Shown here: piece by piece, positions 1 through 64,000 of the stretch
Position numbering within the stretch: the first letter of the stretch is position 1
How the letters are laid out: every line of letters starts with the position of its first letter
Virus genome (UHGV): UHGV-1493261
Direction: 5' to 3' (one strand)
Source of the DNA: a virus
Length of the DNA: 64,000 bases
The notes under the pieces: model-generated
What the model saw: only the letters and a program-made list of their open reading frames with translations
Told to the model about the DNA's origin: nothing
The model's database searches: none
Position numbers and translations under genes: made by a program

Positions 1-2
1 TC

Positions 3-614
3 TTTAAACCACCCGTCGTAAAGGGGATCTACCCAGCACGAGGGCAAATCTACTACGTCAAAGGCTCCAATGGTAGCGGTAAATCCACTGTGCCGTCTCA
101 GCTGGCGGAGAGGGATCCTCAGGCGTATGTCGTGACCCATAACGGCAAGGTAATGCTGACTGTCTGTCCTTCGTTCAACGTGGTCTGTATCGGTAAATAT
201 GACAAGTCGAAGTCCAAGGGGGTTGATTCCCTGAAGGACACTGAGCAGATGTTGTTCGCGTTGTCTATTGCTGACCAACCAGAATACTTGAAATATGATG
301 TGATTTTCGAAGGTATCATTCCATCCACATTATTGAGTTCTTGGATCCCCCGTCTGACACGCCCACCACGTGAATTGGTTGTGCTCTTTATGGACACTCC
401 TCTTGAAACGTGTATCACCCGCGTTAAATCACGTAACGGCGGTGTGGACTTCAATGAAAGTCTGGTGGTCGAGAAGTGGGAGAGAGTTCATGACCATCGT
501 CAACGACATAAAGACTTGTTCCCTACGGTGGCTGCGGGTATGATGAAGTCTCACGGCCTAACAGTAGACCAGGCTGTGATGGCATTCCTCTGTCGTGATT
601 TTGGGAGTATCTGA
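3..614 (+). CDS. P-loop NTPase/kinase, 5'-partial at window edge; candidate kinase of the thymidine-modification pathway
   Basis: Frame is open from nt 3; Walker A GSNGSGKST lies upstream of the first in-window Met. Stop overlaps the start of the next gene (TGATG). Confidence 0.55.
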   Translation, partial: FKPPVVKGIYPARGQIYYVKGSNGSGKSTVPSQLAERDPQAYVVTHNGKVMLTVCPSFNVVCIGKYDKSKSKGVDSLKDTEQMLFALSIADQPEYLKYDVIFEGIIPSTLLSSWIPRLTRPPRELVVLFMDTPLETCITRVKSRNGGVDFNESLVVEKWERVHDHRQRHKDLFPTVAAGMMKSHGLTVDQAVMAFLCRDFGSI

Positions 615-1660
615 TGGAAATCAAAGCAATAAACAACAATGACATGCTGAAACAGGCTGTCTTGGCTATCCGTGAATTCGGGATCGAATCTGATCCTGGT
701 AATGCTGAAATCAATACTGATAGCACCCGCTTCCTTGATGGCGTGACCATAACCGTCGCCGACATCCGTGACCGCTGGCTATCCGTTGAAGGTCGTAACT
801 CATCGGCTATCGCCGCCATCGGCGAGACCTTCTGGGTTCTGTCCGGGCGCGATGACGTTCGCTTCCTGTCCCGCGTGTTGCCCCGCGCCGCCAACTTTTC
901 CGACAACGGCCACACATGGCGAGCTGCTTATGGTCCGCGTCTGTACGCTCATGGTCAGCTGGATAGCGTTATCAACCGCCTGCGCAAGAATCCAAACACT
1001 CGCCAGGCGTACCTCACCATCTATGATCCGGCTCTGGATTCAGATGCTGGTCTGGCGAAGTTCAGTGAGAGTGGCGAAGCAAAGACCAAGGACATGGTGT
1101 GTAACCTGGCTCTGTTGTTCGCCATCGTTGAAGGTCGCCTGAACCTGACGGTTATCAATCGCTCACAGGATGTTCTGTGGGGTATGAGTTCAATCAACTT
1201 CATTGAGTTCTCTATTCTTCAGGAAGTGATTGCTCGGGTGTTGGATGTTGACGTCGGCCAGTACAAGCTCTTCTCCAACAATCTTCATTACTACAACAAT
1301 GAAGTCAGCCAGAAGCAGCTGGGCAAGATCACGAAGGACACCAAAGTAGAAGCTGGGTTCATCAACTCCATGATCCACTTCACGAACGTGACCAACCAGA
1401 ACCATATCCGCGATCTGTTCACTGGCGTGCTTGTTCATTGTGACTTCGGTAGCCCTTGGGAAACTGTTGTTGCCTTCCTGAAGGAGTATGATGCGGATCG
1501 CGGTCTGATTGTGCAGATGGCATACTGCCTGCACTGCAAATTGAATAACAAGCTCATTAACCTGGACCTGATTCAGGATCATGGATTGAACACCGCGCTC
1601 ACCCATTCTCCGGTTGACCGCAAGATCGTTGATCCTAAGTTCCTGGAAGGTGTAGTATGA
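614..1660 (+). CDS. Thymidylate synthase-fold pyrimidine hydroxymethylase (candidate dUMP hydroxymethylase)
   Basis: 348 aa. The segment DMVCNLALLFAIVEGRLNLTVINRSQDVLWGMSSINFIEFSILQ parallels the ThyA / dCMP-hydroxymethylase catalytic core (Cys nucleophile followed by the Q-R-S-x-D-V/F-x-G motif); TRQAYLTIYDP resembles the ThyA R-R-x-I motif. Confidence 0.65.
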   Translation: MEIKAINNNDMLKQAVLAIREFGIESDPGNAEINTDSTRFLDGVTITVADIRDRWLSVEGRNSSAIAAIGETFWVLSGRDDVRFLSRVLPRAANFSDNGHTWRAAYGPRLYAHGQLDSVINRLRKNPNTRQAYLTIYDPALDSDAGLAKFSESGEAKTKDMVCNLALLFAIVEGRLNLTVINRSQDVLWGMSSINFIEFSILQEVIARVLDVDVGQYKLFSNNLHYYNNEVSQKQLGKITKDTKVEAGFINSMIHFTNVTNQNHIRDLFTGVLVHCDFGSPWETVVAFLKEYDADRGLIVQMAYCLHCKLNNKLINLDLIQDHGLNTALTHSPVDRKIVDPKFLEGVV

Positions 1661-2226
1661 TGTACCCAAATCTTGAATTCTTTACGGGGCGCAAGCGTTC
1701 CGGTAAGGACTTCTGTTTGGAGTCCCTCATCAGATATCACCAACTACAGGGTGATATGGACATCCAGCGCCTTTCGTTCTCAGATGAACTGCGCCGGGTT
1801 GCCAACTTCATCTATCCATGGCTGCCAGCGGAGGTAGAGGATGCCGTGAAGGACGTTCCTTACGACCACCCTGATAACCCCAAGGGCTTAACCCCACGGC
1901 AGATCTGGCTTCATCTAGGCAGCGATACGGGCTTACGTTACGTACAACCCGATCTGTTCCTGGCGTTCTTCAAGCGCTTCCAGCTTCCTCTGGTAGAGCA
2001 GAACCCCCACGTCCATTATATCGTGAGCGATCTGCGTACCCCTCAGGAATATGAATGGGCGCTGAGTACGAAATGTCCTATCACCCGTATTTCAAAGGCC
2101 GATCGTGCTGGTATCATAGAGGACGATATAGAGGCTTTCATTGACCAAATGAAAGTGGACTACGAATTCCTCAATCCATTTGATGGTTGGGAACCGTTCG
2201 TTAAATTCTACGGAGAACGTAAATGA
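1657..2226 (+). CDS. Deoxynucleoside monophosphate kinase (T4 gp1-like)
   Basis: 189 aa. N-terminal FTGRKRSGKD matches the gp1 dNMP kinase P-loop (GxKRSGKD). ATGA overlap with the upstream gene. Confidence 0.6.
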   Translation: MMYPNLEFFTGRKRSGKDFCLESLIRYHQLQGDMDIQRLSFSDELRRVANFIYPWLPAEVEDAVKDVPYDHPDNPKGLTPRQIWLHLGSDTGLRYVQPDLFLAFFKRFQLPLVEQNPHVHYIVSDLRTPQEYEWALSTKCPITRISKADRAGIIEDDIEAFIDQMKVDYEFLNPFDGWEPFVKFYGERK

Positions 2227-2777
2227 TCACAGCAGGGCATATCAAAAGCCTGCTCGAACTCCAAAAGGCCACTAACGTGGCCTACTTTGGGGAAGAGTGG
2301 AAGAATGTATGGAGTCAGAACGCAGTTATCAACTCCATCTATCGTGAGTGGGCAGAGTTCCTTGATGAAACCACCCGTGACTGGAAGGTCTATGGCAACG
2401 ACATCGGGTTTGACCATACGAACGCAGTTTATGAACTGGTGGACGTGGTACACTTCATGTTGTGCTTCATCCTTGTGGACCGCACCAAAGGTGAGATCGA
2501 AGAAGAATTTGAAGTCCTGAGTAATCGCGAATTCACCCCATCTGCTTTGGGTGTTGTAGGGCATCGCAATGTTACGTACCGCCTTGGGCAATTCATGAAC
2601 GATCCTTGCGTTGAGACTCTCATGTTCTTCCTGTCGTCTGCGTGTTCTTATATGGAGATCGACATTGAGACTTACATACTGGCGCACAAACGCAAGAACG
2701 ATCGCAATCGTCTGCGTGCTTCTGGTGGTGCGGATTACGACAAGTCCGCAGAAACCCCTCTGACCCTGGAGTTCTAA
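2223..2777 (+). CDS. All-alpha NTP pyrophosphohydrolase (dCTPase/dUTPase gp56-like or MazG-like)
   Basis: 184 aa. Helical, acidic patches (EWAEFLDE, ELVDVVHF) typical of dimeric dUTPase/MazG-type NTP-PPases. Overlapping start couples it to the kinase. Confidence 0.45.
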   Translation: MITAGHIKSLLELQKATNVAYFGEEWKNVWSQNAVINSIYREWAEFLDETTRDWKVYGNDIGFDHTNAVYELVDVVHFMLCFILVDRTKGEIEEEFEVLSNREFTPSALGVVGHRNVTYRLGQFMNDPCVETLMFFLSSACSYMEIDIETYILAHKRKNDRNRLRASGGADYDKSAETPLTLEF

Positions 2778-3319
2778 TGTTTACAGTCGTCGTTTCATAC
2801 CATGCGGAGAACGCTGCTCAGGCATCCTCCAAATTCGCCGAGCACATCATCGGCGGCGGCCATAATGTATTCCTTACCGAATACAACAGGCCTGTTAAAC
2901 CGGGCGACGGTCTTTCGGCGACTGTTACGCATAAGATCGCCAGCGAGCAACCAGAGTCTCTGTTCAGAATGATCGAAGAGTATGCCAGTGGTGGCATCAA
3001 GATACCAGATGAACTGGTAGACGTTTATTTTGAAGGCTCGATCTATTATATCCACGCTATGCCAAAGGATGTAACCATTGAACAGATGATGTATATCCTG
3101 AATATAGCACTGAACACTGCGTGCATCAACCGCACGAACTACAACAATCTGCGCAATATGTACCTAACCGACCGACATAATGAAGCACCGTCACCTATTG
3201 AGACGATGTCCCTGAAGAGCATCCAAGAGGCGGTTAACATTTTGTCCCAGAAGGTTATGGGTGTAGACTTACTAACGACGATTAACAACAAAGAGGAAGT
3301 GAAATGGCCAGTTCATTAA
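2777..3319 (+). CDS. Hypothetical protein
   Basis: 180-aa ORF, co-directional; start overlaps the upstream stop. Confidence 0.5.
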   Translation: MFTVVVSYHAENAAQASSKFAEHIIGGGHNVFLTEYNRPVKPGDGLSATVTHKIASEQPESLFRMIEEYASGGIKIPDELVDVYFEGSIYYIHAMPKDVTIEQMMYILNIALNTACINRTNYNNLRNMYLTDRHNEAPSPIETMSLKSIQEAVNILSQKVMGVDLLTTINNKEEVKWPVH

Positions 3320-4389
3320 TGGACCGCATGCTGAAGGTTGCTAAGAAACACGATGACCAGGCTTCAGTGCTGTCCCAATCAGACGCTCTGGAACCGTCTA
3401 TCATCTGTTCTACTGGTATTCCCCTGATCGACATCGCATGGTCTGGGCGTATTGACGGCGGCCTGATCTCCGGTATCAAGATGATGGTGGGTGATTCCCG
3501 TACCTTCAAAACGATGTTCGGTCTGGTGGACGTCAAGGCGTACATGGACAAGTTCCCTGACGCTATCTGTGTATTTGCTGACTCGGAAAAGGGTGCCAAC
3601 GCCGATTACTGGACCTCTATGGGCATTGACATGGACCGCGTCCTGTACGTACCGATCGACAACGTTGAACAGACCAAGATCCGCTTGCTGCAGATCCTAC
3701 AGGAAGTCAAGAAAGGCGACCATGTTATAATCTTCATCGACTCTATCAGCCAACTTCCCTCCACCAAGGAAGTTGAAGATGCGATCAAAGGGAACGACAC
3801 TCAAGACATGACCCGCGCCCGTGCCCTCAACAGCTTCTGGCGTGTCATGACTCCCGAAATCAACAGCAAAAATCTCGTGTGTGTTTGGATCAACTCCTAT
3901 TACGATGAGATCGGCAACCAATATGCCGAGCCTAACATCAAAGGTGGCAAACAGGGCTTCTTATCCTCCAACTTGATCTGGTTTATCACCCGTTCTCAGG
4001 TGAAGGAAGACAAAGATCTGCTGGGCTGGAACTTCAACATAAGCATCATGAAAGGTCGCCATGTCAAAGAGAAAGCCAAGCTCCCTGTGACGGTACTGTA
4101 CAACGGTGGTATTGATCGCTGGAGCGGCCTGCTTGAGATCGCTCGTGCTCTGGGTTATGTTGATATGCCGTCTTCCGGCTGGTATGTGCGTACAGCCAAG
4201 GGTGGTTTCGATCCTGAGAAGGAAAAGAAATATCAGAAGCGTCAGATGGGTGATGATTTCTGGTATCCGCTGCTGGAGAATGTCAACTTCGCCGATGACG
4301 TGAAGAAAATGTTCGGTGTTTCTAACGGTACTGTTATGCCTGCTAACATGCTGGAGCAAATGGACCATGTTATTAACACAAGCGAATAA
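3304..4389 (+). CDS. uvsX: UvsX RecA-like recombinase
   Basis: 361 aa. Collinear with T4 UvsX: VCVFADSEKG vs VCLFYDSEFG; FIDSISQLPSTKEVEDAIKGNDTQDMTRARALNSFWRVMTPEINSKN vs FIDSLGNLASKKETEDALNEKVVSDMTRAKTMKSLFRIVTPYFSTKN. Confidence 0.92.
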   Translation: MASSLMDRMLKVAKKHDDQASVLSQSDALEPSIICSTGIPLIDIAWSGRIDGGLISGIKMMVGDSRTFKTMFGLVDVKAYMDKFPDAICVFADSEKGANADYWTSMGIDMDRVLYVPIDNVEQTKIRLLQILQEVKKGDHVIIFIDSISQLPSTKEVEDAIKGNDTQDMTRARALNSFWRVMTPEINSKNLVCVWINSYYDEIGNQYAEPNIKGGKQGFLSSNLIWFITRSQVKEDKDLLGWNFNISIMKGRHVKEKAKLPVTVLYNGGIDRWSGLLEIARALGYVDMPSSGWYVRTAKGGFDPEKEKKYQKRQMGDDFWYPLLENVNFADDVKKMFGVSNGTVMPANMLEQMDHVINTSE

Positions 4390-4696
4390 CAGTGGAGGGG
4401 GAGGAGACTCCCCCAATAACTACACAATCATCGACCCTGGTGCTGATCAGCTGGCGATTATCAAGATCACTTCTGGCAAATTCCGTGGAGTTCAATTCCG
4501 GTTCGGCAAGGTGGCCATCAACGAAGTGGACGGCGAACCCCGCCTGTCTTTCGTGACTGATATATTGAAGAAACCATTGCGTCTGATGTTTGTGAATTTG
4601 AAAGAAAATGACTTGTTCACTGAGGTGTCAGGGGATATCCTTGTAGATCTCATGCAGCGTAATGCTCAGGAATATAATAAATTTTTGGTGGGGTAG
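4367..4696 (+). CDS. Hypothetical protein (start uncertain)
   Basis: ORF-track frame begins with GTG at 4316 inside uvsX; first ATG at 4367. Contains a GGGGGAG-GAGA-CTCCCCC hairpin near its 5' end. Confidence 0.35.
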   Translation: MLLTQANNSGGGGDSPNNYTIIDPGADQLAIIKITSGKFRGVQFRFGKVAINEVDGEPRLSFVTDILKKPLRLMFVNLKENDLFTEVSGDILVDLMQRNAQEYNKFLVG

Positions 4697-4702
4697 TGGC
4701 CA

Positions 4703-6127
4703 ATGTTACTCGAATCTGTCGTGCTTTCACAGTTGATTTACAATGAAGATTACCAAAGAAAGATCCTGCCGTACCTGAAAGCCGATTATTTTGACAACGA
4801 AGGCGAAAAGGTCATCTTTGGTCTGATTGACAGTTATACCTCAGAGTACAATGCCCGCCCGTCTGTCGAAGCACTATCTATAATTCTTGAACGGACAAAG
4901 CTGAACGAATATGTGTTTGACCAGGCGGTATCTGCCCTGGAGAACATCAACGACAACACCTTCAATGAAGAGTGGCTGGCGAAGGAAACCGAGGCTTGGG
5001 CGCGGCAAAAGGCCGTACACAACGCAATCAAGACCGCCGTCAACATCTACGGTGACGAGAAGCGCAAGGACGAGATGAACAACATCCCGACCATGTTGCA
5101 GGAAGCCCTGGCGATCCGGTTTGATTCATACCTCGGTCACATCTATTGGGAGATGGCGGCAGAGCAGTATGACCACATGAACTCCAACGAGGCCAAGATC
5201 CCGTTCGCAGTTGAGATATTCAATAAGGCGACACGTGGTGGCGTTGGTAAGAAGACACTGAACATCGTAACAGGCGCGATCAACGCAGGTAAGACCACAA
5301 CGCTGATTGACCTGACCGCAGGGTACTCGGAGCAGGGGCTGAACGTCTTTGTCTTCACCCTTGAAGTGGCTGAGAACGTCTGGCGACACCGCCTTGATGC
5401 CCGTATCATGCGTCGCGACTTTGAGTCTTTAGAGAAACTCACAAGGCACGAGTATATTGCAACGATAGAGAAGCTCCGCAGTCGCCAAGATGGTGCGCCC
5501 AAGGGTGATATCGTCATCAAGGAATATCCTTCCGGTACTGGACACACAGGTTTATTCCGCCGCGATATCCTTGAGTACATCCAGGCAACTGGTCGTGCTC
5601 CCGATGTTATCGTTATTGACTATCTTGGCGAAGCTGCTTCCTCGCGCCTGCCTGCCCACCTGATGCAGAACACGAACGTCTATTACACGTCTGTGGCTCG
5701 TGAGTTTCGTGCGCTGGGATTTGAGTTTGATGTCCCTGTATGGACTGGTATGCAGTTCAATCGTGAGAATCAGAATAGCACTGATGGCGGAATCAGTGAT
5801 TTGGCAGATGCTATCGGTATTCCGAAGGTGGCCGACTTCATCATGGCATTCTATGCTCCTGACGAACTGGCGGCGGTCAAGAAAGCCCGAGCCTCAATAC
5901 TCAAGAACCGTTATGCCAACAAGCAGAAGCTGAAATCATTCCTGTTTGGTATGGACCAAGACAAACAGATCCTGTTTGACCTGGACTGGAATGAAGTTAA
6001 GAAGGACCTGACTGAGGCTGAGGCCAAATATGTCGAAAACGTACACATCAAACATGACCTCAACAAGTCCGGGGCTGCTGCCAGCGATGAGCAGAAAGCC
6101 CAAACAGTCAATAATTGGAAATTCTAG
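4703..6127 (+). CDS. Replicative DnaB-like DNA helicase (T4 gp41-like)
   Basis: 474 aa. Walker A GAINAGKTT; N- and C-termini collinear with T4 gp41 (MLLESVVLSQLIYNEDYQRKILPYLKADYF vs MVEIILSHLIFDQAYFSKVWPYMDSEYF; ends NNWKF vs ANELKF). Confidence 0.9.
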   Translation: MLLESVVLSQLIYNEDYQRKILPYLKADYFDNEGEKVIFGLIDSYTSEYNARPSVEALSIILERTKLNEYVFDQAVSALENINDNTFNEEWLAKETEAWARQKAVHNAIKTAVNIYGDEKRKDEMNNIPTMLQEALAIRFDSYLGHIYWEMAAEQYDHMNSNEAKIPFAVEIFNKATRGGVGKKTLNIVTGAINAGKTTTLIDLTAGYSEQGLNVFVFTLEVAENVWRHRLDARIMRRDFESLEKLTRHEYIATIEKLRSRQDGAPKGDIVIKEYPSGTGHTGLFRRDILEYIQATGRAPDVIVIDYLGEAASSRLPAHLMQNTNVYYTSVAREFRALGFEFDVPVWTGMQFNRENQNSTDGGISDLADAIGIPKVADFIMAFYAPDELAAVKKARASILKNRYANKQKLKSFLFGMDQDKQILFDLDWNEVKKDLTEAEAKYVENVHIKHDLNKSGAAASDEQKAQTVNNWKF

Positions 6128-6130
6128 GCA

Positions 6131-6160
6131 ATTCAATAAAGCGGGTCATAGGGTATAATT
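6131..6160 (+). promoter_or_regulatory. Sigma70-like early promoter candidate
   Basis: TTCAAT (6132-6137), 16-nt spacer, TATAAT (6154-6159); AGGAG RBS and ATG at 6192. Confidence 0.35.
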
Positions 6161-6191
6161 CTATGATCTGAATGTAAACCAGGAGCACATC

Positions 6192-6527
6192 ATGTCACAC
6201 AATGATTTTATGGCTGGCCTGGTGCAGGCCGCCAAACAGGTGTGCCACACCAAACAAGCGATTGAGCTGAGTCCGGAGCAGACTCTGGAGTTCTTCAACA
6301 ATCGTAAAATCTGGGAGGAATATGGAATTGGTATGATATGCCAAGAGGGTGAACTCGTACAGCTGGATCTGCCGTCATTTCCCCTTCCAGTGCGCACCAA
6401 CACAGTGGAATGGTATACGACGGAAGATGGTGTAGAGATCATCCCGAAGTTCCAGTATCACTCAATCGTAAACTTCTTTTTACGCCGTTGCGGGACTAAT
6501 CTGATCCCACAAGGTATGAGATCTTAA
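6192..6527 (+). CDS. Hypothetical protein
   Basis: 111 aa; AGGAG RBS 6 nt upstream; TATAAT box at 6154-6159. Confidence 0.55.
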   Translation: MSHNDFMAGLVQAAKQVCHTKQAIELSPEQTLEFFNNRKIWEEYGIGMICQEGELVQLDLPSFPLPVRTNTVEWYTTEDGVEIIPKFQYHSIVNFFLRRCGTNLIPQGMRS

Positions 6528-6542
6528 CAAGAGGAACACCAA

Positions 6543-6857
6543 ATGTCTGTAGAACAAATCGGCTTTTATGTACTACCATCTGATCCTGAATCCCGTCGCA
6601 AGCTGATAGGTGCGATTGAAAACTGTCGTGCCGCCCAAGTCCGCATCAAGTCGGAACAGACTTTCATTACTGAGACTCTGGCCGAGCTGGCGAAAGACAC
6701 GGGTATCAAGGCCAGCGACTTGCGCAAGGTTGTATCCGACCGCGCCAATGGAACTTACCATAAGACGATCGAAACGAGCGAGAAATATCAAGACTTATAC
6801 GAGTCTCTATTCCCGAACGCCAAGCCCGATCGAGATCCGAATGCCAGTGGCGAATAA
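6543..6857 (+). CDS. Hypothetical protein
   Basis: 104 aa; followed by an intrinsic terminator. Confidence 0.55.
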   Translation: MSVEQIGFYVLPSDPESRRKLIGAIENCRAAQVRIKSEQTFITETLAELAKDTGIKASDLRKVVSDRANGTYHKTIETSEKYQDLYESLFPNAKPDRDPNASGE

Positions 6858-6875
6858 ATCAATAGAACACCAAGA

Positions 6876-6900
6876 AGCCCAGTCAAGTACTGGGCTTTTT
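6876..6900 (+). terminator. Intrinsic terminator
   Basis: AGCCCAGT-CAAGT-ACTGGGCT followed by TTTTT, after the stop at 6857. Confidence 0.65.
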
Positions 6901-6972
6901 AACTTCAATAACTTTACTTTCAAGAAATAATCGCCTAATATTTAATCTGTATTGAAGAGTTACAACTACATC

Positions 6973-8178
6973 ATGAGGCTGGAAATGAACGTCAAAACAT
7001 TCAATATTCCGATCGACAATGAAGGGTTGGTAGTTGAGCGACTGAAGAAGCTCGAGCGCACTGCCGAAAGGTTGGGTGTTCCGTTTCCGACTGTGACTTA
7101 TGGTGAACCCTTCAAAACCCACACCCGCGACTTCACTGGTGAGATCCTTACTCACTGGTGGAAACCTGTCACTCTCGAAGGCGAAGGCATTGACCACCCC
7201 ATCTCTTATGGTGGCTGGAAGATCATCGGTCAGTTCAATCACGAATATCCAAAGGTTATTCTTAACCGCCTGTCCGACAACATCAATCCTGACTTCATCC
7301 GTCGCTTCGAGACAGAGAACGTCTCTTGGTGTCAGCATTGCAATCTAGCCATCCGTCGCAAGAACACGTATGTGATTGAAAATGAGGAAACGCATACCCA
7401 GATGCTGATTGGTAGCACCTGTATGCATCATTATGTGCCTCATCAGAAATCGCTTGACGCGATTATGTCTTACTATCTGGAAATCCAAGAGTTCTTCATG
7501 CCAGACGAGGACGACCCAGAGGGTATATATCGCGTCCAAAATGAGCGCTTCACCGACACCCACAGTTACCTGCGCGCATGCTTCCAGGTGATGCTGGCAG
7601 GCGTGGATATCAAGTCTGAACTGTTTGACAAAGTACTGGGCTATGTCCGGTCTCATCAGAAACCAAAAGCAGGTTCCGATGAAGAGTATTTCGTAAACAA
7701 GGCACACGAATACCGTGAAGATGCCGAGTCGGAAATGTACCATATGAAGCTTTTCATCAGTGCGCTGTCCGAATCTAATGAGTTCAATGTTCGCCTGAAA
7801 CGCATGTGTGAACCCGGCTATCACCTCATCAAGGATAACAACACAGTCTGCTGGGGTGCCAAGAAGTATTACGATTACATCCATCGTCCTCGTACTGACC
7901 GCAAGGCGGAGAACAAATGGGTGGGTGAAGTCAGTGAAATGCTGGAAGTGCAAGTCAGATTCGACAAGCGCACCTTCCTCTTCTCCAATGAATATGGTGA
8001 TAGTTACCTGTTTACTTTCAAAACAGCAGAAGGCAATACAATTACCTGGAAGACCTCTTATATGGATACAGAGTTCTTGCAGGGCGATATGATCATCCGT
8101 GGTCGTGTCAAAGAACTGACTGAGTACAACGGCGTTAAACAAACTCAGGTCACCAGAGCCAAATTGAGGAAATTATGA
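6973..8178 (+). CDS. Hypothetical protein with Cys/His clusters
   Basis: ORF-track start 6952 is TTG; first ATGs are at 6973 and 6985. Contains CQHCN and STCMHH motifs. Confidence 0.5.
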   Translation: MRLEMNVKTFNIPIDNEGLVVERLKKLERTAERLGVPFPTVTYGEPFKTHTRDFTGEILTHWWKPVTLEGEGIDHPISYGGWKIIGQFNHEYPKVILNRLSDNINPDFIRRFETENVSWCQHCNLAIRRKNTYVIENEETHTQMLIGSTCMHHYVPHQKSLDAIMSYYLEIQEFFMPDEDDPEGIYRVQNERFTDTHSYLRACFQVMLAGVDIKSELFDKVLGYVRSHQKPKAGSDEEYFVNKAHEYREDAESEMYHMKLFISALSESNEFNVRLKRMCEPGYHLIKDNNTVCWGAKKYYDYIHRPRTDRKAENKWVGEVSEMLEVQVRFDKRTFLFSNEYGDSYLFTFKTAEGNTITWKTSYMDTEFLQGDMIIRGRVKELTEYNGVKQTQVTRAKLRKL

Positions 8179-8288
8179 ATTTGATTGAGTTTGTTCTGAA
8201 GTCGTTCGCCTTTGGTCTGATAGCATGTGGGATGATTACAGCTATGCTTCTCGTCATAGCCCTGGTCATCCCCTTTAAGAGGAAATAG
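8175..8288 (+). CDS. Small hydrophobic peptide (37 aa, single predicted TM helix)
   Basis: Not in ORF track (below 60 aa). ATG overlaps the upstream stop (ATGA), GAGGAAA RBS; sequence MNLIEFVLKSFAFGLIACGMITAMLLVIALVIPFKRK. Confidence 0.4.
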   Translation: MNLIEFVLKSFAFGLIACGMITAMLLVIALVIPFKRK

Positions 8289-8290
8289 AG

Positions 8291-8491
8291 ATGAAACGTG
8301 AAATCATGGATGTGTACGAGCCAGGATCTTGTTGTCCTGGCCATGACAAGTATCCATCCGATACTTACAAGAATCGACGTTCCAAAGCGCAACGCTCCAA
8401 GAGCATTAAGAAGGAGCATCGCCACGCTCGTCGTGTCAAGCGTCTGGGGCTGAAATCTGACCTGAATACCATTACGCGGGAGGACTTTTGA
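8291..8491 (+). CDS. Hypothetical small basic protein
   Basis: 66 aa, Lys/Arg-rich; AGAGGAAA RBS. Confidence 0.5.
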   Translation: MKREIMDVYEPGSCCPGHDKYPSDTYKNRRSKAQRSKSIKKEHRHARRVKRLGLKSDLNTITREDF

Positions 8492-8703
8492 TGGAATGTT
8501 CATGCGGAGGGCAGGGCACAAGTGCCTACATGCCATTCACCACTGTGAAGGAAGCCGAAGCCGCTGGATTTGCCGTGGACAAGGCTCCCTGTGTAATCGC
8601 CACGAAGGATTGCCCGTGCTGTAAGAGGCACTCTCAGGACGTCTTCTACGCCCCTGATGCGCGTCCGGCTACGGTCAACCTGCTCTCACTGATGAGGAAG
8701 TGA
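8488..8703 (+). CDS. Hypothetical Cys-rich small protein
   Basis: 71 aa with CSCGG and CPCC motifs; ATGA overlap with the upstream gene. Confidence 0.45.
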   Translation: MMECSCGGQGTSAYMPFTTVKEAEAAGFAVDKAPCVIATKDCPCCKRHSQDVFYAPDARPATVNLLSLMRK

Positions 8704-8826
8704 CATGATAAAGTTTATCGACTGGTTGTTCTGTATACCGCCGCTGAGTGCTGAGATCCGTTCCCTGATAATATATTGAAGTCTCTGGGGTTATAATAGC
8801 ATCACATATAACCCTGGAGACACCAC

Positions 8827-10257
8827 ATGATCCCTATCCTTGAAACAGTCCACCGACTTCGCGAAACCAAAGGCAGCAATGCGAAGAAAGCCGTGCTGAC
8901 CGAAGCATTCAAGAACAACCCAGACTTGGCAGACTTCCTGCAGTATGTCTATGACCCAATGACGTCGTTCTATCGGACTGAGTTGAAGCTCAGCGCGTAC
9001 CCTCGCATGCTCGTCCGTGAGAAGACCGATGACATTAGCGAAGTCTATGGCGTCCTCGACCAGATGGCGCAGCGCCTTGTCGGTGGCCAAAAGGCTGATG
9101 CCCTGTTGGCCTCTGTCGCCCTGAAGATGGATCCCCAATACCACGAACTCATTCAGATGATCCTAGACCGTGATATCAAGGCGGGTATCGCTGAGAAGGG
9201 CATCAATGCAGCGTTCAAAGCAGCGGGTGGCACAGGCCGACTGATCAACATTCTTCCGTATCATCGTTATGACAACATGACGATTGACCTGCTGAAGAAG
9301 ATGGACTTCAAGCGTGGTGTCTACAGCCAGCTGAAGTCAGACGGTATGTTCGCCAACATCATATGTCGGTACAATAAAGAGCCTGAGATTCGCTCTCGAT
9401 CCGGTTCCCTTATCGCAGGCGGTTCGGTTGACAACCTGTCACTGGTGTTCAAGGACATCATCTACGATGCGGGGATTGGTGAGAGTGTGTTCCATGGTGA
9501 ACTTCTCGTTGTTGACCTCAAGTCGAATACCATCCTGCCTCGTGCTGTCGGTAACGGTAAACTCAACAGCGTGATTCAGACAGGAGAACCCCTAGAAGAT
9601 CGTTATCGGGTGATCTACCGGGTGTGGGATGTTGTGCCGTATGAACAATGGTTCAACGCCCAGCGCGTGGATACCCCGTATGAGCGCCGCTTCGATATCA
9701 TCCAGCAACTGTTTGATGAAGACGACGGTCTGGTTCAGGTTCAGGAAACTCGTGTTGTTCACTCATTTGCCGAAGCCGTCGACCACTTCAAAGACGCGCT
9801 GGCTCGCAAAGAAGAAGGCACGATATGTAAGGCCGCAGACATGCCGTGGGAAGATGGTACTTCTTCTGAAGGTCTGAAGCTGAAGATGGAGGTTGAGTGT
9901 GACCTTGAAATCGTGGGCTTCAACGAGGCCGACAAGAAGGGTAAACACGCCAAGACTTTTGGCTCACTGATTTGTAAAACTTCCGACAGCCTGCTTGTTG
10001 TTGGCGTATCAGGGATCTCAGATGAGCTGAGACGCCATATGTGGGAGAACCAGGGCGATTACATTGGCAAGATCGCCGCAGTGCTCTCCAATGGCGTACA
10101 GGACAAGACAGACGATGCGATGAAGTCTTTGTTCCTACCTCGCCTTGTAGAAGTCCGCATTGACAAGAAAGTGGCCAACACACTGGATGAAGTCTATGCG
10201 ATACAGAAAGCGTACATCGAAAACATCGCATTCCTGTTGGAGAAGGGAAATGGGTGA
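8827..10257 (+). CDS. ATP-dependent DNA ligase (T4 gp30-like)
   Basis: 476 aa. Adenylation motif I KSDG (K-x-D-G); motif IV-like EEGTICK; motif V-like LKLK. Confidence 0.8.
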   Translation: MIPILETVHRLRETKGSNAKKAVLTEAFKNNPDLADFLQYVYDPMTSFYRTELKLSAYPRMLVREKTDDISEVYGVLDQMAQRLVGGQKADALLASVALKMDPQYHELIQMILDRDIKAGIAEKGINAAFKAAGGTGRLINILPYHRYDNMTIDLLKKMDFKRGVYSQLKSDGMFANIICRYNKEPEIRSRSGSLIAGGSVDNLSLVFKDIIYDAGIGESVFHGELLVVDLKSNTILPRAVGNGKLNSVIQTGEPLEDRYRVIYRVWDVVPYEQWFNAQRVDTPYERRFDIIQQLFDEDDGLVQVQETRVVHSFAEAVDHFKDALARKEEGTICKAADMPWEDGTSSEGLKLKMEVECDLEIVGFNEADKKGKHAKTFGSLICKTSDSLLVVGVSGISDELRRHMWENQGDYIGKIAAVLSNGVQDKTDDAMKSLFLPRLVEVRIDKKVANTLDEVYAIQKAYIENIAFLLEKGNG

Positions 10258-10483
10258 GTACATGAGTTTCTGGTGGGCGAAGTTCTTGGTTGAACTTCAG
10301 ATATCCGGCATCGTCTTCTTGATCGCCGTGATCCTAGTTGCCCGTTCGGCGTTCAAGCAATGGCGCTGCAAACACAGCACCTATCGTGAGAACCATGCTT
10401 GCCATGCTATCTGCACCCATTGCGGGAAGGATCTTGGGTTTGTGGGCACTGTTCGCAAGATGAAGAATCACAAAGAGGTGTGA
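10250..10483 (+). CDS. Small membrane protein with C-terminal Cys/His cluster
   Basis: Internal ATG of ORF 10160-10483 with GGAGAAGGGAA RBS; hydrophobic helix then HACHAICTHC. Confidence 0.4.
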   Translation: MGEYMSFWWAKFLVELQISGIVFLIAVILVARSAFKQWRCKHSTYRENHACHAICTHCGKDLGFVGTVRKMKNHKEV

Positions 10484-10487
10484 TCTG

Positions 10488-10745
10488 ATGGACGAGCTAT
10501 TCGCATTGGTGATTGCATTAACGTTCTTACTGTCCTTGATTATCAGCTCGCTTGTGTTGTTGCTGGTGTGGATAGCTGTTCCCGAGATCAATAACCACAA
10601 GGCGCTCGTTGTCGTGATTATCCTAGGTCTGAGTGCTTCCCTTACTCTTCACTATTCCAAACAGGAGTATAATCCTAACAAATATTACAAGACATTAGCG
10701 GACAAGTATCATGAGTTTAAGAATGAAAGAGCTTCCGGTAAATGA
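10488..10745 (+). CDS. Hypothetical membrane protein
   Basis: 85 aa with two hydrophobic helices; AGAGGTG RBS. Confidence 0.5.
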   Translation: MDELFALVIALTFLLSLIISSLVLLLVWIAVPEINNHKALVVVIILGLSASLTLHYSKQEYNPNKYYKTLADKYHEFKNERASGK

Positions 10746-10965
10746 CAAGAAGTACATGTACAAGGTTCTGCTGAGCCTCGGGGTGTCACAATCTGGGCTG
10801 GCTCGTTTATTGGATTGTTCTAATGTTGTGAACTACTGGGCGAAGGGATATCGTGTTGTCCCCCGCTCATTCCGTCGCTTCATCCTGGTGTTACAGTTCA
10901 TCAAGAAGAAAGGGCTGATGGAAGAGTTATTGCAATTTATTAAAGAAGAGGAACGCAAATGCTAA
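10711..10965 (+). CDS. Small helix-turn-helix protein (start uncertain)
   Basis: HTH-like GVSQSGLARLLDCSNVVNYW; candidate ATGs at 10711, 10723, 10759. Confidence 0.4.
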   Translation: MSLRMKELPVNDKKYMYKVLLSLGVSQSGLARLLDCSNVVNYWAKGYRVVPRSFRRFILVLQFIKKKGLMEELLQFIKEEERKC

Positions 10966-11618
10966 CAGAGTGGCAGAAGATGGAGTTCGAGCGGGCGTTC
11001 AACGTTTACTGTGTCTTCATGGCGATCAAGCTGCACTTCACCACTAAGGACTTCGATTACAGCTTGTATGGACCTATGAATTACAAGTTCGAGACGTTCT
11101 TGGCGAAGGAGGCCGTGTGCAAACAGTTTGCTCGCCTTGCCCGTCGGTTCGAGTCGTCACAGGGTGAAGTGGTAGAGAACTACATCATTGCCAACTTCAT
11201 CAAATCACCCAAGACATGGGTGACGACATTGCTTACACGCCAGGCTCAGGCCAATTATGATGAATACCGTAAGCTGTACGAGAACTTCACATATAACTTC
11301 CTTGAGGAGTTCGAGCGGGAGATGATCCCTGCCATAAGGGAGCGCAACTGCACCTTCATTGAGTACATCAAGGGGACGGGTACAGGTCATCCACCGTTGC
11401 TAACAGACATCATCATCAAGAAGTTCCCGATTTGGTTCCTTGTCGGTCTGAACAAGATCGTTGGTTTCATTCATCTATACGATACGATTCTGCGTGATGA
11501 CATCTACTGGAACTCAGAGGCGTTCTTGCTCAGGAAGACGAATGCTGTGGTTCCGGATGAGGATACCACATATTCAAAACAGAGACTCCGTGAGCTAATA
11601 CAAGCCCACGGAATCTGA
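10959..11618 (+). CDS. Putative helicase loader (T4 gp59-like)
   Basis: 219 aa (T4 gp59 is 217 aa); lies between ligase and the hub block; weak remembered similarity only. Confidence 0.35.
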   Translation: MLTEWQKMEFERAFNVYCVFMAIKLHFTTKDFDYSLYGPMNYKFETFLAKEAVCKQFARLARRFESSQGEVVENYIIANFIKSPKTWVTTLLTRQAQANYDEYRKLYENFTYNFLEEFEREMIPAIRERNCTFIEYIKGTGTGHPPLLTDIIIKKFPIWFLVGLNKIVGFIHLYDTILRDDIYWNSEAFLLRKTNAVVPDEDTTYSKQRLRELIQAHGI

Positions 11619-13613
11619 TTACCATTCCCACAGGATGCGGGAATTATCTGTTTTGTTCTCAGGCTCAAGATATGAGCTGTTGAAGTTATTGGTCGTGTTG
11701 ATCCTCTTAGAAGCATCCACATTCTGCTGTACTGGCATCACGACGCTGGCTGGAGGCGGTGAATAGCCGCCTTGTACTTGCTCGATATTAGACAGCGCCC
11801 TCCCTTGTGATGGCATGGCCCCACCCAGAGTACCACCCCCGATAGAACCATACGCAGCTTTCAGCTGAGAGGTGCGGTCATTAGCCATATTCTTGTGATC
11901 TGAAGACACACCAGAAGGTATCGGAGTCAGCGTCTGTGGATCGTTGTTCGGTTTTGGATCGTTGTTCGGTTTTGGTGACGTCTGTGGATCGATGTTCGGT
12001 TGTGGTGACGTCTGTGGCTGCGAGGTCTCTGCCACATTAGGAGACGGATTCTCATCAGTGTCAATCAGCATAGACTGGCGAGCCTCATCCATCTTCTGCT
12101 TCGCAGCCTGTCCACCCAGAGCGTCAGGGATGATGCTGACGAACTTGTCAACGATATCGAACATCGCATTGGTGATTGTGTTCAGCATGTTGAAGAAAGG
12201 TTTCTTCACATTTTCGGCAAATCCCTTCTTGATTTCGTCAATAACCTTGTTGGCCACACCCATGCCCTCGTCGATCACACTACTGATACCCCCTGTGATC
12301 CAGTCTACCAGCTTCATCAATTCCGACTGAAGGTTGTCTGCCAGCTTGCCAGGGATATCCGTAAGAGACGTGTCTCTCCCGATCCCTGCAAACAAGTCGT
12401 TGCTAATCCAGTCGATAATACCATTCAGCCAACGAGCGGGAGCCTCGGTGATCATGAGGGTGTATTTGCGCAGGGTTTCTCCCGCCTCGGTATCAAAGCC
12501 AAAGATCTTGGACACCCAGTCAAATATATCACCAAATCCACCAACCAGTTCTGATATCCCCGCCCGTACTCGGTCAACTATCGTGACAGCACCTTTACCC
12601 AGGATCTCCTTCGCATCAATGAAGCCTTTACCGAAGTCCCAGATCATAGACAGGAGAGCCAGTGGACCGACTTTCAGGAACTTGAACACCTTCCCAAATG
12701 GGCCCAGAAGTTTGGTGATACCTTCTCCCAGCTTGGAGAACATGCCGAGGAAAGTCCCGACAACACCACCGATGATCTTGAACGGCTTGAGCAAGAAGCC
12801 CTTCAGTGCATTCAGGCCAAGCATGGCCGCCACAGCAGCCCCGATACCGGAGGAATCGTCTTTCTGGTCATCGTCTTTGGGTATAACAGAACCCGCCTGA
12901 GGATGACCACCCGTTTCTTTGTCGGTTTCCCCACGGCGCATCTCGTCCTTCTCACGCCACTTCTGGTCTTCATCAAAGATGCGTGTCAACACTCCAACGA
13001 TATGACCGCCCGTGCGTCCAATCTTGTTTTCAATGCTAGACAAGCGAGTAAGGGTGTCATCGGAGTTCTTTTTCAGTTCAGCAACATCGTCACGAACCTC
13101 GATCATCACTCCGTCGATCATGTTCAAGAATGATCCCACGCGGACCAGAGACACACTCTGCTCGTCCATGCGCTTGAGGGTGTCATCATTGGCAGACTTC
13201 AGCTGGTCTGAGATCAGGTTAAGATACTCCAGGGACGTGTCATCTGTTGGCATGCGGGTGATCTCACCGAGGCGGTCAATCTTGCCTGCGATATTCTCCA
13301 GTTCCCGATTGCCTTCGTTACCCACATCGACAGTATCCTTCATCCATACGCTGAAGTCGCGGGTGAAGATCGGAGACATGCGAGCGAATCCCATGACGAT
13401 CTCATTGACTGTCGGGATACGGATTTCAAATGGCTTGGACTCGGCCTTGGTGCCCTGTTTAGTGGCAGATTCCAGCTTGGCCAGATTCTTGTTCATCCGG
13501 TCAAGCTGTCTGTTGGTTTCATTCTGAGCGCGGAGTTGTTTGCGCTGCATCATCTCCGCCTTGATCTTGTCTAGAACTTTGACAACATCATTGTTCGTTG
13601 CTTCCTGTGCCAT
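11619..13613 (-). CDS. Putative tail tape-measure / baseplate hub protein (gp29-like)
   Basis: 664 aa. Coiled-coil N-terminus, Gly-rich hydrophobic centre, Pro-rich repeat linker (PQTSPQPNIDPQTSPKPNNDPKPNNDPQT). Position matches the T4 hub block. Confidence 0.4.
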   Translation of the reverse strand: MAQEATNNDVVKVLDKIKAEMMQRKQLRAQNETNRQLDRMNKNLAKLESATKQGTKAESKPFEIRIPTVNEIVMGFARMSPIFTRDFSVWMKDTVDVGNEGNRELENIAGKIDRLGEITRMPTDDTSLEYLNLISDQLKSANDDTLKRMDEQSVSLVRVGSFLNMIDGVMIEVRDDVAELKKNSDDTLTRLSSIENKIGRTGGHIVGVLTRIFDEDQKWREKDEMRRGETDKETGGHPQAGSVIPKDDDQKDDSSGIGAAVAAMLGLNALKGFLLKPFKIIGGVVGTFLGMFSKLGEGITKLLGPFGKVFKFLKVGPLALLSMIWDFGKGFIDAKEILGKGAVTIVDRVRAGISELVGGFGDIFDWVSKIFGFDTEAGETLRKYTLMITEAPARWLNGIIDWISNDLFAGIGRDTSLTDIPGKLADNLQSELMKLVDWITGGISSVIDEGMGVANKVIDEIKKGFAENVKKPFFNMLNTITNAMFDIVDKFVSIIPDALGGQAAKQKMDEARQSMLIDTDENPSPNVAETSQPQTSPQPNIDPQTSPKPNNDPKPNNDPQTLTPIPSGVSSDHKNMANDRTSQLKAAYGSIGGGTLGGAMPSQGRALSNIEQVQGGYSPPPASVVMPVQQNVDASKRINTTNNFNSSYLEPENKTDNSRILWEW
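11937..12024 (-). repeat. Intragenic tandem repeats encoding a Pro-rich linker
   Basis: Plus strand shows ggatcgttgttcggttttg twice, then gtgacgtctgtggatcg(a/t)tgttcggtt(t/g)tg twice. Confidence 0.6.
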
Positions 13614-13624
13614 GGGTCACCTCG

Positions 13625-15013
13625 TTAAACCTTCTGTGCTTGGCCTTTCTCAATCGCCTGAGGAGTAGTGGTGGAAGCAGTTGTCTGATTGGTCTGAGGT
13701 GGAAGCACCTGCTCCAGCAAACTGTCCTTGGCAATCTCAGCGATGCACTGATAATCTTTGGTCAGGCGGGAAATCTTGTGACGCACTTTGGTCACGATAT
13801 AGTGGCCTGTCGATAGCTTACTTAACTCTGCCAGGTTTTCGTTCTTCTTAGGACGGTTGGACTGGTCTTCGACGTAGAACACCTGACCGACGTTCAGGCG
13901 GTTATCACCAACGAGCAACACGCGCATCACAGTGCTGGCAAGACTGAAGTTGATAACACGACTAGCATAATCAATCTGCTCCGCTCCATCCGGCTGGGCT
14001 TCAATGTAACGGACGTTCTGACGATTGAATTCATCTGAGAACATCGGGAACGGATCAAGGTGAGCCGTCTCTGCAAACCACTCAGTATAGATGCGCTGTG
14101 TTGGGGTGACTGTCTTGGTCTCAAAGTCGTAGACGCGCTCGTTCACCGCCAGGACATCGCGGTAGTTTGCCATGAACTGGTCACGCGCCAGCTTCTTCTC
14201 TGCCTTGATGATCGTGCGCATAAAGCGCTCAGAGTTGAAGTTGTTATCCTGCATGAGCGGCGCGTCCTGAGGATCACGGAACAACTTGTTCTGTTGAGCT
14301 AGTTCCTGCTTCTCTTCTGCTGTCAATGACTGGCTACCCTGGTTGAACAACGTCGTCAGGCTCTTGAAGTGATAGCCATTGAAGTCTTCATAGAACACGA
14401 ATGGCATGAACAATTCGTCATAAGAACGGCTCGCCATATAATCAATAGATCGCAGCACAGGCCAGAGAGGGGTGGCGAACCGCTCTTGAATTCCATATGA
14501 CGGGTCGATGTCTTCGAACTTGGTGCGCGACTCCAGCTGATTGAAGATTGTCTTCGCCATGTCAGAATACGAACCGTCAAGACCGAGGGAGCATCGGATC
14601 ATGCTGTCCTTATAGGCATCGGTGGTCACCATGTGCAACCAGAATGCTTTCTTGGACGAGCTGTTGGACTCATCAGCTACGCGCCCAACACGCGCTACGC
14701 GCAGGGAGAGAGTGGTGTAATCCGAGGCCGCCGGACTCTTGAATGACACCACAACTTCTTCGCCACCCAAGATAGGCATTGTGTCAAGAATGTCCCACCC
14801 CTCTTTTATCAAGACATTGGCTGTAAGCGATGGAGATGACTTCCCTTCAAGACCCAGATCCTGGAAGACGTTGAACTCCTCAAACAACGCCGTCAGGTCA
14901 TATGGCGTTGGTGATCCGCCCTGGGGTGTATGAGGGAGTATCGCCATATACTTCAGGTCAAATGTTGTTGACGGTGTTACAATACCGTCTTGGGTCTCTC
15001 TGTTTTCGATCAT
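13625..15013 (-). CDS. Putative baseplate/tail assembly protein
   Basis: 462-aa ORF in the minus-strand structural operon; no diagnostic motif recognised. Confidence 0.45.
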   Translation of the reverse strand: MIENRETQDGIVTPSTTFDLKYMAILPHTPQGGSPTPYDLTALFEEFNVFQDLGLEGKSSPSLTANVLIKEGWDILDTMPILGGEEVVVSFKSPAASDYTTLSLRVARVGRVADESNSSSKKAFWLHMVTTDAYKDSMIRCSLGLDGSYSDMAKTIFNQLESRTKFEDIDPSYGIQERFATPLWPVLRSIDYMASRSYDELFMPFVFYEDFNGYHFKSLTTLFNQGSQSLTAEEKQELAQQNKLFRDPQDAPLMQDNNFNSERFMRTIIKAEKKLARDQFMANYRDVLAVNERVYDFETKTVTPTQRIYTEWFAETAHLDPFPMFSDEFNRQNVRYIEAQPDGAEQIDYASRVINFSLASTVMRVLLVGDNRLNVGQVFYVEDQSNRPKKNENLAELSKLSTGHYIVTKVRHKISRLTKDYQCIAEIAKDSLLEQVLPPQTNQTTASTTTPQAIEKGQAQKV

Positions 15014-15564
15014 TTCGCCAACTCCTGCTCCAGCTGATTGACAAACGAAGACACATAATCTGGGTCGAGTACTTGGATGTTCCGTTTGGCTTCATTCTTA
15101 CTGATTGCATCATCATGATATGAAACTGCCGTCAGACCATAGTTAGCAATTATGGACGGCTCATCCAGGTCTAGGTTATATGCAAATTTGATAGCACGGG
15201 CGTCGGTCACGTTGTTGAACTGGTCGACATAATAGGCTGTATCCCACATACCATCGATGCCGTAATCTGCAGTCAGTTCTTCAATAATACGGCGTTCCGG
15301 TTTCGGCCAGTCCTTATTGATGTCCATGATGCCGTTTATCAGACAAGGTATCCAAAACAACTCGAAGGATCCGTAAACGCGTTCTGCGAAAGACCTTGGG
15401 GTTTCCCCCTCTTGAATCGTATACGGCAGGAGAAGCCCTTCGATGTCCTTAATTTTCTGTAAGATCATCACCCGGCGCGTTAAGTTCTGTAACAGCACCT
15501 GATCATTCTCTTGGACATCTTGCAATTGATGCCAAACAAGTGGAAACTTCTCAAAATATTTCAT
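15010..15564 (-). CDS. Putative baseplate hub-associated protein
   Basis: 184 aa (T4 gp28 is 177 aa); overlapping start/stop with neighbours. Confidence 0.4.
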   Translation of the reverse strand: MKYFEKFPLVWHQLQDVQENDQVLLQNLTRRVMILQKIKDIEGLLLPYTIQEGETPRSFAERVYGSFELFWIPCLINGIMDINKDWPKPERRIIEELTADYGIDGMWDTAYYVDQFNNVTDARAIKFAYNLDLDEPSIIANYGLTAVSYHDDAISKNEAKRNIQVLDPDYVSSFVNQLEQELAK

Positions 15565-15575
15565 GGCATCCTCTC

Positions 15576-16544
15576 TTAGAAGCTATCGCCTTCGGTTTCA
15601 AAGCGCCCTTTATGCAGAGGCTCCAGTTCGATGAAGGTCATGTCAACCTGCGTGGACACGATACCATCATCTTTGTGAACCGCGTATGAACTGTCCGGCG
15701 TCTCGTTGACGAACATGTTGGAAAGTACACAAGTGGAGATGCGGTGCAGCCACTGGTTACGCTCCCCATTGACCATGAACGTAATGTCGAATGTTGAAGG
15801 ATGCAAGTAAAACGCGCTGGAATTCTTGTTGTACTTGTACTCTGGGTACATGTGCATCTTGAACATGCGGATGATCTCACGGACCATTTTGGCTTCCTTC
15901 TGAGATCGCGGCGTGAATTTGAATGTAAACGGAATCTCACGGTTGCGTACCCCCTGGAAGATCATCTCCACATACGGGTTGGTCATCGTACCAGTGAACA
16001 ACTCAAGGGTGTCATGAGCGTTGATGGTAGGCATGAACGGGATAGCCTCCGATGCAGACTGAATGGCCTTGGTCGCTGCAAATCGACCCATTTCCTTCCC
16101 GACGTTGAGCGCATCACCCAGTTTAAACTGAGTCATGTCTTGGGCGGCGCGGGAAAGGAACTGTGCCCCCATACCAGCCAGCCCCAGCTCGCTACCGTTC
16201 CAGCCAACGCCATAGTTGGTTGTAATGGACTCGGGCATACAAAGTACGATAGACTCGTTTGAACGAACGTGACGCGCCCATGCATATTTGGTGATGGAAC
16301 CAGACTTGGACCCATAGACCACAGGAGTATTCCCCAGAGGGTTCTGTATTGGGTTCTCGATAGTCTGAGTAGCCGTGTTGCCATAAGATGAACCGGAGAT
16401 GCGGTTGATGTTGAATAGGACATAGTGTCCCAAGGTCTTACCCCCAGTGACGTCTAGGGGATAAGACAATTGCTTCTGAGCCTGGGACAATCCCTTCGTG
16501 TTCAGAACCTTGATCTTATCGATTGTCTTTTTGAAGTCGGACAT
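15576..16544 (-). CDS. Putative baseplate/tail-tube initiator family protein
   Basis: 322-aa first gene of the minus-strand operon; assignment by position only. Confidence 0.4.
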   Translation of the reverse strand: MSDFKKTIDKIKVLNTKGLSQAQKQLSYPLDVTGGKTLGHYVLFNINRISGSSYGNTATQTIENPIQNPLGNTPVVYGSKSGSITKYAWARHVRSNESIVLCMPESITTNYGVGWNGSELGLAGMGAQFLSRAAQDMTQFKLGDALNVGKEMGRFAATKAIQSASEAIPFMPTINAHDTLELFTGTMTNPYVEMIFQGVRNREIPFTFKFTPRSQKEAKMVREIIRMFKMHMYPEYKYNKNSSAFYLHPSTFDITFMVNGERNQWLHRISTCVLSNMFVNETPDSSYAVHKDDGIVSTQVDMTFIELEPLHKGRFETEGDSF

Positions 16545-16594
16545 AGTCTCAGCCCTTAAATAGATAGAGTGTTATGGCTATTTAGGACTAGATT

Positions 16595-17209
16595 ATGAGC
16601 AACTATCTTCAGGGGAAGTACACCCCAGTTAATCCCAAGAAGTATCAGGGGAATGTGAATAACATCATCTTCCGCTCTTCGCTGGAGTTGGTGGCTTTCA
16701 AGTTCTGTGATATGAACTCCGCGATAGTGAAGTGGTCTAGTGAGGAGACCGTAATCCCTTACATTTCCCCAGTCGACGGGCGCACCCATCGTTACTTCAT
16801 GGACCTCAAGGTCTGGACGCGCCGTGAAGGGCAAGAGGAACTACAGGTCACCCTCATTGAGATCAAGCCCAAAGACCAGATCAAGCAGCCGAAGAAGACT
16901 CCGAACATGAAGGAGTCGACATTCAACAATGCGATGCGAACCTGGTTGGTCAATTCTGCCAAGTGGGAGGCCACCCGCGAACTGTGTGCCAAGAAGAACT
17001 GGAAGTTCATTATCTGGACCGAAGAGCATCTTGTTCCAGGTGAGGATCCGGATGTTCGTAAACAGTTTGAGCTGAAGTCGAAAAAGAAACGGGATATGGA
17101 GATGCAAGATCGCCGACATGCTGAGCGTGTCAGGGTGCTGAAGGAACAGATGCGGAAGGAGATTAAACCCGCCCCAACGGAGCGGGATGATGGACTTCTA
17201 TTACCTTAA
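16595..17209 (+). CDS. PD-(D/E)xK-like protein, possibly head-completion nuclease-like (gp4-like)
   Basis: 204 aa. D...E-x-K arrangement (PVDGRTHRYFMDL ... LIEIKPK); basic C-terminal tail; divergent from the hub operon. Confidence 0.3.
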   Translation: MSNYLQGKYTPVNPKKYQGNVNNIIFRSSLELVAFKFCDMNSAIVKWSSEETVIPYISPVDGRTHRYFMDLKVWTRREGQEELQVTLIEIKPKDQIKQPKKTPNMKESTFNNAMRTWLVNSAKWEATRELCAKKNWKFIIWTEEHLVPGEDPDVRKQFELKSKKKRDMEMQDRRHAERVRVLKEQMRKEIKPAPTERDDGLLLP

Positions 17210-17418
17210 CTTCTTTTGTGGCCAGGGGCGTAGCAGGTATGCCTGTCGCGCCCGATTTGCCAGCCGTCTGCTCGCGCCTGTTTGACACAATCACCCCAAG
17301 TCTCACCAGTGTATTGTTTGAACCCGCACTTGGGGTGATGCTCTTCCCAAGCCCAACTGCACGCCTTGCAATCTGAGCATTCACAATAAAGATCGATGGT
17401 GTAACCTGAAGTGATCAT
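17206..17418 (-). CDS. Hypothetical Cys-rich small protein
   Basis: 70 aa with 6 Cys (CECSDCKAC ... C). Confidence 0.45.
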   Translation of the reverse strand: MITSGYTIDLYCECSDCKACSWAWEEHHPKCGFKQYTGETWGDCVKQARADGWQIGRDRHTCYAPGHKRS

Positions 17419-17420
17419 AA

Positions 17421-17828
17421 TCAGTCTTCTAGGTGATCGTAGATCTTCTGACGGAACGCATTACCACCAGCACAACCCTTGGCCAGCAGGTGGGTGCCGC
17501 CCGTACCGATCACGCTGATTGTTGAGAAGCCCAAGATACGGCCTGTGATGGACTGATCAACCTTCACTGTCTCCACCTTACCGATGCGCAACTCATCAGC
17601 ATCACGACGGATGAAACCACGTTTGACGATGACGCGCTTGTTAGTCACAGCGAATTCAGTTGTCAATACATTTAAAATTGTTGGTATCAGAAATAACAAG
17701 CTGAATCCAAATGTTGGGATAAACGTTAAAATAACCAGAACGTAAATCCAAAAACCGCTCCACCAAGTCGGGCGGGTGAAGGCAATAACGTGCTCGTCTT
17801 TGCCGAGCATACGATCTACATAACGCAT
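17421..17828 (-). CDS. Membrane protein with bacterial PH (bPH_2/YdbT-like) domain
   Basis: 135 aa. Two N-terminal TM helices, then VTNKRVIVKRGFIRRDADELRIGKVETVKVDQSITGRILGFSTISV, typical of bPH domains. Confidence 0.55.
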   Translation of the reverse strand: MRYVDRMLGKDEHVIAFTRPTWWSGFWIYVLVILTFIPTFGFSLLFLIPTILNVLTTEFAVTNKRVIVKRGFIRRDADELRIGKVETVKVDQSITGRILGFSTISVIGTGGTHLLAKGCAGGNAFRQKIYDHLED

Positions 17829-17838
17829 GATAAATTCC

Positions 17839-18348
17839 TTATTTGTCAGGGTTCACTAAAACAGGGGTGGATACCAGTTCGCCGTTCTTCACAGAATGCT
17901 GGACTACAACAAACTGATCGACCATGCGATATACTTCAATTCCAGCAGCCAGCATGTCAATAATACCGTCTATGATACGATATGGTCGGTCATAGAACAC
18001 TTTAGCGATCTTGCCACTGTCGATAATACGACGGGTGCACTCTGGGCATGGACTATGAGTGACAAACATCACCAGGCCACAACAGTCTTCGGTGTGCTGG
18101 GGGAGTTTGCTCAGAGCATTCTCCTCGGCGTGGATAACACCAACCGATACCAGTTGACCGTCTACTTCCTTCTCACAGACATTAGGAGCGCCAGGAGCAG
18201 TCCCGTTCCAACCGATAGACAGGGGCTGGTCAACACGCGGGTCAACGATAACACAGCCGACCTTCAGGCGCTGGGCATAGCTGGACAGAGCGTATGCATG
18301 AGCCGAGCGCATATGCGCAAACAACATACGGGGTTTGATAGCCATCAC
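17839..18348 (-). CDS. dCMP deaminase (cytidine/deoxycytidylate deaminase family)
   Basis: 169 aa. Zinc-binding HAEENAL and PCPEC motifs. Confidence 0.85.
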   Translation of the reverse strand: MMAIKPRMLFAHMRSAHAYALSSYAQRLKVGCVIVDPRVDQPLSIGWNGTAPGAPNVCEKEVDGQLVSVGVIHAEENALSKLPQHTEDCCGLVMFVTHSPCPECTRRIIDSGKIAKVFYDRPYRIIDGIIDMLAAGIEVYRMVDQFVVVQHSVKNGELVSTPVLVNPDK

Positions 18349-18659
18349 ATCACCAGTTTCTTTTCAAGGAGGAAGATCATGTCGTCTTGGTCTGCACGAC
18401 CAAAGATCTGACCCATGGCGACCATCTGGTGGACTTCCCTGACAATGATTTCTTTGCCAGGAGTAACTTCATCCAGGTCCATGATAGTGCTGACGCGGTC
18501 TACCATGCGCGGCGGGTGATTAATGTAGCGCTGCAGGTACTTCTCACGAGTGGCGATCAGGTTGTTCAGCTCGGACAGCTCTGTCTCTTCTTCTGAGAAG
18601 CGCTTTTCCTTCGCCTGTAGTTCAGACAGACGCTCATACATTTCTTTTAATGGGGTCAT
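18345..18659 (-). CDS. Hypothetical coiled-coil protein
   Basis: 104 aa; overlapping stop/start with dCMP deaminase. Confidence 0.5.
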   Translation of the reverse strand: MTPLKEMYERLSELQAKEKRFSEEETELSELNNLIATREKYLQRYINHPPRMVDRVSTIMDLDEVTPGKEIIVREVHQMVAMGQIFGRADQDDMIFLLEKKLVM

Positions 18660-18728
18660 TTCCGGTTCCTCTTAATAAACGAAGGGAAGTATATACTCCC
18701 CCTTCTTCAATAACCGCTGAATCTTTAT

Positions 18729-19058
18729 TCAGAGATAAGATTTACCGAGTTCGGTCAGGCGATAGAACGTCACCTCAGTGTTCGGCCAGTTCACGTAAGA
18801 ACCGTCATGAACCATTGAGCCAGCTGGTTCAATCAACCCTTTGGACAACAGGGAAGCCCCAGTGCGGGGGTTGCCTTTGACGGAGGTGAAACCACCAGCG
18901 TTCGGGCATACCTGGAACGTCCAGACGGTGTTGCCCTTGTCATTGGTCCAGGATTTGGGATGAAAGTACCATTCACCATAACGGCAATGACCTTTCTCAA
19001 AGTTCAACATTCCTAAAAGGACGCAGAGTTGATGTCCTGTGATGCGTGGCTTTTTCAT
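18729..19058 (-). CDS. Hypothetical protein
   Basis: 109-aa ORF. Confidence 0.5.
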   Translation of the reverse strand: MKKPRITGHQLCVLLGMLNFEKGHCRYGEWYFHPKSWTNDKGNTVWTFQVCPNAGGFTSVKGNPRTGASLLSKGLIEPAGSMVHDGSYVNWPNTEVTFYRLTELGKSYL

Positions 19059-19255
19059 GACAATACTCCTTTCAGAGCTAAAACGGAAAGCACACCAATA
19101 ATCAACACAATCGGCCTGATATAATAACCCGTTTTAGTTTGCTTCAAGATACATGGAGAGGAGAAGCGCAGATATGGATCCCCTTTCCGGTAGCCTGTGA
19201 TTGTAACCTTCTGCACTTTATAAGGCACTTTTTGACCAGAAAAATAAATTTTCAT
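19055..19255 (-). CDS. Hypothetical small protein with C-terminal TM helix
   Basis: 66 aa; ends [18 protein letters not shown]. Confidence 0.45.
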
Positions 19256-19812
19256 ATTTCAATCCCCAGATTGGTGTATAACAACTCAGACAGGGTTACA
19301 GGGCGCTTGAATTGTTCCCAACTACAGTTCAGGTATTCACGTTCTTCACGCATTTCACTGTGAAGATGACCATGGATATTATACGCCCAGCGGTCTAATT
19401 GATAAGGAACGTGAGTGGTCAACACACGACCAACCGGAGTATCACGCTCATACATCGCACCAAAGGAGCTAATCCATCCCTCTTGATACAGCTGCATCAA
19501 CATCTTGAAGCTGTCATGGTTGCCTTGCGCCACCCTGATGATAAAGTTCGGACGCCAGTCATCGGGAACCGGGCGGCGCTTGAACTCATCAATATTCCTC
19601 TTGGCACCCTCGCGCATCAGGCGAATGAACCCCTCAGCCCCGATGAAGCAGATGTCCCCAGCCAGTTCAAGGACGTCTCGGGACTTCAGCCCCTGAAAGA
19701 TACTGTCGATAACTGCAGCATCATGTGCCTCTTGGGTATCGAACCCACGGGGATTGAAGATCTTCTTGTGCCCAAGGTGGGTGTCGCCCAGATACTTTAC
19801 AATTCCTGCCAT
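19252..19812 (-). CDS. Calcineurin-like metallophosphoesterase
   Basis: Motifs GDTHLG, GNHD, GHLH. Start set at the internal ATG (MAGIVKY) that overlaps the upstream stop by 1 nt. Confidence 0.7.
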
Positions 19813-20153
19813 TATGGTTTCCTCAACCATTCTAAAATCGGTACGTTCACAAACCCTTTATGCCAGCGATGGGGTTTATGGCCTCTGTTGTGTTCGAGCA
19901 AACACGTGTCCGGTGGGACACTGAAGTGGATGCCGTCGATGTCGTAGTAATGCCCATCAATCAGAGTATACACATGACCTTCGGTCTGACTGTAATGGAT
20001 CTCTGCTTGAGGGTACACGTGCTTCAACAACAGAGCGACCTGGTAACACTTCCCGTTCTTCCCCACATACTCGACATCCACCTGTTGTGGAAACACATCT
20101 TTGACAAGGTTTATCAATCTCGTGATGTCATTTACGACAACCGAACGTTTCAT
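19812..20153 (-). CDS. Hypothetical protein
   Basis: Start moved to the internal ATG (MKRSVVV) preceded by GGGAGAGGTGAT; 113 aa. Confidence 0.5.
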
Positions 20154-20205
20154 ATCACCTCTCCCGAGGATTCGTTGGTGAACCAATGATACTCTATCCC
20201 GGATA

Positions 20206-20228
20206 TAGAAAAGCCCCTCACGGGGCTT
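20206..20228 (-). terminator. Intrinsic terminator
   Basis: Minus strand reads AAGCCCC-GTGA-GGGGCTTTTCT; overlaps the stop of gene 20218-20520. Confidence 0.5.
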
Positions 20229-20520
20229 GATCGTCTTCATCAGGGAATATACGCCATCGACCTATTCCATACCACTCACCGATAGAGTTCCACGTCCTTT
20301 CCCCAGGCCAGCCACCGACCGAGTAGTAATGCGCCACCAGCCGCCAGTAAGGAAGAGAGGCCGTGTTCACGCCGCCGTCGGCCTTTAGGCAGGCCAAGTA
20401 CCAATTCGTGAGACTGAACGCCTGAAATAACGGATGAAGGAACATGAAGTACAGGTAGCCCAATATGGCTGTGAATACCCCAGCTGTTACGATCACACCG
20501 ATGACAGTGAATACAATCAT
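20218..20520 (-). CDS. Hypothetical membrane protein
   Basis: 100 aa with two hydrophobic helices. Confidence 0.5.
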   Translation of the reverse strand: MIVFTVIGVIVTAGVFTAILGYLYFMFLHPLFQAFSLTNWYLACLKADGGVNTASLPYWRLVAHYYSVGGWPGERTWNSIGEWYGIGRWRIFPDEDDQAP

Positions 20521-21149
20521 CCCACAACCTCCAGTCCCATCAGATCTTCCATGGTCTTCTGAATACGCAGCCAGTCAAGCGCAGCGTCATAACGAGGGTC
20601 GTGATAGACCATACCTTCCAGTTCCCACGCCTTGATGCCAGCATACCGATCCTGCTGTCCAACACCCTTCAGCCAACTCACGATGTCGAACGTGTGGTGG
20701 TAATCCCATGGCTCGTTGGAGTCCTGCTTACACGTCACTTCAATGATGTGCTGAGCCTTGCGTAGATCGAACAAGTTACGGTCACACCAGTCAACCGAGC
20801 GCGGGTCTACCCCAAGACGATGACAACCCTTGCGGATTTCATCGGCCAATTGGAAGATAGAGATGTCATCTTCCTTGGGATACAGACTGACGGCGCGAGC
20901 CGCATCACACGGGTTGCGCTTGCCCGTGCCCAGCCACCATTCAACTGTCCCAGCGTCCTTCACGCGACCAAGTTCGAGCTGCTCTTTGACATTCAGCTTA
21001 ATGAACGTCGTGCGCTCCTCAACCAGCTGCTGAAGAGTATAACGCTTGGTCAGGTCGGCGATGGTGTGTGCCCAAGACAGCATGACTGCATCATCCCAGC
21101 GCCCCAGGGTTTCGCTGTCGGCCACAGCCAAAAAATTTGATTTATACAT
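20517..21149 (-). CDS. DEDDh-type 3'-5' exonuclease (DexA-like)
   Basis: 210 aa. Exo I AVADSETLG (D-x-E); Exo III YHDPRYDAAL (H-x4-D). Confidence 0.6.
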   Translation of the reverse strand: MYKSNFLAVADSETLGRWDDAVMLSWAHTIADLTKRYTLQQLVEERTTFIKLNVKEQLELGRVKDAGTVEWWLGTGKRNPCDAARAVSLYPKEDDISIFQLADEIRKGCHRLGVDPRSVDWCDRNLFDLRKAQHIIEVTCKQDSNEPWDYHHTFDIVSWLKGVGQQDRYAGIKAWELEGMVYHDPRYDAALDWLRIQKTMEDLMGLEVVG

Positions 21150-21393
21150 GTTTATTCTCCCAACACTTTATTTTGGCTTTTACTGTATAATAATTTTCAT
21201 CAATGAACTTTTTGTTGACGCGCTTAATTTCTATCTCTGGGCAAAGTAACCCTATAGTTTCCCTCAAAATCTGGCTCACCCTGGCCTGTGAAATACAATA
21301 AATTTCTGATACTTCTTTCGAACTAGATCCAGACATGACAAGTTTTAGAATATTGACCTTTTTATAAAATTCTTGATCAAACGCGCATATCAT
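21142..21393 (-). CDS. Small HTH protein (sigma-70 region 4 / LuxR-type helix-turn-helix)
   Basis: 83 aa; SSKEVSEIYCISQARVSQILRE resembles sigma region 4.2 / LuxR HTH. Gene is markedly AT-rich versus its neighbours. Confidence 0.45.
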   Translation of the reverse strand: MICAFDQEFYKKVNILKLVMSGSSSKEVSEIYCISQARVSQILRETIGLLCPEIEIKRVNKKFIDENYYTVKAKIKCWENKHV

Positions 21394-21396
21394 TAT

Positions 21397-21996
21397 TCAC
21401 CCCTCCTCGTCGATGATTTCTTGCTCATCTTCGACAATCATGATACCTTCTGTGTCTAGATGAGAAAGTTCCATCAGATCATCATCGAATCCGTCTCCTT
21501 CCCTGATATAGAAGACTGGGACGACACGGCGGCGGGTCTCTTCATACACGCTTTCAGAGATTCGATTGATATGGCGCACTACACTGTAGAGGTTCAGGCC
21601 ACCAATACCACAGCCGATAGCAGGCAGGCCGACATAGACAGTTTCGTCTTTAGTTGCTTCCACAATTTCATGCACCTGCTCAAACAGGGTCTGAACAGAA
21701 CTGATGACTGACGGCATTCGAGCGTTCGGGCCTGGATAAAACTGAGTGTAGAGGTTCGCACCCCAGACACCAGTGCTATGGTCAAATGCATAGGACATGC
21801 CACCCAGGCGTTGCTCTGGACCACGAGGGTCGTTCGCATCGACTTCGCGCAGCGCTGGGAAGTTGTTGCCGATGTGCAGGGCAATACCCGCGCCCATGGT
21901 AGACCAACAGTTGGCACCGTGGGCAAAGATGTCGATCAGATTGAAGCTACAGGCGGCTTTCAGTAAATCGCCGCCATTGATTACATAGGCTGTCAT
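21397..21996 (-). CDS. Macro-domain (ADP-ribose-binding/processing) protein
   Basis: N-terminal INGGDLLKAACSFNLIDIFAHGANCWSTMGAGIA parallels the macro-domain GD-x7-DAIVNAAN-x5-GGG signature. Start set at the ATG forming an ATGA overlap with the upstream stop. Confidence 0.5.
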   Translation of the reverse strand: MTAYVINGGDLLKAACSFNLIDIFAHGANCWSTMGAGIALHIGNNFPALREVDANDPRGPEQRLGGMSYAFDHSTGVWGANLYTQFYPGPNARMPSVISSVQTLFEQVHEIVEATKDETVYVGLPAIGCGIGGLNLYSVVRHINRISESVYEETRRRVVPVFYIREGDGFDDDLMELSHLDTEGIMIVEDEQEIIDEEG

Positions 21997-22235
21997 GCGT
22001 ACTGTCTCCATTCAATAATGCTGTTGTCAACACATGACACCTGGATGATGCCTGTGCGGTGGTGATAATCAGTCATCTGCATGATAAAGTTGTTCCCATT
22101 GCGGATAATGGTGTTGACAACGATACCCTTGGCAGCAAGGCGTATTACAATGGCAGTGCAAAGGCGGTCCATGTAACCGGACACAGAACCTGGTTCGAAG
22201 CATCGCTCGAACAGATTTTCAAATTCTGGGCTCAT
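21993..22235 (-). CDS. Hypothetical protein
   Basis: 80-aa ORF translationally coupled to the macro-domain gene. Confidence 0.5.
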   Translation of the reverse strand: MSPEFENLFERCFEPGSVSGYMDRLCTAIVIRLAAKGIVVNTIIRNGNNFIMQMTDYHHRTGIIQVSCVDNSIIEWRQYA

Positions 22236-22253
22236 TTGATGTTACCAAACAAG

Positions 22254-22275
22254 GGGTCGAGGCGGTAATAATACC
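22254..22275 (+). terminator. Hairpin + T-run (plus-strand orientation)
   Basis: GGCGGTA-ATAA-TACCGCC followed by TTTTTCTTC on the plus strand, inside a minus-strand gene block. Confidence 0.35.
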
Positions 22276-22285
22276 GCCTTTTTCT

Positions 22286-22696
22286 TCAATAGAGGTCTTC
22301 TGAAAAGAGTTCGCGGAAAGGGGTTGTCTTCAGGCGCACCTGATTGATCTGCCCAGCTTCACGGGCTACGATGCATGCCTCTTCACGAGTGAGGAAGTTG
22401 CCCTGGTTGTCGATGAATCCCTGTTCGCGGGTATGGGTGGATTTAATGACGCCTGCTTCTTTCAGGATCTTGAGCTGGCTGTTCATGAATCGGCTGTGGT
22501 GACGGTCGGCAACGACGATTACATCACCATATTTGTTGGCAGCAGCGACCACACGGCGCTCCCAGGCACCTTCGACAGGAAGTTCACGAGTGTACAATGG
22601 AATCATCGTATCACCGATGTCATCCCCCTTCACCTGTGAGAACAACTTGCCTTCAGTGCCCGTTGGGAGTTCACGAAAATATCCCAGTAATTTCAT
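22286..22696 (-). CDS. Hypothetical protein
   Basis: 136-aa ORF. Confidence 0.5.
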   Translation of the reverse strand: MKLLGYFRELPTGTEGKLFSQVKGDDIGDTMIPLYTRELPVEGAWERRVVAAANKYGDVIVVADRHHSRFMNSQLKILKEAGVIKSTHTREQGFIDNQGNFLTREEACIVAREAGQINQVRLKTTPFRELFSEDLY

Positions 22697-22698
22697 AA

Positions 22699-22977
22699 TC
22701 TATTCAATCCAAATTTCAGGTTCAGAGATGTCAACCATATCCACTGTCTGGTTCTTCAGATCATGGAAACAGTCGCCGAGGAATTGTATTTTGCCGTCGG
22801 TCAGGAACAGATGGCAAATGATGCTGGATCAGTTGCATTCACCAGCAGGCTCGGTGTGAACGTAGGCTCAATAACATTGTTGTTCCACGACCACATCGGA
22901 CCTTGGGTTTCGCCCTTAATGCGATATAGATGAAGTATACCACACCCAGGACAATGAAAATACAAGGAATCATCCAT
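22699..22977 (-). pseudogene. Candidate frameshifted small Cys-containing gene (Zn-ribbon-like)
   Basis: 58-codon ORF (MDDSLYFHCPGCGILHLY...AICS, stop at 22801) is followed in the -1 frame by a 35-codon open stretch without a start (…LTDGKIQFLGDCFHDLKNQTVDMVDISEPEIWIE) ending 2 nt before the next gene. Confidence 0.3.
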
Positions 22978-23012
22978 AGACAGAAGTTTAGGGCTCAGAA
23001 GCTATGTTATGA

Positions 23013-23300
23013 TCAACCATCTACAGTGGCTTCAGGATCGTAGGGGCGCAGTTCACCAACCAGTTTCGGAAAGAGTGCAAGCCCGAACAGGTTGAAAGAA
23101 CGCATAGTGCCTACCATTGCAACATCTTCCCCTTCCTCGATATCTTTCAGGGCGCACATTGGATAATATTCATCGACCTCTGGGTCTTCCGTCTCACCAT
23201 AGAGACCAAACGCCACCTCCTCTTTGATAAAGCGAGGAACCAGGAAATCAAATAGGATAATGATGAATACTATAGGTGCTGCAGAACGGAAATAGAACAT
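23013..23300 (-). CDS. Hypothetical membrane protein
   Basis: 95 aa with N-terminal hydrophobic segment; GGAGGG RBS preceded by a GGAGGGG-CGAA-CCCCTCC hairpin. Confidence 0.5.
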   Translation of the reverse strand: MFYFRSAAPIVFIIILFDFLVPRFIKEEVAFGLYGETEDPEVDEYYPMCALKDIEEGEDVAMVGTMRSFNLFGLALFPKLVGELRPYDPEATVDG

Positions 23301-23341
23301 AGCACAACCCTCCAGGTGAGGAGGGGCGAACCCCTCCGATG

Positions 23342-24673
23342 CTATAGGCCAAGAGCCTTTTCAAGGTCATTAAGGTCTTCAGTGTAAAGATCGATGTCCT
23401 CTTTCTTACTTAATTCCTTGTGCTGTGCTTCAAGGTTCTCAATCTGCTTCAGTAGGCGCTCACGGGCGTCCAGAGTAATAGACGACAGAGGCATCTTGAA
23501 CAACTCGTCAAGATCACCACCAAAGTCCGGGTAGTCCTGCATGAACAGAGACTTCAGCACGTCAATCTTTTGGCGGAGATCAACACGCGTCGCCCATTCA
23601 ATGAACACCGCCCGGTCACCCAGCTTGCGGATCCTGTCTGCCATGTCCTTCAACAGATACTGGCGACGGTCTTCGTACCGTGACAGGCGATAATTGAAGA
23701 ACGGCAGCAACATGTCCCGCCAACCAGAATAACGATGAATAACACCGTCTTCATCCCAGGCCGTCCAAACAGGCTTGGTGGCTGAATACAGCTTGAACAT
23801 CTGCTCAACCTGCTCGTCACTCAGCTTAGAGAGTTCGCCGCGCTTAAACACAACCGTGATATCCCAGCCATCTTCGGTCGTGTCGTTGGCGTACTCGGTC
23901 AGGATACCTGCCTTATACAGAGGCAACAACACCTTGGTCTCATAAGTCTTGGCGAACCAACCCACTGGGACTTCGGTGATATGCAGGGTCGTGGCATTGA
24001 CCCGACGGAAGATACCGCGACTGTATGCTCTTCCTTCCTCAGTATAGCCTGTCTCCCCTTTGTAGCCGTTCCAGTACGGTTTTAAGTCTTTCGGGTCTTC
24101 GCCACGGAGAAGCGCTCTCAGGGCACTGAGCACGGACTTAACGCAATGACACGGGGTGTCGGTAGAATATCCGGTGCCGATACCATTGATCCCATTCACC
24201 AGGAACATGGGTAGGATGGGCAGAAAGAACTTCGGCTCCAGTCTTTCTTCACCAAGGTAGTTGTATTCCAAGATACCCTCATCCTCCTTACGGAAGATCT
24301 TGCGGATAACATCAGATACAGCGACGGATATGTATCGGGCAGATGAAGCATCACGCCCCATGATAGAACCAAACTGGCCATCGCGGTCAAAGTACGGGAT
24401 GTTGTTCGTGCCTGGGAACCCCTGAGCCATGTTCACGATAGTGCCGCTCATGTTCTCACCACCAGACTTGTAGTTGGTGCGAGCGGCGGCGAACATACCA
24501 AGGCGGTCAACGATCTCCTCCTTGTTGTACTCAAGAGCAGCAAAGAGGATCTTGCGCTGGCTTGGCTTGAGGCTGTCAATCAGCTGAGGGATTTGACGGA
24601 TGCTGTTGACCACAGAAAACTGCTTATGGTCAGTGTTGACAAAGTCCGTTACAGTAATGCTCTTGGCAACCAT
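23342..24673 (-). CDS. DNA topoisomerase II medium subunit (T4 gp52-like)
   Basis: Collinear with T4 gp52: LKPSQRKILFAAL vs FKPVQRFVIARAL; active-site Tyr context ARYISVAVS vs SRYIFARVS; KFFLPILPMFLVNGINGIGTGYST vs AFYLPIIPTVLLNGVSGIATGYAT. Start set at ATG 24673 (ORF-track TTG at 24736 not used). Confidence 0.85.
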   Translation of the reverse strand: MVAKSITVTDFVNTDHKQFSVVNSIRQIPQLIDSLKPSQRKILFAALEYNKEEIVDRLGMFAAARTNYKSGGENMSGTIVNMAQGFPGTNNIPYFDRDGQFGSIMGRDASSARYISVAVSDVIRKIFRKEDEGILEYNYLGEERLEPKFFLPILPMFLVNGINGIGTGYSTDTPCHCVKSVLSALRALLRGEDPKDLKPYWNGYKGETGYTEEGRAYSRGIFRRVNATTLHITEVPVGWFAKTYETKVLLPLYKAGILTEYANDTTEDGWDITVVFKRGELSKLSDEQVEQMFKLYSATKPVWTAWDEDGVIHRYSGWRDMLLPFFNYRLSRYEDRRQYLLKDMADRIRKLGDRAVFIEWATRVDLRQKIDVLKSLFMQDYPDFGGDLDELFKMPLSSITLDARERLLKQIENLEAQHKELSKKEDIDLYTEDLNDLEKALGL

Positions 24674-24674
24674 C

Positions 24675-25124
24675 TTACCCACGATAACCTCCCACTTCAT
24701 ATGGATCGACAATGTAGTCCACAATCCAAGTTTCAAGTTTTACCGCCAGAGGAGATTTGTCTTCTTCATCCAGGGTGTAATATCTTTTGCCAGTACCCTT
24801 CAGTGGGTCGTACACAACAAGTTTTTCATGACGAGTGTCTAAGATGATCTGGTGCAATAACCCTGGCGTTGCTGGACTTGGCACGCAAAGCAGATAAACA
24901 TAATCATGATAGATGGTGGCAGTTTGGTTGATCCCTTTCCCTTGCAAGAACGGAACCCCTTCCATACAAAGAACGTCACCAATCGTGGTTTCCCAATTCG
25001 CGAAACTTTCATGCCATATTTCAGCAACCTCGGCGACCGGACGCTCAAGTAACATCGCCAGGCACGTTGACATACACGTGTCTTTTGTTGGCTGCATCTG
25101 ATGAGTTAGTGGATATTCCATCAT
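24675..25124 (-). CDS. Hypothetical protein
   Basis: 149-aa ORF between the two topoisomerase subunit genes. Confidence 0.5.
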   Translation of the reverse strand: MMEYPLTHQMQPTKDTCMSTCLAMLLERPVAEVAEIWHESFANWETTIGDVLCMEGVPFLQGKGINQTATIYHDYVYLLCVPSPATPGLLHQIILDTRHEKLVVYDPLKGTGKRYYTLDEEDKSPLAVKLETWIVDYIVDPYEVGGYRG

Positions 25125-27031
25125 TCATCCTCGGTTTCAAATAGACAAACATCGCTAAACCAGGTTTTGCGGTAATCGGCGGCCTCATCACCGAAGCCAT
25201 TCTTCAGTGACTGTTGATAGCCATCGTCCAGCGTGACCGTCGTAGTATACGCATCCAGGTTGTTTAGAATACGCTTGAAGTCTTCAGTGCTGTTGCCACC
25301 CAGACCTTTCAGATATTTCTTCTTCGTGATCTTCTTGGCATCGGGGGTCTTCAGGAACTCCTCATACTCGGTGTTGTTCATGAACTCATGCATCACCTTA
25401 CCACACCACACGCGCATATAAGGAGTACGCAGCAGCTTCAGCCTGCCCTGACGGACGTACTCTGGCCAGAACGTACAATACAGGGTGATCAACAACCCAC
25501 GGATGTGAATGCCGTCGTCGTCCGCATCGGTAGCCACAACAGTCTGTGGGTAACGGCTGATGTCAAGGGGCTGGCCTGGTACTGCACCACCGTGGATGGT
25601 ACACAGATTCTTGAACTCTTCGTTTGCCATCACCTTTGAGCGCGGGGCGTTCAAACAGTTGATGAACTTACCACGAAGCGGGAACAACCCGATCTTCTTG
25701 GTGTCGCGGGCGTTCAGGATAGGATTGGAGGCACTATCACCCTCTGTCAGCAACAGGGAGCATCCGCTGCGGTCACCACGGGCGGTCGCCGGGTAATACT
25801 TCTCAATCTCACGATAATCCCGCTTGCTGATGTCCTTCTTGGCCTTTTCAAACTCAGCATCATCCTGCTCATTGCGCAGGGAAGCCAGTTCTTTACTCAG
25901 ACCAGCCGTAACGAACTCAAGCGCCTTGCGGATCAGTTTATCGCTGGGCTTGTACGACGTACCGAACTGGCTGACAGGAGTGGTCATGCGCTCCTTGGTC
26001 TGGCTGTCAAAGCGTGGGTTGTTGATGTCGGCAGCGATGAACAAGGACATGTGGTTCTTGATCATTGCTGGCTTCAGCTCGGTCTTGAACTTCTTCACCA
26101 GCTGGGGACGAATCGCTGCCACGATCTGGTCGGCAACATAATCAACGTGAGGACCACCGATGTGGGTGGCAATAGAGTTCACGTATGATGCGTGCATGAA
26201 CGTACCGGATGAAGGGGCTACAGCAACAGACCAATCCCCGGTTTCGTCAACAGCCGAGCCAGCATGGAAGTAATCAACGAAATGGCCAAAGCGGTCAATC
26301 CGGATTTGCTTCCCGTTGAGAACAATCTTCAGGCGCGGGTTACACGCAGCCACTTCAAACGCGCGGCGATAGATCATCAGCAGGTTGTTCTGGTCAAGTC
26401 CTTTGACGCCCAGGCGAGCATAGTCAGGGATCCAGGCGATGGATGTGCCAGGACTGTTCACGTTGCTGATGACTGGGTTAGATTTCTTGCTCATGTTATC
26501 TTCAAACGTCTGAGTATAAGACTTCTTGCCGTCATTAGTCGTGACGCGGAACCATTTGGAGAACACGTTGACGAGGGACGCCCCTTCGCCATTCTGACCA
26601 CCGGACTTCTGGTTGTTGTACTCTTCGTCTTCGTCGTTGAAGTTCGATCCCGCATATAGAGAGCCGAACAACATTTCAGGAAGCCACTCGTTGGTGACGC
26701 CATGCTTGACCACAGGGATACCCCCGTTGTCAGCAACGATGATTTGACCGTTCATCGGGGAAACTGTGACGGTGATTTCCGTCAGGGATTTGCCCTCAGG
26801 GGTCTTGCTGTGGTCAACACAGTTGGTGATGATTTCATCAAACTGTTTGATCAGCGCGGGGGAGTACTCAAAGTTGTCACGGAAGATGACTTTGTCCTTA
26901 GTTGGGTCATACACCCACACCGTCCCCACAGACGAACGAATACTGCCCAGATGACGCTCTGGGCGGAGTAGGATATGCTCAACGTGAGTGAGCTTCTTGT
27001 ACTTGCGTTCAATATCAATTTTGTTGGACAT
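25121..27031 (-). CDS. DNA topoisomerase II large subunit (gp39-like, GyrB-type ATPase + Toprim)
   Basis: 636 aa. GyrB-like N-terminus (LTHVEHILLRPERHLGS); Toprim LLTEGDSA. Confidence 0.88.
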   Translation of the reverse strand: MSNKIDIERKYKKLTHVEHILLRPERHLGSIRSSVGTVWVYDPTKDKVIFRDNFEYSPALIKQFDEIITNCVDHSKTPEGKSLTEITVTVSPMNGQIIVADNGGIPVVKHGVTNEWLPEMLFGSLYAGSNFNDEDEEYNNQKSGGQNGEGASLVNVFSKWFRVTTNDGKKSYTQTFEDNMSKKSNPVISNVNSPGTSIAWIPDYARLGVKGLDQNNLLMIYRRAFEVAACNPRLKIVLNGKQIRIDRFGHFVDYFHAGSAVDETGDWSVAVAPSSGTFMHASYVNSIATHIGGPHVDYVADQIVAAIRPQLVKKFKTELKPAMIKNHMSLFIAADINNPRFDSQTKERMTTPVSQFGTSYKPSDKLIRKALEFVTAGLSKELASLRNEQDDAEFEKAKKDISKRDYREIEKYYPATARGDRSGCSLLLTEGDSASNPILNARDTKKIGLFPLRGKFINCLNAPRSKVMANEEFKNLCTIHGGAVPGQPLDISRYPQTVVATDADDDGIHIRGLLITLYCTFWPEYVRQGRLKLLRTPYMRVWCGKVMHEFMNNTEYEEFLKTPDAKKITKKKYLKGLGGNSTEDFKRILNNLDAYTTTVTLDDGYQQSLKNGFGDEAADYRKTWFSDVCLFETEDE

Positions 27032-27080
27032 CGGCCTATCCCGTCAATGGTAAACACACAAGATTATGTATGGGGTCGGC

Positions 27081-27662
27081 TTATAGACCAAATTTGCTGC
27101 GCCACTTTTCAACCTTGTGTTCAATAGCGTGCTCCACTTTAATGCGAGTGGCCATCAAAGAGGAGCCACGGATCGCCCCTTCCCCACACCCCATGCGCGC
27201 AGCATGCTTGATTAGGTCATTGACAAGATGATCCAATCTGTCTTGACTGCGATAAGGCTGGTTGCACAATCGGATAATCCGGCCATGATAATGATGGATA
27301 AGATTCAGATGCTTTTGAGGATCACGATCAATCAGACGGAACCAGTCTTCTTCCAACAGATTAGAAGAAATATCGTTCACCGTCGCCATGTGGTTGATGA
27401 CAGAGTCGATCATTTCGACCTTGTTCAGAGAGCCGCGCATTTGGACGTCGTCATAATCCATGACGTACATAAGGTCAATGGCAGAGATAATGACATCAGC
27501 AACTTCGCCATTCAACGGCTCGGAAGATGCTATGCCATGAAACACATCAGACAGTTCACAGATCTCTTCACCTAGTTTGTTCAGAACAAACACAGGCGAA
27601 CGGTCTGGGGTATGAGCAGTGCAGTCATAAGAAGTGTCGACGATAGTGTGTAGAAATTTCAT
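27081..27662 (-). CDS. MazG-like nucleotide pyrophosphohydrolase
   Basis: 193 aa; LNKLGEEICELSDVF matches the MazG E-E-x-x-E-L core. Confidence 0.5.
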   Translation of the reverse strand: MKFLHTIVDTSYDCTAHTPDRSPVFVLNKLGEEICELSDVFHGIASSEPLNGEVADVIISAIDLMYVMDYDDVQMRGSLNKVEMIDSVINHMATVNDISSNLLEEDWFRLIDRDPQKHLNLIHHYHGRIIRLCNQPYRSQDRLDHLVNDLIKHAARMGCGEGAIRGSSLMATRIKVEHAIEHKVEKWRSKFGL

Positions 27663-28162
27663 TTCAAAGTTCCTTGTATGCGGAGACGATTAATGTGGGC
27701 AATGATATAGTCCATAGAGTTTTGAAAACTGTATTTCCCGTTCCGAACATATGCATGGATCAGGGGTAGGCGACTGTAAGCCAATCTGATCTTCAGACGT
27801 TCAGGCATTGTCTGGAGTTTCATGCTAGTTGCAAATAGGATATTGCGCTTGAATTCTTCGGTAGACGGGTCCAGGACAATGACGCGGGAAGCCGCCAATC
27901 CCTGTCCATATTGCTTGGCCTCATAACCGTCGAGCAGGCGCAGGTTGTCATCCCTATACTTCAGCCAATACCAGTACCCCTCCATGGAGTTAAACACACC
28001 ATGTTCATGGGTAGTCATTGGATGATGGGTAAAATGCGAGAGGAAGCGCCCGAGTTCCGTCTGGCTCCGGCTGTAGATGTTGAAGTGATTCTTACCCTCT
28101 GTTGCAGGGGTCATCTTGTTCTGTGGAACGTTCATTAACAGCATCATGATGTAGTTTCTCAA
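27659..28162 (-). CDS. Hypothetical protein
   Basis: 167-aa ORF. Confidence 0.5.
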   Translation of the reverse strand: MRNYIMMLLMNVPQNKMTPATEGKNHFNIYSRSQTELGRFLSHFTHHPMTTHEHGVFNSMEGYWYWLKYRDDNLRLLDGYEAKQYGQGLAASRVIVLDPSTEEFKRNILFATSMKLQTMPERLKIRLAYSRLPLIHAYVRNGKYSFQNSMDYIIAHINRLRIQGTLK

Positions 28163-28189
28163 ATCAAAGTATTGCTGTGTGCAGCCAGT

Positions 28190-28387
28190 TTATTTCTTCA
28201 CACACCCCAAATAGGAGCAGAGTAAACCGACAACAGAAAATATAATGGCAAGAAGGTAACGAGTTACCTGCATTTGTGGTGTTGTAAGCAGGCCGATAAC
28301 GCTTTCGAGCGCCAGGAACAAACACACCCCAGCGACTACACCGAATTTGAACGAATTACGTTCTCTGTTAATTCTGAACTTGTACAT
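28190..28387 (-). CDS. Small two-TM membrane protein
   Basis: 65 aa with two hydrophobic helices and a basic C-terminus. Confidence 0.45.
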   Translation of the reverse strand: MYKFRINRERNSFKFGVVAGVCLFLALESVIGLLTTPQMQVTRYLLAIIFSVVGLLCSYLGCVKK

Positions 28388-28409
28388 TGCGCACCTCCTG
28401 TTAGGGAAA

Positions 28410-28432
28410 TAGGGGAGGAAACTCCCCTGTAA
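28410..28432 (-). terminator. GNRA-tetraloop hairpin terminator
   Basis: GGGGAG-GAAA-CTCCCC; identical 17-mer to the one at 48901. Confidence 0.45.
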
Positions 28433-28436
28433 CTAT

Positions 28437-28937
28437 CTAGCCCAGAAACACTACTAAAGTCAAATTAGTGAGGGCGCTGCGACCTTCCCGCAGCATTTCA
28501 TGCGCAGATGCAAGGCGCTTGGGGTCATGCAACGTATCAGAGAACACGATGATGTTTGCTTTATCGATGTCCGTGCCCATGTAATGGGATATGGTTGTCG
28601 TGTGCTGTTTCTTGTCTACATCGGGCAATGATACATCCGCACCTGCTCGGGAGCGGAAGAAAGAATCGCGTTCACTAACGCTATGGAAGACACCCATGAT
28701 GTTGAGGTTGTTCTCTGTCTGGAAATCATAGGACAGAATCTTCTTCAGCGCGGCGGTGTGCCCAGTCTGGCGCAGCATGCGATAGTACAGTATGTTTCCA
28801 GGACAGGTGGGGTCCGTCACACCTCCCCTCGATTGGCGATCTTTCTGGATTTCATACGCATCCAGGATAAGTTGTTGGACCATTTCAATATGGGCAGTCA
28901 GGGAGATTTCGACTTTACGTTTGACCATGGATTTCAT
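28437..28937 (-). CDS. Hypothetical protein
   Basis: 166-aa ORF. Confidence 0.5.
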   Translation of the reverse strand: MKSMVKRKVEISLTAHIEMVQQLILDAYEIQKDRQSRGGVTDPTCPGNILYYRMLRQTGHTAALKKILSYDFQTENNLNIMGVFHSVSERDSFFRSRAGADVSLPDVDKKQHTTTISHYMGTDIDKANIIVFSDTLHDPKRLASAHEMLREGRSALTNLTLVVFLG

Positions 28938-29004
28938 TTGGTGTATCCTCAGTTAGGTTCCGCTCATGGGGAACGAGTCCATTATACACCGAATACCGGA
29001 AATG

Positions 29005-29029
29005 AAAAAGAGGCCGGAGCCTCTTTTGT
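29005..29029 (-). terminator. Intrinsic terminator (bidirectional shape)
   Basis: AAAAAGAGGC-CGGA-GCCTCTTTTG; A-run and T-run flank the hairpin. Confidence 0.55.
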
Positions 29030-29055
29030 TAACCCATGATCATCGCGTTCATGGC

Positions 29056-29313
29056 TCATTCCTCTTCGTATTTTCCTGTCCTGAAGTTCCACTTTCGCGC
29101 ATTCTTCAGGTCCAGGTCTTTGAAGATGTTTCCAAAGATCTTTTGGAAGGAGGTCTGCTCTTGTTCTTCCTCAAGATCCTTGGGCTTCTTGACAGGCTCT
29201 TTCACCATACCGCCTTCGGGTTTCCCCACATCGGCGGTCGTGGTTCCAGGGGCTGCCGAGTCTTCAAGGAAGTCCTGGAAGCATTTCATGATTAGACCGC
29301 AGCCATTTCGCAA
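29056..29313 (-). CDS. Hypothetical acidic/basic small protein
   Basis: 85-aa ORF; start may be the internal MKCFQDF. Confidence 0.4.
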   Translation of the reverse strand: MRNGCGLIMKCFQDFLEDSAAPGTTTADVGKPEGGMVKEPVKKPKDLEEEQEQTSFQKIFGNIFKDLDLKNARKWNFRTGKYEEE

Positions 29314-30113
29314 CGAGTAGAGGTCACAGAGTGGCCGTCAGCGTCTTCAACAACACACCAGTACTCACCCTCGTTTTCGGCAGCAACTGCAGTGATAACC
29401 AGGCTCGCAGTTGCAGCAGTGGGGTTAGTGCCAGCATCGATCACCTCACCTTCACCACCAGGGACATCAGAGAAGTACCAAGTATGTGTGTATGGGGTAG
29501 TGCCGCCTGTAGCAGCGATGGTGAAGGTTGCGGATTCACCTGTTGTTACATCCTGAGAAGCAGCCAGATCGGTAGACAGAGACAGAGCGCCAGCCACTGT
29601 GATGACGGTAGAGTCAGTGTGGTCACCTTCAATGGTTACACCGTATACAGTCACTGAACCCGGCGCCAGCAGCTTGAATTTACCACCACCGATGTGCACA
29701 GCTTTGGTCAGATCGCCAGAGTACCAGTTGACACCCTGGTAGGTCGCGTTCTCCGGAGCGACGGCCGCCTTCAGTTCAACAACCTGACCGACTTCACCAT
29801 TAGCAGTTTCAGGGGTGATGGTCAGGCCAGTGGTCAGCACAGCGCTTGGGTCGTGGATTTCATAAGACAGCTGGAAGCCAACGGGCTTGGTTGGATCCAC
29901 TTTGGTGACGCCATCGGCCTGCAAATTGCTCTTAGTCAGCAGTGCATCCAGACCTTTACACTCAGTCAGGATCTCGTCTGGGTCTTGGTTAAGACTGGTC
30001 TTTTCCCAACCACGAGCAGTACCTGTTACAGTGTGAAGACGCTCAGTTTCCGGTTTGTTGCGAACAACTTCCGGTGCTACTAATACAGTGATCGTTGGCA
30101 TGGTTTCCTCCAC
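29292..30113 (-). CDS. Ig-like domain protein (Hoc-like / Big_2-type)
   Basis: 273 aa, Thr/Val/Gly-rich beta-strand pattern; C-terminal Ig signature TFTIAATGG...YTHTWYF...GEYWCVVEDADGHSVTS (Y-x-C). Confidence 0.5.
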   Translation of the reverse strand: MEETMPTITVLVAPEVVRNKPETERLHTVTGTARGWEKTSLNQDPDEILTECKGLDALLTKSNLQADGVTKVDPTKPVGFQLSYEIHDPSAVLTTGLTITPETANGEVGQVVELKAAVAPENATYQGVNWYSGDLTKAVHIGGGKFKLLAPGSVTVYGVTIEGDHTDSTVITVAGALSLSTDLAASQDVTTGESATFTIAATGGTTPYTHTWYFSDVPGGEGEVIDAGTNPTAATASLVITAVAAENEGEYWCVVEDADGHSVTSTRCEMAAV

Positions 30114-30472
30114 TCATCCAAATCGTTGTTCAGAGCCATCATCAGCTCATTATCTGGTTCGTATGAACCGGAACATAAATCATCGCGCCATACGCCTAAT
30201 GTCAACAAAGCAGCCTTGAGGCGTGGCAACTGGGGCTTATCCACCTTCAAAACGAGCATACGGCAAGCGGCCTCTGTTTCGAACGTATTGAAGACAGTAA
30301 TCAATTGATTGAGAATCAACCGAGGACTCTTACCAGGGACAAATCTCTTCAATGATTGATTAATTAGCGAAATCCGCTGAATGTCTACCAACAGTTCATC
30401 CCACGAGACAGAATCTACAATATAATGCCTCAGTGCATAATCCATCAAGTTGCTTTCGTCAACGATAGGCAT
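30080..30472 (-). CDS. Hypothetical protein
   Basis: 130-aa ORF. Confidence 0.5.
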   Translation of the reverse strand: MPIVDESNLMDYALRHYIVDSVSWDELLVDIQRISLINQSLKRFVPGKSPRLILNQLITVFNTFETEAACRMLVLKVDKPQLPRLKAALLTLGVWRDDLCSGSYEPDNELMMALNNDLDEWRKPCQRSLY

Positions 30473-30502
30473 ATTGAATAAGTTCAGCTGTTGTACATCG
30501 GC

Positions 30503-30928
30503 TTATTTAATCTGCAATTTTTCGATCAGCTTCGCAATCAGCTGAATGCGATCTTCTTCTGTGATACCCAGCGGCGCAGCCAACAACTTGAGATCGTCAA
30601 CCCCCAACAGGTTCAGAGTCTCGGCTGTGATGTTGGTTTCAATCACAGCCCCGGTTTCAAACGGCTTACCGAACTTGTCGCGACCATAACGCTTGAGGGT
30701 CGCAGCCAGCCCTGGAAGCTCCTGGAGGAGTTCCTTCGTGCCGTCTTGGTATTCGCACACCCAACCGTACCCGCCAGCGTAGACGACGCCTCCGTCTCCC
30801 CCTGGAGGGATGTTATCGATGGCGCGTTGTAGGTAAGTGGGCAACACACCTTCCTCCTTCGCCTGGATGTCATCGACTGGGGCTTCGGTTTTGATTTCAA
30901 CTTTCTTGACTTCAGGTTTCTTCGCCAT
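30503..30928 (-). CDS. Hypothetical protein
   Basis: 141 aa; AGGAGA RBS. Confidence 0.5.
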   Translation of the reverse strand: MAKKPEVKKVEIKTEAPVDDIQAKEEGVLPTYLQRAIDNIPPGGDGGVVYAGGYGWVCEYQDGTKELLQELPGLAATLKRYGRDKFGKPFETGAVIETNITAETLNLLGVDDLKLLAAPLGITEEDRIQLIAKLIEKLQIK

Positions 30929-31152
30929 GTTTGGTTCTCCTATAGACTGTTACGTATTTACCACAGCAATTGCAACAGTATACGTGCATCGCGTATCCTT
31001 CGCCTGTGAAGTCGCAACCACCACAGCGACAGAACAATTTCACGAACTGTTGGTCATGAACTTCACGGGGAGGAAAGTTCTTGTGGGAGTATTCCCTGGT
31101 CTCGCCTTCGAACTGAAAGGAGGCCGGAGCCTCCTTGGTGGATGGGGTTTGG

Positions 31153-32718
31153 TTACTTGTACAGACCTGTCACGTCAATAGACTTGTGCTGGCGATTGTA
31201 CTCAGCAGTGTAGTCATCCAACACCAGGTATTCACAGCAGCGGATTTTGCTTGAACCAAAATCATCGGTGACCGACACGATGTCACGCGGGTTCAGCTTA
31301 CAGCGAACGACACGCTGTCCCACAGAACCGAAACACTCCTTCAGGTAGGCCAGGGAGCAAACGTGCAAACCGTATGAACACAGGTCAGAGTTGTTGTCGT
31401 TCACGAATGAGCGAGCCATCCGCACGATAGTGCCTGGGGCGTTGCTGATCGTGTTGCTGTGCTTGTCCATGTAGTTGCCGCGCACCGATTTGTAGAGGAT
31501 GATGTCACCATCGTCGTCAATTTCGATGTCAGAGTACGCCATGAACTCATAGATGCGCCCGGACTGAACCAGAGAAGCTGACGGGTTCTGGAACATTTTG
31601 TCCATAAACTTCGCCATGCGGTCCAGATTGTGGAAGTCACCCTTCAGCATCAGCGCCAGTACACGCTTGGCGATGGATGTGCCTGTGATGTCATGACCGG
31701 ACCAGCGGACACGGTTGTCAGACACGTCTACCAGACCAGCAGCGTACTTCGCGATGGCTTCACGAGGTCGCATCAGCGAGTAGGCCAGCTTCACGTCTTT
31801 GTCTTTGATCGCCTGTACGATGCGGTCGTAGGCCGGGTGTGAAGTGGTGATCGTTTCCGGCTTACCGTCAATCGCGATAACAACGCTGTCAGGCAGAATC
31901 AGGATCTGGTGTTCGTTCAGGAACACGTCCAGGTCTTTCGCACCGAAGTCCTGCTTGGTCTTCTTGTCATCAGCCACTTCTTCAACGTCTTTGACAGCGA
32001 CGGTGAATTCTACAGAAGACAGAGCCAGACGCAGGGTGCGACCGAGGATGCCATCAAAGTAACCAACACGGCGACGGGCATCCAAGGATCCACGGATAGG
32101 ATAGGTTTCCCCGTCAACCACAACGCTGATTTCAACGTTACTCGGAACTTTGTCCGCACCTTCTGACAGTGCCACAGAAATTTCTGCCATCTCGCCGATA
32201 GCTTCAACATCGAAAGCGCGACTATCACCTTCCACAGGAGTCAATTCAGACTTTTCAAAGAAAGCCCCTTTGAAATTGCCGTCGTTAGTGAGACACAGAT
32301 ACTTGTTGTGGTTCGGCAGATATGCCCCAACATACCATTCTGTGCCATCTTTGTCTTTGGCCGTGCCGCCCGGTTGGACCTCGAATACTTCCTGCTCTTC
32401 CGGCTTGATAGGAGAGATCACAGTTACCTTGTTTTTCTCCTCGGTAATCCGGACCAACAGGGCACGGGCGATCGTCTTGGCTGACACACCGTACACCTTG
32501 GCCAAGAATGCATTGCTGACATTACCTGCCGCCGAATCCCTTTGGATATTGGCGATCTGATCTGTTGTCAGGGATTTCAGCGAAGTAGGGTCAACACCGA
32601 GTTCCGTGTCGGAAACACGTTGTACAGTCGAGCGGGGTATGCCCAACAGAGTAGCAATTGCGCTCTGGCTTTTGCCTTCCTTCAAATACTTCAGGATCTT
32701 TTCGTCAATCTTGTTCAT
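31153..32718 (-). CDS. rIIB: RIIB protein
   Basis: C-terminal half collinear with T4 rIIB (DDDGDIILYKSVRGNYMDKHSNTISNAPGTIVRMARSFVNDNNSDLCSYGLHVCSLAY vs TEDGYFYAWKVVRSNYFDCHSNTFDNSPGKVVKMPRTRVNDDDTQTCSRGLHVCSKSY). Start set at internal MNKIDEK, which carries an N-terminal HTH as in T4. Confidence 0.85.
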   Translation of the reverse strand: MNKIDEKILKYLKEGKSQSAIATLLGIPRSTVQRVSDTELGVDPTSLKSLTTDQIANIQRDSAAGNVSNAFLAKVYGVSAKTIARALLVRITEEKNKVTVISPIKPEEQEVFEVQPGGTAKDKDGTEWYVGAYLPNHNKYLCLTNDGNFKGAFFEKSELTPVEGDSRAFDVEAIGEMAEISVALSEGADKVPSNVEISVVVDGETYPIRGSLDARRRVGYFDGILGRTLRLALSSVEFTVAVKDVEEVADDKKTKQDFGAKDLDVFLNEHQILILPDSVVIAIDGKPETITTSHPAYDRIVQAIKDKDVKLAYSLMRPREAIAKYAAGLVDVSDNRVRWSGHDITGTSIAKRVLALMLKGDFHNLDRMAKFMDKMFQNPSASLVQSGRIYEFMAYSDIEIDDDGDIILYKSVRGNYMDKHSNTISNAPGTIVRMARSFVNDNNSDLCSYGLHVCSLAYLKECFGSVGQRVVRCKLNPRDIVSVTDDFGSSKIRCCEYLVLDDYTAEYNRQHKSIDVTGLYK

Positions 32719-32749
32719 CTTGTAGTTCCCACGTTGGTTAACAGGACTA

Positions 32750-35506
32750 TTATGCCCTGATAATGGAATTTGAAATAACGTCCAAGTAATCCGAAGAATT
32801 TTCAATCGGGTTCAGGGCGCTTGGTTTGTAATTCTCTTTCAAGAACCGGACAACACGATGACGTTCTACGGTCATGCGGTTCGCCTTTTTCGCGTTCCGT
32901 GTTGGCGTCTTCAGTAAATCAAACGGTACGAATCCGTGAATCCTCAGAACTTCCGATGCGCGACTGAAGATTTGCAACATACGTTGTTCCGCGCGGAACA
33001 CCCTTTCATCCCGCTCATTGGTATACAGATTCAGATTCAGAGTGCTGATCGTATCCTGGAAATGTTTGAAGCGGCGAACCTCATGAAGAGAAACATTACG
33101 CTTCGACATCGCCTGATAATGGCGGATAGTTTGTTCGTCCAAGATATCGTCAACATAATCCAGCATTTGGTTATACCGATTAACCAGCTGATTATAACGC
33201 CCGTCTTCCCCTTCACCGAACGCCTGTTTTACCAGATGACACCCGTATTTCAGGCGATTAGAACCAAGATGAAGTCTCTGATGAGATTTCAGCAACTGTA
33301 TCGCGTTGTGGCGTTCCAGCATCGGCCTGGCATTCTCCAACATGATCTTCAGGATTTCATCGATCGGGATGAAGACCTCTGGGAACTTCTTCATCATTGG
33401 CACGGATTTACGGCGAGCCAAGAATATTCTGTCGTGAATGTTGAGCATGTCGCTGATATACACTGGCTTGCCTTCATCGTCGACACTGACTGCGTGCTCA
33501 TACAGAGATTTGCGAATACCCCGCGCCGCAGCTGTGGTCAACGTTCTGTCCATCACCTGATGGATACACTCATAGCCAGACACCTCAATATAGACGATGC
33601 GCTCGCCCTTGTTGATGATATCTGAGATCTGGTCGCCCGTCAGTTCTTCATACTGTTTTATGTCGAAGTTTCTGGACGTGAACGGAAACAGACCAGGGTC
33701 TTTGGTGACCGGAGGCGTGACATACGTCAGTTCGTTCATGAACTTAACTTCAGCAGGCTCCAGCACCGCACTCAGCCAATCGACGAACTTGTCGGCGAAG
33801 CACAGATAATCAACCGTCGTTTCTTCTTTACCAATCCAAGTTTCAAAGAAATCATAGAGAGCCTGAGAATTCTTGAACGCAGGGTTGTCCTTAGATTGGT
33901 TGCGCTTGGTGACATAGGATGTGTTCGGCTTGGCCACGATGACTATCGTCCCTGTATCTTTCAGCTGCTTGATCTTCAGGTTACGAGCACGAACACTATC
34001 TTCGATCACCACAGTAACATGCTGGCCGCGATCAATCCACTTCTGGATTTCTGAAATGGTCAGGGTACTGGACTCACCCCAGTCATAGAAGATCTCCATA
34101 GAGAACGGCGATGACAGCTCATTGAACGGCGCGGTATGGTCATAATCGCGATCAATCTCAACAGGCAGCGGGTAACGGTAATATGAATCGTGGAAGCGCT
34201 TGTCAGCCGGGTATTCCTTTTCAACCATCTTGCGGAACCCACTGCCGAACATTTCACTCAGTTTTACCTTCTCCATATACAGGGCAAGAGGACCGCGCTT
34301 ACACGCCAGCTCCAGGTCACGCATCTTTTCTGTCAAGATTGCATTGGCGGTGCCCTTAAACTCCTCAGAGAGCGTCTCACGCGTGAATTCGTCATACGAC
34401 AGGTCTTCACGCGACGGTGGTACGTTCAGCGAGCCAAGTTCAAAGAATGTATAAGACGACGGGAACTTACTCATGATAGAGGAAGTGTCTGGGTCGAGCT
34501 GATTCAGGTCAATCGGGTACGACACGCCACCCATTACAGCATAATGGATGTTCCCCTGGCCTTTCGGCTGGATGTACGTGTTGTTGACCTTGAAATCATA
34601 ACTGATATCTTCCCAGCTGAAGCGGTATGAAGCGTTCTCAACAATTGGACGTTGTTCAGGGCGCATAACACGACCAAGGCGAACCAGTTCATCGGAGAAT
34701 GCAGAGAAACGAGCGTTCTTCACCGGGATCTTCACCGTCATGCCGTTGAACTCATCGGTGTCTTCCGGCTTAGGATCACGGGTTTCAAGATCTTTGGTGA
34801 TCAGATCAACAGTCGGGATGCGCTTGGCATTCAGGTACATCAGGAAGCGATGGAGTTTACCGTCCATGCGGCTTTCCACAGTGAACGAATCCGATACCGC
34901 AAATGGTGATTTGGAGCCAAGACCGAATGCCCCAATCTGATCATCATCTTCTTCCTTCGTACTGTGGAAGAGGGTGGTATACAATCCAGGCGTACGAATG
35001 ATCTCGCCGTCTTCACGACGGAACACCAAAGACCCATTGTAGAACCCTGGAATGCCGATGACTCCGGCCGAATCGGGGATCTCATCTTCCTTGACCACCA
35101 TGTTTCCTTCCAGCAGCACCTCATCTTCCTGTGCTGGGATAGGCTCGCCAATGATCTTCTCAAGTGGCAGACCGATGCCGTAATCACGTATTTCCAGCCA
35201 TGGTTCAAAGTCATCAGGTAGATGCACAACAACCTGCTTACCCTTCGGTGCAAGGTATTTGCTATGGCGGGCAGGAGGCGGAGTGAGAGGCGCGTAGTGG
35301 GACGCCATCACACGGTGCATACGATCACGCATGCCATGGGAGTCGATGGCGTTACAGACGGTTTCGCGCAGGGCTGCAGCCTCTTTGTAACGATACAATG
35401 ATGAGAACAGAGTCTCAAACATCTTATCGTTCATCTTCACGTTGAACGCCTGCCCCTGAATGGAAGACGACGAGCGGATAAAGTGCTCGGACTTGCGCAT
35501 TTTCAT
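32750..35506 (-). CDS. rIIA: RIIA protein
   Basis: 918 aa. Matches T4 rIIA: [28 protein letters not shown] vs [49 protein letters not shown] vs [21 protein letters not shown]. Confidence 0.88.
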   Translation of the reverse strand: [918 protein letters not shown]

Positions 35507-35582
35507 AGTATAGAAATCCTATCAATGTCAAAGGGGAACATATTGGTTGAGTGGGTATAATACGGTGGGCGTCTTCAATTGA

Positions 35583-35606
35583 AAAAGCCCTCGGCTGAGG
35601 GCTTTG
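35583..35606 (-). terminator. Intrinsic terminator
   Basis: Minus strand AGCCCTC-AGCCG-AGGGCTTTTTC, downstream of gene 35613-35960. Confidence 0.55.
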
Positions 35607-35612
35607 TTCAGA

Positions 35613-35960
35613 TCAATCTTCAGTGGCAAATTGCGCCTGGAAGTTGAATGTCGGTCGGGTGGCACCAGGCTCAAGGGTTTCCTCAAGATAGCCCACGACC
35701 GTGCGGGTGACTGACACAGTCTCTTTGCGCGGTTTGACTGGAGTGGCCAGTGCGATGATAGATGCCTTCTCTTCTTCAGTGCGGGTATAATCCACGTTGA
35801 AATGATAACGGCTACCGAACGCTGCCACTTCCACTTTGGTGATCTGTAGATCTTTCAGTTCAGTGCTGTTCAGGGTTCCCACGTTCAACTGTGAGCGCAG
35901 GTGCTCAACAATATTGGAGTACACATACTGTGGGGTGATCAGCTGTTCAATAGAACTCAT
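35613..35960 (-). CDS. Hypothetical protein
   Basis: 115-aa ORF. Confidence 0.5.
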   Translation of the reverse strand: MSSIEQLITPQYVYSNIVEHLRSQLNVGTLNSTELKDLQITKVEVAAFGSRYHFNVDYTRTEEEKASIIALATPVKPRKETVSVTRTVVGYLEETLEPGATRPTFNFQAQFATED

Positions 35961-36101
35961 AACATATCCTCTACTTTTTGGGTTCGGTTTTACTTAATCG
36001 AGCGACCTCTGCTCGAAGGAAGATTATCTCGTCGGTCATCAAACATCACCCATGATCTGGCCAACTTTGAAGTGCCTGCAGAAAGATCCTTCAGGCACTC
36101 C

Positions 36102-36302
36102 TCACTTACGTTTGCGCTTGTTCTTTCCATAGGTCTTCGCCTTCTTCTTGCGGGTTACAGACGGGCGACCATGTCCCGGTTCGCCGGGTGTGCCACCCTG
36201 AGTGTAACGACGCCCCCACATGTCATCACCACGATGCGCGGCGACGATTTCCATTTCTGACAGCGCTAGCATAGCAGCAACAGCCGCAGATGATTTCTTC
36301 AT
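36102..36302 (-). CDS. Small protein with highly basic C-terminal tail
   Basis: 66 aa; hydrophobic N-terminus, ends RKKKAKTYGKNKRKRK. Confidence 0.4.
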   Translation of the reverse strand: MKKSSAAVAAMLALSEMEIVAAHRGDDMWGRRYTQGGTPGEPGHGRPSVTRKKKAKTYGKNKRKRK

Positions 36303-36754
36303 TTCGTTTCCCCCTTGGCAGCATAGGACAGTGCCTGAACAATCATTACAGCCAGATCGATCGGCGAGTAGGTGCTGTTCAGATCTTCTCGAACACTCTG
36401 CTCGATTTCTTCATCAGACTGGACCACAGGACAGTTCTTCCCCTGGCGACGGCGTTCTGCGTTGATCATATCACGCAGGAGCAGATCGGTGAAGGAGTAC
36501 TCATCAAAGTTTTCCAGATAATTCTGAATCCCAGTGGATACAGGGGTTGGCTCCGGCTCCTGTGCCCCAGGATCTTTCAGGGCAGCAACAGTGGCATCAA
36601 TATCCCACAGAGGGTTCATCAGTAACAGAAGATTAACTGTTTCTCCTGACTCTGAAGTCGGGTTATTTCCCAGCACCTTGTAAAGATTCTTCAGGGTGCT
36701 GTCAAAGGTCAGAACGGTCTGCGCCAGTTCTTCATAAGTTGGTTTGGTAGTCAT
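36299..36754 (-). CDS. Hypothetical protein
   Basis: 151-aa ORF; overlapping stop/start. Confidence 0.5.
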   Translation of the reverse strand: MTTKPTYEELAQTVLTFDSTLKNLYKVLGNNPTSESGETVNLLLLMNPLWDIDATVAALKDPGAQEPEPTPVSTGIQNYLENFDEYSFTDLLLRDMINAERRRQGKNCPVVQSDEEIEQSVREDLNSTYSPIDLAVMIVQALSYAAKGETK

Positions 36755-37116
36755 CAGCGTTTGCTCCGGCGTTTGTTCTTCATCTTAGTGGCCTGACGTT
36801 TGTGAGCAGCGGCTCCACGCAGGCGTGTGGGTTCTTGATAGCGGCGGTCGGCATAGAACTCCCGCATATCACATTCAGTGTCTCGTTGTTTAAGTTTGGC
36901 AATCAGAGCCTTGGTGTCCGGCATCTGTTCTAACTCGTCACAGATGATCATGCGCTCACCAGGCTCATTCCGACGCTTCGGGATATCATCGGGAGTGATG
37001 TGCACAACCTCAACTCCTGGTAGCTTCTCTTCCAGTAGAACTTTGATCAACCGAGAACCCAGTCCGGCTCCAACAATCACAATCTTTCTTGGCTTGTCTG
37101 TCATGTTCTTGTCCAC
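36754..37116 (-). CDS. Hypothetical protein with N-terminal GxGxxG motif
   Basis: 120 aa; KIVIVGAGLGSRL; basic C-terminus. Confidence 0.45.
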   Translation of the reverse strand: MDKNMTDKPRKIVIVGAGLGSRLIKVLLEEKLPGVEVVHITPDDIPKRRNEPGERMIICDELEQMPDTKALIAKLKQRDTECDMREFYADRRYQEPTRLRGAAAHKRQATKMKNKRRSKR

Positions 37117-37117
37117 G

Positions 37118-37155
37118 AAAAAGGGGATAGAGCAATAATACCCTATCCCCTTTTA
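37118..37155 (-). terminator. Intrinsic terminator (bidirectional shape)
   Basis: AAAAGGGGATAG-(13 nt loop)-CTATCCCCTTTT. Confidence 0.55.
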
Positions 37156-37166
37156 TTGAAGAACGA

Positions 37167-37580
37167 TTAGACTTCAGATTCTACTTTGCCGCCTCGTAGA
37201 TCCCGAACTGGTTTACCGTCCGGTGCCATCACATAAATGGTGTTGATTGTCTCAAACCAAGACAGCTGGTCAACACCCTCGGTGTATGGGGTCACCGGAA
37301 CAGAAGTCTTGACCTCTTTGCCTTTCGTGTTCGGATGTTCAACCACATCCAAGAACGCACATTTCCCGCTCGGAAGGATCACACCATCAGTAAACAGCAC
37401 GATCTTCTTGCGAGGGTTGCTGGCCTCACCCAGGCACACCACCAGATGATGGATCATCTCGGGGCGGGTAATCAACATGTCGTCTTTGATAATCCCTTGC
37501 TTGATAGCAGAGATCACCACTTCATCCAACAGAGCCTGCTGTTGGTCCAGTGTCAGGGATTCAGTGAGTTTCACGCTCAT
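37167..37580 (-). CDS. Hypothetical protein
   Basis: 137-aa ORF. Confidence 0.5.
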   Translation of the reverse strand: MSVKLTESLTLDQQQALLDEVVISAIKQGIIKDDMLITRPEMIHHLVVCLGEASNPRKKIVLFTDGVILPSGKCAFLDVVEHPNTKGKEVKTSVPVTPYTEGVDQLSWFETINTIYVMAPDGKPVRDLRGGKVESEV

Positions 37581-37584
37581 GACA

Positions 37585-38154
37585 TCAGCCTTTGAAGTTA
37601 ATCGGTTTCTGAATACCAGCGTCGAACGCGGCCTGGGTACGGGTATCGCTCACCACCTGGCAGGTCTTGTCAAGGTCGATGCGCGGGTAGCCGAACATGC
37701 CAGCAATCAACGAACCAGGGAACTGAGCCAGCTTGGTTTCGTATATTGTGCAGATATCCAGCTTCTTGGTCTGGCTGATGCGGAATTCATCACGCCCAGA
37801 ACTGATCACCACCTGGATCTCTTTGTACAGGCTGGAATCGAACTGAATATTCTGCTCCTGGATCCACTGCATGACGGCCTTGGAACCATCAGCGCCATAA
37901 CGCCCTTCGAACGTGCCTTTGATCACTTCCTTCAGGCCGTCTTTATACATGTCAGGAATCTGCGCCGTCTCTTGAACTTTGAGCGTGTAGTTGCTCAGGT
38001 AGTTCTCGGAGTCTTTGTTGAACTTCTTGACCTGCTGCTCAGTGCGGTTGAAGTCGTTGAAGTAGCTGATGACTGTACTGATGCCGAGAATCACTATACC
38101 CAGCAAAGCCAAACCAACTATCCAACCTGTTGCGATACCCTTAGATTGAGACAT
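37585..38154 (-). CDS. LemA-family membrane protein
   Basis: 189 aa. N-terminal TM helix; C-terminal YETKLAQFPGSLIAGMFGY resembles the LemA signature Y-N-x-x-I-x-x-FP-x-x-I-x-AGMFGF. Confidence 0.55.
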   Translation of the reverse strand: MSQSKGIATGWIVGLALLGIVILGISTVISYFNDFNRTEQQVKKFNKDSENYLSNYTLKVQETAQIPDMYKDGLKEVIKGTFEGRYGADGSKAVMQWIQEQNIQFDSSLYKEIQVVISSGRDEFRISQTKKLDICTIYETKLAQFPGSLIAGMFGYPRIDLDKTCQVVSDTRTQAAFDAGIQKPINFKG

Positions 38155-38172
38155 TCTTACTTCCTCTTTTGA

Positions 38173-39288
38173 TTAAAAATTAAACGGATAACGACGACGG
38201 CCACCATTGTACTCCATTCGCTGTAATATGAAAATTGCGGTGAACGGTAGACAGCCCAGCAGAACAACAATCACAACTTCCCAGGTCTTGAGTTCCCGCC
38301 ACTTCAGGTACTCCATTTCCTTCATCTCAACGCGGTTGTAGCCTTTGGTGATGTTAGCGACAACATCAGCCATGACACCGACACCCATGTCGTGGCCTGT
38401 GAGAGCCATACCATTGCGAGAATGGAGTTCACGGTTATGCATACCATCAGCGAACGAAGTGCTCTTACCCCAGTTGATCTTCATGTCTTTGTTGATGTCG
38501 GTCACGACGATAACGTCGTTCTTTTTACCACCATCCCAAGCATAGACCAAGCCCTGGAAGTATTCAACTGGCTGGCCGGAAGTCACAACCCAGACGATGT
38601 TCACCTGCTTGGCTGCGCCCAGCTTCTTCAGGACATCATTCAGATAGTCGTTCCAGTATGTGGTCGGTAACGCCAGACCAGACACATTCAGTACACGAGT
38701 GACGCGATAGTAGTCATAGACTTCGGGATACTTCGGAATCTTGTCTTTGAAGCGCTCAGCAAACTGCTGGTCTGAACGAGAGAACAGAGAGTCTTTGTTG
38801 CCCAGCACATAATTCATATATGAATGTTCACGTGCCGCAGGTTCCCCGATTTTAACTTGTGCCCAGCGCGGCGGTTGACCAAGACCACGACGATCAATAC
38901 GATCAATCGTCAGATTACCAACAGTCGTCAACACATCCCAGTCCACGTCATACGAATGCTCATAGCATGTGCTGCAATGGCGGGTGCGGGTACATGACTT
39001 GCTGCTACCGGAACCGGAACATGATGTGGTGTAGTAGCAGTTGCATTCATATGAATGCTCACAACTCACCTTATTCCGCTCCTTTGCAGTGACGTACCCG
39101 TTCAGGATCTCAACATCCCCAGAACTGCCAAGGGAGAACGCAGCATAAGTCCCCGCCTGAATCAGACAGGATAGCACCACTACAATCGCGGTCGCTATCA
39201 GAGTCTCTTTCGGCTCATGGGTCTTGCGGTGGTAGGTCACAAACAGGATAGCCAGTACCAATGGCACACCAAACAGGAGGTAGATCAT
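38173..39288 (-). CDS. Membrane protein with Cys-rich extracytoplasmic segment (possible LemA partner)
   Basis: 371 aa. N-terminal TM, C-terminal TM pair, Cys cluster CEHSYECNCYYTTSCSGSGSSKSCTRTRHCSTC. Confidence 0.45.
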   Translation of the reverse strand: MIYLLFGVPLVLAILFVTYHRKTHEPKETLIATAIVVVLSCLIQAGTYAAFSLGSSGDVEILNGYVTAKERNKVSCEHSYECNCYYTTSCSGSGSSKSCTRTRHCSTCYEHSYDVDWDVLTTVGNLTIDRIDRRGLGQPPRWAQVKIGEPAAREHSYMNYVLGNKDSLFSRSDQQFAERFKDKIPKYPEVYDYYRVTRVLNVSGLALPTTYWNDYLNDVLKKLGAAKQVNIVWVVTSGQPVEYFQGLVYAWDGGKKNDVIVVTDINKDMKINWGKSTSFADGMHNRELHSRNGMALTGHDMGVGVMADVVANITKGYNRVEMKEMEYLKWRELKTWEVVIVVLLGCLPFTAIFILQRMEYNGGRRRYPFNF

Positions 39289-39503
39289 TTGGATTCACCG
39301 ACGAGCTGCGCCTTGGTCATCCCAAGGAGTTGATCTTTATGCTCAGGATTGGCGCCGTTCTTTAACAACAAATCCCAACGCTCTTCATGGTACTGTGGGT
39401 CCAGTGCTTCATCAAATGTGATGTGGTGGCGGAACATAATAGTTGCCACTGAATGGACGCAGTGAGCGATTGCGCGCTTCATTGTTCGGGTATTCTTGAT
39501 CAT
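39285..39503 (-). CDS. Hypothetical protein
   Basis: 72-aa ORF overlapping the stop of the upstream gene. Confidence 0.45.
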   Translation of the reverse strand: MIKNTRTMKRAIAHCVHSVATIMFRHHITFDEALDPQYHEERWDLLLKNGANPEHKDQLLGMTKAQLVGESK

Positions 39504-39606
39504 TTGGATTCTCCCATGACGATAACGGAAGCACCAAAAGCCGCTTCCATGTTGAGTAGAGACATATCTTCAATTCGTTGCATTGCCATGATGTATATTC
39601 TTGCAA

Positions 39607-39648
39607 AAAGAAAGGGGAACGGGCTAATAATAACCCATTCCCCTTTAT
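39607..39648 (-). terminator. Intrinsic terminator
   Basis: Minus strand GGGGAATGGG-(loop)-CCCGTTCCCC followed by TTTCTTTTT. Confidence 0.5.
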
Positions 39649-39671
39649 TGAAGGAAGCAACCCCAGTCAGA

Positions 39672-39839
39672 TTACTTTTTCTTCAGCTCTTCCAGTTTGG
39701 CTTCGATTTGTTCTAGGATATCTTTACCCTTCTGAACAATCACTTCACCATCTTGCGCGTGTTTACGGAAGACCAAAGCACCAGCGATGAAGCCGACAAC
39801 CGCGCCAGGAAGCGCATAAACCAGCAGATCTTGTAACAT
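39672..39839 (-). CDS. Small TM protein (55 aa)
   Basis: Not in ORF track. GAGAGGA RBS before ATG; MLQDLLVYALPGAVVGFIAGALVFRKHAQDGEVIVQKGKDILEQIEAKLEELKKK; terminator directly downstream. Confidence 0.45.
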   Translation of the reverse strand: MLQDLLVYALPGAVVGFIAGALVFRKHAQDGEVIVQKGKDILEQIEAKLEELKKK

Positions 39840-39875
39840 GATAATATCCTCTCTTTATAGGCGAGGATATTTATA

Positions 39876-41111
39876 TCAGCGTTTCAAGAGTGCCATGAGG
39901 TTGACGCTGCTGGACTTCGGCTTGTCCTCAACCTTGCGCACAGGCATCTTCAGGTTCGTACATACCTCGGATGGTTCCCAGCGCGTACCCTTTTGCAGGT
40001 GCCAGATATGCAGAGGAACACCAGTCTCAAAGAACACAGGCATCTTCCACTTCTGGACGCCTGGAACGTGCCCTGCAGGAGCCTTTTCACATAACAGGGT
40101 ATCTGGCAGCCAGAGCGAACGGGCTTCCCAGAGCGCTGCGCAGGAGTATTCAGGCCAGACGCGTTCCATGTAGTCTATCTCATCCCAGGTACGCTCTGCG
40201 TCCCACCCGATGTAACGGGTATTCTTCAGTCGGAAGAATTTCTTCAGCCAACAAGCACCGGAGGTTTCAAAGTTCAGGCGGTTGATGAACGTCAGGTGCC
40301 CGAACTCAGCCACACAATCCTGGAACGCCTGCTCAAGGTCGGCCTCAAGGATGTCACACTCTTCATCCGTGATAGGACAACCGTTGATCTTTTTCTTCCC
40401 GTGCTTGGTCACCCAATCGTCACGGTTGGACAAGAACGCCGCACCGTTGCGGTTGGACTCGCTTCCATCACGATCACGCAGCATGAAGCCAGGGACGTCA
40501 ATGGTGTATTCGTTCCCGAAGACCATGTTCAGGGCTTCCAGGAAGTTCCAGGCGCTCAGGCGACCGAAGTATTTCCAGGACATCGCCGTGTCCCACAGCT
40601 GGGTGAATTGTTCTGTCTTATCGATGCACACCAACATCCCACGGAAAGCGTCATATTGAGTACGACCAGCCAGCCAGTCAATATAGGACTGAACACACGG
40701 AATCATCTTGGACTTGCGGTAGCGACAGTCAGTATCGAATCGCATGCGTTCAAAGTTCAGGTTGTACCAGTCTGAGAAGCGCTGCATCTCTTCCTTAGAC
40801 TGAGGCGGCACAGGGAACTCACTGTAGATAGTCCACGGCCCGACGGCGTTATAGCAACAACCCCACAGGAATGCCATCCAGATCTTGCGCTCGACTTTCT
40901 GTTCGAGGCTGATGCCTTCAGTGACTTCGATCGCATAGTCCATCAGACGCATCTGCTGGTTGTGCTCTTCTGTGTAGGACAGCGCCTCCACCCAAGCCTT
41001 GAGCAGGTACATGCGATTCTCAGGTTTACGGTAGTCAACAGCTAGGTCAATCGGGTACTTCCATTCAGTAGGAGGCGTATAGCCCGTCGGCATTTTAGAT
41101 AGATGCGTCAT
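39876..41111 (-). CDS. Hypothetical protein (candidate DNA-modification enzyme by neighbourhood)
   Basis: 411-aa ORF adjacent to a P-loop kinase; no motif recognised. Confidence 0.5.
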   Translation of the reverse strand: MTHLSKMPTGYTPPTEWKYPIDLAVDYRKPENRMYLLKAWVEALSYTEEHNQQMRLMDYAIEVTEGISLEQKVERKIWMAFLWGCCYNAVGPWTIYSEFPVPPQSKEEMQRFSDWYNLNFERMRFDTDCRYRKSKMIPCVQSYIDWLAGRTQYDAFRGMLVCIDKTEQFTQLWDTAMSWKYFGRLSAWNFLEALNMVFGNEYTIDVPGFMLRDRDGSESNRNGAAFLSNRDDWVTKHGKKKINGCPITDEECDILEADLEQAFQDCVAEFGHLTFINRLNFETSGACWLKKFFRLKNTRYIGWDAERTWDEIDYMERVWPEYSCAALWEARSLWLPDTLLCEKAPAGHVPGVQKWKMPVFFETGVPLHIWHLQKGTRWEPSEVCTNLKMPVRKVEDKPKSSSVNLMALLKR

Positions 41112-41586
41112 CTTTCGCTTCCTCTTCAGGAGCCAGCTGAATGTCTTCTGGTTTCACGAACCCCATCGGACGTTCCCACATATCGATAAAGCGACGGTCA
41201 GCGGTCACGAACCACAGACGGGCTGCAGTGTGGGTCTTACTCGAGATGAACATCTGAGCATTCGTCTGGGTACGGAACGGAGCAGCCTGCAACCACTTGC
41301 CGAAGTCTTTGGACGACGGGTTGGCGTTCAGCTGGAACTGAGGGATGACGCAGTTCTTTTCAGGAATCAGGCGCACGGCAGTAATGTGCTTGGCGTTTCC
41401 GGTGTAGTCAATCGCAACAGCCACAGCATCGCGAGGGATTTGAATTTTCATTTTGGTTCCTTGAATATTTTGTAACCAGCAGCGCCGATAGACATCACCG
41501 CGCCAATACAGTACATCACAGTCACGTTCAACTTCTCTGAGGTTGTTAAGTCCAGAGGGGTGAAATGATAAGCTAGGGCAGTACAC
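41095..41586 (-). CDS. Hypothetical protein
   Basis: 163-aa ORF. Confidence 0.5.
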   Translation of the reverse strand: MYCPSLSFHPSGLNNLREVERDCDVLYWRGDVYRRCWLQNIQGTKMKIQIPRDAVAVAIDYTGNAKHITAVRLIPEKNCVIPQFQLNANPSSKDFGKWLQAAPFRTQTNAQMFISSKTHTAARLWFVTADRRFIDMWERPMGFVKPEDIQLAPEEEAKDDASI

Positions 41587-41647
41587 ATTGAAACGGCTGC
41601 CATAACCAGACCAATGAACAACAGATAATTAGACAACCGTTTCATGA

Positions 41648-42565
41648 TCACCCCTTCTTCATCAGGTCAAGGAGAGAGCGCGACGCTGCCTTCGTTGCTT
41701 CTGGCTGGGCGCTCGCCTTGGTTTTAGTTTTGGATGCCTTCTGTGGCTTCTCAGGCACTCTGTGCGCCAAAGGATCCTGGCCGCCGATTTCACGAGTCAT
41801 CGGATTGGTTTCACAGTAGGCGTAAAAGTCTTTGGTGTCCATGTTAACTTCACGCAGTTCGGACCGTATCTGATGACAAATCGCATTACCCACAACCCAC
41901 AGCGGGGCGTCGTATGGGAGCACCGCCAACTCGGACTGCTGTTTGGTCGTGAACTCCTGGGTGTTGGTCTCTGGCGCTTTATACAGGATATCCTGTCCGC
42001 TGTAATCATCAACAGCCACAGTGAAGCCCAGCGCCAGCATTTCGGCCTTCGACTTCTCAAACTCCTTGGAGTAAGATTCGTTGCGCGACCAGCCGGAGTT
42101 CCCTGCTTCTTTACCAGAGCGACCACGGATACGAGCATCGTACTGATAGCGGTCGGGGTACGCAAAGTACAGCAGCGCCAATGATTCAATCGGATAGTTC
42201 TTGAACATCCATTCAGGACGCCATTTGTCCGATAGCATGAGGGGTTCTCCATCACACACCAGAGTGTAACCCTGAACCAACCAGCACTTGATTAGATCAC
42301 GAGCAATATCGCCTGAGCCTGTAGCAGCATGGATTGCATCCATTGAAGTCCAGGAAGCCAGGCCGGATTTGTTAGACACGGTGTACTGTCCAACGAAGAT
42401 TAACTTCAGCTCTCCGAACTTCAAGCCAAACGGGCGAGTCTTGTCACCAACGGTGTAGGTCAGTTCGGTAGGCTCCAGCTTAGTGCGCAGCCATTCGATG
42501 AACTGGACAACACGGGTGCCCTTACCCGTACCGCTGGTTCCTTTCACTACGATAATTTTTGCCAT
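41648..42565 (-). CDS. P-loop kinase (candidate 5-hydroxymethyl-dU DNA kinase)
   Basis: 305 aa. Walker A GTSGTGKGT at the N-terminus; Lys-rich C-terminal tail. Confidence 0.5.
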   Translation of the reverse strand: MAKIIVVKGTSGTGKGTRVVQFIEWLRTKLEPTELTYTVGDKTRPFGLKFGELKLIFVGQYTVSNKSGLASWTSMDAIHAATGSGDIARDLIKCWLVQGYTLVCDGEPLMLSDKWRPEWMFKNYPIESLALLYFAYPDRYQYDARIRGRSGKEAGNSGWSRNESYSKEFEKSKAEMLALGFTVAVDDYSGQDILYKAPETNTQEFTTKQQSELAVLPYDAPLWVVGNAICHQIRSELREVNMDTKDFYAYCETNPMTREIGGQDPLAHRVPEKPQKASKTKTKASAQPEATKAASRSLLDLMKKG

Positions 42566-42870
42566 TACACAGCATCCTCAATACGCCAGCTCACGCCGCC
42601 CAGCCAAGGTGCCCAGAACACAGCAACCTGTGGGCGGCCATTCTCTTCAAACTTAACTTTATACTGGTCGTCGAAGTTATAGAAGATTTCATCTGCTTCA
42701 GAGCGCTGGCCGATCTTCACCAGTACATCATGAAGAGCCTTGGCTGCACCGATAGGAGTTGGAGTCTCCTGCTGACGAATGAAGTTGTTCACATAGATAA
42801 TCACACCATCCATGTCGCTATCACCGGAATGCTTGTCTGGGGTTTCCCCAAACTTGGATTGTTCTTGCAC
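42565..42870 (-). CDS. Hypothetical protein
   Basis: 101-aa ORF; overlapping stop/start. Confidence 0.5.
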   Translation of the reverse strand: MQEQSKFGETPDKHSGDSDMDGVIIYVNNFIRQQETPTPIGAAKALHDVLVKIGQRSEADEIFYNFDDQYKVKFEENGRPQVAVFWAPWLGGVSWRIEDAV

Positions 42871-42879
42871 GATGTCCTC

Positions 42880-43659
42880 CTATCGGACGTATTGATAATG
42901 ACTAATCAGGCGGTTTACCACTTCGACAATATTGCGGTTCAGGAAGTCGAAGTGGTTCTGGCCTTCTACTGGTTTAATATAAAGCATATCTTCCGAATTC
43001 GAAAGATCCAGTTTTTCATAATTGCCCTGAGGAACAAAGATGACAAAGATGTTGTTCAGGCCACACGGCTCGACATACTTCGGATTGTCATCAATCAGGA
43101 CATCGCCAGCCAGCAGATGCTTTTCGTCGGTGCTGACAAACCCGTTGAAGATACCAGGGAACTTATCATAGACAAACTGACGCTTGCTGCGCTCGTGTTC
43201 CGGCTCGCACTTCGACACCGCGATGAATTCAACATTGTCGAAATCTTCAAGCAAGATCTCCTTCAGATTCACCAGGAACTCGTAAGCGCCGGGGAGCGGG
43301 TTCATCTTGGCGTACAGGTCAGGGCGACGCCACCAATCCATAGGATCGTTACCGCTTGGCACACGTTGTTTGTGCATCCCCAATTGGACTTCATGGTATA
43401 GCCACGCCGGATGCGCACGTTCACGCATCAGAATAGCCAGGTCGCCAGCATGGGACATATAACACTCTTTGGTGATCGGCTGGAACTGGTATGACTTATG
43501 TTCCCCCGTAGCGATAGCAGCGGCGGCGATGTTCTCTTCGTTGAACCACTGCACCCAAGGGGAGAGGCTGTCGACCAACGTCAGGTCAACATCCACGAGG
43601 ACGCGATACAGGCCACCGACCTTTGATTTCATATCATAGATACAAACCAGGTTGTTCAT
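42880..43659 (-). CDS. HAD-superfamily 5'(3')-deoxyribonucleotidase-like protein
   Basis: 259 aa; N-terminal LVDVDLTLVDS resembles HAD motif I (D-x-D-x-T). Confidence 0.45.
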   Translation of the reverse strand: MNNLVCIYDMKSKVGGLYRVLVDVDLTLVDSLSPWVQWFNEENIAAAAIATGEHKSYQFQPITKECYMSHAGDLAILMRERAHPAWLYHEVQLGMHKQRVPSGNDPMDWWRRPDLYAKMNPLPGAYEFLVNLKEILLEDFDNVEFIAVSKCEPEHERSKRQFVYDKFPGIFNGFVSTDEKHLLAGDVLIDDNPKYVEPCGLNNIFVIFVPQGNYEKLDLSNSEDMLYIKPVEGQNHFDFLNRNIVEVVNRLISHYQYVR

Positions 43660-43997
43660 TTGTCTTCCTCAACTTTATCGTAGCCTGTAGCAACACACTG
43701 TTCTTCGGTACAATCTGCATACAGAACGACGGAGGCCTGCTTCACGTAGGTGGTGCAGTGGTAAGTTTCGTCTTCCTGGATGGAATCGTCATAGTTGCAG
43801 ACAGTTTGGAGCGGACCCGGAGTAGTGTTGTCCAGTGCTGCATGCGCCTTGATGGTGTCTTCCATCTTGGACACGGCCTGCTCATTGGTGAACGTCGGCG
43901 CGTCAAGGTCTACAGTAGACGCAACGTCCAGAAGGGTGGAACACGCAGTGGTAGAGAAAGCCAGAGCACACACCAGAAGAATCTTATTGAGTTTCAT
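43656..43997 (-). CDS. Putative lipoprotein
   Basis: Start at MKLNKILL with AGGTGA RBS. Signal peptide ILLVCALAFSTTAC with a lipobox-like Cys, followed by 4 further Cys. Confidence 0.5.
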   Translation of the reverse strand: MKLNKILLVCALAFSTTACSTLLDVASTVDLDAPTFTNEQAVSKMEDTIKAHAALDNTTPGPLQTVCNYDDSIQEDETYHCTTYVKQASVVLYADCTEEQCVATGYDKVEEDK

Positions 43998-44026
43998 TTC
44001 AATCACCTGTTTGTCAAAGGGTTAAC

Positions 44027-44052
44027 AGGGGGAATTATATCCCCCTTTGGTT
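44027..44052 (-). terminator. Hairpin / putative terminator
   Basis: AGGGGGA-ATTATA-TCCCCCT with a T-rich flank; sits between the polymerase stop and the lipoprotein start. Confidence 0.4.
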
Positions 44053-44059
44053 TATTGAA

Positions 44060-45641
44060 TCAACCTTTCTTCTTTTGCATCATGGCAAGAAGGTTCACAC
44101 GGCGCTTGTGTGACCAGCCGACCACGTCGAGGATAGACTGAATCGGATCAATGAAGGACTTCTCAAAGGCCGCCTGATAATCCACCCATTTGCCCAGACC
44201 AAGCTCCTCAGGGAAGAACTCAGGATATGCGAAGTAATTCTGGCCGAATGGGTTGCCCGGCTTCAACAACACCATCTGTACCTTATCACCAGACTCGATC
44301 ATCGGTAGACCCAGATCTTCGTTCTTCTCAACCAGACGGTTGTAACCCACACAAGCCTTGGCAGCAAAATGAGCACCAGAGATGAACGATCCGTCAGCAG
44401 CCACACACTTCTCTATGTCGGACACGCCTGACGCCTTGGCGATATCGTCTACAGAGAGTTTCATGTACTCCTCTTTGTACTGGGAGATGAGCGTCTGCAC
44501 TTCCTCTTCGGTGCCGAGTAGGATCTTCTCATAGCACTTAACAAGACGCTCACGACACCATTCCGGCGTGGTGGACTTGCGGGCTTCCAGACCTTTGAAC
44601 TTGATCTTCGGCTTCTCGTACTTGATACCCTCACTGTCGTACACGGCCATGGCATACATCTTCTTGGCTCGCCAGACAGCGGCTGACGCAATGACCTCAC
44701 GCTCCCATACCATGCGCTGTTCAAATCCGTTCATGGTGTTACACAGAAGCTGTGCCCACTCATTGGTCTTCGGCTGGTAGTTGTCTTTGATCCATTGGTC
44801 GATATTATCAACCATAGCATGATGGTCAGTAACATCAGGCCACAACTGCTTGACAAGACGCTCAATGCAGATGTAGTTGGAGTCGGTATCCCCTGCGATG
44901 ACGAAGTCCTGGCCTGTTGTACCACACAGCTTGTTCAGATAGTCATCAGTGTAACGCTTGTTCCACTTGTTGATCAGCTGACCGGATGTGGTGATGGCTT
45001 CGGCAATGTTGAGGTTGAAGTACTCTTTGAACCAGACGTTCGAGATAGCGCCATAACCTGCGTTCATCAAGATCTTCAGACCTTGCTGTAGGGTGTCTTG
45101 AGCAACACCCAGATCTTCCCACTTCTTCATCACTTCGGTCAGGGCATCAAGATCAATGTTCTTGTGCTCTTCATACCACTCTGGGTCATAGTAGCGAGAC
45201 TTCATGGCAGACTCAAGATGGAAGTCGCCCTTCGACATCTCTTTACACCAGCCAGCCCACTGCTCATACTTCAGACCCTTGGCCTTCTCTACTTTACGGT
45301 CGCTGTAGATACCACGCATGATTTCAGACAGGAACGACATCTTCTCGTTGCTGAAGAATTGAACGTTCGGCGTGAACGACACGTTGTAGCGGCGCAGGGT
45401 TTCAAAGTGGAACTCACCCAGGGCAACCAACTCATCAACAACCTGCAGGCGTTCGTCAACCGCACGCAACAGCTTGTCGTGAAGGGCTTTCATCAACCGA
45501 CGTTTGTGCATCGGCGTTGCCATGTTATTCATCTGAGCAGCCAGCTCTTCACACATAGCCTCAATAATCTCACGGCGCTGGTGTTTGTCGCCAACGATAG
45601 TCTCTGGACCGAGGTTGTACTGCTGAATGATGTGTGGATAT
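44060..45641 (-). CDS. DNA polymerase (family B, T4 gp43-like), exon 2
   Basis: Begins YPHIIQQYNLGPETI (completes motif A; T4 SLYPSIIRQVNISPETI). Motif B KILMNAGYG; motif C VIAGDTDS. The first 16 codons of the ORF-track ORF are assigned to the intron. Confidence 0.8.
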
Positions 45642-46824
45642 CGCTTGTGTTCAGGGATGCTCGCTATTTCATCCCCCGTGTTCGTCATTCAGTTTACCGA
45701 ACACTGCTGTATGTCACCATACAGGCCAGACTATATCACAATCTCCAGAACTGTCTAGAGATTCTCTCCATTTCGAGGCGCTTGCCCCTACTCTACTCGC
45801 TTCAGATCAGACGCTTAGTCGTCGGTCTTGCTTTCGATAGTCGTTGAACCTTGTCACCCACTACTTCAAGGAAATCATCTGGGTTTAACCCAGCGTAACC
45901 AAAGAGTCGTTTGAAGTTTCTTGCCAACTTGCCCCACTCTACAGTCTTCTTACCTAAATCCTGTTGTGTCAAGCAATGAGCGGTTATTTCTTCCCCACTC
46001 ATTCTGGCAAACATTTCCTTCCTTTTCTCTAAAGAATCTTTAAATTTCTTCTTCGCTTTCGGATCGGCGTTTGGTCCCACCTGGCCTTTCTTTGCGCCTA
46101 TTATACATTTCAACTCACCACTCAAATATCTCGGGTCTTGCGTTGAAACTTTGATAACACTACCATCCAGGAGTCTTACGGGGACAGTGCCTTTGTGAAC
46201 AAGACTGGAATTGGCTTTAATTCTTTCAGCTGTTTCTTTATCAGCGCCGAAATAAGCCTTACCCTTCATATCTGCCCTTTTAACACCCTTCTTAGATTTG
46301 GATATCTTTCTTCTGACATCTTCCCTCTTCGAAGGATTCCCTTCTCCCGTCAACATTTCAACATTCTTTCTTCTCAATTCCTCACTTAGTTCCCCGTTAT
46401 GGGATTTCATCATGAAGTAGGCGAAGAACGCTGATTTATCTTCTGGTAATGCTTCATGCAATAGGCGATGAGCCTCCACATGATCTTTGTACAACAGGTT
46501 TACGATATTCCATTCTTCTTTAGAGAACTCAGGATAATGCGCCTGGGGCAGTATATGATGGTGCTCACTGTATTCATCACCATCATAACTGTGTTCCTCA
46601 CAGAACTTCAAATATTCTTCTATCTTAGATTCTTCAATTACCAAATCATTTCGATAGAACAGACTCTTGATTTCCTTCATGACCTTACTCCTTCACCGTG
46701 GTTACAGAGTATTTAGGTCTTCGTGGCCGACCTTGGCTGCTGATTATCTCTAAAGAGACTTCCCAGCAATTAAGAGAGTTATTCGATGGTTGTCGCCAAC
46801 CAAAGCCCCTATGCTGCTAACTTA
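45642..46824 (-). mobile_element. Group I intron (inferred) in the DNA polymerase gene, carrying an HNH homing endonuclease
   Basis: Exon 1 stops 5 codons after DLNSL; exon 2 resumes at YPHII. Boundaries placed so the 5' exon ends in U and the intron ends in G, giving DLNSLYPHII. GATATAGTC (S-element-like) lies near the 3' end. Confidence 0.6.
45802..46680 (-). CDS. HNH homing endonuclease (intron-encoded)
   Basis: 292 aa. HNH motif HHILPQAHYPEF...NIVNLLYKDHVEAH; Lys-rich C-terminal DNA-binding region. Confidence 0.75.
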   Translation of the reverse strand: MKEIKSLFYRNDLVIEESKIEEYLKFCEEHSYDGDEYSEHHHILPQAHYPEFSKEEWNIVNLLYKDHVEAHRLLHEALPEDKSAFFAYFMMKSHNGELSEELRRKNVEMLTGEGNPSKREDVRRKISKSKKGVKRADMKGKAYFGADKETAERIKANSSLVHKGTVPVRLLDGSVIKVSTQDPRYLSGELKCIIGAKKGQVGPNADPKAKKKFKDSLEKRKEMFARMSGEEITAHCLTQQDLGKKTVEWGKLARNFKRLFGYAGLNPDDFLEVVGDKVQRLSKARPTTKRLI

Positions 46825-48242
46825 AGGGAGTTCAAATCTTCCGAGAAGACCCAGAAGTAGATTCCTGGTGTCACATCCATGACGTATGCACCCTCAAAGT
46901 CGGTCGGACCATCGTATACACGCTGGATCTTAGGCACTATCCCCTTCTCATACAGGCGATAGTAGCACATGGCCAGCCACGGAGCCACAGTGCCCAGACC
47001 GTCTTCATAGTTGGACTTGGTGCGGTACGCAAGGACGAACATCAGCTGGAGCAGACGCAGCTTCTGTTCAAGTCGCCATACCAGCTTAACGTCTTTGATA
47101 CCATATCGGGTGTGTTTGCAGTAGTCGTTGAAGTACAGATCAAAGAGCGACTTGCTCTCACTGTAGTCCATCTTCTTCTCACCCAGCTCACAATACGCAA
47201 TCCAGTCAAGAGAGTAGCGTTCACGGGTGGTGTACGTGTGTTTCTTGTAGATCTGCATATAATCGAGCATAGGGCAACCCACGAACTGATACGTCGTGAT
47301 GTCACCCTTCTTATCACGGATGATGCGCTTCTTAATGATGCCCCAAGGACTGAGGCGCGACGTTTCAGCCTCACCCAGAACCTGATTCATGCGCTCAACA
47401 AGATAAGGGCTATCAAACGTCTCAATGTTCCAGCCAGTCCATCCGTCGAACTGACGCTGTGACCAGAAGTCTAGGAACGAGCGCAGCAGATCTTGTTCGG
47501 TGGTGAACTCCTGATAAACAACCTCAAGGCCGCCGATCTCTTTGTCTTCGGTGTCATATGCGAACTTATTGCGGTCTTTGGCACAGGGCATACCCCAGAC
47601 CATGAACTTATTGGTCGCCATATCCTGAAGCTGGATCAGGGTAATGGGGAACGCCGCATTCATGTCTTGGGTGATCTTGCCGTTGCTGTCAATGATAGGG
47701 AACTGATCAGTGACGTTGTTGCTGATGAAAGAACCAGGGAAGTGCTCACGGACAAAATCATGGTTGGCCAGCACTTGTTTATGGAAGCGGCGAATGCGCG
47801 CCTCATTCCCTTTGAACGTCTGCTGCTCAATGGTTGGGTGAGGGAATGGACCTTTGGTCATCTTTCCGTCTTTCCACCCGGCGGAGAACACTTCGATATC
47901 GAGGTTAGCAATATGGATGTTGGTGTAATCCGGCTCAATCTTTCCAGGAAAGCTATGGGCGATGAACTGGTATGCATAATCGGTCTGCCCGTAAATGGCA
48001 GCACCCTGGACTTCCTTGTACTCTTCAAGATAGTTGTCAGCGTCACGCATGGAAGGGAACTGCTTGGCTACCAGGGGTTCATTGAGCAGGCCGACCTTTT
48101 CAACATTTGAATAGTCAGCCGTGGGTAAATAGAGAGTAGGTTCGAATTTCTTTTTCAACAGACGGCGATTACCCATGTCATCTGCAATTCGAATCAACAG
48201 GTCATTGCCCCTGCGGGCAACGTTCGTATAGAAAACGGTCAT
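46825..48242 (-). CDS. DNA polymerase (family B, T4 gp43-like), exon 1
   Basis: N-terminal 3'-5' exonuclease domain (Exo I ANLDIEV); ends in the first half of motif A (DLNSL). Confidence 0.8.
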
Positions 48243-48321
48243 GTAATTCTCCAGGTTATCCGTGCCGTTAGCACGTGGGCATATTTAACCATAGAGCCAT
48301 TCATTGACCAAGGAGTTTATT

Positions 48322-48894
48322 ATGGCAATCCCCCTCGTTGGTATGATCCCAGGGGTGCTCAAGCAACTCTGGAACCTCGGGACTGATTTGATCCAATATA
48401 AGCGGGAAGTTGTACAGGCCAAACACGACGTCAAGCTGGAGGCCATCAAGTCCTCCTCAGATTGGGAGCTGTCTAAGATTACCGAAGTCGGCGGATCTTG
48501 GAAAGACGAATTCTGGACTATCGTGTTGGCCATACCCGCCATCCTCGTCATGACTGCTCCGGTTGTGGAACTGATTCTGTTCCCTGGTGAGTATCATAAA
48601 GGGGATTTCATCAAAGCAGTAATCGGTGGCCTTCAGGCACTAGATACCGCGCCTGAATGGTATACCTATTCGTTATTGACAGCAATTAGTGCATCATTCG
48701 GTATCAAAGGCTACAACCACTACAAAAGCAACAGGCGAAAAGCCCAAGCTATGGATGCTCTCAAGCAATTTGGGGTTCGGGTCGTACAGAAAGATCCCAC
48801 TGTTGTTACTCAGTCGGGTTCTCCCGATCTTGAGTCTGCTCCCCCAGCTGGGTCTACTGCGACCTCTGGTGCGTGGCCTGATCTGAAGAAATAA
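48322..48894 (+). CDS. Hypothetical membrane protein
   Basis: Start at ATG after AAGGAG (ORF-track TTG at 48304 not used); hydrophobic segments. Confidence 0.5.
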   Translation: MAIPLVGMIPGVLKQLWNLGTDLIQYKREVVQAKHDVKLEAIKSSSDWELSKITEVGGSWKDEFWTIVLAIPAILVMTAPVVELILFPGEYHKGDFIKAVIGGLQALDTAPEWYTYSLLTAISASFGIKGYNHYKSNRRKAQAMDALKQFGVRVVQKDPTVVTQSGSPDLESAPPAGSTATSGAWPDLKK

Positions 48895-48900
48895 GTTCAA

Positions 48901-48925
48901 GGGGAGGAAACTCCCCTTTCTTTTG
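48901..48925 (+). terminator. Intrinsic terminator (GNRA tetraloop)
   Basis: GGGGAG-GAAA-CTCCCC followed by TTTCTTTT, right after the stop at 48894. Confidence 0.65.
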
Positions 48926-48936
48926 GTGTTTAGGGA

Positions 48937-49149
48937 ATGAAAGTGGTAAACAAGAGATTGCTCGTCACCCAAGGCGGGGCGACGATAGTGCGCGGAAGGA
49001 TCTATGAACAGACACAGCTGGGTGATCACAAGACGCGCCTGACTGTCAAGGCTCCCGATGGTGGTTGGCCGACAAAGGTGATTGTCCCTGACGGTCTCAT
49101 AGAACGAGGGACGGCAACGTACAAGGGAGCAGAGTTCAAAATTTATTAA
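48937..49149 (+). CDS. Hypothetical protein
   Basis: 70-aa ORF. Confidence 0.45.
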   Translation: MKVVNKRLLVTQGGATIVRGRIYEQTQLGDHKTRLTVKAPDGGWPTKVIVPDGLIERGTATYKGAEFKIY

Positions 49150-49244
49150 AATATTTATTGAATAAAGTTTACTTCTTCAATAACTGGCGTATACTTCTAA
49201 TTGTAGTACGAACAAACAACAATCTGAAGAGAAGGAAATACATC

Positions 49245-49802
49245 ATGGCAATCGAAATTATCGCTCAATCCAAATCTGGCAAAACTGTAATGTACGGTAC
49301 TGAAGAAGGCCGCACAATCACCACTCTGGTCACAATTGACGGTTCCAACCCAGTGAAAGGTGGTCGCTACCTGGTTGAATACGGTTCACGCCTGCTGATG
49401 GTAAGCAAAGTCGATGGTCGTGAAATCATGATTCCCCGCAAAGAGTACTTCGACTCACGCATTGAAGCCATGAACTTCTTCCTTTTCCAGGAACGTCACG
49501 AACTGTTCGTTGAAGCGAAAGACGCAGGCCTGGACGATGCGACTGCCGAGCTGATTGCCGAAGGTAAAATGTCCCTCGAGGAAGCTCTGGGTGACATGGA
49601 TTGCGAAGCCGAAGCCCATTACATCGAATATTCCGCTTATCAGAATGAATGTGAAGACGATCTTGAAGATGACGGCTTCGACCCTGACCTTCACGGTGGC
49701 GAGGATGACAATACTCCTTCACTGGAAGTGATCATGGCAGGCGGTCAGGCCGCCTGGGAGTGGCAGAACGAAAAGAACGCCTGGCTGGATTCCCGCCTTT
49801 AA
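49245..49802 (+). CDS. Hypothetical protein with acidic C-terminus
   Basis: Start at internal ATG (MAIEIIAQSK) with AGAAGGAAA RBS; promoter-like TTTACT-16 nt-TATACT upstream. Confidence 0.5.
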   Translation: MAIEIIAQSKSGKTVMYGTEEGRTITTLVTIDGSNPVKGGRYLVEYGSRLLMVSKVDGREIMIPRKEYFDSRIEAMNFFLFQERHELFVEAKDAGLDDATAELIAEGKMSLEEALGDMDCEAEAHYIEYSAYQNECEDDLEDDGFDPDLHGGEDDNTPSLEVIMAGGQAAWEWQNEKNAWLDSRL

Positions 49803-49816
49803 TGTGAAGAAATAAA

Positions 49817-49842
49817 GAAAGGGGCTTAACGCCCCCTTTCTT
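49817..49842. terminator. Bidirectional intrinsic terminator between convergent genes
   Basis: AAAGGGGC-TTAAC-GCCCCCTTTCTT between the plus-strand stop (49802) and minus-strand stop (49841). Confidence 0.6.
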
Positions 49843-50299
49843 ATTCATCCCAGAAGTCGTCATCATCCCCGACAGCAGCCAGTTCCGTGTCAAGTTCTTC
49901 ATCAGTAAACGGTGGCAGCACCCCGTTCTGAATCAGATAATCCATCTCATCGTCTTCCAGCTGCAGATCAGTGGCAATATACAGCGCTCCACTGCCCTCT
50001 TCGTCCGTCTCGATGCTATACGAAGTGTATGGCACCCCATTCACCGTGATGATAATAGAGGTCGGATCCTCTTGATCTACGTGCGCCTCAAACGGTACGC
50101 CATCAATCGGCGCATCTTCCAAGAAGGTGGCAAGGGCTACTGCAGCACGAACAACATCAGTGCCTTCAACGCCTGCATAGATCTCTTCCGCACCCGTCTC
50201 TTCACGTTCAAACAACTCAATCGTGATACCGTCTTGAACACCAGTCCATACGGGGATGTCATTGGTGTATTCTGATTCAAACAATTTGGAGGTTGGCAT
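49841..50299 (-). CDS. Highly acidic protein
   Basis: 152 aa, extremely Asp/Glu-rich (ends DDDDFWDE); preceded by two copies of the CCTAAATACCCC motif. Confidence 0.5.
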   Translation of the reverse strand: MPTSKLFESEYTNDIPVWTGVQDGITIELFEREETGAEEIYAGVEGTDVVRAAVALATFLEDAPIDGVPFEAHVDQEDPTSIIITVNGVPYTSYSIETDEEGSGALYIATDLQLEDDEMDYLIQNGVLPPFTDEELDTELAAVGDDDDFWDE

Positions 50300-50444
50300 G
50301 TTAGGTTCCTCAGTGGGTTAGCCATATGGGGTATTTAGGCTTCCCGCTTGGCAAAGCCTGGTTTGTACAGGACGCATATCGGAAATGTTGGAGGAAGGTT
50401 TTCATAGATACCCCACACTGGTTGTATGGGGTATTTAGGAGGGA

Positions 50445-51659
50445 TCAGGAAGGGGTGAATTCGTTTACAGGCACTGCTTCGGGGATAGCCAGTTCAGGAC
50501 ATGCTGCCTTCATCGGCTCGATGTACGGCTTGCTACCCACAATCCAGAACAGAGTGTTCTCATTGAGCAACTCTGGCTTGTTCTGCTGGATCCAGGTCAT
50601 GACCTTGCCTTCATAGCGAGGATGCAACTCAATATCACCCCACTGATATTCCATCAGGTCATTGTAACGAACCCAATTAGTGGTGTGAAGATCCCAATGG
50701 TGTACCTCAAAGCGAGGAAGCACGACCTCTGGCTCTTCCTTCTGCCTGATACCACTTAGGAGGCCAGCCAGAGAAACGCTCTTAGAGGCATGCTGAAGCT
50801 CCTTCTTACCGTGTACATAGTCTGGGTTGTCGTGATAACGACGAGTGAAGTCGACAATGTGTGGCAGATTCGCCTGTTTACCGATGATGCGCAGGCGGCT
50901 CTCGATAAAGTCAAGGCGGTTAGGACCGATGCCGATCAGATACACACGCTTCAGATTAGGTTTAGGGTGCATCGCCAGTCCAGTCAGAATGCTTGTGCAT
51001 GAGTTGCAGGATCCAGCAGGGATAATCAGATCGGTAATATGGTCAGGGATGTTGGCAACCTGCTCGCCACCCAGCATATGGAACCCAGCAATCCTCTCAG
51101 GGGAGTGGGTTGTATGGTCGAGAGTGATACCATACTCCAGATAATACGCCTTTGGATTCTGTTGTTCGATCAACTTCTTACAGCGCGGCTGGATGGTGCT
51201 GTTGTATCCCGATCCGACGAAGTTGAACTCACTACCAAACCAGGCCGACATTGCCACCATGTCGTGGTTCATACATGTCGTGGGTTTGGTCGCGCCGAGT
51301 ACAGTAGTTGTGTGGCCACCGAAGTGCCGAGAGACTGCTGTCGCCATAGGGGACTGTGGACTACCAACGACAGTGCCGTGGATGATGTCGGGGGAGCCTC
51401 CGGCCTTGAGGTGCTCAACCATCAGCCAGATGGCCTGACGGAGTTTGCTGCCGTTGATACCCTGTTGGCCATTCGCGTAATTGGACAACGGTGCGAAGTA
51501 ATCTTCACGCTTGAACCAGACCTGCTGGTTGGTTTCGGGATTGACGACAAGTTCACACGGGGTGTGCTTGTAGAGATAGTCTTCCCAGTGAACCAGATTG
51601 CGGTCGAGGGAAAGGGTATCGAAAATGGTCTTGTTCATTCTATTTTCTCCTGTAGACAT
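50445..51659 (-). CDS. PLP-dependent fold-type II enzyme (ACC deaminase / D-cysteine desulfhydrase-like)
   Basis: 404 aa. FKREDYF ... GINGSKLRQAIWLM ... GTVVGSPQSPMATAVSRHFGGHTTTVLG parallels the ACC-deaminase pattern KRDD ... GGNKTRKLE ... TAGGIQSNHARQTAA with the PLP Lys in N-G-S-K. Confidence 0.55.
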   Translation of the reverse strand: MSTGENRMNKTIFDTLSLDRNLVHWEDYLYKHTPCELVVNPETNQQVWFKREDYFAPLSNYANGQQGINGSKLRQAIWLMVEHLKAGGSPDIIHGTVVGSPQSPMATAVSRHFGGHTTTVLGATKPTTCMNHDMVAMSAWFGSEFNFVGSGYNSTIQPRCKKLIEQQNPKAYYLEYGITLDHTTHSPERIAGFHMLGGEQVANIPDHITDLIIPAGSCNSCTSILTGLAMHPKPNLKRVYLIGIGPNRLDFIESRLRIIGKQANLPHIVDFTRRYHDNPDYVHGKKELQHASKSVSLAGLLSGIRQKEEPEVVLPRFEVHHWDLHTTNWVRYNDLMEYQWGDIELHPRYEGKVMTWIQQNKPELLNENTLFWIVGSKPYIEPMKAACPELAIPEAVPVNEFTPS

Positions 51660-51708
51660 TGGCTTATCATAGTGTATCTACAGGAGTATAGAAAAGGAGA
51701 ATCTCGGC

Positions 51709-52371
51709 TTATTTCTTGAATAAACGAAGGAACTTCATCATGTTGTCCATGAAAGTCGGCTTCTTGACCTTTTGTTTTACCGGAGCGCCCTGATCATTCA
51801 GAACACGACTGACCGGAGGAGTAGGCGGTGTCGGCGCTTTCGTTTCACAGGCCGGAACGATGTTCACGTCATGATGAGAAGACTCAGCTGTAGTGTTAAC
51901 AACATTGTTCTCCTGGACGACGACAGGCTTGACGAGATTCTTTTCATACTCGCGAGCCATGGCCTGGTACTTCCGATTCTCTGCGTCAAAGTCCATAGAA
52001 ACGACTTTACGACGGCGGCGCGTCGCGCTCTCATCACCATAGAAATCGTATCCGTTCTTGACCAGCCAGTGTACAGCTTGGACAAATGAATGGAAGATCA
52101 TGAACGGCTGGCCATTACCCTCTTCAGCAGCGGTGATGCCGGTGTAGCCCATGAGCACAACCTGACCCTTTACGTCGAGGTCAAAGGATGTACATTCACC
52201 GTGCTGGTTCAGATCACGCGGAGCCAGCTGGGAATCACGATGGATATAATTCGGCGACAAAAACTCATTCAGAGTTCGTTTGTTGCCTTTGTATTCAAAC
52301 AGACGAATACAGATGGGAGTTGTCAGTTCATGCCATTCGGCATCGTTGACCCAGATAGAAACATTACGCAT
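51709..52371 (-). CDS. Hypothetical protein
   Basis: 220-aa ORF; Pro/Thr-rich linker and basic C-terminus. Confidence 0.5.
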   Translation of the reverse strand: MRNVSIWVNDAEWHELTTPICIRLFEYKGNKRTLNEFLSPNYIHRDSQLAPRDLNQHGECTSFDLDVKGQVVLMGYTGITAAEEGNGQPFMIFHSFVQAVHWLVKNGYDFYGDESATRRRRKVVSMDFDAENRKYQAMAREYEKNLVKPVVVQENNVVNTTAESSHHDVNIVPACETKAPTPPTPPVSRVLNDQGAPVKQKVKKPTFMDNMMKFLRLFKK

Positions 52372-52471
52372 CGGTGTATCCTCAAATCAATGGATAGGGG
52401 TTTAACGGTTAAATTTTAAACCATTCTATCTCATTGAACAAATACAGAATGGGAAGGATGGACAAAAGAAA

Positions 52472-52500
52472 GCCGGATAAGGACATCCGGCTATACCACA
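52472..52500 (-). terminator. Intrinsic terminator
   Basis: Minus strand AGCCGGAT-GTCCTT-ATCCGGCTTTCTTTTG, downstream of the tRNA island. Confidence 0.55.
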
Positions 52501-52709
52501 TCGATGGGATGGGTTGAAAGACTACACGCTTGCACTGGTACTGCCTTATGGGAGAGCGCGTCAGGAGTCGAACCTGAAGTCGTAAGCGTAGAGAAAGCTA
52601 TTTGCATTTCACTATCCCCGCTCCGATTTTCTTAACTTCCTAAACACCCCGATTACGAGAGAGTCGACATGCACATCTTCTAACTCTTCAGGAAGTCACG
52701 CCCGTAATT

Positions 52710-52798
52710 TGGCGGAAGGTGAAGGATTCGAACCTTCGGGGGCTAAAAGCCCCACTCGATTAGCAGTCGAGTCCCTTAAACCTCTCGGGCAACCTTCC
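52710..52798 (-). tRNA. tRNA-Ser (anticodon GCT)
   Basis: Manual cloverleaf: acceptor GGAAGGT/ACCTTCC, anticodon loop CTGCTAA, long variable arm GGGGCTTTTAGCCCC, T-loop GGTTCGAATCC, encoded CCA. Confidence 0.7.
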
Positions 52799-53016
52799 AA
52801 TTTGGACGGGCTTCGCACCCGATTGAGCATTTGATCTGCCGTAGCCCAACTCCCCGCGCTTCACAGCGCCGATTGGTTAACTGGTGACCAGTGCCTTCTG
52901 GTTAGATCCCCTGGAACTTTACAGGCTTCGCGCCCAACCATTTCTGGAAGTTGAGGCATCGTTTCCGATGTGGAGTCCCCTCATTTTACACAGCTGGCTG
53001 CAACGCTTACCGTGTT

Positions 53017-53100
53017 TGGTGTGAGTGGATGGATTCGAACCACCGCGCTGTTACGGGGAGATTTACAGTCTCCTGCATTCGACCGCTCTGCCACACTCAC
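53017..53100 (-). tRNA. tRNA-Tyr (anticodon GTA)
   Basis: Acceptor GTGAGTG/CACTCAC, anticodon stem GGAGA/TCTCC with loop CTGTAAA, 12-nt variable arm, T-arm GGTGG-TTCGAAT-CCATC, encoded CCA. Confidence 0.65.
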
Positions 53101-53216
53101 ATTTGGTGGGTGTTACTATCGTCGTCTTCGGATTCCGTTCGGCTATTGGACGTCGCTTCAAGAGCTTGTCGGTCGCGTACTTCTTGCCTATTCACTTTCG
53201 TTCACACCCATAATTC

Positions 53217-53291
53217 TGGCGGTGCCTCAAGGACTCGAACCTTGCTATCACGGATTAACAGTCCGCCGCTTCACCATTTAGCTAAAGCACC
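53217..53291 (-). tRNA. tRNA-Asn (anticodon GTT)
   Basis: Acceptor GGTGCTT/AGGCACC (one G-U), anticodon loop CTGTTAA, T-arm CAAGG-TTCGAGT-CCTTG, discriminator G, CCA. Confidence 0.7.
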
Positions 53292-53299
53292 TGAATATT

Positions 53300-53375
53300 T
53301 GGCATGCCCTCCAGGACTCGAACCTGGGTTGTACGGTTTTGGAGACCGACCTCATAGCCGCCAGATCAAGGGCAC
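53300..53375 (-). tRNA. tRNA-Trp (anticodon CCA)
   Basis: 76 nt with canonical numbering: T-arm CCAGG-TTCGAGT-CCTGG, anticodon loop CTCCAAA, acceptor GTGCCCT/AGGGCAT, CCA. Confidence 0.7.
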
Positions 53376-53443
53376 ACACCTTACAACGAACTATACTGTA
53401 TAAAGGTTATTGAAACAAACGTTTATTTTATTCAACCATAATA

Positions 53444-53520
53444 TGGTGATCCTGATTGGGTTTGAACCAATGACCAATGAATTATGAGTTCACTGCTCTA
53501 ACCGACTGAGCTACAGGACC
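53444..53520 (-). tRNA. tRNA with CAT anticodon (elongator Met or Ile-lysidine type)
   Basis: Acceptor GGTCCTG/CAGGATC, canonical D-arm TAGCTCAGTCGGTTAGAGC, anticodon loop CTCATAA, T-arm ATTGG-TTCAAAC-CCAAT, CCA. Anticodon stem lacks initiator features. Confidence 0.7.
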
Positions 53521-53736
53521 AAATTATTGTGTGACCAACCAAGGACTGTCAACCCTTTATCCCGTTTGTGCATGATCGGTTCATGCAGGCCTCTTTGTGC
53601 TGCCTCACGGCATGCGCTTCTGTTGGTCATTGGCTTACACTGTGGCCTCACAACAGGCGTTTATTTTTCCAGGGCTTTCCACTTGCAAGTCTTGACCATA
53701 CAGGGATACGGGCTTGCAAGATCGGGTTGGACACAA

Positions 53737-53811
53737 CTTTGATGGCTCTGGTATTAAAGATCCCGCGTCACCCATAGACATGGTTTATAAATCCAGAGCC
53801 ATCAAAGTTGC
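53737..53811. repeat. 18-bp perfect inverted repeat around a ~39-nt AT-rich spacer
   Basis: CAACTTTGATGGCTCTGG (53737-53754) and its exact reverse complement CCAGAGCCATCAAAGTTG (53794-53811). Confidence 0.7.
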
Positions 53812-55490
53812 AACCAATGTCGTAACTCGCAGCTTCCATACAGAAGCAACTTGTCCTCTAACACTCGGACCAAACGAGGCTGGCTGGTTGATTCAGAGCC
53901 GCTGGTTGATTCAGCAAGCATGGGTTGATAGCCCGGCAACATAGAATCACCCAATGCTCTCTCAAGTTCATAAATCGAAGTGCCCTGACTCAACAGTATG
54001 GCCCAATATGCTGTTATCGTCCACCGGATTGGCCGCCCAATTTGTAGATCAACCTTTGGGTTTAAGATAAATTGCCAAGGCACTTCGATTTGTGTGCCCT
54101 TCACCTGCCAGGGATCAGGGCTGATGGCAAGACTTCGCTCACATCTTTCAAGATACTCGTGAGAATATCCTCAAAGATGTGGTGCCGTTTTAGGGAGTCG
54201 AACCCAAATGTTCGGCCAGCGCTGACCTTACATCCCATCTGACTTAGGCAACCCACCTCTGCTTACTCAGGAGCTTATCCCCTTTGGACAGTCAGATGTA
54301 ACGGCATTTTATTTAACAATTCATTCAACTGATAACTTCAGGGGACCACTCTCATCTCCCCACATTTCGACCGCCCGGGACGGTTTAGTGGTACGTCACT
54401 TGGTCTGTTACATGGTAGGAGCCGATTCTCCCTCGAATTACCTCTTGTTCGTATGCCTACAAACAATTTCACAGATTGCTGACAAGTTATCATGTGAATG
54501 AATTGTCATTGTATGCCCTGACTTATTAATCACATCTCAGGGCCGCGATGCGCCAGATTCTGTTACAGGGAACTGGAATACCCCGCTGACTTATAGGCTA
54601 TTACGCCGCCATCAGAACTTCGGAATCATTAGCAGTTATTTGCTTGGTCAGTTTCTAAAAACCCGCAAAGTCACGCACAACGAAAACGAAAACCTGTTTG
54701 AGTCCTAAACGTACCTGTCTTAGTCTCACAACGCTATGAGTGGCCAGGACTCAAACAGCTTGCCGTTCAGTAGGTTAACTATACTTTGTAACCCGTTATT
54801 GATAAAACTTTTTATTTTGTTGGCGAGGGTGTCACCATCGATTTACCGGAACTTACGCATCCGGCCTCGCCTGTTGGTGCTCCTTCGAATCCGGGAAGAT
54901 CAGTAGGAACTATGAATCAAGTTAATTCAACCAACAGGAACCTTGTTGCCCTTTGACGCAACATTATGAACCCTCTGTGAAGACTCATAATGTTGTCGGC
55001 GTGATGGAGATTAGCGCCCCCGACCTCCCCTTGTGTTGGTGTCGACTTGCCAACGGGGTGCTCTCTGATTCTGAGCTAATCACGCTACAACAGGGAGTTT
55101 CGTTCTCCGACGGTCAAGTGCGTCCACTGACACCATGCAAGGTGGATATTGACTTATGGAGCCGGAGTCCTCGTCCTAGGACTGTGCTTGGCCTCAGCCT
55201 TTACACCGCTGGTAGCCCGACTCTTTACACCATAAAATTTACTATACTACAGCCCAACTAATTTGAAAAGTCCTCTCCTCTTTGAGCTACACTGCCCACA
55301 GCAGTGCGGACGAACCTGAACTCAAAACCGGATGCGCCGAAGTGGGCGCCTGTTTACCGGACTGATCGGGTCGACCCAGGAGAGAGCAGGTAATCCCGAT
55401 CAGAAGGATGAGGAGTAACATCATGTAAAACATAGTGTTCCCTCCCTTCCATGCAAATAACTTTACTGCAATTATTTATTGAATAAAGCG

Positions 55491-56060
55491 TTATTTTAAC
55501 ACTTCTAACTTCACAATACGACGCAGAAGGTAAACATATTCGCCAGCAGCTTCATGCGTCATATAATGGGTAGAAGGTGTGGAATGAGTGTTCTGGGTTT
55601 CTTTTAATCCAACGCGTTCAGCCCAACCATTAATAGAGTTCCCATAGAAACCGATAATCGCGCCAAAATAAATGCGCCCGCTTTCTGGCTCTAAAACATA
55701 GTTGACAGTGAAGCAAATGTCAGAACGAATAGACTCCAGTTTCATACCAACACGACCTTCAGAGAATTCGTTACGAACATATAAATGACGGAAGCGATCG
55801 CGCCGTGCTTGTGATGATTCTTCCAATTCTTGTCGAAGTGAAGAAGTTATGTCAATATTAAATGAAAATGTTGGATTTCGTAAATCAGAACGGGCCAACT
55901 CTAACGCAGATTCAATAACGCGACGGAAATTGATACTTTTACCTGTCAGGCGTTTCACTTCATCGGTGATTGTTCCAAAAGGGATTTTCGTGGCGTGTTC
56001 CCCTTCGTATTTTGCTAACAAAGGAATAATGTGTTTCATGATTGCTGTGTTAATGTGCAT
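55491..56060 (-). CDS. Hypothetical protein (AT-rich gene)
   Basis: 189-aa ORF in an AT-rich segment between the RNA island and the late structural genes. Confidence 0.45.
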   Translation of the reverse strand: MHINTAIMKHIIPLLAKYEGEHATKIPFGTITDEVKRLTGKSINFRRVIESALELARSDLRNPTFSFNIDITSSLRQELEESSQARRDRFRHLYVRNEFSEGRVGMKLESIRSDICFTVNYVLEPESGRIYFGAIIGFYGNSINGWAERVGLKETQNTHSTPSTHYMTHEAAGEYVYLLRRIVKLEVLK

Positions 56061-56425
56061 TCCGGAGCCTCACTCGATTGATTAAATGTCTCCGTTATTA
56101 TATTGGAGGTATGTTTATTGAATATAAACACAGGAATGACCAATAAAATAATGACAGTGATTATTAATAGGTAAAAACTACTTTTCTACAACATCAAGAA
56201 ACTGTATCCTAACGCAGTGCCCTTCGAGTTGTGAGTGTTAACGAACAACGAGAAGCAGCCTCCATGGCTGTGGAATGGTGCTGCCCGCACAGGGCGGTGT
56301 TACGAGCGAGGGCGTCAGCCCCCTCGCGAGTTATATTCGAATAAATTAAACGCGCGCGAGCGTTTTGATTCCCGTTGGCTAAATATCTTCAACACCATAT
56401 TCAAACTCAGGTGATGGAGATTATC

Positions 56426-58204
56426 ATGGCCACGCAAACAGTCCCTTCACTCGATGTCAGGGCTTTCGAGTATCTTATCAAGAAGCGCATGAAAGCTGAT
56501 CCAACTTTCAAGGATTATGACTTTGAAGGTTCTGGTCTCAGTGCAATCGTGCGTATCTTGGCCTCGGATGCCAACTCTATCGGGTTCATGCAGAACATGC
56601 TGAATGGCGAAAGCCATCTTCACTCTGCTCAACAGCGTTCTAATGTCGGTCTGGCGGCGGGGTTCTTATCTTACACCCCTCACAACTACCAGGCGGCGTA
56701 CCTGTACGCAAACGTCACAGTCACTCCATATGACGCCAGCACGGCTCCGGACACGATTATAATGGATCGCCGCGCGATGTTCATTGGGGCGAAGGATGGC
56801 AAATCCTACAACTTCACGGTTGAACAACCTGTGAGTGCCTCTCTTGTAGACGGCTCTTACAAGTTCGAGAACATCAAACTCGTACAGGGCAACTGGCTAT
56901 ACAAGTCCTATGACGTGGAAGGCAGCGCGATCTCTACCTATGTGATCCCATCTTCTTCCGTGGACATCGACCATATGGTGGTGCAGGTGCAGGAATCTGA
57001 GACATCTGACGTGCGGTCTACCTTCTCACGATATGTCAGCCCGTTCGATTTGAGCCAGTATGCGCAACTCTACTTCGTTGAGCTGGGGTTGGACGGGATG
57101 TACACGTTCGAATTCGGTGATGGGTATATCTGTAAGCGAGTAGAAGACGGGAACGTCGTGTACCTCCAGTATCTGGAGACAGCTGGTGCAGACGGCAATG
57201 ATATCACTGCCTTGTCCTCCGCGTCTTCCATCGGGGGATTCAACCTTGTGGATGTTGAGCTGGTGTCAGAACGTTCTTCCGGCGGTGCGGACCCGGAGAG
57301 CATTGAGGACATCAAGCGCCTTGCTCCGCTGGCTTATCAGGCTGAGGGTGCGGCAGTGGCCGAAGTCGATTATGCTGTGTTGACCGAGCGTCTGTTCTCC
57401 AACGTCTCCCGCGCCAAAGCATATGGCGGCGACACGCTCTCTCCGCCTGACTCCGGATACGTTTACATTGCTGTGATACCTTCTGTTGGTGAGGCGCTCT
57501 CGGACGCTGAGAAGGCAGATATCGTGGCGACGTTAGACAAGTACAATGTGGGCACGATCACACCCAAGATTGTCGACGCTGAACTGACTTATGTTGATGT
57601 CACCACCCGCGTGTTCTGGGATCCGACTTCCACGTCCTATACCGAAGAGCAGTTGAAGACAGTCGTGAAGAACGGTGTTGTCAACTGGGGCTTGGGGAAC
57701 CTAGAAGGATTCGACGAACTGTTCGATAAAGAGCAATTACAGTCGGCCATCACCGACATGGACAGATCTATAGTGTCAAACATCACTTCTGTGAAGTACA
57801 AGCGCCATTTCAAGCCAGACTATGGGGTACTGGACAGCTTCACATTCGATTTTGGGCGCTCGATTGCGTCTGGTTCTGTGCGTATCAGTGGGTTTAAGCC
57901 GCTTCCGGCCGAGGTCGAATTCACTTACTATATACGCGACGTCAGTGGTGTCCTGAATATGTACAAGGTGAGTACAACAGACACAACCAAGGAATATCTG
58001 GTACAAGCTGTTGGAACGGTTGATTATGCGACTGGCGTTGTTGAACTCCAGCGTATCATAGTATCCAACTACAACACTGAGGGTGTGACAATAATTGTGT
58101 CTCCAGACGGTCTTGACCAGAACATTCAGGCCACACAGAATCAGGTGCTCCGCATCGGTGCTGTAACTGTGGAGCCGGAGGTGCGTTATGTCCAAAGATC
58201 TTAA
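56426..58204 (+). CDS. Baseplate wedge protein (gp6 / Baseplate_J-like)
   Basis: Start at ATG with GGAG 8 nt upstream (ORF-track start 56375). Large beta-rich protein heading the plus-strand late block; assignment by size and position. Confidence 0.5.
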   Translation: MATQTVPSLDVRAFEYLIKKRMKADPTFKDYDFEGSGLSAIVRILASDANSIGFMQNMLNGESHLHSAQQRSNVGLAAGFLSYTPHNYQAAYLYANVTVTPYDASTAPDTIIMDRRAMFIGAKDGKSYNFTVEQPVSASLVDGSYKFENIKLVQGNWLYKSYDVEGSAISTYVIPSSSVDIDHMVVQVQESETSDVRSTFSRYVSPFDLSQYAQLYFVELGLDGMYTFEFGDGYICKRVEDGNVVYLQYLETAGADGNDITALSSASSIGGFNLVDVELVSERSSGGADPESIEDIKRLAPLAYQAEGAAVAEVDYAVLTERLFSNVSRAKAYGGDTLSPPDSGYVYIAVIPSVGEALSDAEKADIVATLDKYNVGTITPKIVDAELTYVDVTTRVFWDPTSTSYTEEQLKTVVKNGVVNWGLGNLEGFDELFDKEQLQSAITDMDRSIVSNITSVKYKRHFKPDYGVLDSFTFDFGRSIASGSVRISGFKPLPAEVEFTYYIRDVSGVLNMYKVSTTDTTKEYLVQAVGTVDYATGVVELQRIIVSNYNTEGVTIIVSPDGLDQNIQATQNQVLRIGAVTVEPEVRYVQRS

Positions 58205-59042
58205 TAACGGACACAATGGGGTGAAATATGAAACCCCATTGTTCTACCAGAATGAATTCCCAGTATTCATCGAGTTCATGGATACGTTCTTCAACTGGTT
58301 GTATCGCCAGCAGGGATTCACCGAAGAGGAGATCTTGGCGTATCTGGCAGACACTGGTGGTTGGGTGAACCCAAATACGGATCAGTCTCCTATTGAGCAG
58401 TTGATTGACATCAAGAAGCGCAAGACGCCAGGTACTGAGGCCAAAGACTTCTTGGAAGACAAGTTCCTGACGCGCACGTTTGAGAACATGATGGCGCTAG
58501 ACTTCGAAAAATTGCTGGATGTAGATGGTCGGCCATTAATCTCAGTAGAAGACAAGAACGAACGCATCGACGATTGGTATGCTGATTTTGGATTCCAGAG
58601 AACGGTTGATAAGTCCTTCCTGGAGTTCGGGAAGTTTGTGCCAGTTGGTTCAGACAGTTTGGTGACTTCAGACGGAGACACACTCTCTGTGTATGTCGAG
58701 GGAACTGAACGCCGGACGCTGGACCATGTACGCTGGTTGAAGTTACTTAAACACATTTATCGCATTCGCGGGACGAAGAAAGCGATTGAATTGTTCTTCT
58801 GGATTTACTTTGGTTGCCCAGTGAGTGTGTATTATCCCAAGGAAGAAATTGGTGGCCTGGATGACAACTTTGAATGTGACGGCGCGACAGGAATGCGTGA
58901 CGATTACTACTATGATGAATTCACGTATGTGATAAGAGTTCCTGGCAACGTATCTGATTTTGAAGGTGTGTTTGATCGCGTCTTCCGTCAGCATTTCCAT
59001 CCTGCTGGGTTTACTGTATTCCTAGAAAGTACAAGGAGTTAA
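58188..59042 (+). CDS. Baseplate structural protein
   Basis: 284 aa; start overlaps the upstream gene end. Confidence 0.45.
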   Translation: MSKDLNNGHNGVKYETPLFYQNEFPVFIEFMDTFFNWLYRQQGFTEEEILAYLADTGGWVNPNTDQSPIEQLIDIKKRKTPGTEAKDFLEDKFLTRTFENMMALDFEKLLDVDGRPLISVEDKNERIDDWYADFGFQRTVDKSFLEFGKFVPVGSDSLVTSDGDTLSVYVEGTERRTLDHVRWLKLLKHIYRIRGTKKAIELFFWIYFGCPVSVYYPKEEIGGLDDNFECDGATGMRDDYYYDEFTYVIRVPGNVSDFEGVFDRVFRQHFHPAGFTVFLESTRS

Positions 59043-59044
59043 AA

Positions 59045-60235
59045 ATGGCCGATTTTCTGAGTCAATACACAGGTCAGCAGATTGATGCAATCCTTTCTTC
59101 TGTTGACGATAAAGTAAGTAAGTCTGATGTTGTCAACGATTTCTCTGTTGATGACCCGTTGTTCCCTCCGTCAGCTCATTTGACATACGAGCTGAAGCGT
59201 TCTGTGGATAATATCTACGACACACTGGAAAACAAAGTGATCCGCACCGACGGCGGTGAACAAACGATCAACGGGAGAAAGACTTTTGTTGCGTTGTTGA
59301 CCGCCAACGGCGGCCTGACTGTTCCGGCTGGAAAGAAACTGTCTATCGCGGATGAGCCTACGATAGCGACAGATGGTGTTAACCTGAGCATGTTGAGAAA
59401 GCATGGTGTCAGTGAAGACACTACCCCACCTGGTTCTGGTTTGGCTGGGGAGTTGTTGACATCCGGATATTACAAATTCAATTTGGATTTCACCAAATTG
59501 TCTGCGTATACCGGATCAACGTTGCCGACTTCAGTTCCAGTACAAACAGATTCTGGAGCGCGTTATTGGACAATGACTGCATTTTTTGATGCGTTGTTTG
59601 CAGACAACCGATTTAATGGATATGTGGCAACGACAGCGTATGATGCAGATATGCTGAGTTTAGAGTCCCAGATTAATAACATCAACACATCGTTGAACGG
59701 GAAAGTCAACACCTCGACTTACAACACGAAGATGGCGTCATTGGATTTGAGTATCTCCAATATCAATACGTCTCTGGGTAATAAAGTCGAGGTTAGCACG
59801 TACAACACGAAGATGACATCTCTGGATAACAGCATCAGTTCTCTTTCCAGTGATAAAGTTAGTGTATCAACGTATAATGCCAAGATGACCTCTGTCGACA
59901 ATAGTTTAGGGAACGCCGTTTATCGTACCAAAACGAATTTGTCTTCTTACACGGTTTCGGCTTCTGGGACGACGGCTCTTCCAGATTTTGATTTGGTGAA
60001 CCTTTGTCAAATACTGGTAACTGCGCAATGGGGGACAGGTAACGTTGTTGATACATATCGAGTAACCATAACTCGTGACGGAACGATCAAATCAGAGTTG
60101 TTGGTTCAGAAAAGTACGAGCGGTACAGTGACGTTCACAGGGGCTGTGGTGGGTGGTAAATTGAGAATTTCCGTTGTTAATGCGAATACAACAACTGCCT
60201 GTTCGGTCGATTATTCTATTGTAGCTTCTTTCTAA
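59045..60235 (+). CDS. Tail fiber protein with internal 21-aa tandem repeats
   Basis: 396 aa. Repeats NINTSLNGKVNTSTYNTKMASLDLSIS / NINTSLGNKVEVSTYNTKMTSLDNSIS / ...VSVSTYNAKMTSVDNSLGN. Confidence 0.6.
   Translation: MADFLSQYTGQQIDAILSSVDDKVSKSDVVNDFSVDDPLFPPSAHLTYELKRSVDNIYDTLENKVIRTDGGEQTINGRKTFVALLTANGGLTVPAGKKLSIADEPTIATDGVNLSMLRKHGVSEDTTPPGSGLAGELLTSGYYKFNLDFTKLSAYTGSTLPTSVPVQTDSGARYWTMTAFFDALFADNRFNGYVATTAYDADMLSLESQINNINTSLNGKVNTSTYNTKMASLDLSISNINTSLGNKVEVSTYNTKMTSLDNSISSLSSDKVSVSTYNAKMTSVDNSLGNAVYRTKTNLSSYTVSASGTTALPDFDLVNLCQILVTAQWGTGNVVDTYRVTITRDGTIKSELLVQKSTSGTVTFTGAVVGGKLRISVVNANTTTACSVDYSIVASF
59682..59915 (+). repeat. ~63-nt tandem repeats within the tail fiber gene
   Basis: About three diverged copies encoding the STYNTKM-containing heptad-like unit. 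Confidence 0.6.
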
Positions 60236-60236
60236 A

Positions 60237-60280
60237 ACTAAATACCCCCTAGATGACATGAATACATTTAGGGGTATTAC
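60237..60280 (+). promoter_or_regulatory. Promoter-like CTAAATACCCC motif with hairpin leader upstream of the tail spike gene
   Basis: CTAAATACCCCCTA...TAGGGGTATT inverted repeat ending 5 nt before the ATG at 60283; same architecture at 63485-63523 and, on the minus strand, at 50326-50439. Confidence 0.4.
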
Positions 60281-60282
60281 AA

Positions 60283-63200
60283 ATGGCCAACAAACCAACA
60301 CAGCCTCTTTTCCCTTTGGGTTTAGAAACTTCTGAGTCTTCGAATATAAAAGGCTTCAACAACTCCGGCACTATTGAGCATTCCCATGGTGCCGTAATGA
60401 CATTTCCTGAAGATACTGAAGTTACAGGTCTTCCATCTTCTGTACGTTACAATCCTGATAGTGATGAATTCGAAGGTTATTACGAAAATGGTGGTTGGTT
60501 GCCGCTGGGTGGCGGTGGCATCCGCTGGGAAGTCCTTCCGCATGCCTCTACGGCAACGCTCACTGAAGGGCGAGGCTATCTCATTAATAATACCACAGGG
60601 GCATCTACAGTGGTTCTCCCTTCCCCTACGCGTATTGGGGATTCCGTTACTATTTGTGACGCTTATGGGAAATTTGCCACTTACCCATTGACCGTGTCTC
60701 CTTCTGGAAATAATTTGTATGGCTCCACTGAAGACATGGCTATAACAACTGATAACGTATCAGCAACGTTCACTTGGTCTGGACCTGAACAAGGTTGGAT
60801 TATTACATCCGGCGTCGGTCTTGGCCAAGGTCGTGTCTACAGTCGTGAAATCTTTACAAAAATTTTGGCGTCTGAAACAAGTTCTGTCGCTCTCAATACC
60901 CCACCAACAATCGTGGACGTGTATGCTGATGGAAAACGTCTTGCGGAATCCAAATATTCACTAGATGGGAATGTAATCATTTTCAGTCCTTCTTTGCCAG
61001 CCAGCACAGAACTTCAGGTGATTGAATATACTCCTATTCAATTGGGTATTGGGGATGGTTCTGGCTCTTCCACGATTACCTGGGTCTATAATGGGGGTTC
61101 AGCGATTGGTGGTGAAACCGAAATCACGTTGGACGTCGTTGTTGATGATGTTCCGGCCATTGATATAAACGGAAGTCGCCAGTATAAAAATCTGGGATTC
61201 ACATTCGATCCATTAACCAGTAAAATCTCTCTTGCACAAGAACTGGAACCAGAGGATGAAGTTGTTGTAATTATCAATGGAACACCAAACATCTATAATC
61301 AAATTGATTATACTTTGCGGGAAGTTGCTCGTGTAACCAATGTTAAAGATACAGAGGTCGTTTATTTTAGTGTTGGTGCTGCGTTAAGTGGGTATAAAGT
61401 TATTTATGACAAGGAGACGCAAAGGGCTTATCCCTTGCCTGCTGATATTGTCCCTGGTACTACTGCTGTCAGTCTTAGTTCTTCCGCTGTACTTGTACAT
61501 TCAGCGGGTTCTGTAGATCTCGGGGAATTGGCTGTATCTCGTGAAGAGTACGTCACATTGTCCGGGTCATTTGATACCGGTGTAACAGTTAATACCAAGA
61601 ATGAACTGGTTGTCTTTACTGACGGCAAGTACCGTTGGGATGGGGTGTTGCCTAAAGAAGTTTCTGCTGGTTCAACCCCTTCGACAACTGGTGGAATTGG
61701 TTTAGGGAAGTGGGTTAGTGTTGGCGATGCATCACTTAGATCAGAGTTGTCAAAAAGTGATGGTTTTTTATTGATTGGTGGACTGAAAGAAACATTTTAT
61801 CGAACATTTGATAACATCCAAATCATGAAGTCAGATGATAATCTAAAAGATGGGGATGTAGTTTCAACCAAGGGGTTTTATACAAAAGGTGATTTAGGTG
61901 GTTCGACATACCGAATAACAGCATCTGCTACGGCGGATGGTTGTAATGTGATTGCATTAGATAACGGTTTGTTCGCAGTTAACACTAAAACCCGCGTGCG
62001 TATCCAAGAGTTGGGGGTAGTAGATAACCCATCCGTGGATCAGTCTGCAATATTTAACACAGCTATGTCATACGCTGGTGGGGAAGTTATCATTGATGGT
62101 ATCTCAATTTTACTTACAGCAACCGTAACAGTTGCACGGTCTATGCATTGCGTGAACGGGGGGAAACTAATAACTACCTCAAGTACATACGCAAATATTG
62201 TGAGGATTTCAAAGGATAACGGATTTTTCACTTTAAACATAGACGCTAATAAAGCGGCGTGTATGCCAGTCAGGGTGACAGGGAACGGTAATAAATTTAC
62301 AGCAATTTCCATTACTGGACTTTATGCACCTTCTGGTTCCGGGACGGGAGTTATTGGAGTCCAGTTTCAGGGGTCTAATAATGTCGTGGATTCTATTGTT
62401 GGTTCTGACTGTGTAAACACCGGAAACACAAACGCGTCAATGCCGCAGTTGTTTATGTTCTATGATGGTTCTAAGAATAACTACATAGGGTCTGTGTATG
62501 CCTCTGGGTGCTGCTCTATTTTAAACTCAGCACAAGATATAGAAGTTACGGTGGGCAGGATGTATCTTGTTGACTGCCAGGACAATGGGATATATGGCGG
62601 TGGGCGTATTCATGTCGATTACTTCCATTACGATGGTAGTGAGGAAGCAATCGCTGGCTCATCCCTAGCGGACCTTACCATAACTTACGCAGAAGTTGGT
62701 GGTGAAGGGCTTGGTGCAGTTTCGTATGCCGATATGACCCGTATGAGCATAGACCATTTGCACATATTTAGGGGTACGGATGGGGATACCCCAAAATCAG
62801 TGGTAAATGCCCGAACAGTCGTCACAACGGCTGGCGTATTATCTATTGGGCGTTTAACAGGTGAGATTGAAGGTGTACGTCTTTTTTCATGCGACAAAGG
62901 TATGTTAAATCAGTTTATTCTTGGGGCGTGCGATATTTTGTTTGTATATAACGCTTCCCGTATGAACGAGCGGATAGCCGACATACGCAACGTCAGGTCG
63001 TTTCGTATCGGCGACATGAGCGTGAGATTTTGGGATAAAGGTAATGCTTTGGCTAGTACATCCCTTAATGTACCCTTTGATTTCCCTGTTTCCCCGTCAG
63101 CACCGAGCACATTAAACAGTCTTAACTTCATCGGTTTGATGGTTGACCAGGCAACACCTCAGCCGAATGTAACATTTCAAGGGCGCGGTCTGAGAAACTC

Positions 63201-63423
63201 TAATGTATATGTCAGACACGGTTTATGGCAGACAAATATTGGGCCATACCTGCGAGAAATGACTTATTCGCTAGGCTACAACGGGGATAATGGGATACAA
63301 CAAACACCGACAACGGGATACTGGCGTAAAGGTGAAGATTTTGCACTCATAAACGCTACTGCGGCTCCATTCCGGTTAAGGTGCACCGTATCTGGCACAC
63401 CAGGTACTTTTGTTGCCTATTAA
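60283..63423 (+). CDS. Tail spike protein (long form with N-terminal anchor domains and C-terminal beta-helix)
   Basis: 1046 aa. Residues ~360-490 are near-identical to the N-terminus of the next gene; C-terminal half is beta-helix-like and Gly/Asn/Val-rich. Confidence 0.65.
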   Translation: MANKPTQPLFPLGLETSESSNIKGFNNSGTIEHSHGAVMTFPEDTEVTGLPSSVRYNPDSDEFEGYYENGGWLPLGGGGIRWEVLPHASTATLTEGRGYLINNTTGASTVVLPSPTRIGDSVTICDAYGKFATYPLTVSPSGNNLYGSTEDMAITTDNVSATFTWSGPEQGWIITSGVGLGQGRVYSREIFTKILASETSSVALNTPPTIVDVYADGKRLAESKYSLDGNVIIFSPSLPASTELQVIEYTPIQLGIGDGSGSSTITWVYNGGSAIGGETEITLDVVVDDVPAIDINGSRQYKNLGFTFDPLTSKISLAQELEPEDEVVVIINGTPNIYNQIDYTLREVARVTNVKDTEVVYFSVGAALSGYKVIYDKETQRAYPLPADIVPGTTAVSLSSSAVLVHSAGSVDLGELAVSREEYVTLSGSFDTGVTVNTKNELVVFTDGKYRWDGVLPKEVSAGSTPSTTGGIGLGKWVSVGDASLRSELSKSDGFLLIGGLKETFYRTFDNIQIMKSDDNLKDGDVVSTKGFYTKGDLGGSTYRITASATADGCNVIALDNGLFAVNTKTRVRIQELGVVDNPSVDQSAIFNTAMSYAGGEVIIDGISILLTATVTVARSMHCVNGGKLITTSSTYANIVRISKDNGFFTLNIDANKAACMPVRVTGNGNKFTAISITGLYAPSGSGTGVIGVQFQGSNNVVDSIVGSDCVNTGNTNASMPQLFMFYDGSKNNYIGSVYASGCCSILNSAQDIEVTVGRMYLVDCQDNGIYGGGRIHVDYFHYDGSEEAIAGSSLADLTITYAEVGGEGLGAVSYADMTRMSIDHLHIFRGTDGDTPKSVVNARTVVTTAGVLSIGRLTGEIEGVRLFSCDKGMLNQFILGACDILFVYNASRMNERIADIRNVRSFRIGDMSVRFWDKGNALASTSLNVPFDFPVSPSAPSTLNSLNFIGLMVDQATPQPNVTFQGRGLRNSNVYVRHGLWQTNIGPYLREMTYSLGYNGDNGIQQTPTTGYWRKGEDFALINATAAPFRLRCTVSGTPGTFVAY

Positions 63424-63429
63424 AACTAA

Positions 63430-63455
63430 CCCCGCTTTGGCGGGGTTCTTATTAT
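63430..63455 (+). terminator. Intrinsic terminator
   Basis: AACCCCGC-TTTG-GCGGGGTT followed by CTTATT. Confidence 0.55.
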
Positions 63456-63484
63456 ACCTTTGTTCATAAATTTTATTAGTTCAG

Positions 63485-63523
63485 CCTAAATACCCCATAT
63501 TGGTCATCCTTTATGGGGTATTA
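63485..63523 (+). promoter_or_regulatory. Promoter-like CCTAAATACCCC motif with hairpin leader upstream of the second tail spike gene
   Basis: CCTAAATACCCCAT-(14 nt)-ATGGGGTATT, then ATG at 63526. Confidence 0.4.
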
Positions 63524-63525
63524 TC

Positions 63526-64000
63526 ATGATTTCTCAATTCAATCAACCACGCGGCTCCACTTCCATAGAAGTTAACAAACAATCTATCGCTCGAAATTTC
63601 GGTGTCAAAGAAGACGAAGTCATTTATTTCACTGCTGGTATTGATCTCAGCGGATTTAAAGTAATTTATGATGAGTCTACCCAACGGGCTTATTCTCTTC
63701 CTTCAGGTATTGTTTCAGGAACCACTGCTGTTAGTCTTAGTGCTGACGCTGTTCTTGTGCACTCAGCTGGTTCTATAGACCTCGGAGAATTAGCCGTATC
63801 CCGTGAGGAATATGTTACATTGCCCGGGTCCTTTAATTCTGGTGCTACGCTTAATGCTAAAAATGAAATACTTACCCATACAACAGGAAAATATCGTTGG
63901 GATGGTGAATTACCTAAAATAGTGCCTGCTGGTTCAACTCCAGATAGTACTGGCGGTGTTAAATTAGGAGCATGGGTTAGTGTTGGTGATGCATCACTGC
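63526..64000 (+). CDS. Tail spike protein (second paralog), 3'-partial at window edge
   Basis: N-terminus MISQFNQ...VIYDESTQRAYSLPSGIVSGTTAVSLSADAVLVHSAGSIDLGELAVSREEYVTLPGSF...GKYRWDGELPK...WVSVGDASL duplicates the internal module of the upstream spike. Confidence 0.65.
   Translation, partial: MISQFNQPRGSTSIEVNKQSIARNFGVKEDEVIYFTAGIDLSGFKVIYDESTQRAYSLPSGIVSGTTAVSLSADAVLVHSAGSIDLGELAVSREEYVTLPGSFNSGATLNAKNEILTHTTGKYRWDGELPKIVPAGSTPDSTGGVKLGAWVSVGDASL

Follow-up and report, generated by a model that had tools for sequence, protein, structure and literature searches.

A four-gene module in an Agtrevirus-like phage predicted to initiate thymidine hypermodification

Which base of the phage DNA is served by four tightly packed genes for a kinase, a thymidylate-synthase-fold enzyme, a dNMP kinase and an NTP pyrophosphohydrolase, located at the left edge of the 64,000-nt stretch analysed here (the window)? 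The window belongs to an Agtrevirus-like phage of the Ackermannviridae, with 98.7% nucleotide identity to phage AV101 over positions 1-6000, and nucleotide comparison returned 275 related records, nearly all of them from Ackermannviridae. An earlier note had placed four genes with overlapping stops and starts in positions 1-2777, and all four are present on the plus strand (ORF1, <1-614; ORF2, 614-1660; ORF3, 1657-2226; ORF4, 2223-2777), with overlaps of 1, 4 and 4 nt read directly from the junctions (TGATG at 614, with one nucleotide in common; ATGA at 1657-1660; ATGA at 2223-2226). It is very probable that these genes form the pre-replicative nucleotide-pool arm, together with the first DNA-level enzyme, of the thymidine hypermodification pathway of Ackermannviridae, with 5-(2-aminoethoxy)methyl-2'-deoxyuridine (5-NeOmdU), predicted for this phage from close homologs, as the end product. 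The interpretation given in the earlier note is supported. The module itself is already known, and the same argument has been published for phages CBA120 (2011), ViI (2018, 2021) and PP35 (2019).

Every downstream start is preceded, 6-12 nt on its 5' side, by a Shine-Dalgarno-like purine-rich stretch (GGGAG, GGAAGG and ACGGAGAA), and the compact gene run extends past position 2777 with four further genes, up to a gp41-type helicase. The first of these, ORF5 (2777-3319, plus strand), encodes an ACT-like small protein; its start overlaps the stop of ORF4 by 1 nt (TAATG), and it adjoins the module as a candidate pathway member at most. ORF5 overlaps the UvsX gene by 16 nt (1 nt if the alternative ATG at 3319 is used), the UvsX gene overlaps ORF7 by 23 nt, and a 6-nt gap precedes the helicase gene. 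No sigma-70-like promoter or intrinsic terminator above the shuffled background was found within positions 1-6400. The overlaps may unite the four genes and the four downstream replication/recombination genes as one compact co-expressed unit, in which the four genes would be truly translationally coupled. Overlap alone is no proof of a functional link, because neighbouring genes often overlap in this genome: across 18 kb of the AV101 annotation, 13 of 26 adjacent same-strand pairs do so. Unlike overlap itself, conservation of the four-gene order with its overlapping junctions exceeds chance. This arrangement is kept in phage ViI, where the products of Vi01_061c (gp67), Vi01_060c (thyA), Vi01_059c (dnk) and Vi01_058c share 88, 75, 90 and 61% amino acid identity with ORF1 to ORF4, and also in Vibrio phage K471, at just ~38-43%. 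Identity to ViI is notably lower for ORF4 and ORF5 (61 and 56%) than for the genes around them.

ORF1 is cut by the left window edge. Its reading frame (frame 3) has no stop from base 3 until the TGA at 612-614, and the orthologous coding sequence of AV101 begins 46 nt upstream of window base 1, so that ORF1 is 16 codons short; the Walker A motif GSNGSGKS is kept in the truncated protein (residues 21-28). The "P-loop kinase" of the earlier note holds as far as the P-loop is concerned, but not as a nucleotide kinase, since the product matches PF18748 with 302 bits (E=1.9e-90, cut-off 27) and is orthologous to ViI gp67 (YP_004327432), as in the ViI-type 5-NeOmdU system. According to a previous study, ViI gp67 is a 5-hmdU DNA kinase that phosphorylates 5-hmdU in DNA in vitro (PMC8989533). 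ORF1 is the predicted kinase (HMUDK/HMUD1) that phosphorylates phage DNA at the 5-hydroxymethyl group of its 5-hmdU. Because a 5-hmdU DNA kinase acts post-replication, ORF1 has no counterpart in the analogy with T4 gp42, gp1 and gp56 drawn in the earlier note; its nearest functional analogue in T4 would be the DNA glucosyltransferase.

ORF2 encodes a predicted dUMP hydroxymethylase of the thymidylate-synthase superfamily; the protein has 348 aa and carries a helical extension at its C-terminus. The ThyA/hydroxymethylase core noticed earlier is confirmed by PF00303 (57.5 bits) and by the hydroxymethylase MilA, which is the top PDB match in both sequence and fold. PF00303 is a superfamily-level model and the sole ThyA-type model that ORF2 passes (above the gathering score). 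In the profile-HMM comparison that the earlier note had proposed, all seven ThyA NCBIfam equivalog models scored far under their cut-offs (best, 56.6 against 327 bits), and ORF2 scored 602 bits with phrog_3676, 196 bits with phrog_5131, the SPO1 gp29 family, and 90 bits with phrog_160, the family of E. coli ThyA and T4 gp42. By blastp, ORF2 is 34% identical to SPO1 gp29 (5e-31, 110 bits), 32% to the M6-like dU-hmt (6e-34) and 21% to E. coli ThyA (1e-12, 55.5 bits); its homolog in PP35 is 95% identical. The AF2 model of ORF2 (pLDDT 94.3) aligns with MilA from end to end (346 columns, E=7.5e-19, TMq 0.72), while classical thymidylate synthase (TS) structures align to its core only (TMq 0.52-0.56).

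The catalytic and dUMP-binding residues of E. coli TS, E58, Y94, R126, C146, R166, S167, D169, N177, H207 and Y209, have their counterparts in ORF2 at E71, Y106, R130, C163, R183, S184, D186, N195, H225 and Y227, respectively. In E. coli TS, W80, W83, L143 and H147, with the short C-terminal lid, shield the methylene intermediate and bind the folate for hydride transfer. These TS-specific features are altered in ORF2: W80 is deleted, W83, L143 and H147 are replaced by F95, D160 and N164, and a C-terminal extension of ~110 aa takes the place of the lid. SPO1 gp29 and the M6-like dU-hmt show the same residue losses, and T4 gp42 and MilA, too, have Asp where E. coli TS has L143. Moreover, E. coli R21 and R127 correspond to Gly29 and Gln131 (R21 falls within an insertion that aligns poorly), and phosphate binding in ORF2 is therefore predicted to differ from that in TS.

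These observations bear on the reading that ORF2 is an ordinary thymidylate synthase making dTMP, within a generic dTTP-supply operon of kinase, ThyA, dNMP kinase and dUTPase. The PF00303 score, the label "thymidylate synthase" in most GenBank records and the mostly canonical T of related virions would fit such an operon, which is nevertheless highly improbable given the equivalog scores, the altered residues and replaced lid, and the hydroxymethylases as nearest relatives by sequence and fold. The gene also lies directly 3' of a kinase for which 5-hmdU in DNA is the sole known substrate. No TET/JBP-type enzyme that might provide 5-hmdU by another route was seen, and a single ThyA-family locus is present in AV101. 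CBA120 excludes exogenous thymidine (no 3H-thymidine is incorporated), and the "TS" of this phage groups with dUMP hydroxymethylases (PMC3184105).

The choice of base turns on Asn195, the predicted uracil-specifying residue of ORF2, which falls in the column of E. coli N177. T4 gp42 carries D179 there, which validates the alignment. All 55 family members compared, some as distant as ~25% identity, retain both N195 and C163. If ORF2 were instead a dCMP hydroxymethylase, the module would be a true T4-type hydroxymethyl-cytosine pathway, as might be suspected from the superfamily, from a genomic position like that of T4 gene 42 upstream of uvsX and gene 41, from partners in the gp1 and gp56 families, and from a best solved relative, MilA, that acts on CMP. 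This has almost no likelihood, for the dCMP/CMP enzymes T4 gp42 and MilA carry Asp at the base-recognition position, and ORF2 carries Asn as in TS and SPO1 gp29; pairwise similarity to T4 gp42 is not detectable, hmdC substitution is absent from CBA120 (PMC3184105), and ViI-type DNA is modified at T, not C (PMC5889632). With the SPO1 gp29-type subfamily, ORF2 shares the catalytic Cys, the Asn at position 177 and the D-x-x-C-N motif, and it is closer to gp29 than to ThyA. Like the ViI-type system, the window has its predicted TS-superfamily dUMP hydroxymethylase adjoining the kinase, with the 1-nt overlap between ORF1 and ORF2. Asn195 and the published chemistry of the family (PMC3184105, PMC5889632, PMC8989533) both fit the earlier suggestion of an enzyme that may use dUMP, in a phage whose thymidine is replaced by a 5-hmdU-derived base. 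The statement of the earlier note that the substrate cannot be read from sequence was too cautious, as diagnostic residues and context allow the substrate and chemistry of ORF2 to be predicted with good confidence.

ORF3 is predicted to be a T4 gp1-type dNMP kinase converting 5-hmdUMP to 5-hmdUDP. It matches phrog_139 (E=3.3e-47) in the same profile region as T4 gp1 (1.8e-65), and the P-loop resemblance to gp1 seen earlier is borne out by GRKRSGKD in ORF3 and GVKRSGKD in gp1, which share GxKRSGKD. Neither Pfam DNMK PF21448 (E limit 0.01) nor PDB gave a match at threshold, PHROG being the one source of the family assignment. ORF4 is, as proposed, an all-alpha NTP pyrophosphohydrolase; it is of the dimeric-dUTPase type and predicted to be a dUTPase, possibly also a dTTPase. 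It matches PF08761 dUTPase_2 (36.9 bits, cut-off 22.9) and phrog_173, which is also the family of T4 gp56, and its top PDB match is the dimeric dUTPase of C. jejuni (1w2y, E=0.0013), with whose motifs its paired metal-binding-type motifs EWAE at 42 and ELVD at 71 align. The gp42/gp1/gp56-like logic recognized in the earlier note is retained in that ORF3 and ORF4 belong to the PHROG families of gp1 and gp56, with ORF2 of the uracil and not the cytosine type. Direct assays of a ViI-type ThyA homolog, dNMP kinase or dUTPase-like protein were not found in the accessible literature.

The remaining pathway genes are present on the minus strand of the window. A dCMP deaminase for dUMP supply (17842-18345) is 64% identical to ViI Vi01_030 by tblastn and matches PF00383 (E=4e-16). 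An amino acid:DNA transferase of aGPT-Pplase clade 2 (39879-41111) is 90% identical to ViI gp247 (PF18724 ADDT, E=4.5e-60, 203.7 bits), and a second 5-hmdU DNA kinase, HMUD2 (41654-42565), is 85% identical to ViI gp243 (PF18747, E=1.3e-158). The family-B DNA polymerase (44060-48242) aligns with the ViI polymerase by tblastn in two blocks of 85-88% identity, its gene being split by a 1183-nt insert (45641-46823). A PLP-dependent decarboxylase (50451-51632) is 92% identical to ViI gp226 over aa 30-423, and its PF00291 score (E=8e-7, 29.2 bits) is under the gathering cut-off of 35. Both the gp247-type transferase and the gp226-type decarboxylase of the ViI-type system are found, and the gp160-type aGPT-Pplase1 is absent from the 64,000-nt window. 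The activities of gp247, a serine:DNA transferase, and gp226, which converts O-SerT to 5-NeOmdU, were demonstrated previously, when the kinase, transferase and decarboxylase steps were reconstituted in vitro from DNA that already held 5-hmdU (PMC8989533).

In ViI-like phages, one of them a Vibrio phage, previous studies showed 5-NeOmdU replacing ~40% of T, with measurements in ViI, CBA120, CBA6 and Vibrio phage 1.255.O (PMC5889632), and 16.4% 5-NeOmdU in phiHS2 by HPLC-MS (bioRxiv 10.64898/2026.05.19.726188). In PP35, ORF43 and ORF44 were assigned as dU-hmt and kinase, and the authors call the structure of the base "yet to be determined" (PMC6336734). The literature yielded no nucleoside analysis for members of Agtrevirus or Limestonevirus, and the 5-NeOmdU data come from relatives. 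There is a slim chance that, with the pre-replicative module functioning as described, the final base of this Aglimvirinae phage differs from that of ViI and is, e.g., unprocessed 5-hmdU, O-SerT or a different adduct, as the divergence of ORF4 and ORF5 from ViI and the other adducts made by related kinase-bearing phages (PMC8989533) could indicate. Against such an ending stand the identities of the transferase, decarboxylase and second kinase to the ViI enzymes, and the same 301-Da nucleoside even in the Vibrio ViI-like phage (PMC5889632).

With 5-NeOmdU as the predicted product, the pathway would proceed as follows. The dCMP deaminase and ORF4 would supply dUMP and exclude unwanted triphosphates from the pool, ORF4 hydrolysing dUTP, and possibly also dTTP, to monophosphate and PPi; Cys163 of ORF2 would attack C6 of dUMP, with a one-carbon unit from methylene-THF; the exocyclic methylene intermediate would then be hydrated without reduction, giving 5-hmdUMP and THF; ORF3 would form 5-hmdUDP and host NDK 5-hmdUTP; and the phage polymerase, which must accept 5-hmdUTP if this scheme is right, would put 5-hmdU into DNA. 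On the DNA, ORF1 and its paralog HMUD2 would phosphorylate 5-hmdU to 5-PmdU, a serine hydroxyl would displace the phosphate through the gp247-type transferase to give O-SerT, and the gp226-type PLP enzyme would decarboxylate it to 5-NeOmdU.

From published measurements, canonical T makes up 60-84% of thymidine in the virions of relatives. Its source is of interest, as exogenous thymidine is excluded by infected cells, which reportedly replicate first with 5-hmdU fully replacing T, and for SP10 and PhiW-14 the origin of canonical T was left unexplained (PMC5889632). Some dTMP synthesis by ORF2 would, strictly speaking, be compatible with its sequence. It is also conceivable, though improbable, that ORF4 is a dTTPase as well, that a further activity produces the whole of virion T on DNA, out of 5-hmdU or 5-PmdU, and that operon products choose between T and 5-NeOmdU sites, possibly as a T4-like dNTP-synthetase/replisome-associated complex. 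Candidates for such site choice are the split between HMUDK1 and HMUD2 and/or the ACT-like protein of ORF5.

The discovery value is slight, as the gene set, logic and base were published in 2011-2021 and Pfam holds curated families (PF18748, PF18747, PF18724). A real non-canonical-DNA pathway could be recovered from raw sequence by a first reading, and public annotation is misleading, with the kinase named "terminase small subunit", "thymidylate kinase" or "baseplate hub" and the hydroxymethylase "thymidylate synthase". The predicted 5-NeOmdU content bears on restriction mapping and host-nuclease resistance in a phage group employed for biocontrol and therapy. Sequencing of such DNA may likewise be affected.

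Among known systems, the Salmonella phage ViI (Kuttervirus) has the same genes in the same order, likewise with overlapping junctions, Vi01_060c being thyA/dU-hmt and Vi01_058c dUTPase-like, and the window homologs of gp243, gp247 and gp226, the rest of its pathway, are 85-92% identical. ViI belongs to Cvivirinae, whereas the window phage belongs to Aglimvirinae; divergence is greater in the C-terminal third of ORF2, in ORF4 and in the ACT-like gene, the insert in the window's DNA polymerase is intron-like and lacking in ViI, and the base was measured in ViI and is predicted for the window lineage.

Bacillus phage SPO1 gp29 resembles ORF2 in D-x-x-C-N, in N at E. coli position 177, in its long C-terminal extension and in (F/Y)SDDG replacing the TS W80/W83 segment, and its family is the second best for ORF2. 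The SPO1 hmU pathway shares the dCMP deaminase, dUTPase/dTTPase and dNMP kinase logic; unlike the window, SPO1 ends at 5-hmdU without HMUDK, transferase and PLP genes, its candidate dUTPase falls in phrog_135, and it has no overlapping four-gene block. The 5-NedU cluster of the M6-like Pseudomonas phage (Yuavirus) has a dU-hmt of the same subfamily and an HMUDK homolog (~30%), but its 5-NedU is made via a glycine transferase, a radical-SAM isomerase and a PLP enzyme (PMC8989533), and this siphovirus lacks the contiguous module.

MilA (PDB 5b6d/5jnh), the CMP 5-hydroxymethylase of Streptomyces rimofaciens, is the best solved match to ORF2 (sequence E=8e-18) and shares the whole-length fold including the C-terminal helical domain; it differs in its ribonucleotide substrate, its role in antibiotic biosynthesis, Asp rather than Asn by the base, and ~21% identity. 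In T4, as predicted for the window, hydroxymethylation takes place in the pool and decoration follows on DNA. T4 differs in acting on cytosine (Asp179) rather than uracil (Asn), pairwise similarity to gp1 and gp56 is limited to motifs, and its DNA-level step is glucosylation by beta-glucosyltransferase instead of the predicted phosphorylation and amino-acid transfer. Finally, the genes for gp42, gp1 and gp56 are scattered in T4, whereas their counterparts are contiguous in the window.

Across its first 6000 bases, the window shares 98.7% identity with Escherichia phage AV101 (Ackermannviridae, Aglimvirinae), and the same bases match 275 phage records, whose hosts are nearly all Salmonella, Klebsiella, Escherichia, Dickeya, and Shigella. 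The protein of ORF2 is identical (100%) to its AV101 counterpart, and the partial ORF1 product shows 100% identity to that of Salmonella phage vB_CECAV_050. Four genes with overlapping stops and starts had been noted at 1-2777, and this layout is borne out by the sequence: the plus-strand genes ORF1 (<1-614), ORF2 (614-1660), ORF3 (1657-2226), and ORF4 (2223-2777) meet at the junctions TGATG, ATGA, and ATGA, with overlaps of 1, 4, and 4 nt, and a purine-rich stretch lies 5' of the downstream start at each of them. ORF1 is open from base 3 and its 5' end is cut by the window edge; since the CDS of the orthologous AV101 kinase starts 46 nt upstream of window base 1, ORF1 lacks 16 codons, while the Walker A motif GSNGSGKS is still present.

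The compact run of plus-strand genes extends past 2777: an ACT-like gene (2777-3319), joined to ORF4 through TAATG, is followed by uvsX (3304-4389) and a small ORF (4367-4696), which a 6-nt gap separates from a gp41-type helicase gene (4703-6127). Over 18 kb of annotated AV101 sequence, 13 of the 26 same-strand neighbour pairs overlap; because overlap is so frequent in this genome, it is by itself weak evidence for shared function. No promoter-like or terminator-like site in 1-6400 exceeded the shuffled background, a repeat search of 1-3400 returned short, chance-like matches only, and antisense ORFs within the module, the longest 159 aa, were set aside as coding-strand shadows. In AV101, the kinase gene and the gene before it are 75 nt apart, and a 13-bp terminator-like hairpin in this gap (AV101 5908-5936, some 65-93 nt ahead of window base 1) suggests a transcriptional boundary directly before the module.

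The product of ORF1 matches the Pfam family of 5-hydroxymethyl-dU (5-hmdU) DNA kinases (PF18748, E=1.9e-90) and is 88% identical to gp67 of Salmonella phage ViI (YP_004327432), which was shown in vitro to phosphorylate 5-hmdU in DNA with the gamma-phosphate of ATP, yielding 5-PmdU (PMC8989533). Based on this match and identity, the P-loop kinase of the earlier note is a post-replicative kinase that acts on the nucleobase in DNA rather than on nucleotides. A PDB sequence search with ORF1 gave generic P-loop noise only. PHROG 800 and RefSeq name members of the ORF1 family "terminase small subunit", and other records have thymidylate kinase, baseplate hub, or "hypothetical". The terminase label for the family of ViI gp67 (Vi01_061c) is at odds with the biochemistry, and the small terminase of ViI is another protein (Vi01_162c); the thymidylate kinase and baseplate hub labels are likewise contradicted by the biochemistry. 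Misannotation of a biochemically proven family of 5-hmdU DNA kinases is now spreading between records.

ORF2 is best read as a predicted dUMP hydroxymethylase, according to its sequence and structural model. A ThyA/hydroxymethylase-type core had been proposed and is confirmed by the superfamily-level model PF00303 (57.5 bits), the only family model passed by ORF2 among Pfam and the ThyA equivalogs, and by MilA, a CMP 5-hydroxymethylase, as the best match in both sequence and fold. The profile-HMM comparison to ThyA proposed in the earlier note was run, and ORF2 fell widely below every curated ThyA equivalog cut-off (e.g., 56.6 vs 327 bits). ORF2 scored 110-117 bits pairwise against SPO1 gp29, the classical dUMP hydroxymethylase, and an M6-like "deoxyuridylate hydroxymethyltransferase", 55.5 bits against E. 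coli ThyA, and nothing was returned by direct BLASTP against T4 gp42. Among PHROGs, it belongs to its own clade, phrog_3676 (602 bits), followed by phrog_5131 with gp29 and the M6-like enzyme (196 bits) and phrog_160 with ThyA and gp42 (90 bits). The closest solved structure by sequence is MilA (E=8e-18), with thymidylate synthases (TS) at 1e-8 or worse; the AlphaFold2 model of ORF2 (pLDDT 94.3, pTM 0.93) aligns with MilA (E=7.5e-19, TMq 0.72) along 346 columns that take in the C-terminal helical domain, and with classical TS structures over the core only (TMq 0.52-0.56).

ORF2 was aligned with ViI thyA, the M6-like enzyme, SPO1 gp29, E. coli ThyA, and T4 gp42, and the columns were converted to E. 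coli ThyA numbering. The nucleophile and dUMP-binding residues E58, Y94, R126, C146, R166, S167, D169, H207, and Y209 are kept in ORF2. Four residues typical of TS are missing in the same way from ORF2, ViI, the M6-like enzyme, and gp29: W80 is deleted, W83 is replaced by F/Y, L143 by Asp, and H147 by Asn; an Asp at the L143 position is also found in the cytosine hydroxymethylases T4 gp42 and MilA. In TS, W80 and L143 screen the exocyclic-methylene intermediate from solvent, and we infer that their loss fits hydration in place of hydride transfer. E. coli TS R21 and R127 correspond to Gly and Gln in ORF2, the R21 column being poorly aligned. It is highly improbable that ORF2 is an ordinary thymidylate synthase: it misses the equivalog cut-offs, has lost TS residues, groups with hydroxymethylases in family and fold, and adjoins a kinase specific to 5-hmdU. 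A second ThyA-family gene was sought within the window and not found.

At the base-specificity position, ORF2 carries Asn (N195), like TS and gp29, and the alignment is validated by the known Asp179 of T4 gp42, which occupies this column. Both N195 and C163 are invariant in 55 homologs with identity down to about 25%. This invariant Asn, together with published base analyses, leaves a negligible probability that ORF2 acts as a dCMP hydroxymethylase. The suggestion that the enzyme may act on dUMP is supported by Asn195, the gp29-like family placement, and the residue pattern.

For the two remaining genes of the predicted dUMP hydroxymethylase module, the earlier assignments held. ORF3, described as matching the P-loop of the T4 gp1 dNMP kinase, carries GRKRSGKD against the unusual GVKRSGKD of gp1, and both proteins match the same region of phrog_139 (E=3e-47 for ORF3 and 2e-65 for gp1); it gave no PDB match and no Pfam DNMK match at threshold. 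ORF4, described as an all-alpha NTP-PPase, exceeds the cut-off of PF08761 (dUTPase_2; 36.9 vs 22.9 bits) and matches phrog_173, the family of T4 gp56. In the PDB, the dimeric dUTPase of C. jejuni matches ORF4 best (E=0.0013), and the EWAE and ELVD motifs of ORF4 align with the acidic metal-binding motifs of this enzyme. BLASTP to T4 gp1 and gp56 was marginal and motif-only (E=0.005), so the link to T4 rests on the common PHROG profiles. Kutter et al. proposed by analogy with gp56 that the ORF4 ortholog of phage CBA120 is also a dTTPase/dTDPase, which was meant to explain the failure of CBA120 to incorporate 3H-thymidine (PMC3184105). A second MazG-like NTP pyrophosphatase is encoded at 27084-27662 on the minus strand (phrog_1247, no Pfam match); its product, only 50% identical to ViI Vi01_011, may also serve to clean the nucleotide pool, perhaps as a dTTPase.

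The rest of the ViI pathway is carried on the minus strand of the window, including dCMP deaminase (17842-18345), amino acid:DNA transferase (39879-41111; 90% to gp247, PF18724), a second DNA kinase (41654-42565; 85% to gp243, PF18747), DNA polymerase (44060-48242), and a PLP enzyme (50451-51632; 92% to gp226). A homolog of ViI gp160 (aGPT-Pplase1) was not found in the window and lies outside it, and the ViI QueC-like query had no match in the window. The polymerase gene forms two ORFs (46809-48242 and 44060-45688) split by a 1183-nt insert (45641-46823), unlike the uninterrupted gene of ViI. The insert encodes a 292-aa HNH-like ORF (45802-46680), and its Rfam group I intron scores of 31.2 and 17.4 bits are below the gathering score of 50. 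This insert is already known, being shared by about 30 relatives; the LIMEstone1 annotation calls it putative intron I-LimII / HNH endonuclease. A cluster of five tRNAs is located at 52713-53520 (minus strand; Rfam RF00005, 44-71 bits).

In the proposed pathway, dCMP deaminase and NTP-PPase would supply dUMP, ORF2 would convert it to 5-hmdUMP, and ORF3 with host NDK would produce 5-hmdUTP for incorporation into DNA by the phage polymerase. The 5-hmdU in DNA would then be phosphorylated by ORF1 and its paralog, the transferase would attach serine via the hydroxyl group, and decarboxylation by the PLP enzyme would yield 5-(2-aminoethoxy)methyl-2'-deoxyuridine (5-NeOmdU). The kinase, transferase, and PLP enzyme steps have been reconstituted with ViI enzymes (PMC8989533), and we infer both the activities assigned to ORF2, ORF3, and ORF4 and the presence of the base in this lineage. 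According to previous studies, 5-NeOmdU replaces about 40% of T in ViI, CBA120, CBA6, and a Vibrio relative (PMC5889632) and was measured at 16.4% in phiHS2 (bioRxiv 10.64898/2026.05.19.726188); canonical T is still the majority of thymidine in virions of these phages. As these analyses come from phages other than Agtrevirus, the end product could differ in this subfamily, but the 85-92% identity of the downstream enzymes to ViI makes this very unlikely.

The reading of the module is correct and already known. Essentially the same argument was made for CBA120 in 2011: its TS groups with dUMP hydroxymethylases, a dNMP kinase lies next to it, and its dUTPase was proposed to double as a dTTPase (PMC3184105). 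The kinase, along with its link to "dU hmt", was described in 2018. In PP35, an Aglimvirinae phage with an ORF2 homolog of 95% identity, ORF43 and ORF44 carry explicit assignments as dUMP hydroxymethyltransferase and kinase (PMC6336734), and a 2024 review described the pathway genes as conserved across the family.

The four-gene order and its overlapping junctions are the same in ViI, and also in the distantly related Vibrio phage K471, where identity is only 38-43%. The 6 kb upstream of this block in K471 also encode HMUD2 (the second kinase), the transferase, and HMUDK_hel. Its entire hypermodification set occupies 9 kb (65-8913), in the order HMUD2 (PF18747), ADDT (PF18724), HMUDK_hel (PF18723), HMUDK, TS-like, dNMP kinase, and dUTPase_2, whereas these clustered genes are spread over tens of kb in the enterobacterial phages. 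The order in T4 is 42, beta-gt, segA, uvsX, 40, and 41, which is mirrored in the window at 614-6127 by the thyA-like gene followed by uvsX, the small ORF, and the gp41-type helicase, so that the hydroxymethylase gene stands where T4 has gene 42, within a common replication module. In T4 and the window alike, an enzyme of DNA-level modification adjoins the hydroxymethylase gene.

What the first reader, a model, noticed from the sequence alone, without database searches (positions are those of the whole stretch)
8175..8288. Unannotated micro-ORFs encoding single-TM peptides (37 aa here; 55 aa at 39672-39839)
Both fall under the 60-aa cutoff of the ORF track but have good RBSs and hydrophobic helices. 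The first overlaps its upstream stop (ATGA); the second sits just before a strong terminator. Small membrane peptides in phages often act as holin/antiholin modulators or inhibitors of host membrane complexes.
Basis: seen in the sequence. Interest (0 to 1): 0.4.

Follow-up and report, generated by a model that had tools for sequence, protein, structure and literature searches.

The report
Two real small phage membrane-protein genes
Both micro-ORFs are genuine, conserved genes for tiny single-pass membrane proteins of an Ackermannviridae phage and are already catalogued with unknown function; the 55-aa one belongs to a large phage family that looks like the membrane anchor of the host protein YhcB/ZapG and often sits inside lysis gene cassettes.

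Summary
P1 (8175-8288, + strand, 37 aa) and P2 (39672-39839, MINUS strand, 55 aa) both have Shine-Dalgarno sites and one hydrophobic helix. Both are under purifying selection: variable columns by codon position are 9/3/21 and 6/3/37, with dN/dS about 0.1 and 0.03-0.09.

Each is present in about 220-230 Ackermannviridae genomes. "Unannotated" holds only for the 60-aa ORF track. They match phrog_6569 and phrog_3879, and relatives annotate them as hypothetical membrane proteins (Ag3 orf00054 and orf00248, LIMEstone1 ORF191).

P1 is lineage-restricted. It is translationally coupled (invariant ATGA) to an OB-fold, probably ssDNA-binding, protein in the replication-gene region.

P2 is a self-contained late cassette: a TATAAATA box 28 nt before the ATG, an RBS, the ORF and a strong terminator. 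The cassette is precisely absent in Klebsiella-type relatives and relocated in Serratia phages. P2 belongs to a family of at least 987 clusters of 40-60-aa proteins with the motif VVGFxAGALVFRKH. The family specifically resembles the N-terminal TM and juxtamembrane helix of YhcB/ZapG. In several unrelated phage lineages it lies inside or at the end of holin-endolysin-spanin cassettes.

A lysis-accessory role for P2 is therefore plausible but untested. P1's function remains inferential. The finding is moderately interesting and not novel as an entity.

The parts
6985..8178 (+). Upstream partner gene of P1. The ORF listing gives 408 aa from TTG 6952; the homology-supported start is ATG 6985, giving 397 aa. 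phrog_2319. Contains OB-fold domains and is probably an ssDNA-binding replication or recombination protein.
8166..8171 (+). Shine-Dalgarno GAGGAA for P1, inside the 3' end of the partner gene.
   Evidence: Invariant GAGGAA/GAGGAAG-N3-4-ATGA in all 21 loci, including Klebsiella phage May.
8175..8288 (+). P1: a 37-aa single-pass membrane protein gene (phrog_6569). Predicted topology is N-out/C-in by the positive-inside rule (C-terminal KRK).
8277..8491 (+). RBS AAGAGGA (8277-8283, inside P1's last codons) and the next gene (8291-8491, 66 aa, phrog_5428). In most relatives P1's stop overlaps the next start (TGATG or TAATG).
39868..39875 (-). TATAAATA, a T4-type late-promoter box. It directly abuts the ADDT stop codon (39878-39876) and lies 28 nt upstream of the P2 ATG.
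   Evidence: 100% conserved across Kuttervirus, Agtrevirus and Limestonevirus; annotated as a putative late promoter in LIMEstone1.
39847..39853 (-). Shine-Dalgarno GAGAGGA for P2.
39672..39839 (-). P2: a 55-aa single-pass membrane protein gene (phrog_3879). It has a GxxxGxxxG TM helix (residues 5-23), the FRKH motif and a C-terminal amphipathic charged helix.
39601..39646 (-). Intrinsic terminator ending the P2 transcription unit. It is shared with relatives that lack P2.
39876..41111 (-). Context only: the amino-acid:DNA transferase gene (Pfam ADDT, thymidine hypermodification) upstream of P2. It is not functionally tied to P2.
   Evidence: PF18724, E=4.5e-60. P2 is absent after ADDT in Klebsiella-type loci and lies elsewhere in Serratia phages.

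Best explanation
SHOWN: Both ORFs are bona fide protein-coding genes of an Ackermannviridae phage of the Ag3/ZQ1-like group. Each encodes a tiny bitopic inner-membrane protein.

P1 (37 aa):
- It belongs to a tightly coupled run of genes in the replication-gene region. Its ATG overlaps the stop of an OB-fold, probably ssDNA-binding, protein, and its last codons carry the next gene's RBS.
- It is restricted to Ackermannviridae.
- INFERRED: it is made early or middle in infection, in fixed proportion to its upstream partner. It acts at the cytoplasmic membrane either as a partner or tether of that protein or as an independent small effector on a host membrane component.

P2 (55 aa):
- It is a self-contained accessory cassette consisting of a late-promoter box, an RBS, the ORF and a terminator.
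- INFERRED topology: the N-terminus faces out, and the RKH motif plus the about 30-aa amphipathic helix lie in the cytoplasm. The GxxxGxxxG helix is suited to helix-helix packing.
- SHOWN: it is a member of a large phage family (at least 987 clusters). That family specifically resembles the TM and juxtamembrane segment of YhcB/ZapG, and in several unrelated phage lineages it is embedded in or appended to holin-endolysin-spanin cassettes.
- INFERRED, and the mechanism I commit to: P2 is a late-expressed, non-essential accessory that acts in the inner membrane around the time of lysis. It would work through TM-helix interactions with a holin or another membrane partner to modulate the timing or efficiency of envelope disruption. 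It is not itself the holin, endolysin or spanin.
For: Real genes:
- Frame conservation and codon-position bias.
- Conserved RBS and start codon.
- Presence in 221 (P1) and 229 (P2) phage records.
- PHROG matches at E=4.6e-25 and E=1.2e-31.
- Annotated as membrane proteins in Ag3, LIMEstone1, Se-G, fGh-Ecl02 and AV101.

P1 coupling:
- The ATGA overlap is invariant, while the downstream gene differs between lineages.
- A positional and sequence analogue persists in phiMAM1 at 34% partner identity.
- The partner carries OB folds.
- No late-promoter motifs occur in window positions 1-39 kb.

P2 is late and modular:
- TATAAATA is conserved 28 nt before the ATG.
- The family's late motif CTAAATA(c/t) precedes LIMEstone1 structural genes.
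- 7 of 9 motif sites in the window lie 25-37 nt upstream of ORFs.
- The terminator is confirmed.
- The cassette is precisely absent in Klebsiella-type loci and relocated next to rIIA in Serratia phages, with CTAAATA at the same spacing.

P2 family and lysis context:
- Family breadth; reciprocal tblastn at E about 3e-8.
- The member's ATG abuts or overlaps the i-spanin stop in L041 and L043; it lies between a 2-TM holin-like gene and an M15 endolysin in L053; it lies just downstream of the lysis cassette in Providencia and Morganella prophages.
- 41 freshwater-phage loci place it directly before a protein with a lipobox, a coiled coil and C-terminal TM helices, which is a u-spanin-like architecture.
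- No holin is listed for the Vi01-like core genome (PMC10892097).
Against: - There are no expression, localisation or phenotype data for either peptide. Two virion proteomes (PMC3296691, PMC10892097) do not report them, although small TM peptides are easily missed and non-virion proteins are not expected there.
- In this window P2 is not adjacent to any lysis gene. Ackermannviridae lysis genes are scattered.
- The family also occurs in non-lysis contexts: a capsid module, among T4-like small ORFs in Erwinia phage FBB1, and in an unannotatable contig.
- The slot after a lambdoid lysis cassette is also a classic moron site.
- P2 is dispensable in Klebsiella-type relatives.
- The bulk neighbour census was largely unannotatable.
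- TATAAATA occurs once in the window against 0.8 expected, so the count alone is not significant.
- P1's link to its partner rests on synteny and coupling only.
Confidence: 0.5

Rival explanations
1. P2 is a decoy of the host YhcB/ZapG/LapD transmembrane segment. It inserts into the inner membrane and competes for the TM-mediated contacts of YhcB, such as those with LapA/YciS and RodZ. This would uncouple the coordination of LPS, peptidoglycan and phospholipid synthesis late in infection and weaken the envelope, or block division. It would not act on phage lysis proteins directly.
For: - hhalign of the family against E. coli YhcB residues 4-49 gives probability 84.7% and 37% identity.
- Pfam ZapG-like, profile positions 1-48, matches 13 of 22 members.
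- The NCBIfam ZapG equivalog, positions 4-49, matches 14 of 22 members.
- The family HMM scores authentic YhcBs at 37.5, 26.7 and 7.6 bits, against 4.4 bits or less for 258 decoys that include i-spanins, holins and shuffled YhcB N-termini.
- JGI names many members 'YhcB (DUF1043)'.
Against: - All HMM matches are far below curated cutoffs (15-21 bits against 33.5 and 150).
- The exhaustive profile search with the Ackermannviridae-only profile did not return YhcB at E<=0.001.
- The two high-scoring YhcBs were picked out by a motif scan, which is a selection bias. E. coli's own YhcB scores only 7.6 bits.
- Glycine-zipper TM helices converge easily.
- There are no interaction data.
Confidence: 0.17
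2. P1 and/or P2 are generic accessory (moron-like) membrane peptides unrelated to lysis. Examples would be superinfection exclusion, protection against another phage or a host defence, or inhibition of a host membrane transporter or protease. On this reading, P2's position next to lysis cassettes reflects insertion hot-spots at module boundaries.
For: - P2 has its own promoter and terminator, shows presence/absence polymorphism, and is relocated within the family.
- In L039 and L045 the member is separated from the lysis cassette by a gap or a hairpin and has its own RBS.
- Non-lysis contexts exist.
- P1 lies among early/middle genes, where T4-like phages keep many small host-directed proteins (established knowledge of T4 biology).
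Against: - Tight translational coupling to the i-spanin (L041, L043) and to the endolysin (L053) argues for co-expression within the lysis operon.
- Late expression is unusual for exclusion functions, which are typically early.
- There are no PADLOC matches.
Confidence: 0.22
3. P2 is itself the missing holin (or a pinholin-like hole former) of these Ackermannviridae.
For: - It is late-expressed, small and has a single TM helix with a glycine zipper and a charged cytoplasmic tail.
- No holin is listed among the Vi01-like core genes.
- The family is linked to lysis cassettes.
Against: - It is absent from Klebsiella-type Ackermannviridae, which still lyse their hosts.
- In the other phages it co-occurs with one or two recognisable holins, so it is additional to them rather than a replacement.
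- It matches no Pfam holin family.
- It has no dual-start motif.
Confidence: 0.06
4. The ORFs are chance open frames, or are conserved only because of overlapping signals (an antisense ORF, RNA structure, or neighbouring RBSs), and are not translated.
For: They are very short. P1 is overlapped by a 128-aa antisense ORF that shares its third codon positions. There is no direct expression evidence.
Against: - The antisense and other frames contain stops in CBA120, Se-G and May, while the P1 and P2 frames never do.
- dN/dS is well below 1, with 21 of 33 and 37 of 46 variable sites at third positions.
- P2 has thousands of homologues of the same length and architecture.
Confidence: 0.02

Closest known systems
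PHROG families phrog_6569 (P1) and phrog_3879 (P2); GenBank 'hypothetical membrane protein' CDSs such as Shigella phage Ag3 orf00054 and orf00248, and Dickeya phage LIMEstone1 ORF191
   Same: Full-length HMM matches (E=4.6e-25 and 1.2e-31). Protein identity to these CDSs is 86-100%. Synteny is the same, and the same promoter and terminator are annotated in LIMEstone1.
   Different: Nothing differs at the sequence level. These entries carry no function, so membership names the genes but does not explain them.
YhcB / ZapG / LapD (DUF1043, PF06295; NCBIfam NF008672), N-terminal transmembrane and juxtamembrane segment
   Same: N-terminal single TM helix with the small-xxx-small pattern (E)YALIxLVVGxIxGAxxxR, followed by a basic juxtamembrane stretch and a cytoplasmic helix. 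The resemblance is specific when tested against decoys.
   Different: P2 ends after about 30 cytoplasmic residues. It lacks the roughly 100-aa coiled-coil body, including the region mapped for the FtsI, RodZ and YidC interactions (PMC8163987). All scores are far below family thresholds. It is phage-encoded and late-expressed.
Accessory lysis-cassette membrane proteins (antiholins and lysis regulators such as T4 RI, P2 LysA, P1 LydB and Mu gp25 releasin; comparison from general knowledge of phage lysis)
   Same: Small membrane proteins encoded with holin, endolysin and spanin genes. They are non-essential modulators rather than executors. P2-family members occupy such positions in several phages.
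   Different: No sequence similarity to any of these proteins. In this window P2 is not in a lysis cassette. No cognate holin has been identified, and no functional data exist.
Spanin components (Rz1-type o-spanin; T1 gp11-type u-spanin)
   Same: Small size and a position next to the i-spanin gene in some cassettes.
   Different: P2 has no lipobox and no Cys, so it cannot be an outer-membrane lipoprotein.
T4 small early membrane proteins (Imm, Sp, Ac and similar; from general knowledge), as an analogy for P1
   Same: A tiny single-TM protein encoded among early/middle genes of a T4-related phage.
   Different: No sequence similarity was detected. P1 is translationally coupled to an OB-fold DNA-binding protein, which is not a feature of those genes.

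Membership tests
phrog_6569 (P1) | Significant full-length match to the family HMM | tested here: met
   E=4.6e-25, residues 1-37 on profile positions 1-37 of 38.
phrog_3879 (P2) | Significant full-length match to the family HMM | tested here: met
   E=1.2e-31, residues 2-55 on profile positions 1-54 of 54. All 22 diverse members of alignment A2 also match.
YhcB/ZapG (DUF1043) | Score at or above the curated threshold of PF06295 or NF008672 | tested here: not met
   Best scores are 14-21 bits against cutoffs of 33.5 and 150.
YhcB/ZapG (DUF1043) | N-terminal TM helix with the conserved small-residue motif | tested here: met
   hhalign probability 84.7% over YhcB residues 4-49. The family HMM separates YhcBs from 258 decoys.
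YhcB/ZapG (DUF1043) | A roughly 100-aa cytoplasmic coiled-coil domain that carries the partner-binding region | tested here: not met
   P2 is 55 aa in total. Matches cover only profile positions 1-49.
Holin (any class) | Match to a known holin family | tested here: not met
   No holin family appears in the Pfam scan at E<=1, or in the PHROGs scan, for P1 or P2.
Holin (any class) | Encoded next to the endolysin or spanin genes | tested here: not met
   In the window and its relatives the neighbours are ADDT, small ORFs and two membrane proteins. The feature is met only for homologues in other phages, where separate holins are also present.
Holin (any class) | Lethal hole formation or membrane depolarisation on expression | not testable with these tools
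   Requires an experiment.
o-spanin (Rz1-like) | Lipoprotein signal with a lipobox Cys | tested here: not met
   P2 has no Cys. Family members have no lipobox.
T4-type late transcription unit | A TATAAATA-like -10 element with no -35 element, closely upstream of the gene and conserved | tested here: met
   TATAAATA lies 28 nt before the ATG and is invariant in all loci. The family motif CTAAATA(c/t) precedes structural genes. 7 of 9 sites in the window are correctly placed.
T4-type late transcription unit | Transcript appears late and depends on a gp55-type sigma factor | not testable with these tools
   No transcriptome for this phage family was found.
Moron-like accessory cassette | Own promoter and terminator, and presence/absence polymorphism among close relatives | tested here: met
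   cassette absent, terminator retained; relocated copy.
Cationic lytic peptide (phiKT gp28 'disruptin' type; from general knowledge) | Strongly cationic amphipathic peptide | tested here: not met
   P2's net charge is 0 (8 K+R, 8 D+E).

The most novel reading that the evidence does not exclude
P2-type peptides (phrog_3879) are phage-encoded mimics of the transmembrane anchor of the host envelope-coordination protein YhcB/ZapG/LapD. They are expressed late, often from within the lysis cassette, and titrate YhcB's TM-mediated partners (LapA/YciS, RodZ and possibly YhcB itself). This would prime the envelope for lysis. If so, they represent a new class of lysis accessory that works by sabotaging host envelope homeostasis rather than by acting on the holin.
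Probability: 0.15. Interest if true: 0.7.

Novelty: already known. Interest (0 to 1): 0.35.

Why it matters
As entities these genes are ordinary. They are small conserved hypothetical membrane proteins that standard annotation already records in most relatives. The practical lesson is that a 60-aa ORF cutoff hides real genes. P1's equivalent is also missing from the CBA120, May and phiMAM1 records.

The more useful outcome concerns P2. A 40-60-aa family with at least about 1000 sequence clusters has three notable properties:
- it sits inside or beside holin-endolysin-spanin cassettes in unrelated phage lineages;
- it is driven by a late-promoter box in Ackermannviridae;
- it specifically resembles the membrane anchor of YhcB/ZapG/LapD.

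If it modulates lysis or targets host envelope coordination, it would add a widespread and easily testable small component to the phage lysis toolkit. It would also give a handle on how Ackermannviridae, for which no holin is listed, time their lysis.

Tried and rejected
- The solved-structure sequence search with the P2 family profile returned only generic coiled coils at E>=0.06.
- PADLOC gave nothing for either peptide.
- Pfam gave no hit for P1, and only sub-threshold glycine-zipper hits for P2 alone.
P1's breadth was therefore assessed by tblastn and a viral-contig scan, which found only Ackermannviridae.
- TATAAATA enrichment in the window: 1 observed against 0.8 expected, which is not significant by itself. 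I replaced it with cross-genome conservation and the family-specific motif analysis.
- A functional link between P2 and the adjacent ADDT (thymidine hypermodification) gene is rejected. The cassette is absent after ADDT in Klebsiella-type phages and lies elsewhere in Serratia phages.
- A bulk Pfam and PHROG census of 79 neighbours from environmental viral contigs was almost entirely unannotatable.
- The contexts in Erwinia phage FBB1 and contig L059 were uninformative.
- The weak tblastn hits to Erwinia phage AH04 gp20 (E=0.4) and to Campylobacter phages (E about 0.03) were not pursued and are not used as evidence.
- Literature searches found no transcriptomic or proteomic detection of either peptide.
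- The antisense 'shadow ORF' explanation for P1's codon bias is rejected.
- AF2 of P2 alone was not run, because a monomeric helix would not discriminate between the hypotheses.
Full report
**Identity of the window.** Both loci match Ackermannviridae phages at 90-98% DNA identity. The closest relatives are Escherichia phages ZQ1, 4HA11, YX22, RPN242 and AV101, Enterobacter phage fGh-Ecl02, and Shigella phage Ag3 and its relatives. Around P2 the gene order in relatives is DNA polymerase ... amino-acid:DNA transferase (ADDT) - P2 - small ORFs - a 371-aa membrane protein - a 189-aa protein ... rIIA - rIIB.

**Check of the observation.**
- P1 (8175-8288, + strand) encodes MNLIEFVLKSFAFGLIACGMITAMLLVIALVIPFKRK. 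GAGGAA lies at 8166-8171. The ATG overlaps the TGA of the upstream ORF (ATGA). P1's last codons contain the RBS of the next gene, which starts at 8291.
- P2 (39672-39839) lies on the minus strand and encodes MLQDLLVYALPGAVVGFIAGALVFRKHAQDGEVIVQKGKDILEQIEAKLEELKKK. GAGAGGA lies 8 nt before the ATG. A 16-bp-stem terminator follows at 39646-39611 on the minus strand.
- Each peptide has one strongly hydrophobic 19-residue window (mean KD 2.73 and 2.23). Basic residues lie on the C-terminal side, so the positive-inside rule predicts an N-out/C-in topology. P2 carries GxxxGxxxG (G12, G16, G20) and an amphipathic tail with net charge of about 0.

**Are they genes?** Yes.
- tblastn finds P2 in 229 phage records and P1 in 221, covering Kuttervirus, Agtrevirus and Limestonevirus. 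Divergent copies occur in Serratia Miltonvirus (P2, 59% identity) and Klebsiella Taipeivirus (P1, 43% identity).
- Across non-identical orthologues, variable alignment columns by codon position are 9/3/21 for P1 and 6/3/37 for P2. dN/dS against the more distant genera is 0.09-0.12 for P1 and 0.03-0.09 for P2.
- A 128-aa antisense ORF shares third codon positions with P1. That frame, and every other alternative frame, acquires stop codons in CBA120, Se-G and May. The P1 and P2 frames never do.
- Start codons, Shine-Dalgarno sequences and the ATGA overlap are invariant.

**Are they unannotated?** Only relative to the 60-aa ORF track.
- They match phrog_6569 (E=4.6e-25) and phrog_3879 (E=1.2e-31), both of unknown function.
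- Ag3 annotates orf00054 and orf00248 as 'hypothetical membrane protein, one transmembrane domain'.
- LIMEstone1 ORF191 is annotated 'putative transmembrane domain and coiled coil', with a putative late promoter before it and a terminator after it.
- Se-G, fGh-Ecl02 and AV101 annotate 'membrane protein'.
- P1's equivalent is missing from the CBA120 and Klebsiella phage May records, where a gap of exactly the right size holds the intact ORF.

**P1 in context.**
- P1 relatives occur only on Ackermannviridae-sized contigs.
- P1 always starts at the stop codon of the same upstream gene (true start ATG 6985; phrog_2319). The downstream gene differs between lineages. In most relatives P1's stop also overlaps the next start (TGATG or TAATG).
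- In Serratia phiMAM1 the partner is only 34% identical. There, an unannotated 30-aa ORF (MFSTIYSVEFWAGFSVGISVIALIITFAKR) starts 3 nt after the partner's stop, behind a GAGG, and ends in a similar hydrophobic-then-basic tail.
- Vibrio phage homologues of the partner (21-24% identity) have no such ORF.
- With primase-helicase upstream and DNA ligase downstream, the partner is probably an ssDNA-binding replication or recombination protein.
- No late-promoter-like motif occurs in the first 39 kb of the window.
- From this I infer that P1 is an early/middle membrane peptide made in fixed ratio with this protein. Whether it tethers or regulates the partner, or acts independently on a host membrane target, cannot be decided here.

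**P2 is a late, modular cassette.**
- Directly after the ADDT stop (39878-39876) comes TATAAATA (39875-39868), 28 nt before the P2 ATG. It is invariant in all Kuttervirus, Agtrevirus and Limestonevirus loci, although neighbouring intergenic bases vary.
- It is the only TATAAATA in the 64 kb (0.8 expected), so the count alone proves nothing.
- Predicted late promoters before LIMEstone1 capsid, sheath, tailspike and baseplate genes read CTAAATA(c/t) (33 late promoters are reported in PMC3296691).
- In the window, 9 [CA]TAAATA[CT] sites occur (4.1 +/- 1.9 expected). Seven lie 25-37 nt upstream of a same-strand ATG ORF, and all nine lie beyond 39 kb.
- In Klebsiella-type relatives the ADDT stop is followed within about 20 nt by the same terminator hairpin. 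The roughly 230-nt promoter-RBS-ORF unit is precisely absent, and tblastn finds no P2 in 45 Klebsiella phage records.
- In Serratia phages the homologue lies elsewhere, next to rIIA. It is preceded by ccCTAAATAat at the same 28-nt spacing and followed by a hairpin.
- P2 is therefore an accessory, moron-like late unit and is not tied to ADDT.

**P2 belongs to a large family.**
- A profile of Ackermannviridae P2 sequences, searched exhaustively against 1.84 billion representative proteins, found 40-60-aa proteins sharing VVGF(I/V)AGALVFR(K/N)(H/N) followed by a charged helix.
- All 22 aligned members match phrog_3879.
- A lysis-cassette member from a temperate phage hits the Ackermannviridae genes at E about 3e-8 with about 62% identity.
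- In the cultured-phage collection the family is essentially confined to Ackermannviridae. The rest come from prophages and metagenomic phage contigs.

**Gene neighbourhoods of the family.**

| Loci | Arrangement |
|---|---|
| L041/L042 and L043/L044 | holin_8 - holin_3_7 - lysozyme - DUF2514 i-spanin - member. The member's ATG abuts or overlaps the spanin stop, and its RBS lies inside the spanin gene. |
| L053 | 2-TM holin-like 83 aa - member - M15 endolysin (stop/start overlap) |
| L039/L040 (Providencia), L045/L046 (Morganella) | holin - endolysin - Rz-like spanin, then the member a short distance downstream with its own RBS |
| 41 non-redundant freshwater-phage loci | tail-fibre-like ~1000 aa - ~65 aa - member - ~245-aa protein with an N-terminal lipobox, a coiled coil and 2-3 C-terminal TM helices (a u-spanin-like architecture; one weak XhlA hit) - a 94-aa HExxH protein |
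| One phage group (L038, L054-L056) | inside the capsid module |
| Erwinia phage FBB1; contig L059 | uninformative |

The lysis association is recurrent across unrelated cassettes but not universal. Part of it could reflect the moron hot-spot after lambdoid lysis genes. Family members lack Cys, so they are not o-spanins. They co-occur with recognisable holins, so they are additional to the holin. For Vi01-like phages, the core-gene table of PMC10892097 lists an endolysin, spanins and rIIA/B but no holin.

**Resemblance to YhcB/ZapG.**
- JGI labels many family members 'YhcB (DUF1043)'.
- Pfam ZapG-like (profile positions 1-48) matches 13 of 22 members below threshold.
- The NCBIfam ZapG equivalog (positions 4-49) matches 14 of 22.
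- hhalign against authentic E. coli YhcB (gene fetched) gives probability 84.7% and 37% identity over YhcB residues 4-49.
- A motif scan of representative genomes pulled out full-length YhcBs of Arsenophonus and Hartigia (MIWEYALIGLIVGFIIGALVFRFGN...).
- In a specificity control, the family HMM scored these YhcBs at 37.5 and 26.7 bits and E. coli YhcB at 7.6 bits. All 258 decoys scored 4.4 bits or less. The decoys were four i-spanins with the same TM-plus-coiled-coil architecture, holins, 40 TM ORFs from the window and 200 shuffled YhcB N-termini.
- Caveats: the two best YhcBs were selected by the motif; all scores are far below family cutoffs; and P2 lacks the roughly 100-aa coiled-coil body. 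P2 therefore resembles part of YhcB but is not a member of DUF1043.
[quoted passage not shown] This makes a TM-level decoy mechanism conceivable but entirely untested.

**Verdict.**
- They are already catalogued as conserved hypothetical membrane proteins, so as entities they are not novel.
- My best reading of P1 is an early/middle membrane peptide coupled to an OB-fold replication protein.
- My best reading of P2 is a late, dispensable inner-membrane accessory acting around lysis through TM-helix interactions.
- The YhcB-anchor-mimic reading is the most novel alternative that the evidence does not exclude.

No expression or phenotype data exist for either peptide. Two virion proteomes do not list them, which is uninformative for small non-structural membrane peptides.

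Noticed in passing
window 37585-39288 (minus strand): A conserved pair of membrane-protein genes lies downstream of P2. One encodes 371 aa (phrog_2087: an N-terminal TM, a Cys-rich middle region and C-terminal TMs). The other encodes 189 aa (phrog_1383, 'virion structural protein', with weak LemA, DUF948 and PADLOC LeoBC hits). Ag3 notes similarity to Aeromonas phage Aeh1 p306/p307. In Serratia phage 2050H1, genes of similar size (361 and 182 aa) lie just upstream of the relocated P2 homologue; whether they are homologues of this pair was not tested.
   Followed up: partly
window 39876-41111 (minus strand): The gene upstream of P2 is an amino-acid:DNA transferase (Pfam ADDT PF18724, E=4.5e-60; annotated in one relative as aGPT-Pplase clade 2). 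It is a thymidine-hypermodification enzyme.
   Followed up: partly
window 6985-8178 (+ strand): The 397-aa protein of phrog_2319 has no Pfam match. Its AF2 model shows OB-fold barrels like those of RPA, SSB, PriB and the MCM N-domain, and its alignment has invariant Cys/His positions (C116, C119, C146, H148), suggesting a Zn site. One GenBank relative calls it 'RecT-like'. Distant homologues occur in Vibrio schizoT4 phages (KVP40.0369).
   Followed up: partly
window 39874, 46716, 50338, 50438, 56379, 60238, 63486: [CA]TAAATA[CT] motifs lie 25-37 nt upstream of ATG ORFs, often as CTAAATACCCC. They are likely late promoters of this phage family. All lie in the 39-64 kb part of the window and none in the first 39 kb.
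   Followed up: partly
L034 1501-1617 (CBA120); L035 1801-1917 (Klebsiella phage May); L049 2125-2217 (Serratia phiMAM1): The GenBank/RefSeq records of these reference phages lack a CDS for the P1 equivalent, although the ORF, its RBS and the ATGA overlap are intact. In phiMAM1 it is a 30-aa version.
   Followed up: yes
window 41448-41651 (minus strand): Another small hydrophobic ORF, 67 aa (MIMKRLSNYLLFIGLVMAAVSMCTALAYHF...). A 65-aa ORF at the matching position in relatives is annotated as a two-TM or 'putative membrane protein' (Ag3 orf00244; AV101). Sequence similarity to it was not checked. This region is rich in small membrane proteins.
   Followed up: no
L090 3636-4394 and equivalents in about 30 freshwater-phage loci: A ~245-aa protein with an N-terminal lipobox (LAGC), a long coiled coil (weak XhlA hit) and 2-3 C-terminal TM helices. 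This unusual architecture resembles a unimolecular spanin or a spanin-holin hybrid. It is followed by a 94-aa HExxH protein.
   Followed up: partly
L045 5490-5714 (Morganella prophage): A 74-aa gene between the Rz-like spanin and the P2-family member carries a faint Acb2/Tad1-hairpin Pfam hit, making it a possible anti-CBASS/Thoeris sponge-like moron.
   Followed up: no
alignment A3, columns 206-235 (window about 39665-39690 against L022 about 4195-4222): The last codons of ADDT in Klebsiella-type phages (...LMSLMKK*) align with the last codons of P2 (...LEELKKK*) just before the shared terminator. This may be chance or a recombination scar from gain or loss of the cassette.
   Followed up: no

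Follow-up and report, generated by a model that had tools for sequence, protein, structure and literature searches.

In this study, we analysed ORF83, a short gene of the virus genome UHGV-1493261, within a stretch of 64,000 nucleotides (hereafter the window). The window derives from an Agtrevirus-like phage of the Ackermannviridae, the region considered here being ~97% identical to Escherichia phage AV101 and to vB_EcoA_4HA11, and homologous stretches of it are present in 148 phage records. In the stretch around ORF83 every gene lies on the minus strand and is of T4-early type, the order being topoisomerase subunit, Arn.3/Y16D-like, DUF7234, Tk.4, ORF83, DexA exonuclease, YunG-like and phosphoesterase. 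The ORF list of the window gives ORF83 as 83 codons from ATG to TAA, placed exactly between two conserved genes:

20517 to 21149, minus strand: dexA-type exonuclease gene, the downstream flank (phrog_255, E 1e-53; annotations of relatives).
21142 to 21393, minus strand: ORF83 coding sequence, 83 aa, 9.7 kDa, pI 8.9 (ORF list, AF2, segregating sites).
21397 to 22011, minus strand: Tk.4/macro-like gene, the upstream flank (phrog_335, E 4e-63; sub-threshold Macro match; annotations of relatives).

On the gene strand, the surroundings of ORF83 contain neither a sigma-70-like promoter nor a terminator, and its transcription within a T4-early-like operon is inferred from this. The Macro-domain match of the Tk.4 gene is below threshold (16.5 versus 22 bits), and its counterpart in phage ChubbyThor is labelled 'ADP-ribose binding'; at one metagenomic locus, L018, the gene is cut to 106 aa and is just 70% identical. 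T4-like genomes are typically built with plastic slots between their conserved early genes. Another such spot lies between the Arn.3/Y16D-like and topoisomerase genes, where small BubE-like (PF20137) ORFs (~22700-23340 in the window and ~1400-1700 in L009-L018) range from 45 to 104 aa or are missing among close relatives. A truncation polymorphism is also evident in a 66-aa ORF at 19055-19255 on the minus strand (GC 0.393), which matches positions 1-60 only of the 107-position DUF7618 profile and is found in relatives as a 105-aa or the same 66-aa version.

The sequence-only reading had described ORF83 as more AT-rich than both of its neighbours, which proved to be so: its GC content is 0.329, compared with 0.546 for dexA and 0.519 for tk.4. 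This is the lowest value among the 86 non-overlapping ORFs (mean 0.488, sd 0.037), and it is well outside the normal range of the genome when set against all 252-nt windows of the 64 kb (mean 0.490, sd 0.041; z = -3.9), 0.04% of which are as low, with the global minimum of the 64 kb falling at the ORF83 site. All three codon positions are depressed (GC1 0.37, GC2 0.27 and GC3 0.35, the window mean for GC3 being 0.55). Low values also occur elsewhere in the window. A 292-aa HNH ORF at 45802-46680 on the minus strand (GC 0.416; phrog_12434, E 4e-160) is, after ORF83, a second gene of deviant composition that is probably mobile, and it is the nearest homing endonuclease to the islet, 24 kb away. 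A 189-aa ORF at 55491-56060 on the minus strand (GC 0.407, GC3 0.347) has third positions as low as those of ORF83 and matches phrog_3788, of unknown function, over its full length, with no match in Pfam. A 1046-aa ORF at 60283-63423 on the plus strand has a GC3 of 0.37 and sits where tail-spike genes are expected.

Comparison of related phages revealed that the slot between tk.4 and dexA has three allelic states: empty, filled by an alternative occupant, or filled by ORF83. The gene is present in four of the 148 related phage records and absent from the other 144, and a search of 50,697 phage records found it encoded by four Ackermannviridae (AV101, 4HA11 and the Kutterviruses SilasIsHot and KE31), with no match to ORF83 beyond them. 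Where the slot is empty (YX22 and Gloob), the tk.4 stop codon is directly adjacent to the dexA ATG or overlaps with it. The alternative occupant is an unrelated gene of 114-131 aa and normal GC content, found in P46FS4 (L006 2133-2513), EspM4VN (L019 920-1315), maane (L020 926-1270) and CAU_YEP3 (L021 910-1305). We rejected the notion of four different cargoes at the slot, as these occupants all belong to one family, of unknown function (MRKPVTEEMLAKAAL...).

The ORF83 insert is ~247 bp long and is filled wholly by the 83-aa helix-turn-helix (HTH) ORF. When the occupied copies were compared with the two empty sites, the junctions proved to be identical in all 14 occupied copies examined, with the following features:

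21400 to 21408, minus strand: GAGGAGGGG, a Shine-Dalgarno sequence within the 3' end of tk.4 (sequence; occupied versus empty junctions).
21397 to 21399, minus strand: tk.4 stop codon TGA, separated from the ORF83 ATG by ATA.
21156 to 21161, minus strand: GGGAGA, a Shine-Dalgarno sequence that the 3' end of ORF83 provides for dexA, conserved in all occupied copies.
21142 to 21149, minus strand: ATGTATAA, the overlap of the dexA start codon (21147-21149) with the ORF83 stop codon (21142-21144).
21129 to 21146, minus strand: dexA codons 2-7, in which synonymous codons are shifted towards AT (junction comparison).

The GAGGAGG element serves dexA in the empty-site phages and ORF83 in the occupied copies. 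The start/stop overlap implies, so far as sequence can tell, that translation of ORF83 and dexA is coupled. Codons 2-7 of dexA read TAT AAA TCA AAT TTT TTG alongside the islet and TAC AAG TCT AAT TTC CTT/TTG at the empty sites, and this AT-shift is found in every occupied copy; the moving unit therefore reaches ~20 nt into dexA. The TATAAAT that these codons create at the dexA start was considered as a T4-type late promoter and discarded, TATAAATA occurring once in 64 kb, as expected by chance; nor is the T4-type late promoter motif enriched in the window. No inverted or direct repeats were found flanking the islet, and an IS or MITE was rejected on the grounds that there are no terminal repeats or target-site duplication and that the islet is always in one slot. 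Presence/absence polymorphism at a fixed slot, deviant composition and dispensability are the marks of a phage accessory ('moron'-like) cassette, and ORF83 has all three. Classical morons have their own promoter and terminator, whereas the ORF83 cassette has neither.

The reading frame of ORF83 was intact in each of the 14 copies examined, among which there are 12 segregating sites, nine of them synonymous and three non-synonymous (per-site non-synonymous/synonymous ratio ~0.08). Within this set of copies, that pattern shows ORF83 to be under purifying selection, and the synonymous excess together with the precise translational coupling therefore identifies it as a functional gene. We also considered whether the AT-rich DNA is itself the functional element, as a promoter, origin, recombination hotspot or small RNA, with the ORF being incidental. 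An open frame this long arises in 1.6% of shuffles of the same composition when all six frames are counted, so the ORF alone is not overwhelming evidence. The synonymous excess and the exact start/stop coupling nevertheless speak against that reading, as do a confident protein fold, the lack of flanking repeats or of any promoter- or terminator-like site on the gene strand, and an Rfam search of the islet that returned no match, and we regard it as improbable in the extreme.

Copies of the islet are 98.4-100% identical to one another and lie within flanks that are considerably more diverged. In SilasIsHot the flanking dexA and tk.4 genes are 86% and 80% identical, respectively, and in several metagenomic backgrounds that carry the islet tk.4 is 70-88% identical. 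Sliding identity places the approximate bounds of the shared segment as follows:

21050 to 21600: approximate recombination tract of ~550 bp, with 96-100% identity to Kuttervirus SilasIsHot versus 54-90% in the background.

KE31 has a mosaic unlike that of SilasIsHot, its right flank diverging straight after the islet. Public assemblies contain 109 indexed blocks with the exact ORF83 protein, and in all ten contexts listed from these assemblies it is located in the tk.4-dexA slot. A near-identical islet in diverged flanks, together with the ~550-bp tract, therefore points to recent lateral transfer by homologous recombination. These comparisons indicate that ORF83 spread between lineages recently, by recombination through the conserved flanks during co-infection. 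Recent acquisition, previously suggested from composition, is thus upheld by the insertion polymorphism and by 98-100% identical copies within flanking genes that are 70-86% identical. No match to a donor was obtained by blastn of 5,426 E. coli genomes or by tblastn of 72,556 plasmids.

In the explanation that we favour, a laterally spreading accessory cassette of ~250-270 bp would have come from an AT-rich donor into an Ackermannviridae phage, to be placed precisely between the tk.4 stop and dexA start codons. It would take over the old ribosome-binding site of dexA and bring dexA a new one, plus the stop/start overlap, and ORF83 would be expressed within a T4-early-like DNA-metabolism operon with no promoter of its own. 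Movement of the cassette between Agtrevirus-like phages and Kutterviruses would depend on homologous recombination at its flanks and involve no nuclease or transposase of its own. Searches of Pfam, PHROGs and NCBIfam found no nuclease family match in ORF83, and the insert carries neither nuclease nor transposase. A free-standing homing endonuclease was accordingly dismissed, ORF83 having no HNH, GIY-YIG, LAGLIDADG or other nuclease domain.

ORF83 might instead be a selfish or neutral passenger, either the relic DNA-binding domain of a degraded homing endonuclease or a gene kept only by hitch-hiking and frequent recombination. Few isolates carry it; tblastn gave a weak match (E 8e-3) within a Streptomyces-phage ORF labelled as a LAGLIDADG endonuclease; and the genome has homing endonucleases, for example the HNH ORF at 45802-46680, which are variable among Agtrevirus (PMC10791037). 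Yet the 247-bp insert contains a single ORF and no trace of a nuclease, the ORF is unbroken in all 14 copies (non-synonymous/synonymous ratio ~0.08), and it is coupled precisely to both neighbours. Moreover, 99-100% identity in many divergent backgrounds is more like a sweep than decay. On this balance a passenger seems quite unlikely, and we conclude with high confidence that ORF83 is a functional, recently acquired accessory HTH gene.

The predicted structure of ORF83 consists of a three-helix HTH (residues 4-20, 25-32 and 36-50), a loop (51-60) and a long C-terminal helix (61-82). With a 7-sequence alignment, AF2 gave pLDDT values of 86-91 in all five models, superseding a single-sequence run in which one model of five was confident, and an independent BFVD model of the protein superposes at a TM of 0.98. 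The modelled HTH has the fold of sigma region 4 (4.1/4.2). Apart from the self match, Foldseek matches were throughout at E 0.1 or higher. The recognition helix retains R and Q, which are typical of DNA-contacting positions, and the net charge of the protein is only +4. Four of the 83 residues are cysteines (codons 3, 33, 51 and 77), and at codons 3 and 33 the copies differ only in using TGT or TGC.

At the sequence level, the matches of ORF83 to curated families all fall short of their cut-offs: Sigma70_r4 (PF04545) scored 16.5 bits (E 0.0061; cut-off 24.1), GerE (PF00196) 16.4 bits (E 0.0073; cut-off 23.5), HTH_28 15.2 bits (cut-off 25), HTH_23 14.1 bits (cut-off 24.6) and TIGR02937 19.9 bits (cut-off 42.9). 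Its PHROG matches are to sigma-factor families (E 0.002-0.05), and a profile search of PDB sequences returned RhlR (E 0.005) and WhiG (E 0.019). The initial description of the protein as mostly an HTH like sigma-70 region 4.2 therefore holds in part: the HTH, at residues ~4-50, makes up ~57% of the protein, but the family scores are below threshold. ORF83 is a stand-alone HTH protein of the sigma region 4/LuxR structural class that is assignable to neither curated family. A sigma factor was rejected, there being no regions 2 or 3 and the Sigma70_r4 score lying under the gathering threshold. An Aca HTH repressor was also set aside, as ORF83 is a one-gene insert flanked directly by conserved tk.4 and dexA and has no promoter-like site. 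Searches against the PADLOC defence models at E up to 1 gave no family match, and a search for literature specific to the gene found nothing.

Relatives of the protein are few. A word-indexed search of 5.8 billion proteins recovered the ORF83 cluster only, and exhaustive HMMER of 1.84 billion representatives found four other proteins, three of which are tandem HTH repeats; there is therefore no family alignment of real depth. The closest relative, P0005, is 58% identical over 38 aa, including the segment SEIYC[IL]SQAR[VI]SQI, and represents the region 4 portion, positive for PF04545, of a sigma gene on a bacterial contig of 34.7% GC. Once its pieces are rejoined, this sigma gene passes the sigma-70 superfamily cut-off and is most like FliA/WhiG. 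The gene (L007 9565-10195, L008 3506-4136) is divided by a frame change into region 2 and region 4 ORFs, and as the division is the same in two independent samples, it may reflect a pseudogene, programmed frameshifting or an assembly feature common to both.

HTHs of the region 4 type can act by protein contacts alone; sigma region 4, for example, contacts both the beta flap and anti-sigma factors. ORF83 could accordingly be a mimic or decoy of sigma region 4 that re-tunes host transcription early in infection through protein contacts and not DNA binding; it may compete with host sigma region 4 for the beta-flap tip of RNA polymerase, or titrate a region-4-binding factor (an anti-sigma factor such as FlgM or Rsd, or an activator). 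Against this, the sigma matches are all sub-threshold and LuxR-type DNA binders match equally well, the DNA-contacting R and Q are retained in the recognition helix, and tblastn at E up to 10 revealed no T4 protein similar to ORF83. We consider such a decoy unlikely. A more specific form is that ORF83 is a captured FliA/sigma-28-type region 4, an orphan module that would dock on the beta flap or titrate an anti-sigma factor and so reprogram transcription, the near-identical copies in divergent Agtrevirus-like and Kuttervirus genomes recording an ongoing selective sweep; this is doubtful still.

It had also been proposed that ORF83 might be a middle or late transcription co-factor. As a core factor needed for the temporal programme of the phage this is very improbable, with the sigma-like HTH being the sole point in its favour. 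In opposition to it, the 144 related phages without the gene are viable isolates, the operon is composed of T4-early-type genes, and T4-type late promoters show no enrichment. Since ~97% of the related isolates are without the gene, a core role can in effect be set aside. The islet transfers alone within the ~550-bp tract, and its function is therefore independent of any co-transferred partner.

Returning to the accessory cassette, its product would be a small, basic, dispensable transcription regulator that binds DNA in a sequence-specific manner via the HTH and probably forms an oligomer via the C-terminal helix. It would adjust the use of host, competitor-phage or phage promoters early in infection. 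We place action as a DNA-binding regulator at about even or marginally better, and the whole explanation, acquired mobile cassette and regulatory mechanism together, is somewhat favoured. Set against the latter are the failure of ORF83 to reach any curated family threshold, the weak Foldseek E-values, a net charge of just +4, the lack of an operator that could be proposed, and the possibility that its spread reflects hitch-hiking and not benefit.

Several known systems offer points of comparison. ORF83 differs from sigma-70 region 4 (4.1-4.2), especially that of the group 3 factors FliA and WhiG, by an extra C-terminal helix of 30 residues, and from stand-alone LuxR/GerE-type regulators such as B. 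subtilis GerE (74 aa) in having a far longer fourth helix, set off by a loop of 10 residues. Among small HTH regulators of phages and plasmids, Mu Mor and C, R388 ArdK, KorA and T7 Gp5.7 have no sequence similarity to ORF83 and differ in their dimerisation elements; Foldseek E-values for this group were 0.2 or higher, with a large rmsd for full-length matches. T7 Gp5.7 is a very small HTH-like DNA binder that represses promoters of the host polymerase (PMC5569994). The T4 host-takeover genes mrh, srh, srd and motB are non-essential small early genes of the plastic delta-12 region whose products modulate sigma-dependent transcription or bind DNA (PMC6070864). They provide a precedent for dispensable early regulators, although they belong to another phage family and have no sequence similarity to ORF83. 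The 74-aa 'sigma-70 region 4 domain-containing' protein of the Enterococcus phage EfV12-phi1 is, like ORF83, stand-alone, such proteins being ~75-80 aa long, but the structural match is weak (E 0.27-0.32) and by exhaustive HMMER proteins of this type are not sequence relatives of ORF83.

Phage genomes commonly encode small HTH proteins that stand alone and resemble region 4 or LuxR, annotated by domain only, and the comparative work on AV101 describes several variable genes as hypothetical and homing nucleases as varying (PMC10791037; PMC11721090). ORF83 is a real and fairly ordinary accessory gene, a small hypothetical regulator of a common type. Of interest are the clear trace of a recombination tract, the remodelled translational signals and the possible capture of a sigma-28-type region 4. 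The locus represents a clean, datable transfer of a single-gene cassette between phage genera, with translational signals remade at either junction. AV101 and other Ackermannviridae phages are under development for biocontrol of ESBL E. coli and Salmonella, and an early HTH gene that varies among such phages could influence how they take over the host, which hosts they infect or how they compete with one another. If ORF83 does prove to act on RNA polymerase as a free region-4 module, it would represent a new class of phage transcription modifier.

Follow-up and report, generated by a model that had tools for sequence, protein, structure and literature searches.

An apparently empty interval in a 64-kb stretch of viral DNA (UHGV virus genome UHGV-1493261, hereafter the window) raises the question of whether two successive minus-strand reading frames found there belong to one gene and, if so, what separates them. 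The preliminary description, made from the sequence alone, had proposed a single gene of about 93 amino acids split by a -1 frameshift, and had left a programmed shift, a pseudogene and a sequencing indel as possible causes. The genes in this part of the window lie on the minus strand, and all coordinates below refer to that strand unless stated otherwise. The features of the locus and the lesions found in related phages are collected in Table 1.

Table 1. Features of the locus in the window and lesions of the gene in AV101-like phages
Feature	Position	Strand	Genomes	Basis or remark
Whole probable pseudogene, DUF6527/BubE-family remnant	22700..23010	-		DNA alignments with 20 related phages, PF20137 match, six-frame profile matches
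ATA in place of the ATG start	23010-23008	-		Alignment with intact relatives
In-frame TAG in place of CAG (Gln3)	23004-23002	-		Alignment with intact relatives
58-codon ORF with TGA	22977..22801	-		MDDSLYFHCPGCG...AICS*; begins at an internal Met (Met12 of the ancestral protein)
C-terminal half, -1 frame	22828..22700	-		42 sense codons (22828-22703) and TAG (22702-22700)
TTT run, site of 1-nt deletion	22818-22816	-		Alignments; indel at 22816 relative to AV101
delT(209)	T run		window, LHE287, CECAV_050, PC3, YX22	
delT(259)	inside Cys81 codon		AV101	
delA(236)			ZQ1	
+T(126)			RPN242, L022	
+CC			CECAV_050	Additional to delT
Internal Met12 > Thr			ZQ1, PC3	ATG -> ACG
His83 > Arg			PC3	
Cys81 > Arg			YX22	

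The first frame (22977..22801), whose translation is MDDSLYFHCPGCGILHLYRIKGETQGPMWSWNNNVIEPTFTPSLLVNATDPASFAICS*, was found as described, with the CPGCG motif at residues 9-13 (CPGC codons 22953-22942) and its end at 22801; it also includes a conserved Ser codon (22851-22849), which is Ser54 in the numbering of the 103-aa protein discussed below. The -1 frame translates over 22828-22703 as SSIICHLFLTDGKIQFLGDCFHDLKNQTVDMVDISEPEIWIE. It is open as claimed, with 33 of its 42 sense codons lying past the 0-frame stop. This frame contains Cys-His (22816-22811, the His codon being 22813-22811) and Asp-Cys-Phe-His (22774-22763), and it has no start of its own, since no ATG, GTG or TTG precedes a GTG located 13 codons ahead of the stop. 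Its TAG ends at 22700, not 22699, leaving 3 nt (22699-22697) and not 2 nt before the ATG of the next gene (22696). The probability that 42 codons stay open by chance is (61/64)^42, or about 0.13, so openness alone is weak evidence, and it is homology that gives the -1 frame its significance.

Both frames match the same protein family. The 58-aa part alone scores 33.9 bits against Pfam DUF6527 (PF20137), which now carries the name BubE, the fused halves score 44.7 bits and the intact orthologue P0001 scores 53.3 bits, all above the Pfam gathering score of 23.6; a match to PHROG 3362 was also obtained (E 4.9e-41). A six-frame hmmsearch of the 64 kb, performed with a profile built from 43 homologues, aligned 23001-22804 to profile positions 9-64 (E 5.8e-20) and 22828-22703 to positions 64-101 (E 5.3e-20), the two matches lying in different frames and abutting at profile position 64, and revealed no further copy of the gene in the window. 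The repaired window protein is 89% identical to P0001 (103 aa), the most similar protein found, the sequence of which is identical to that of the Shigella phage Gloob orthologue. Judged by these sequence matches, the 22977-22801 ORF and the 22828-22700 frame are two halves of one DUF6527/BubE-family gene. The abutting matches, together with single intact ORFs in sister phages, bear out the proposal of one gene split by a -1 shift.

Plus-strand ORFs at 22533-22859, 22763-22933 and 22930-23043 were also considered as genes. They are without a PHROG match and antisense to homologous coding sequence, and are therefore regarded as artefacts, as had been suspected for the plus-strand ORF of the preliminary description. 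A minus-strand frame-2 ORF (22839-22973) likewise gave no PHROG match.

At the nucleotide level the locus shares 97-98% identity with Escherichia phage AV101 and phages close to it (Ackermannviridae, Aglimvirinae) and 90-94% with the Agtrevirus phages Ag3, SKML-39, MK-13 and P46FS4. The alignment with orthologues that had been suggested earlier was performed, and it showed neither two independent genes nor an unconserved downstream frame: an uninterrupted single ORF occurs in ten sister phages of the Ackermannviridae, of 103 aa in Ag3, SKML-39, MK-13, Gloob, 4HA11, P46FS4 and Kuttervirus pertopsoe and of 104 aa in SNUABM-02, CAU_YEP3 and RC-2014, and the downstream frame is conserved. The ancestral start lies at 23010, 11 codons upstream of the internal ATG of the window, and in intact relatives the ATG at this point is preceded by a GAGGG Shine-Dalgarno sequence at a distance of 7 nt. 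The replacement of ATG by ATA or GTA, which the preliminary description had not noticed, plus the change of CAG to TAG at codon 3, was found in all 11 genomes of the AV101-like set (the window, LHE287, CECAV_050, AV101, ZQ1, PC3, A221, fGh-Ecl02, RPN242, YX22 and the IMG/VR contig L022), in each of which the frame-restored translation reads IT*LLSPKLLSM...

The lesion that separates the two frames was located by aligning a 330-nt segment with 20 related phages. The window reads GCATCA-TTTGCC, with a single-base gap in the T run (sequence context CAUCAUUUGCC); AV101, ZQ1, A221, fGh-Ecl02 and RPN242 have TTTT here, and in intact phages at a greater distance the corresponding letters are CGTT or CGCT (Arg65). 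The deletion falls between codons 64 and 66, and once the T is put back the sequence (...DPASFCHLFLTDGK...) runs colinear with that of the orthologues. The codons of the predicted catalytic dyad, Ser54 and His67, are both present in the window, as are all four Cys codons of the predicted zinc ligands (CPGC, Cys66 and Cys81). The deletion separates CPGC and Ser54 from Cys66, His67, Cys81 and His83, which fall in a different frame, and therefore, short of a shift, no single polypeptide of the window holds both dyad residues or all four Cys.

A one-base loss in a homopolymer is the commonest kind of sequencing error, and the phage could in truth carry TTTT and a gene that runs unbroken over 92 aa from the internal Met, like two clade members, A221 and fGh-Ecl02. 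However, the T run is just 3-4 nt long, and four other phages, sequenced and deposited independently (LHE287, CECAV_050, PC3 and YX22), carry the TTT allele too. Over 24 kb of comparison between the window and AV101 there are two uncompensated coding indels, both in this gene, one belonging to the window and the other to AV101. All other indels over these 24 kb are intergenic, or coding and compensated within a few bases; the window sequence is therefore not error-prone. Moreover, with TTTT restored the ancestral start would still be gone and TAG would still stand at codon 3. A sequencing or assembly error is thus a very unlikely source of the deletion.

Among the indels relative to AV101, those at 19240-19246, 19354-19359, 33486-33489 and 35768-35789 of the window form small clusters in coding sequence that cancel within 3-20 nt, and represent either short frame-shifted patches in otherwise conserved genes or divergent stretches whose alignment is ambiguous.

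Regarding the distribution of the TTT allele, its carriers do not cluster by flanking or local distances, and the allele has therefore recurred or been moved by recombination. An exact-pattern scan of IMG/VR and JGI metagenomes for this allele returned nothing, while that for the TTTT allele had a single match, IMG/VR contig L022, in which the gene is frameshifted by another lesion. No recorded protein is identical to the 58-aa product.

The same site could be read through by the ribosome. A -1 frameshift, or transcriptional slippage, at UUU would yield a 92-aa full-length protein at some efficiency, with the open downstream frame extending as far as the next gene; a slip after UUU (Phe), with U+GC re-read as Cys, would exactly restore the protein of the four-T allele (...ASF-CHLF...). 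However, the 28-nt overlap 22828-22801 (UCCAGCAUCAUUUGCCAUCUGUUCCUGA) contains no X XXY YYZ slippery heptamer, and a run of three Ts is too short for transcriptional slippage. The RNA fold of 22825-22700 (126 nt) is not significant (z = -1.15, 26 of 200 shuffles being as good), the only local stem contains the slip site itself instead of starting 5-9 nt downstream, and Rfam gave no match. The shift is also unconserved, the closest relatives having TTTT or other lesions and the sister phages a plain ORF with CGTT, and the ancestral start of the gene is missing as well. On the grounds of heptamer, downstream structure, Rfam match and conservation, programmed recoding was rejected, and a tolerated shift of this kind is extremely improbable.

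The lesions in related phages show that the damage is not confined to the window. Frameshifts at five different sites interrupt the gene in nine of the 11 AV101-like genomes (Table 1), and only A221 and fGh-Ecl02 are free of indels, with a 92-codon frame uninterrupted from the internal Met. Protein-database matches from assembled phage genomes include more broken alleles (P0017, P0018, P0020-P0030). The pN/pS ratio (Nei-Gojobori), based on small substitution counts, is 0.70 in the AV101-like clade versus 0.32 in the intact phages; in the 5' two-thirds of the gene it reaches 0.92 versus 0.39, again from small counts, while in the 3' third, where the DNA is unusually conserved and the counts are likewise small, it is still low (0.26). 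Within the clade the pseudogene segment has diverged by 1.3-6.7%, as against 0.4-3.6% for the adjacent Arn.3-like gene; small as these numbers are, they agree in direction with the lesions. The marks by which a pseudogene is recognised are all found here: orthologues that are intact elsewhere, several disabling lesions of independent origin, and weakened constraint within the lineage. The gene is probably dead across the whole AV101-like clade; since the internal Met is conserved family-wide and the frames of A221 and fGh-Ecl02 are open, a shortened protein could persist in some clade members.

Outside the AV101-like clade, the same DUF6527 gene is frameshifted in Enterobacter phage EspM4VN (L017 601-921, delA in ATTAA-GG), and the C-terminus of protein P0082 of Dickeya phage LIMEstone1 is out of frame after PSLLV. 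Owing to these independent frameshifts, the gene seems to be repeatedly dispensable.

A shortened product has to be weighed for the window as well, where the 58-aa fragment might be a functional small zinc-ribbon-like protein, a neofunctionalised truncation to which the downstream frame would be irrelevant. Its ORF has an ATG, CPGC, His27 and Ser54 are kept, and an equivalent 58-aa CDS is annotated in LHE287. Against this, no Shine-Dalgarno-like sequence occurs 5-13 nt upstream of the ATG at 22977, this ATG is ACG in ZQ1 and PC3, and other clade members carry frameshifts inside this part of the gene (+T in RPN242 and L022, +CC in CECAV_050). It is to this N-terminal part that the pN/pS of 0.92 applies. 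The fragment has two of the four Cys ligands, so the fold modelled with a pLDDT of 91 for the full protein cannot form. Taken together, a functional fragment is highly improbable. Having the Ser and two Cys and lacking Cys66, His67 and DCxH, the fragment would therefore not be an active enzyme.

The locus is thus very probably a decaying, non-programmed pseudogene of a stand-alone phage DUF6527/BubE-like gene. Of the causes proposed at the outset, decay is the one favoured by these data, a programmed shift and a sequencing indel being disfavoured. The ancestral gene would have encoded an all-beta protein of 103-104 aa with a Ser54/His67 pair and a Cys cluster for zinc binding (CPGC, Cys66, Cys81). 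Its start would have been lost, by an ATG to ATA change, in the common ancestor of AV101-like phages including the window, where codon 3 would also have turned into TAG; under relaxed selection a mutation of Arg65 to Phe may then have formed the TTTT run, from which the window would subsequently have lost one T. In this order of events, the coding capacity of the window would be limited to the 58-aa fragment read from a weak internal ATG, the pseudogene as such would probably not be expressed, and the downstream -1 frame would still be open solely owing to the recency of decay. The locus may serve as a small case of accessory-gene decay in a phage lineage.

For annotation, this means that 22700-23010 is most probably a single DUF6527/BubE-like pseudogene, and neither empty sequence, a 58-aa CDS nor a plus-strand ORF. 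In GenBank records of relatives (L001, L002, L005-L012, L014, L018) the locus is annotated inconsistently, with fragments of 46, 58, 63 or 65 aa or with no CDS. Intact copies are labelled 'hypothetical protein' or 'putative anaerobic dehydrogenase', the latter name having been propagated without Pfam support, and for fGh-Ecl02 the annotation covers just 63 aa of the open 92-codon frame, from an internal Met onwards.

The genes neighbouring the locus encode the gp52 topoisomerase subunit, a small membrane protein, an Arn.3-like protein, a DUF7234 protein and Tk.4, and the pseudogene sits between the Arn.3-like gene and the small membrane-protein gene adjoining that of the gp52 subunit. Across the 1.2-kb neighbourhood, DNA conservation is highest in the segment 22680-22799, which covers the 3' third of the pseudogene and extends over its junction with the Arn.3-like gene: among 11 sister phages its mean pairwise identity is 0.95-0.96 versus 0.52-0.92 elsewhere, and synonymous divergence (pS) is 0.05 in the 3' part versus 0.21 in the 5' part of the gene. 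This suggests either recent gene conversion or a further constraint acting on the nucleotide sequence, and the conserved 120 nt might serve the Arn.3-like gene downstream in a second role, at the DNA or RNA level. Searches for promoter, terminator, Rfam and fold signals in 22680-22799 were negative, and a promoter and terminator scan of 22200-23400 gave counts at chance level.

Further observations concern the neighbouring genes. In RC-2014 (L019 385-564) a 180-nt ORF is annotated where the window has the 411-nt Arn.3-like gene (22286-22696), similarity to the window starting only at about 22533; the Arn.3-like gene thus appears to be truncated or replaced in Limestonevirus. Split or shortened annotations of the membrane protein in 4HA11 (L012 915-1201) and of the Arn.3-like gene in A221 (L007 187-534) hint that these records contain additional lesions or assembly errors. 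An 80-aa ORF of the window (21993-22235) has a full-length Pfam DUF7234 match (E 7.7e-41) and overlaps the start of the 204-aa Tk.4-like ORF (21397-22011) by 19 nt.

The possible function of the ancestral gene may be approached through its family. According to a preprint, DUF6527 proteins of bacterial Bub (ubiquitination-like) operons constitute a new serine peptidase family with a Ser-His dyad (Ser92/His102 in Citrobacter BubE) and a zinc finger, the members of which cleave Ubl fusions and strip Ubl-target conjugates; its authors found no structural homologue (10.1101/2024.11.21.623953). In an alignment of 43 homologues, Cys20, Pro21, Gly22, Cys23, His27, Trp40, Pro49, Ser54, Cys66, His67, Gly73, Asp80 and His83 are invariant, and Cys81 is conserved in at least 90%. 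An hhalign comparison with Citrobacter BubE, the sequence of which was taken from the supplement of the same paper (10.1101/2024.11.21.623953), gave a probability of 88% and an E value of 3e-6 and paired Ser54 with Ser92 and His67 with His102; no significant alignment was obtained with E. coli BubE. The AlphaFold2 model of the intact orthologue P0001 is compact and all-beta (pLDDT 91); Foldseek returned no PDB neighbour for it (best E 0.19), a profile search of PDB sequences gave nothing significant, and there were no matches in the PADLOC and NCBIfam libraries. By analogy with BubE, the ancestral gene may have encoded a Ser-His peptidase acting on ubiquitin-like conjugates.

No E1, E2 or Ubl genes are found near the locus in the window, nor do they neighbour three distant homologues on phage-like contigs. 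The locus stands alone without these genes and is therefore assigned to the Pfam family but to no Bub system. Stand-alone phage BubE-like proteins (Ag3 orf00020 and relatives) are widespread in large phage contigs. It is conceivable, though rather doubtful, that they are counter-defence deconjugases that strip the ubiquitin-like tags placed on phage or host proteins by bacterial Bub/Bil-type immunity. If this were true, the losses of the gene, repeated and independent in AV101-like phages and sporadic in EspM4VN and LIMEstone1, would mark hosts without that defence. A family whose members in bacterial Bub operons were recently identified as Ubl-deconjugating Ser-His peptidases has a large stand-alone branch in phages, one that can be dispensed with in some host ranges, and the intact phage orthologues are a possible lead for anti-defence studies.

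Programmed -1 frameshift genes are known in tailed phages, an example being the tail assembly chaperone G/GT of lambda. The window locus resembles genes of this type in having two successive frames on the same strand, the second in -1 and without a start; unlike them, it has no slippery heptamer, conserved stimulatory structure or conserved two-frame layout, and its orthologues are single ORFs. With BubE the phage gene shares a Pfam match above the gathering score, an N-terminal CxxC-type Cys cluster and aligned Pro-Ser and (C/S)-His positions, and both BubE and the P0001 model are without a structural neighbour in the PDB. The phage branch differs in having an extra conserved C-terminal FLGDCxHxLxxQTV motif, in missing the hydrophobic extension of BubE, and in its Cys arrangement, which is CPGC with Cys66 and Cys81 as compared to CxCxC with Cys99 in Citrobacter BubE. 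The positional orthologues of the pseudogene are Ag3 orf00020, SKML-39 gp155 and P46FS4 gp160, which share 90-92% DNA identity with it over 330 nt and, as in the window, are flanked by the Arn.3-like gene and by the membrane protein gene next to gp52. These three genes are intact, encoding 103 aa from their own ATG with a GAGGG ribosome-binding site, whereas the window copy has lost its start, acquired TAG at codon 3 and undergone the 1-nt deletion.
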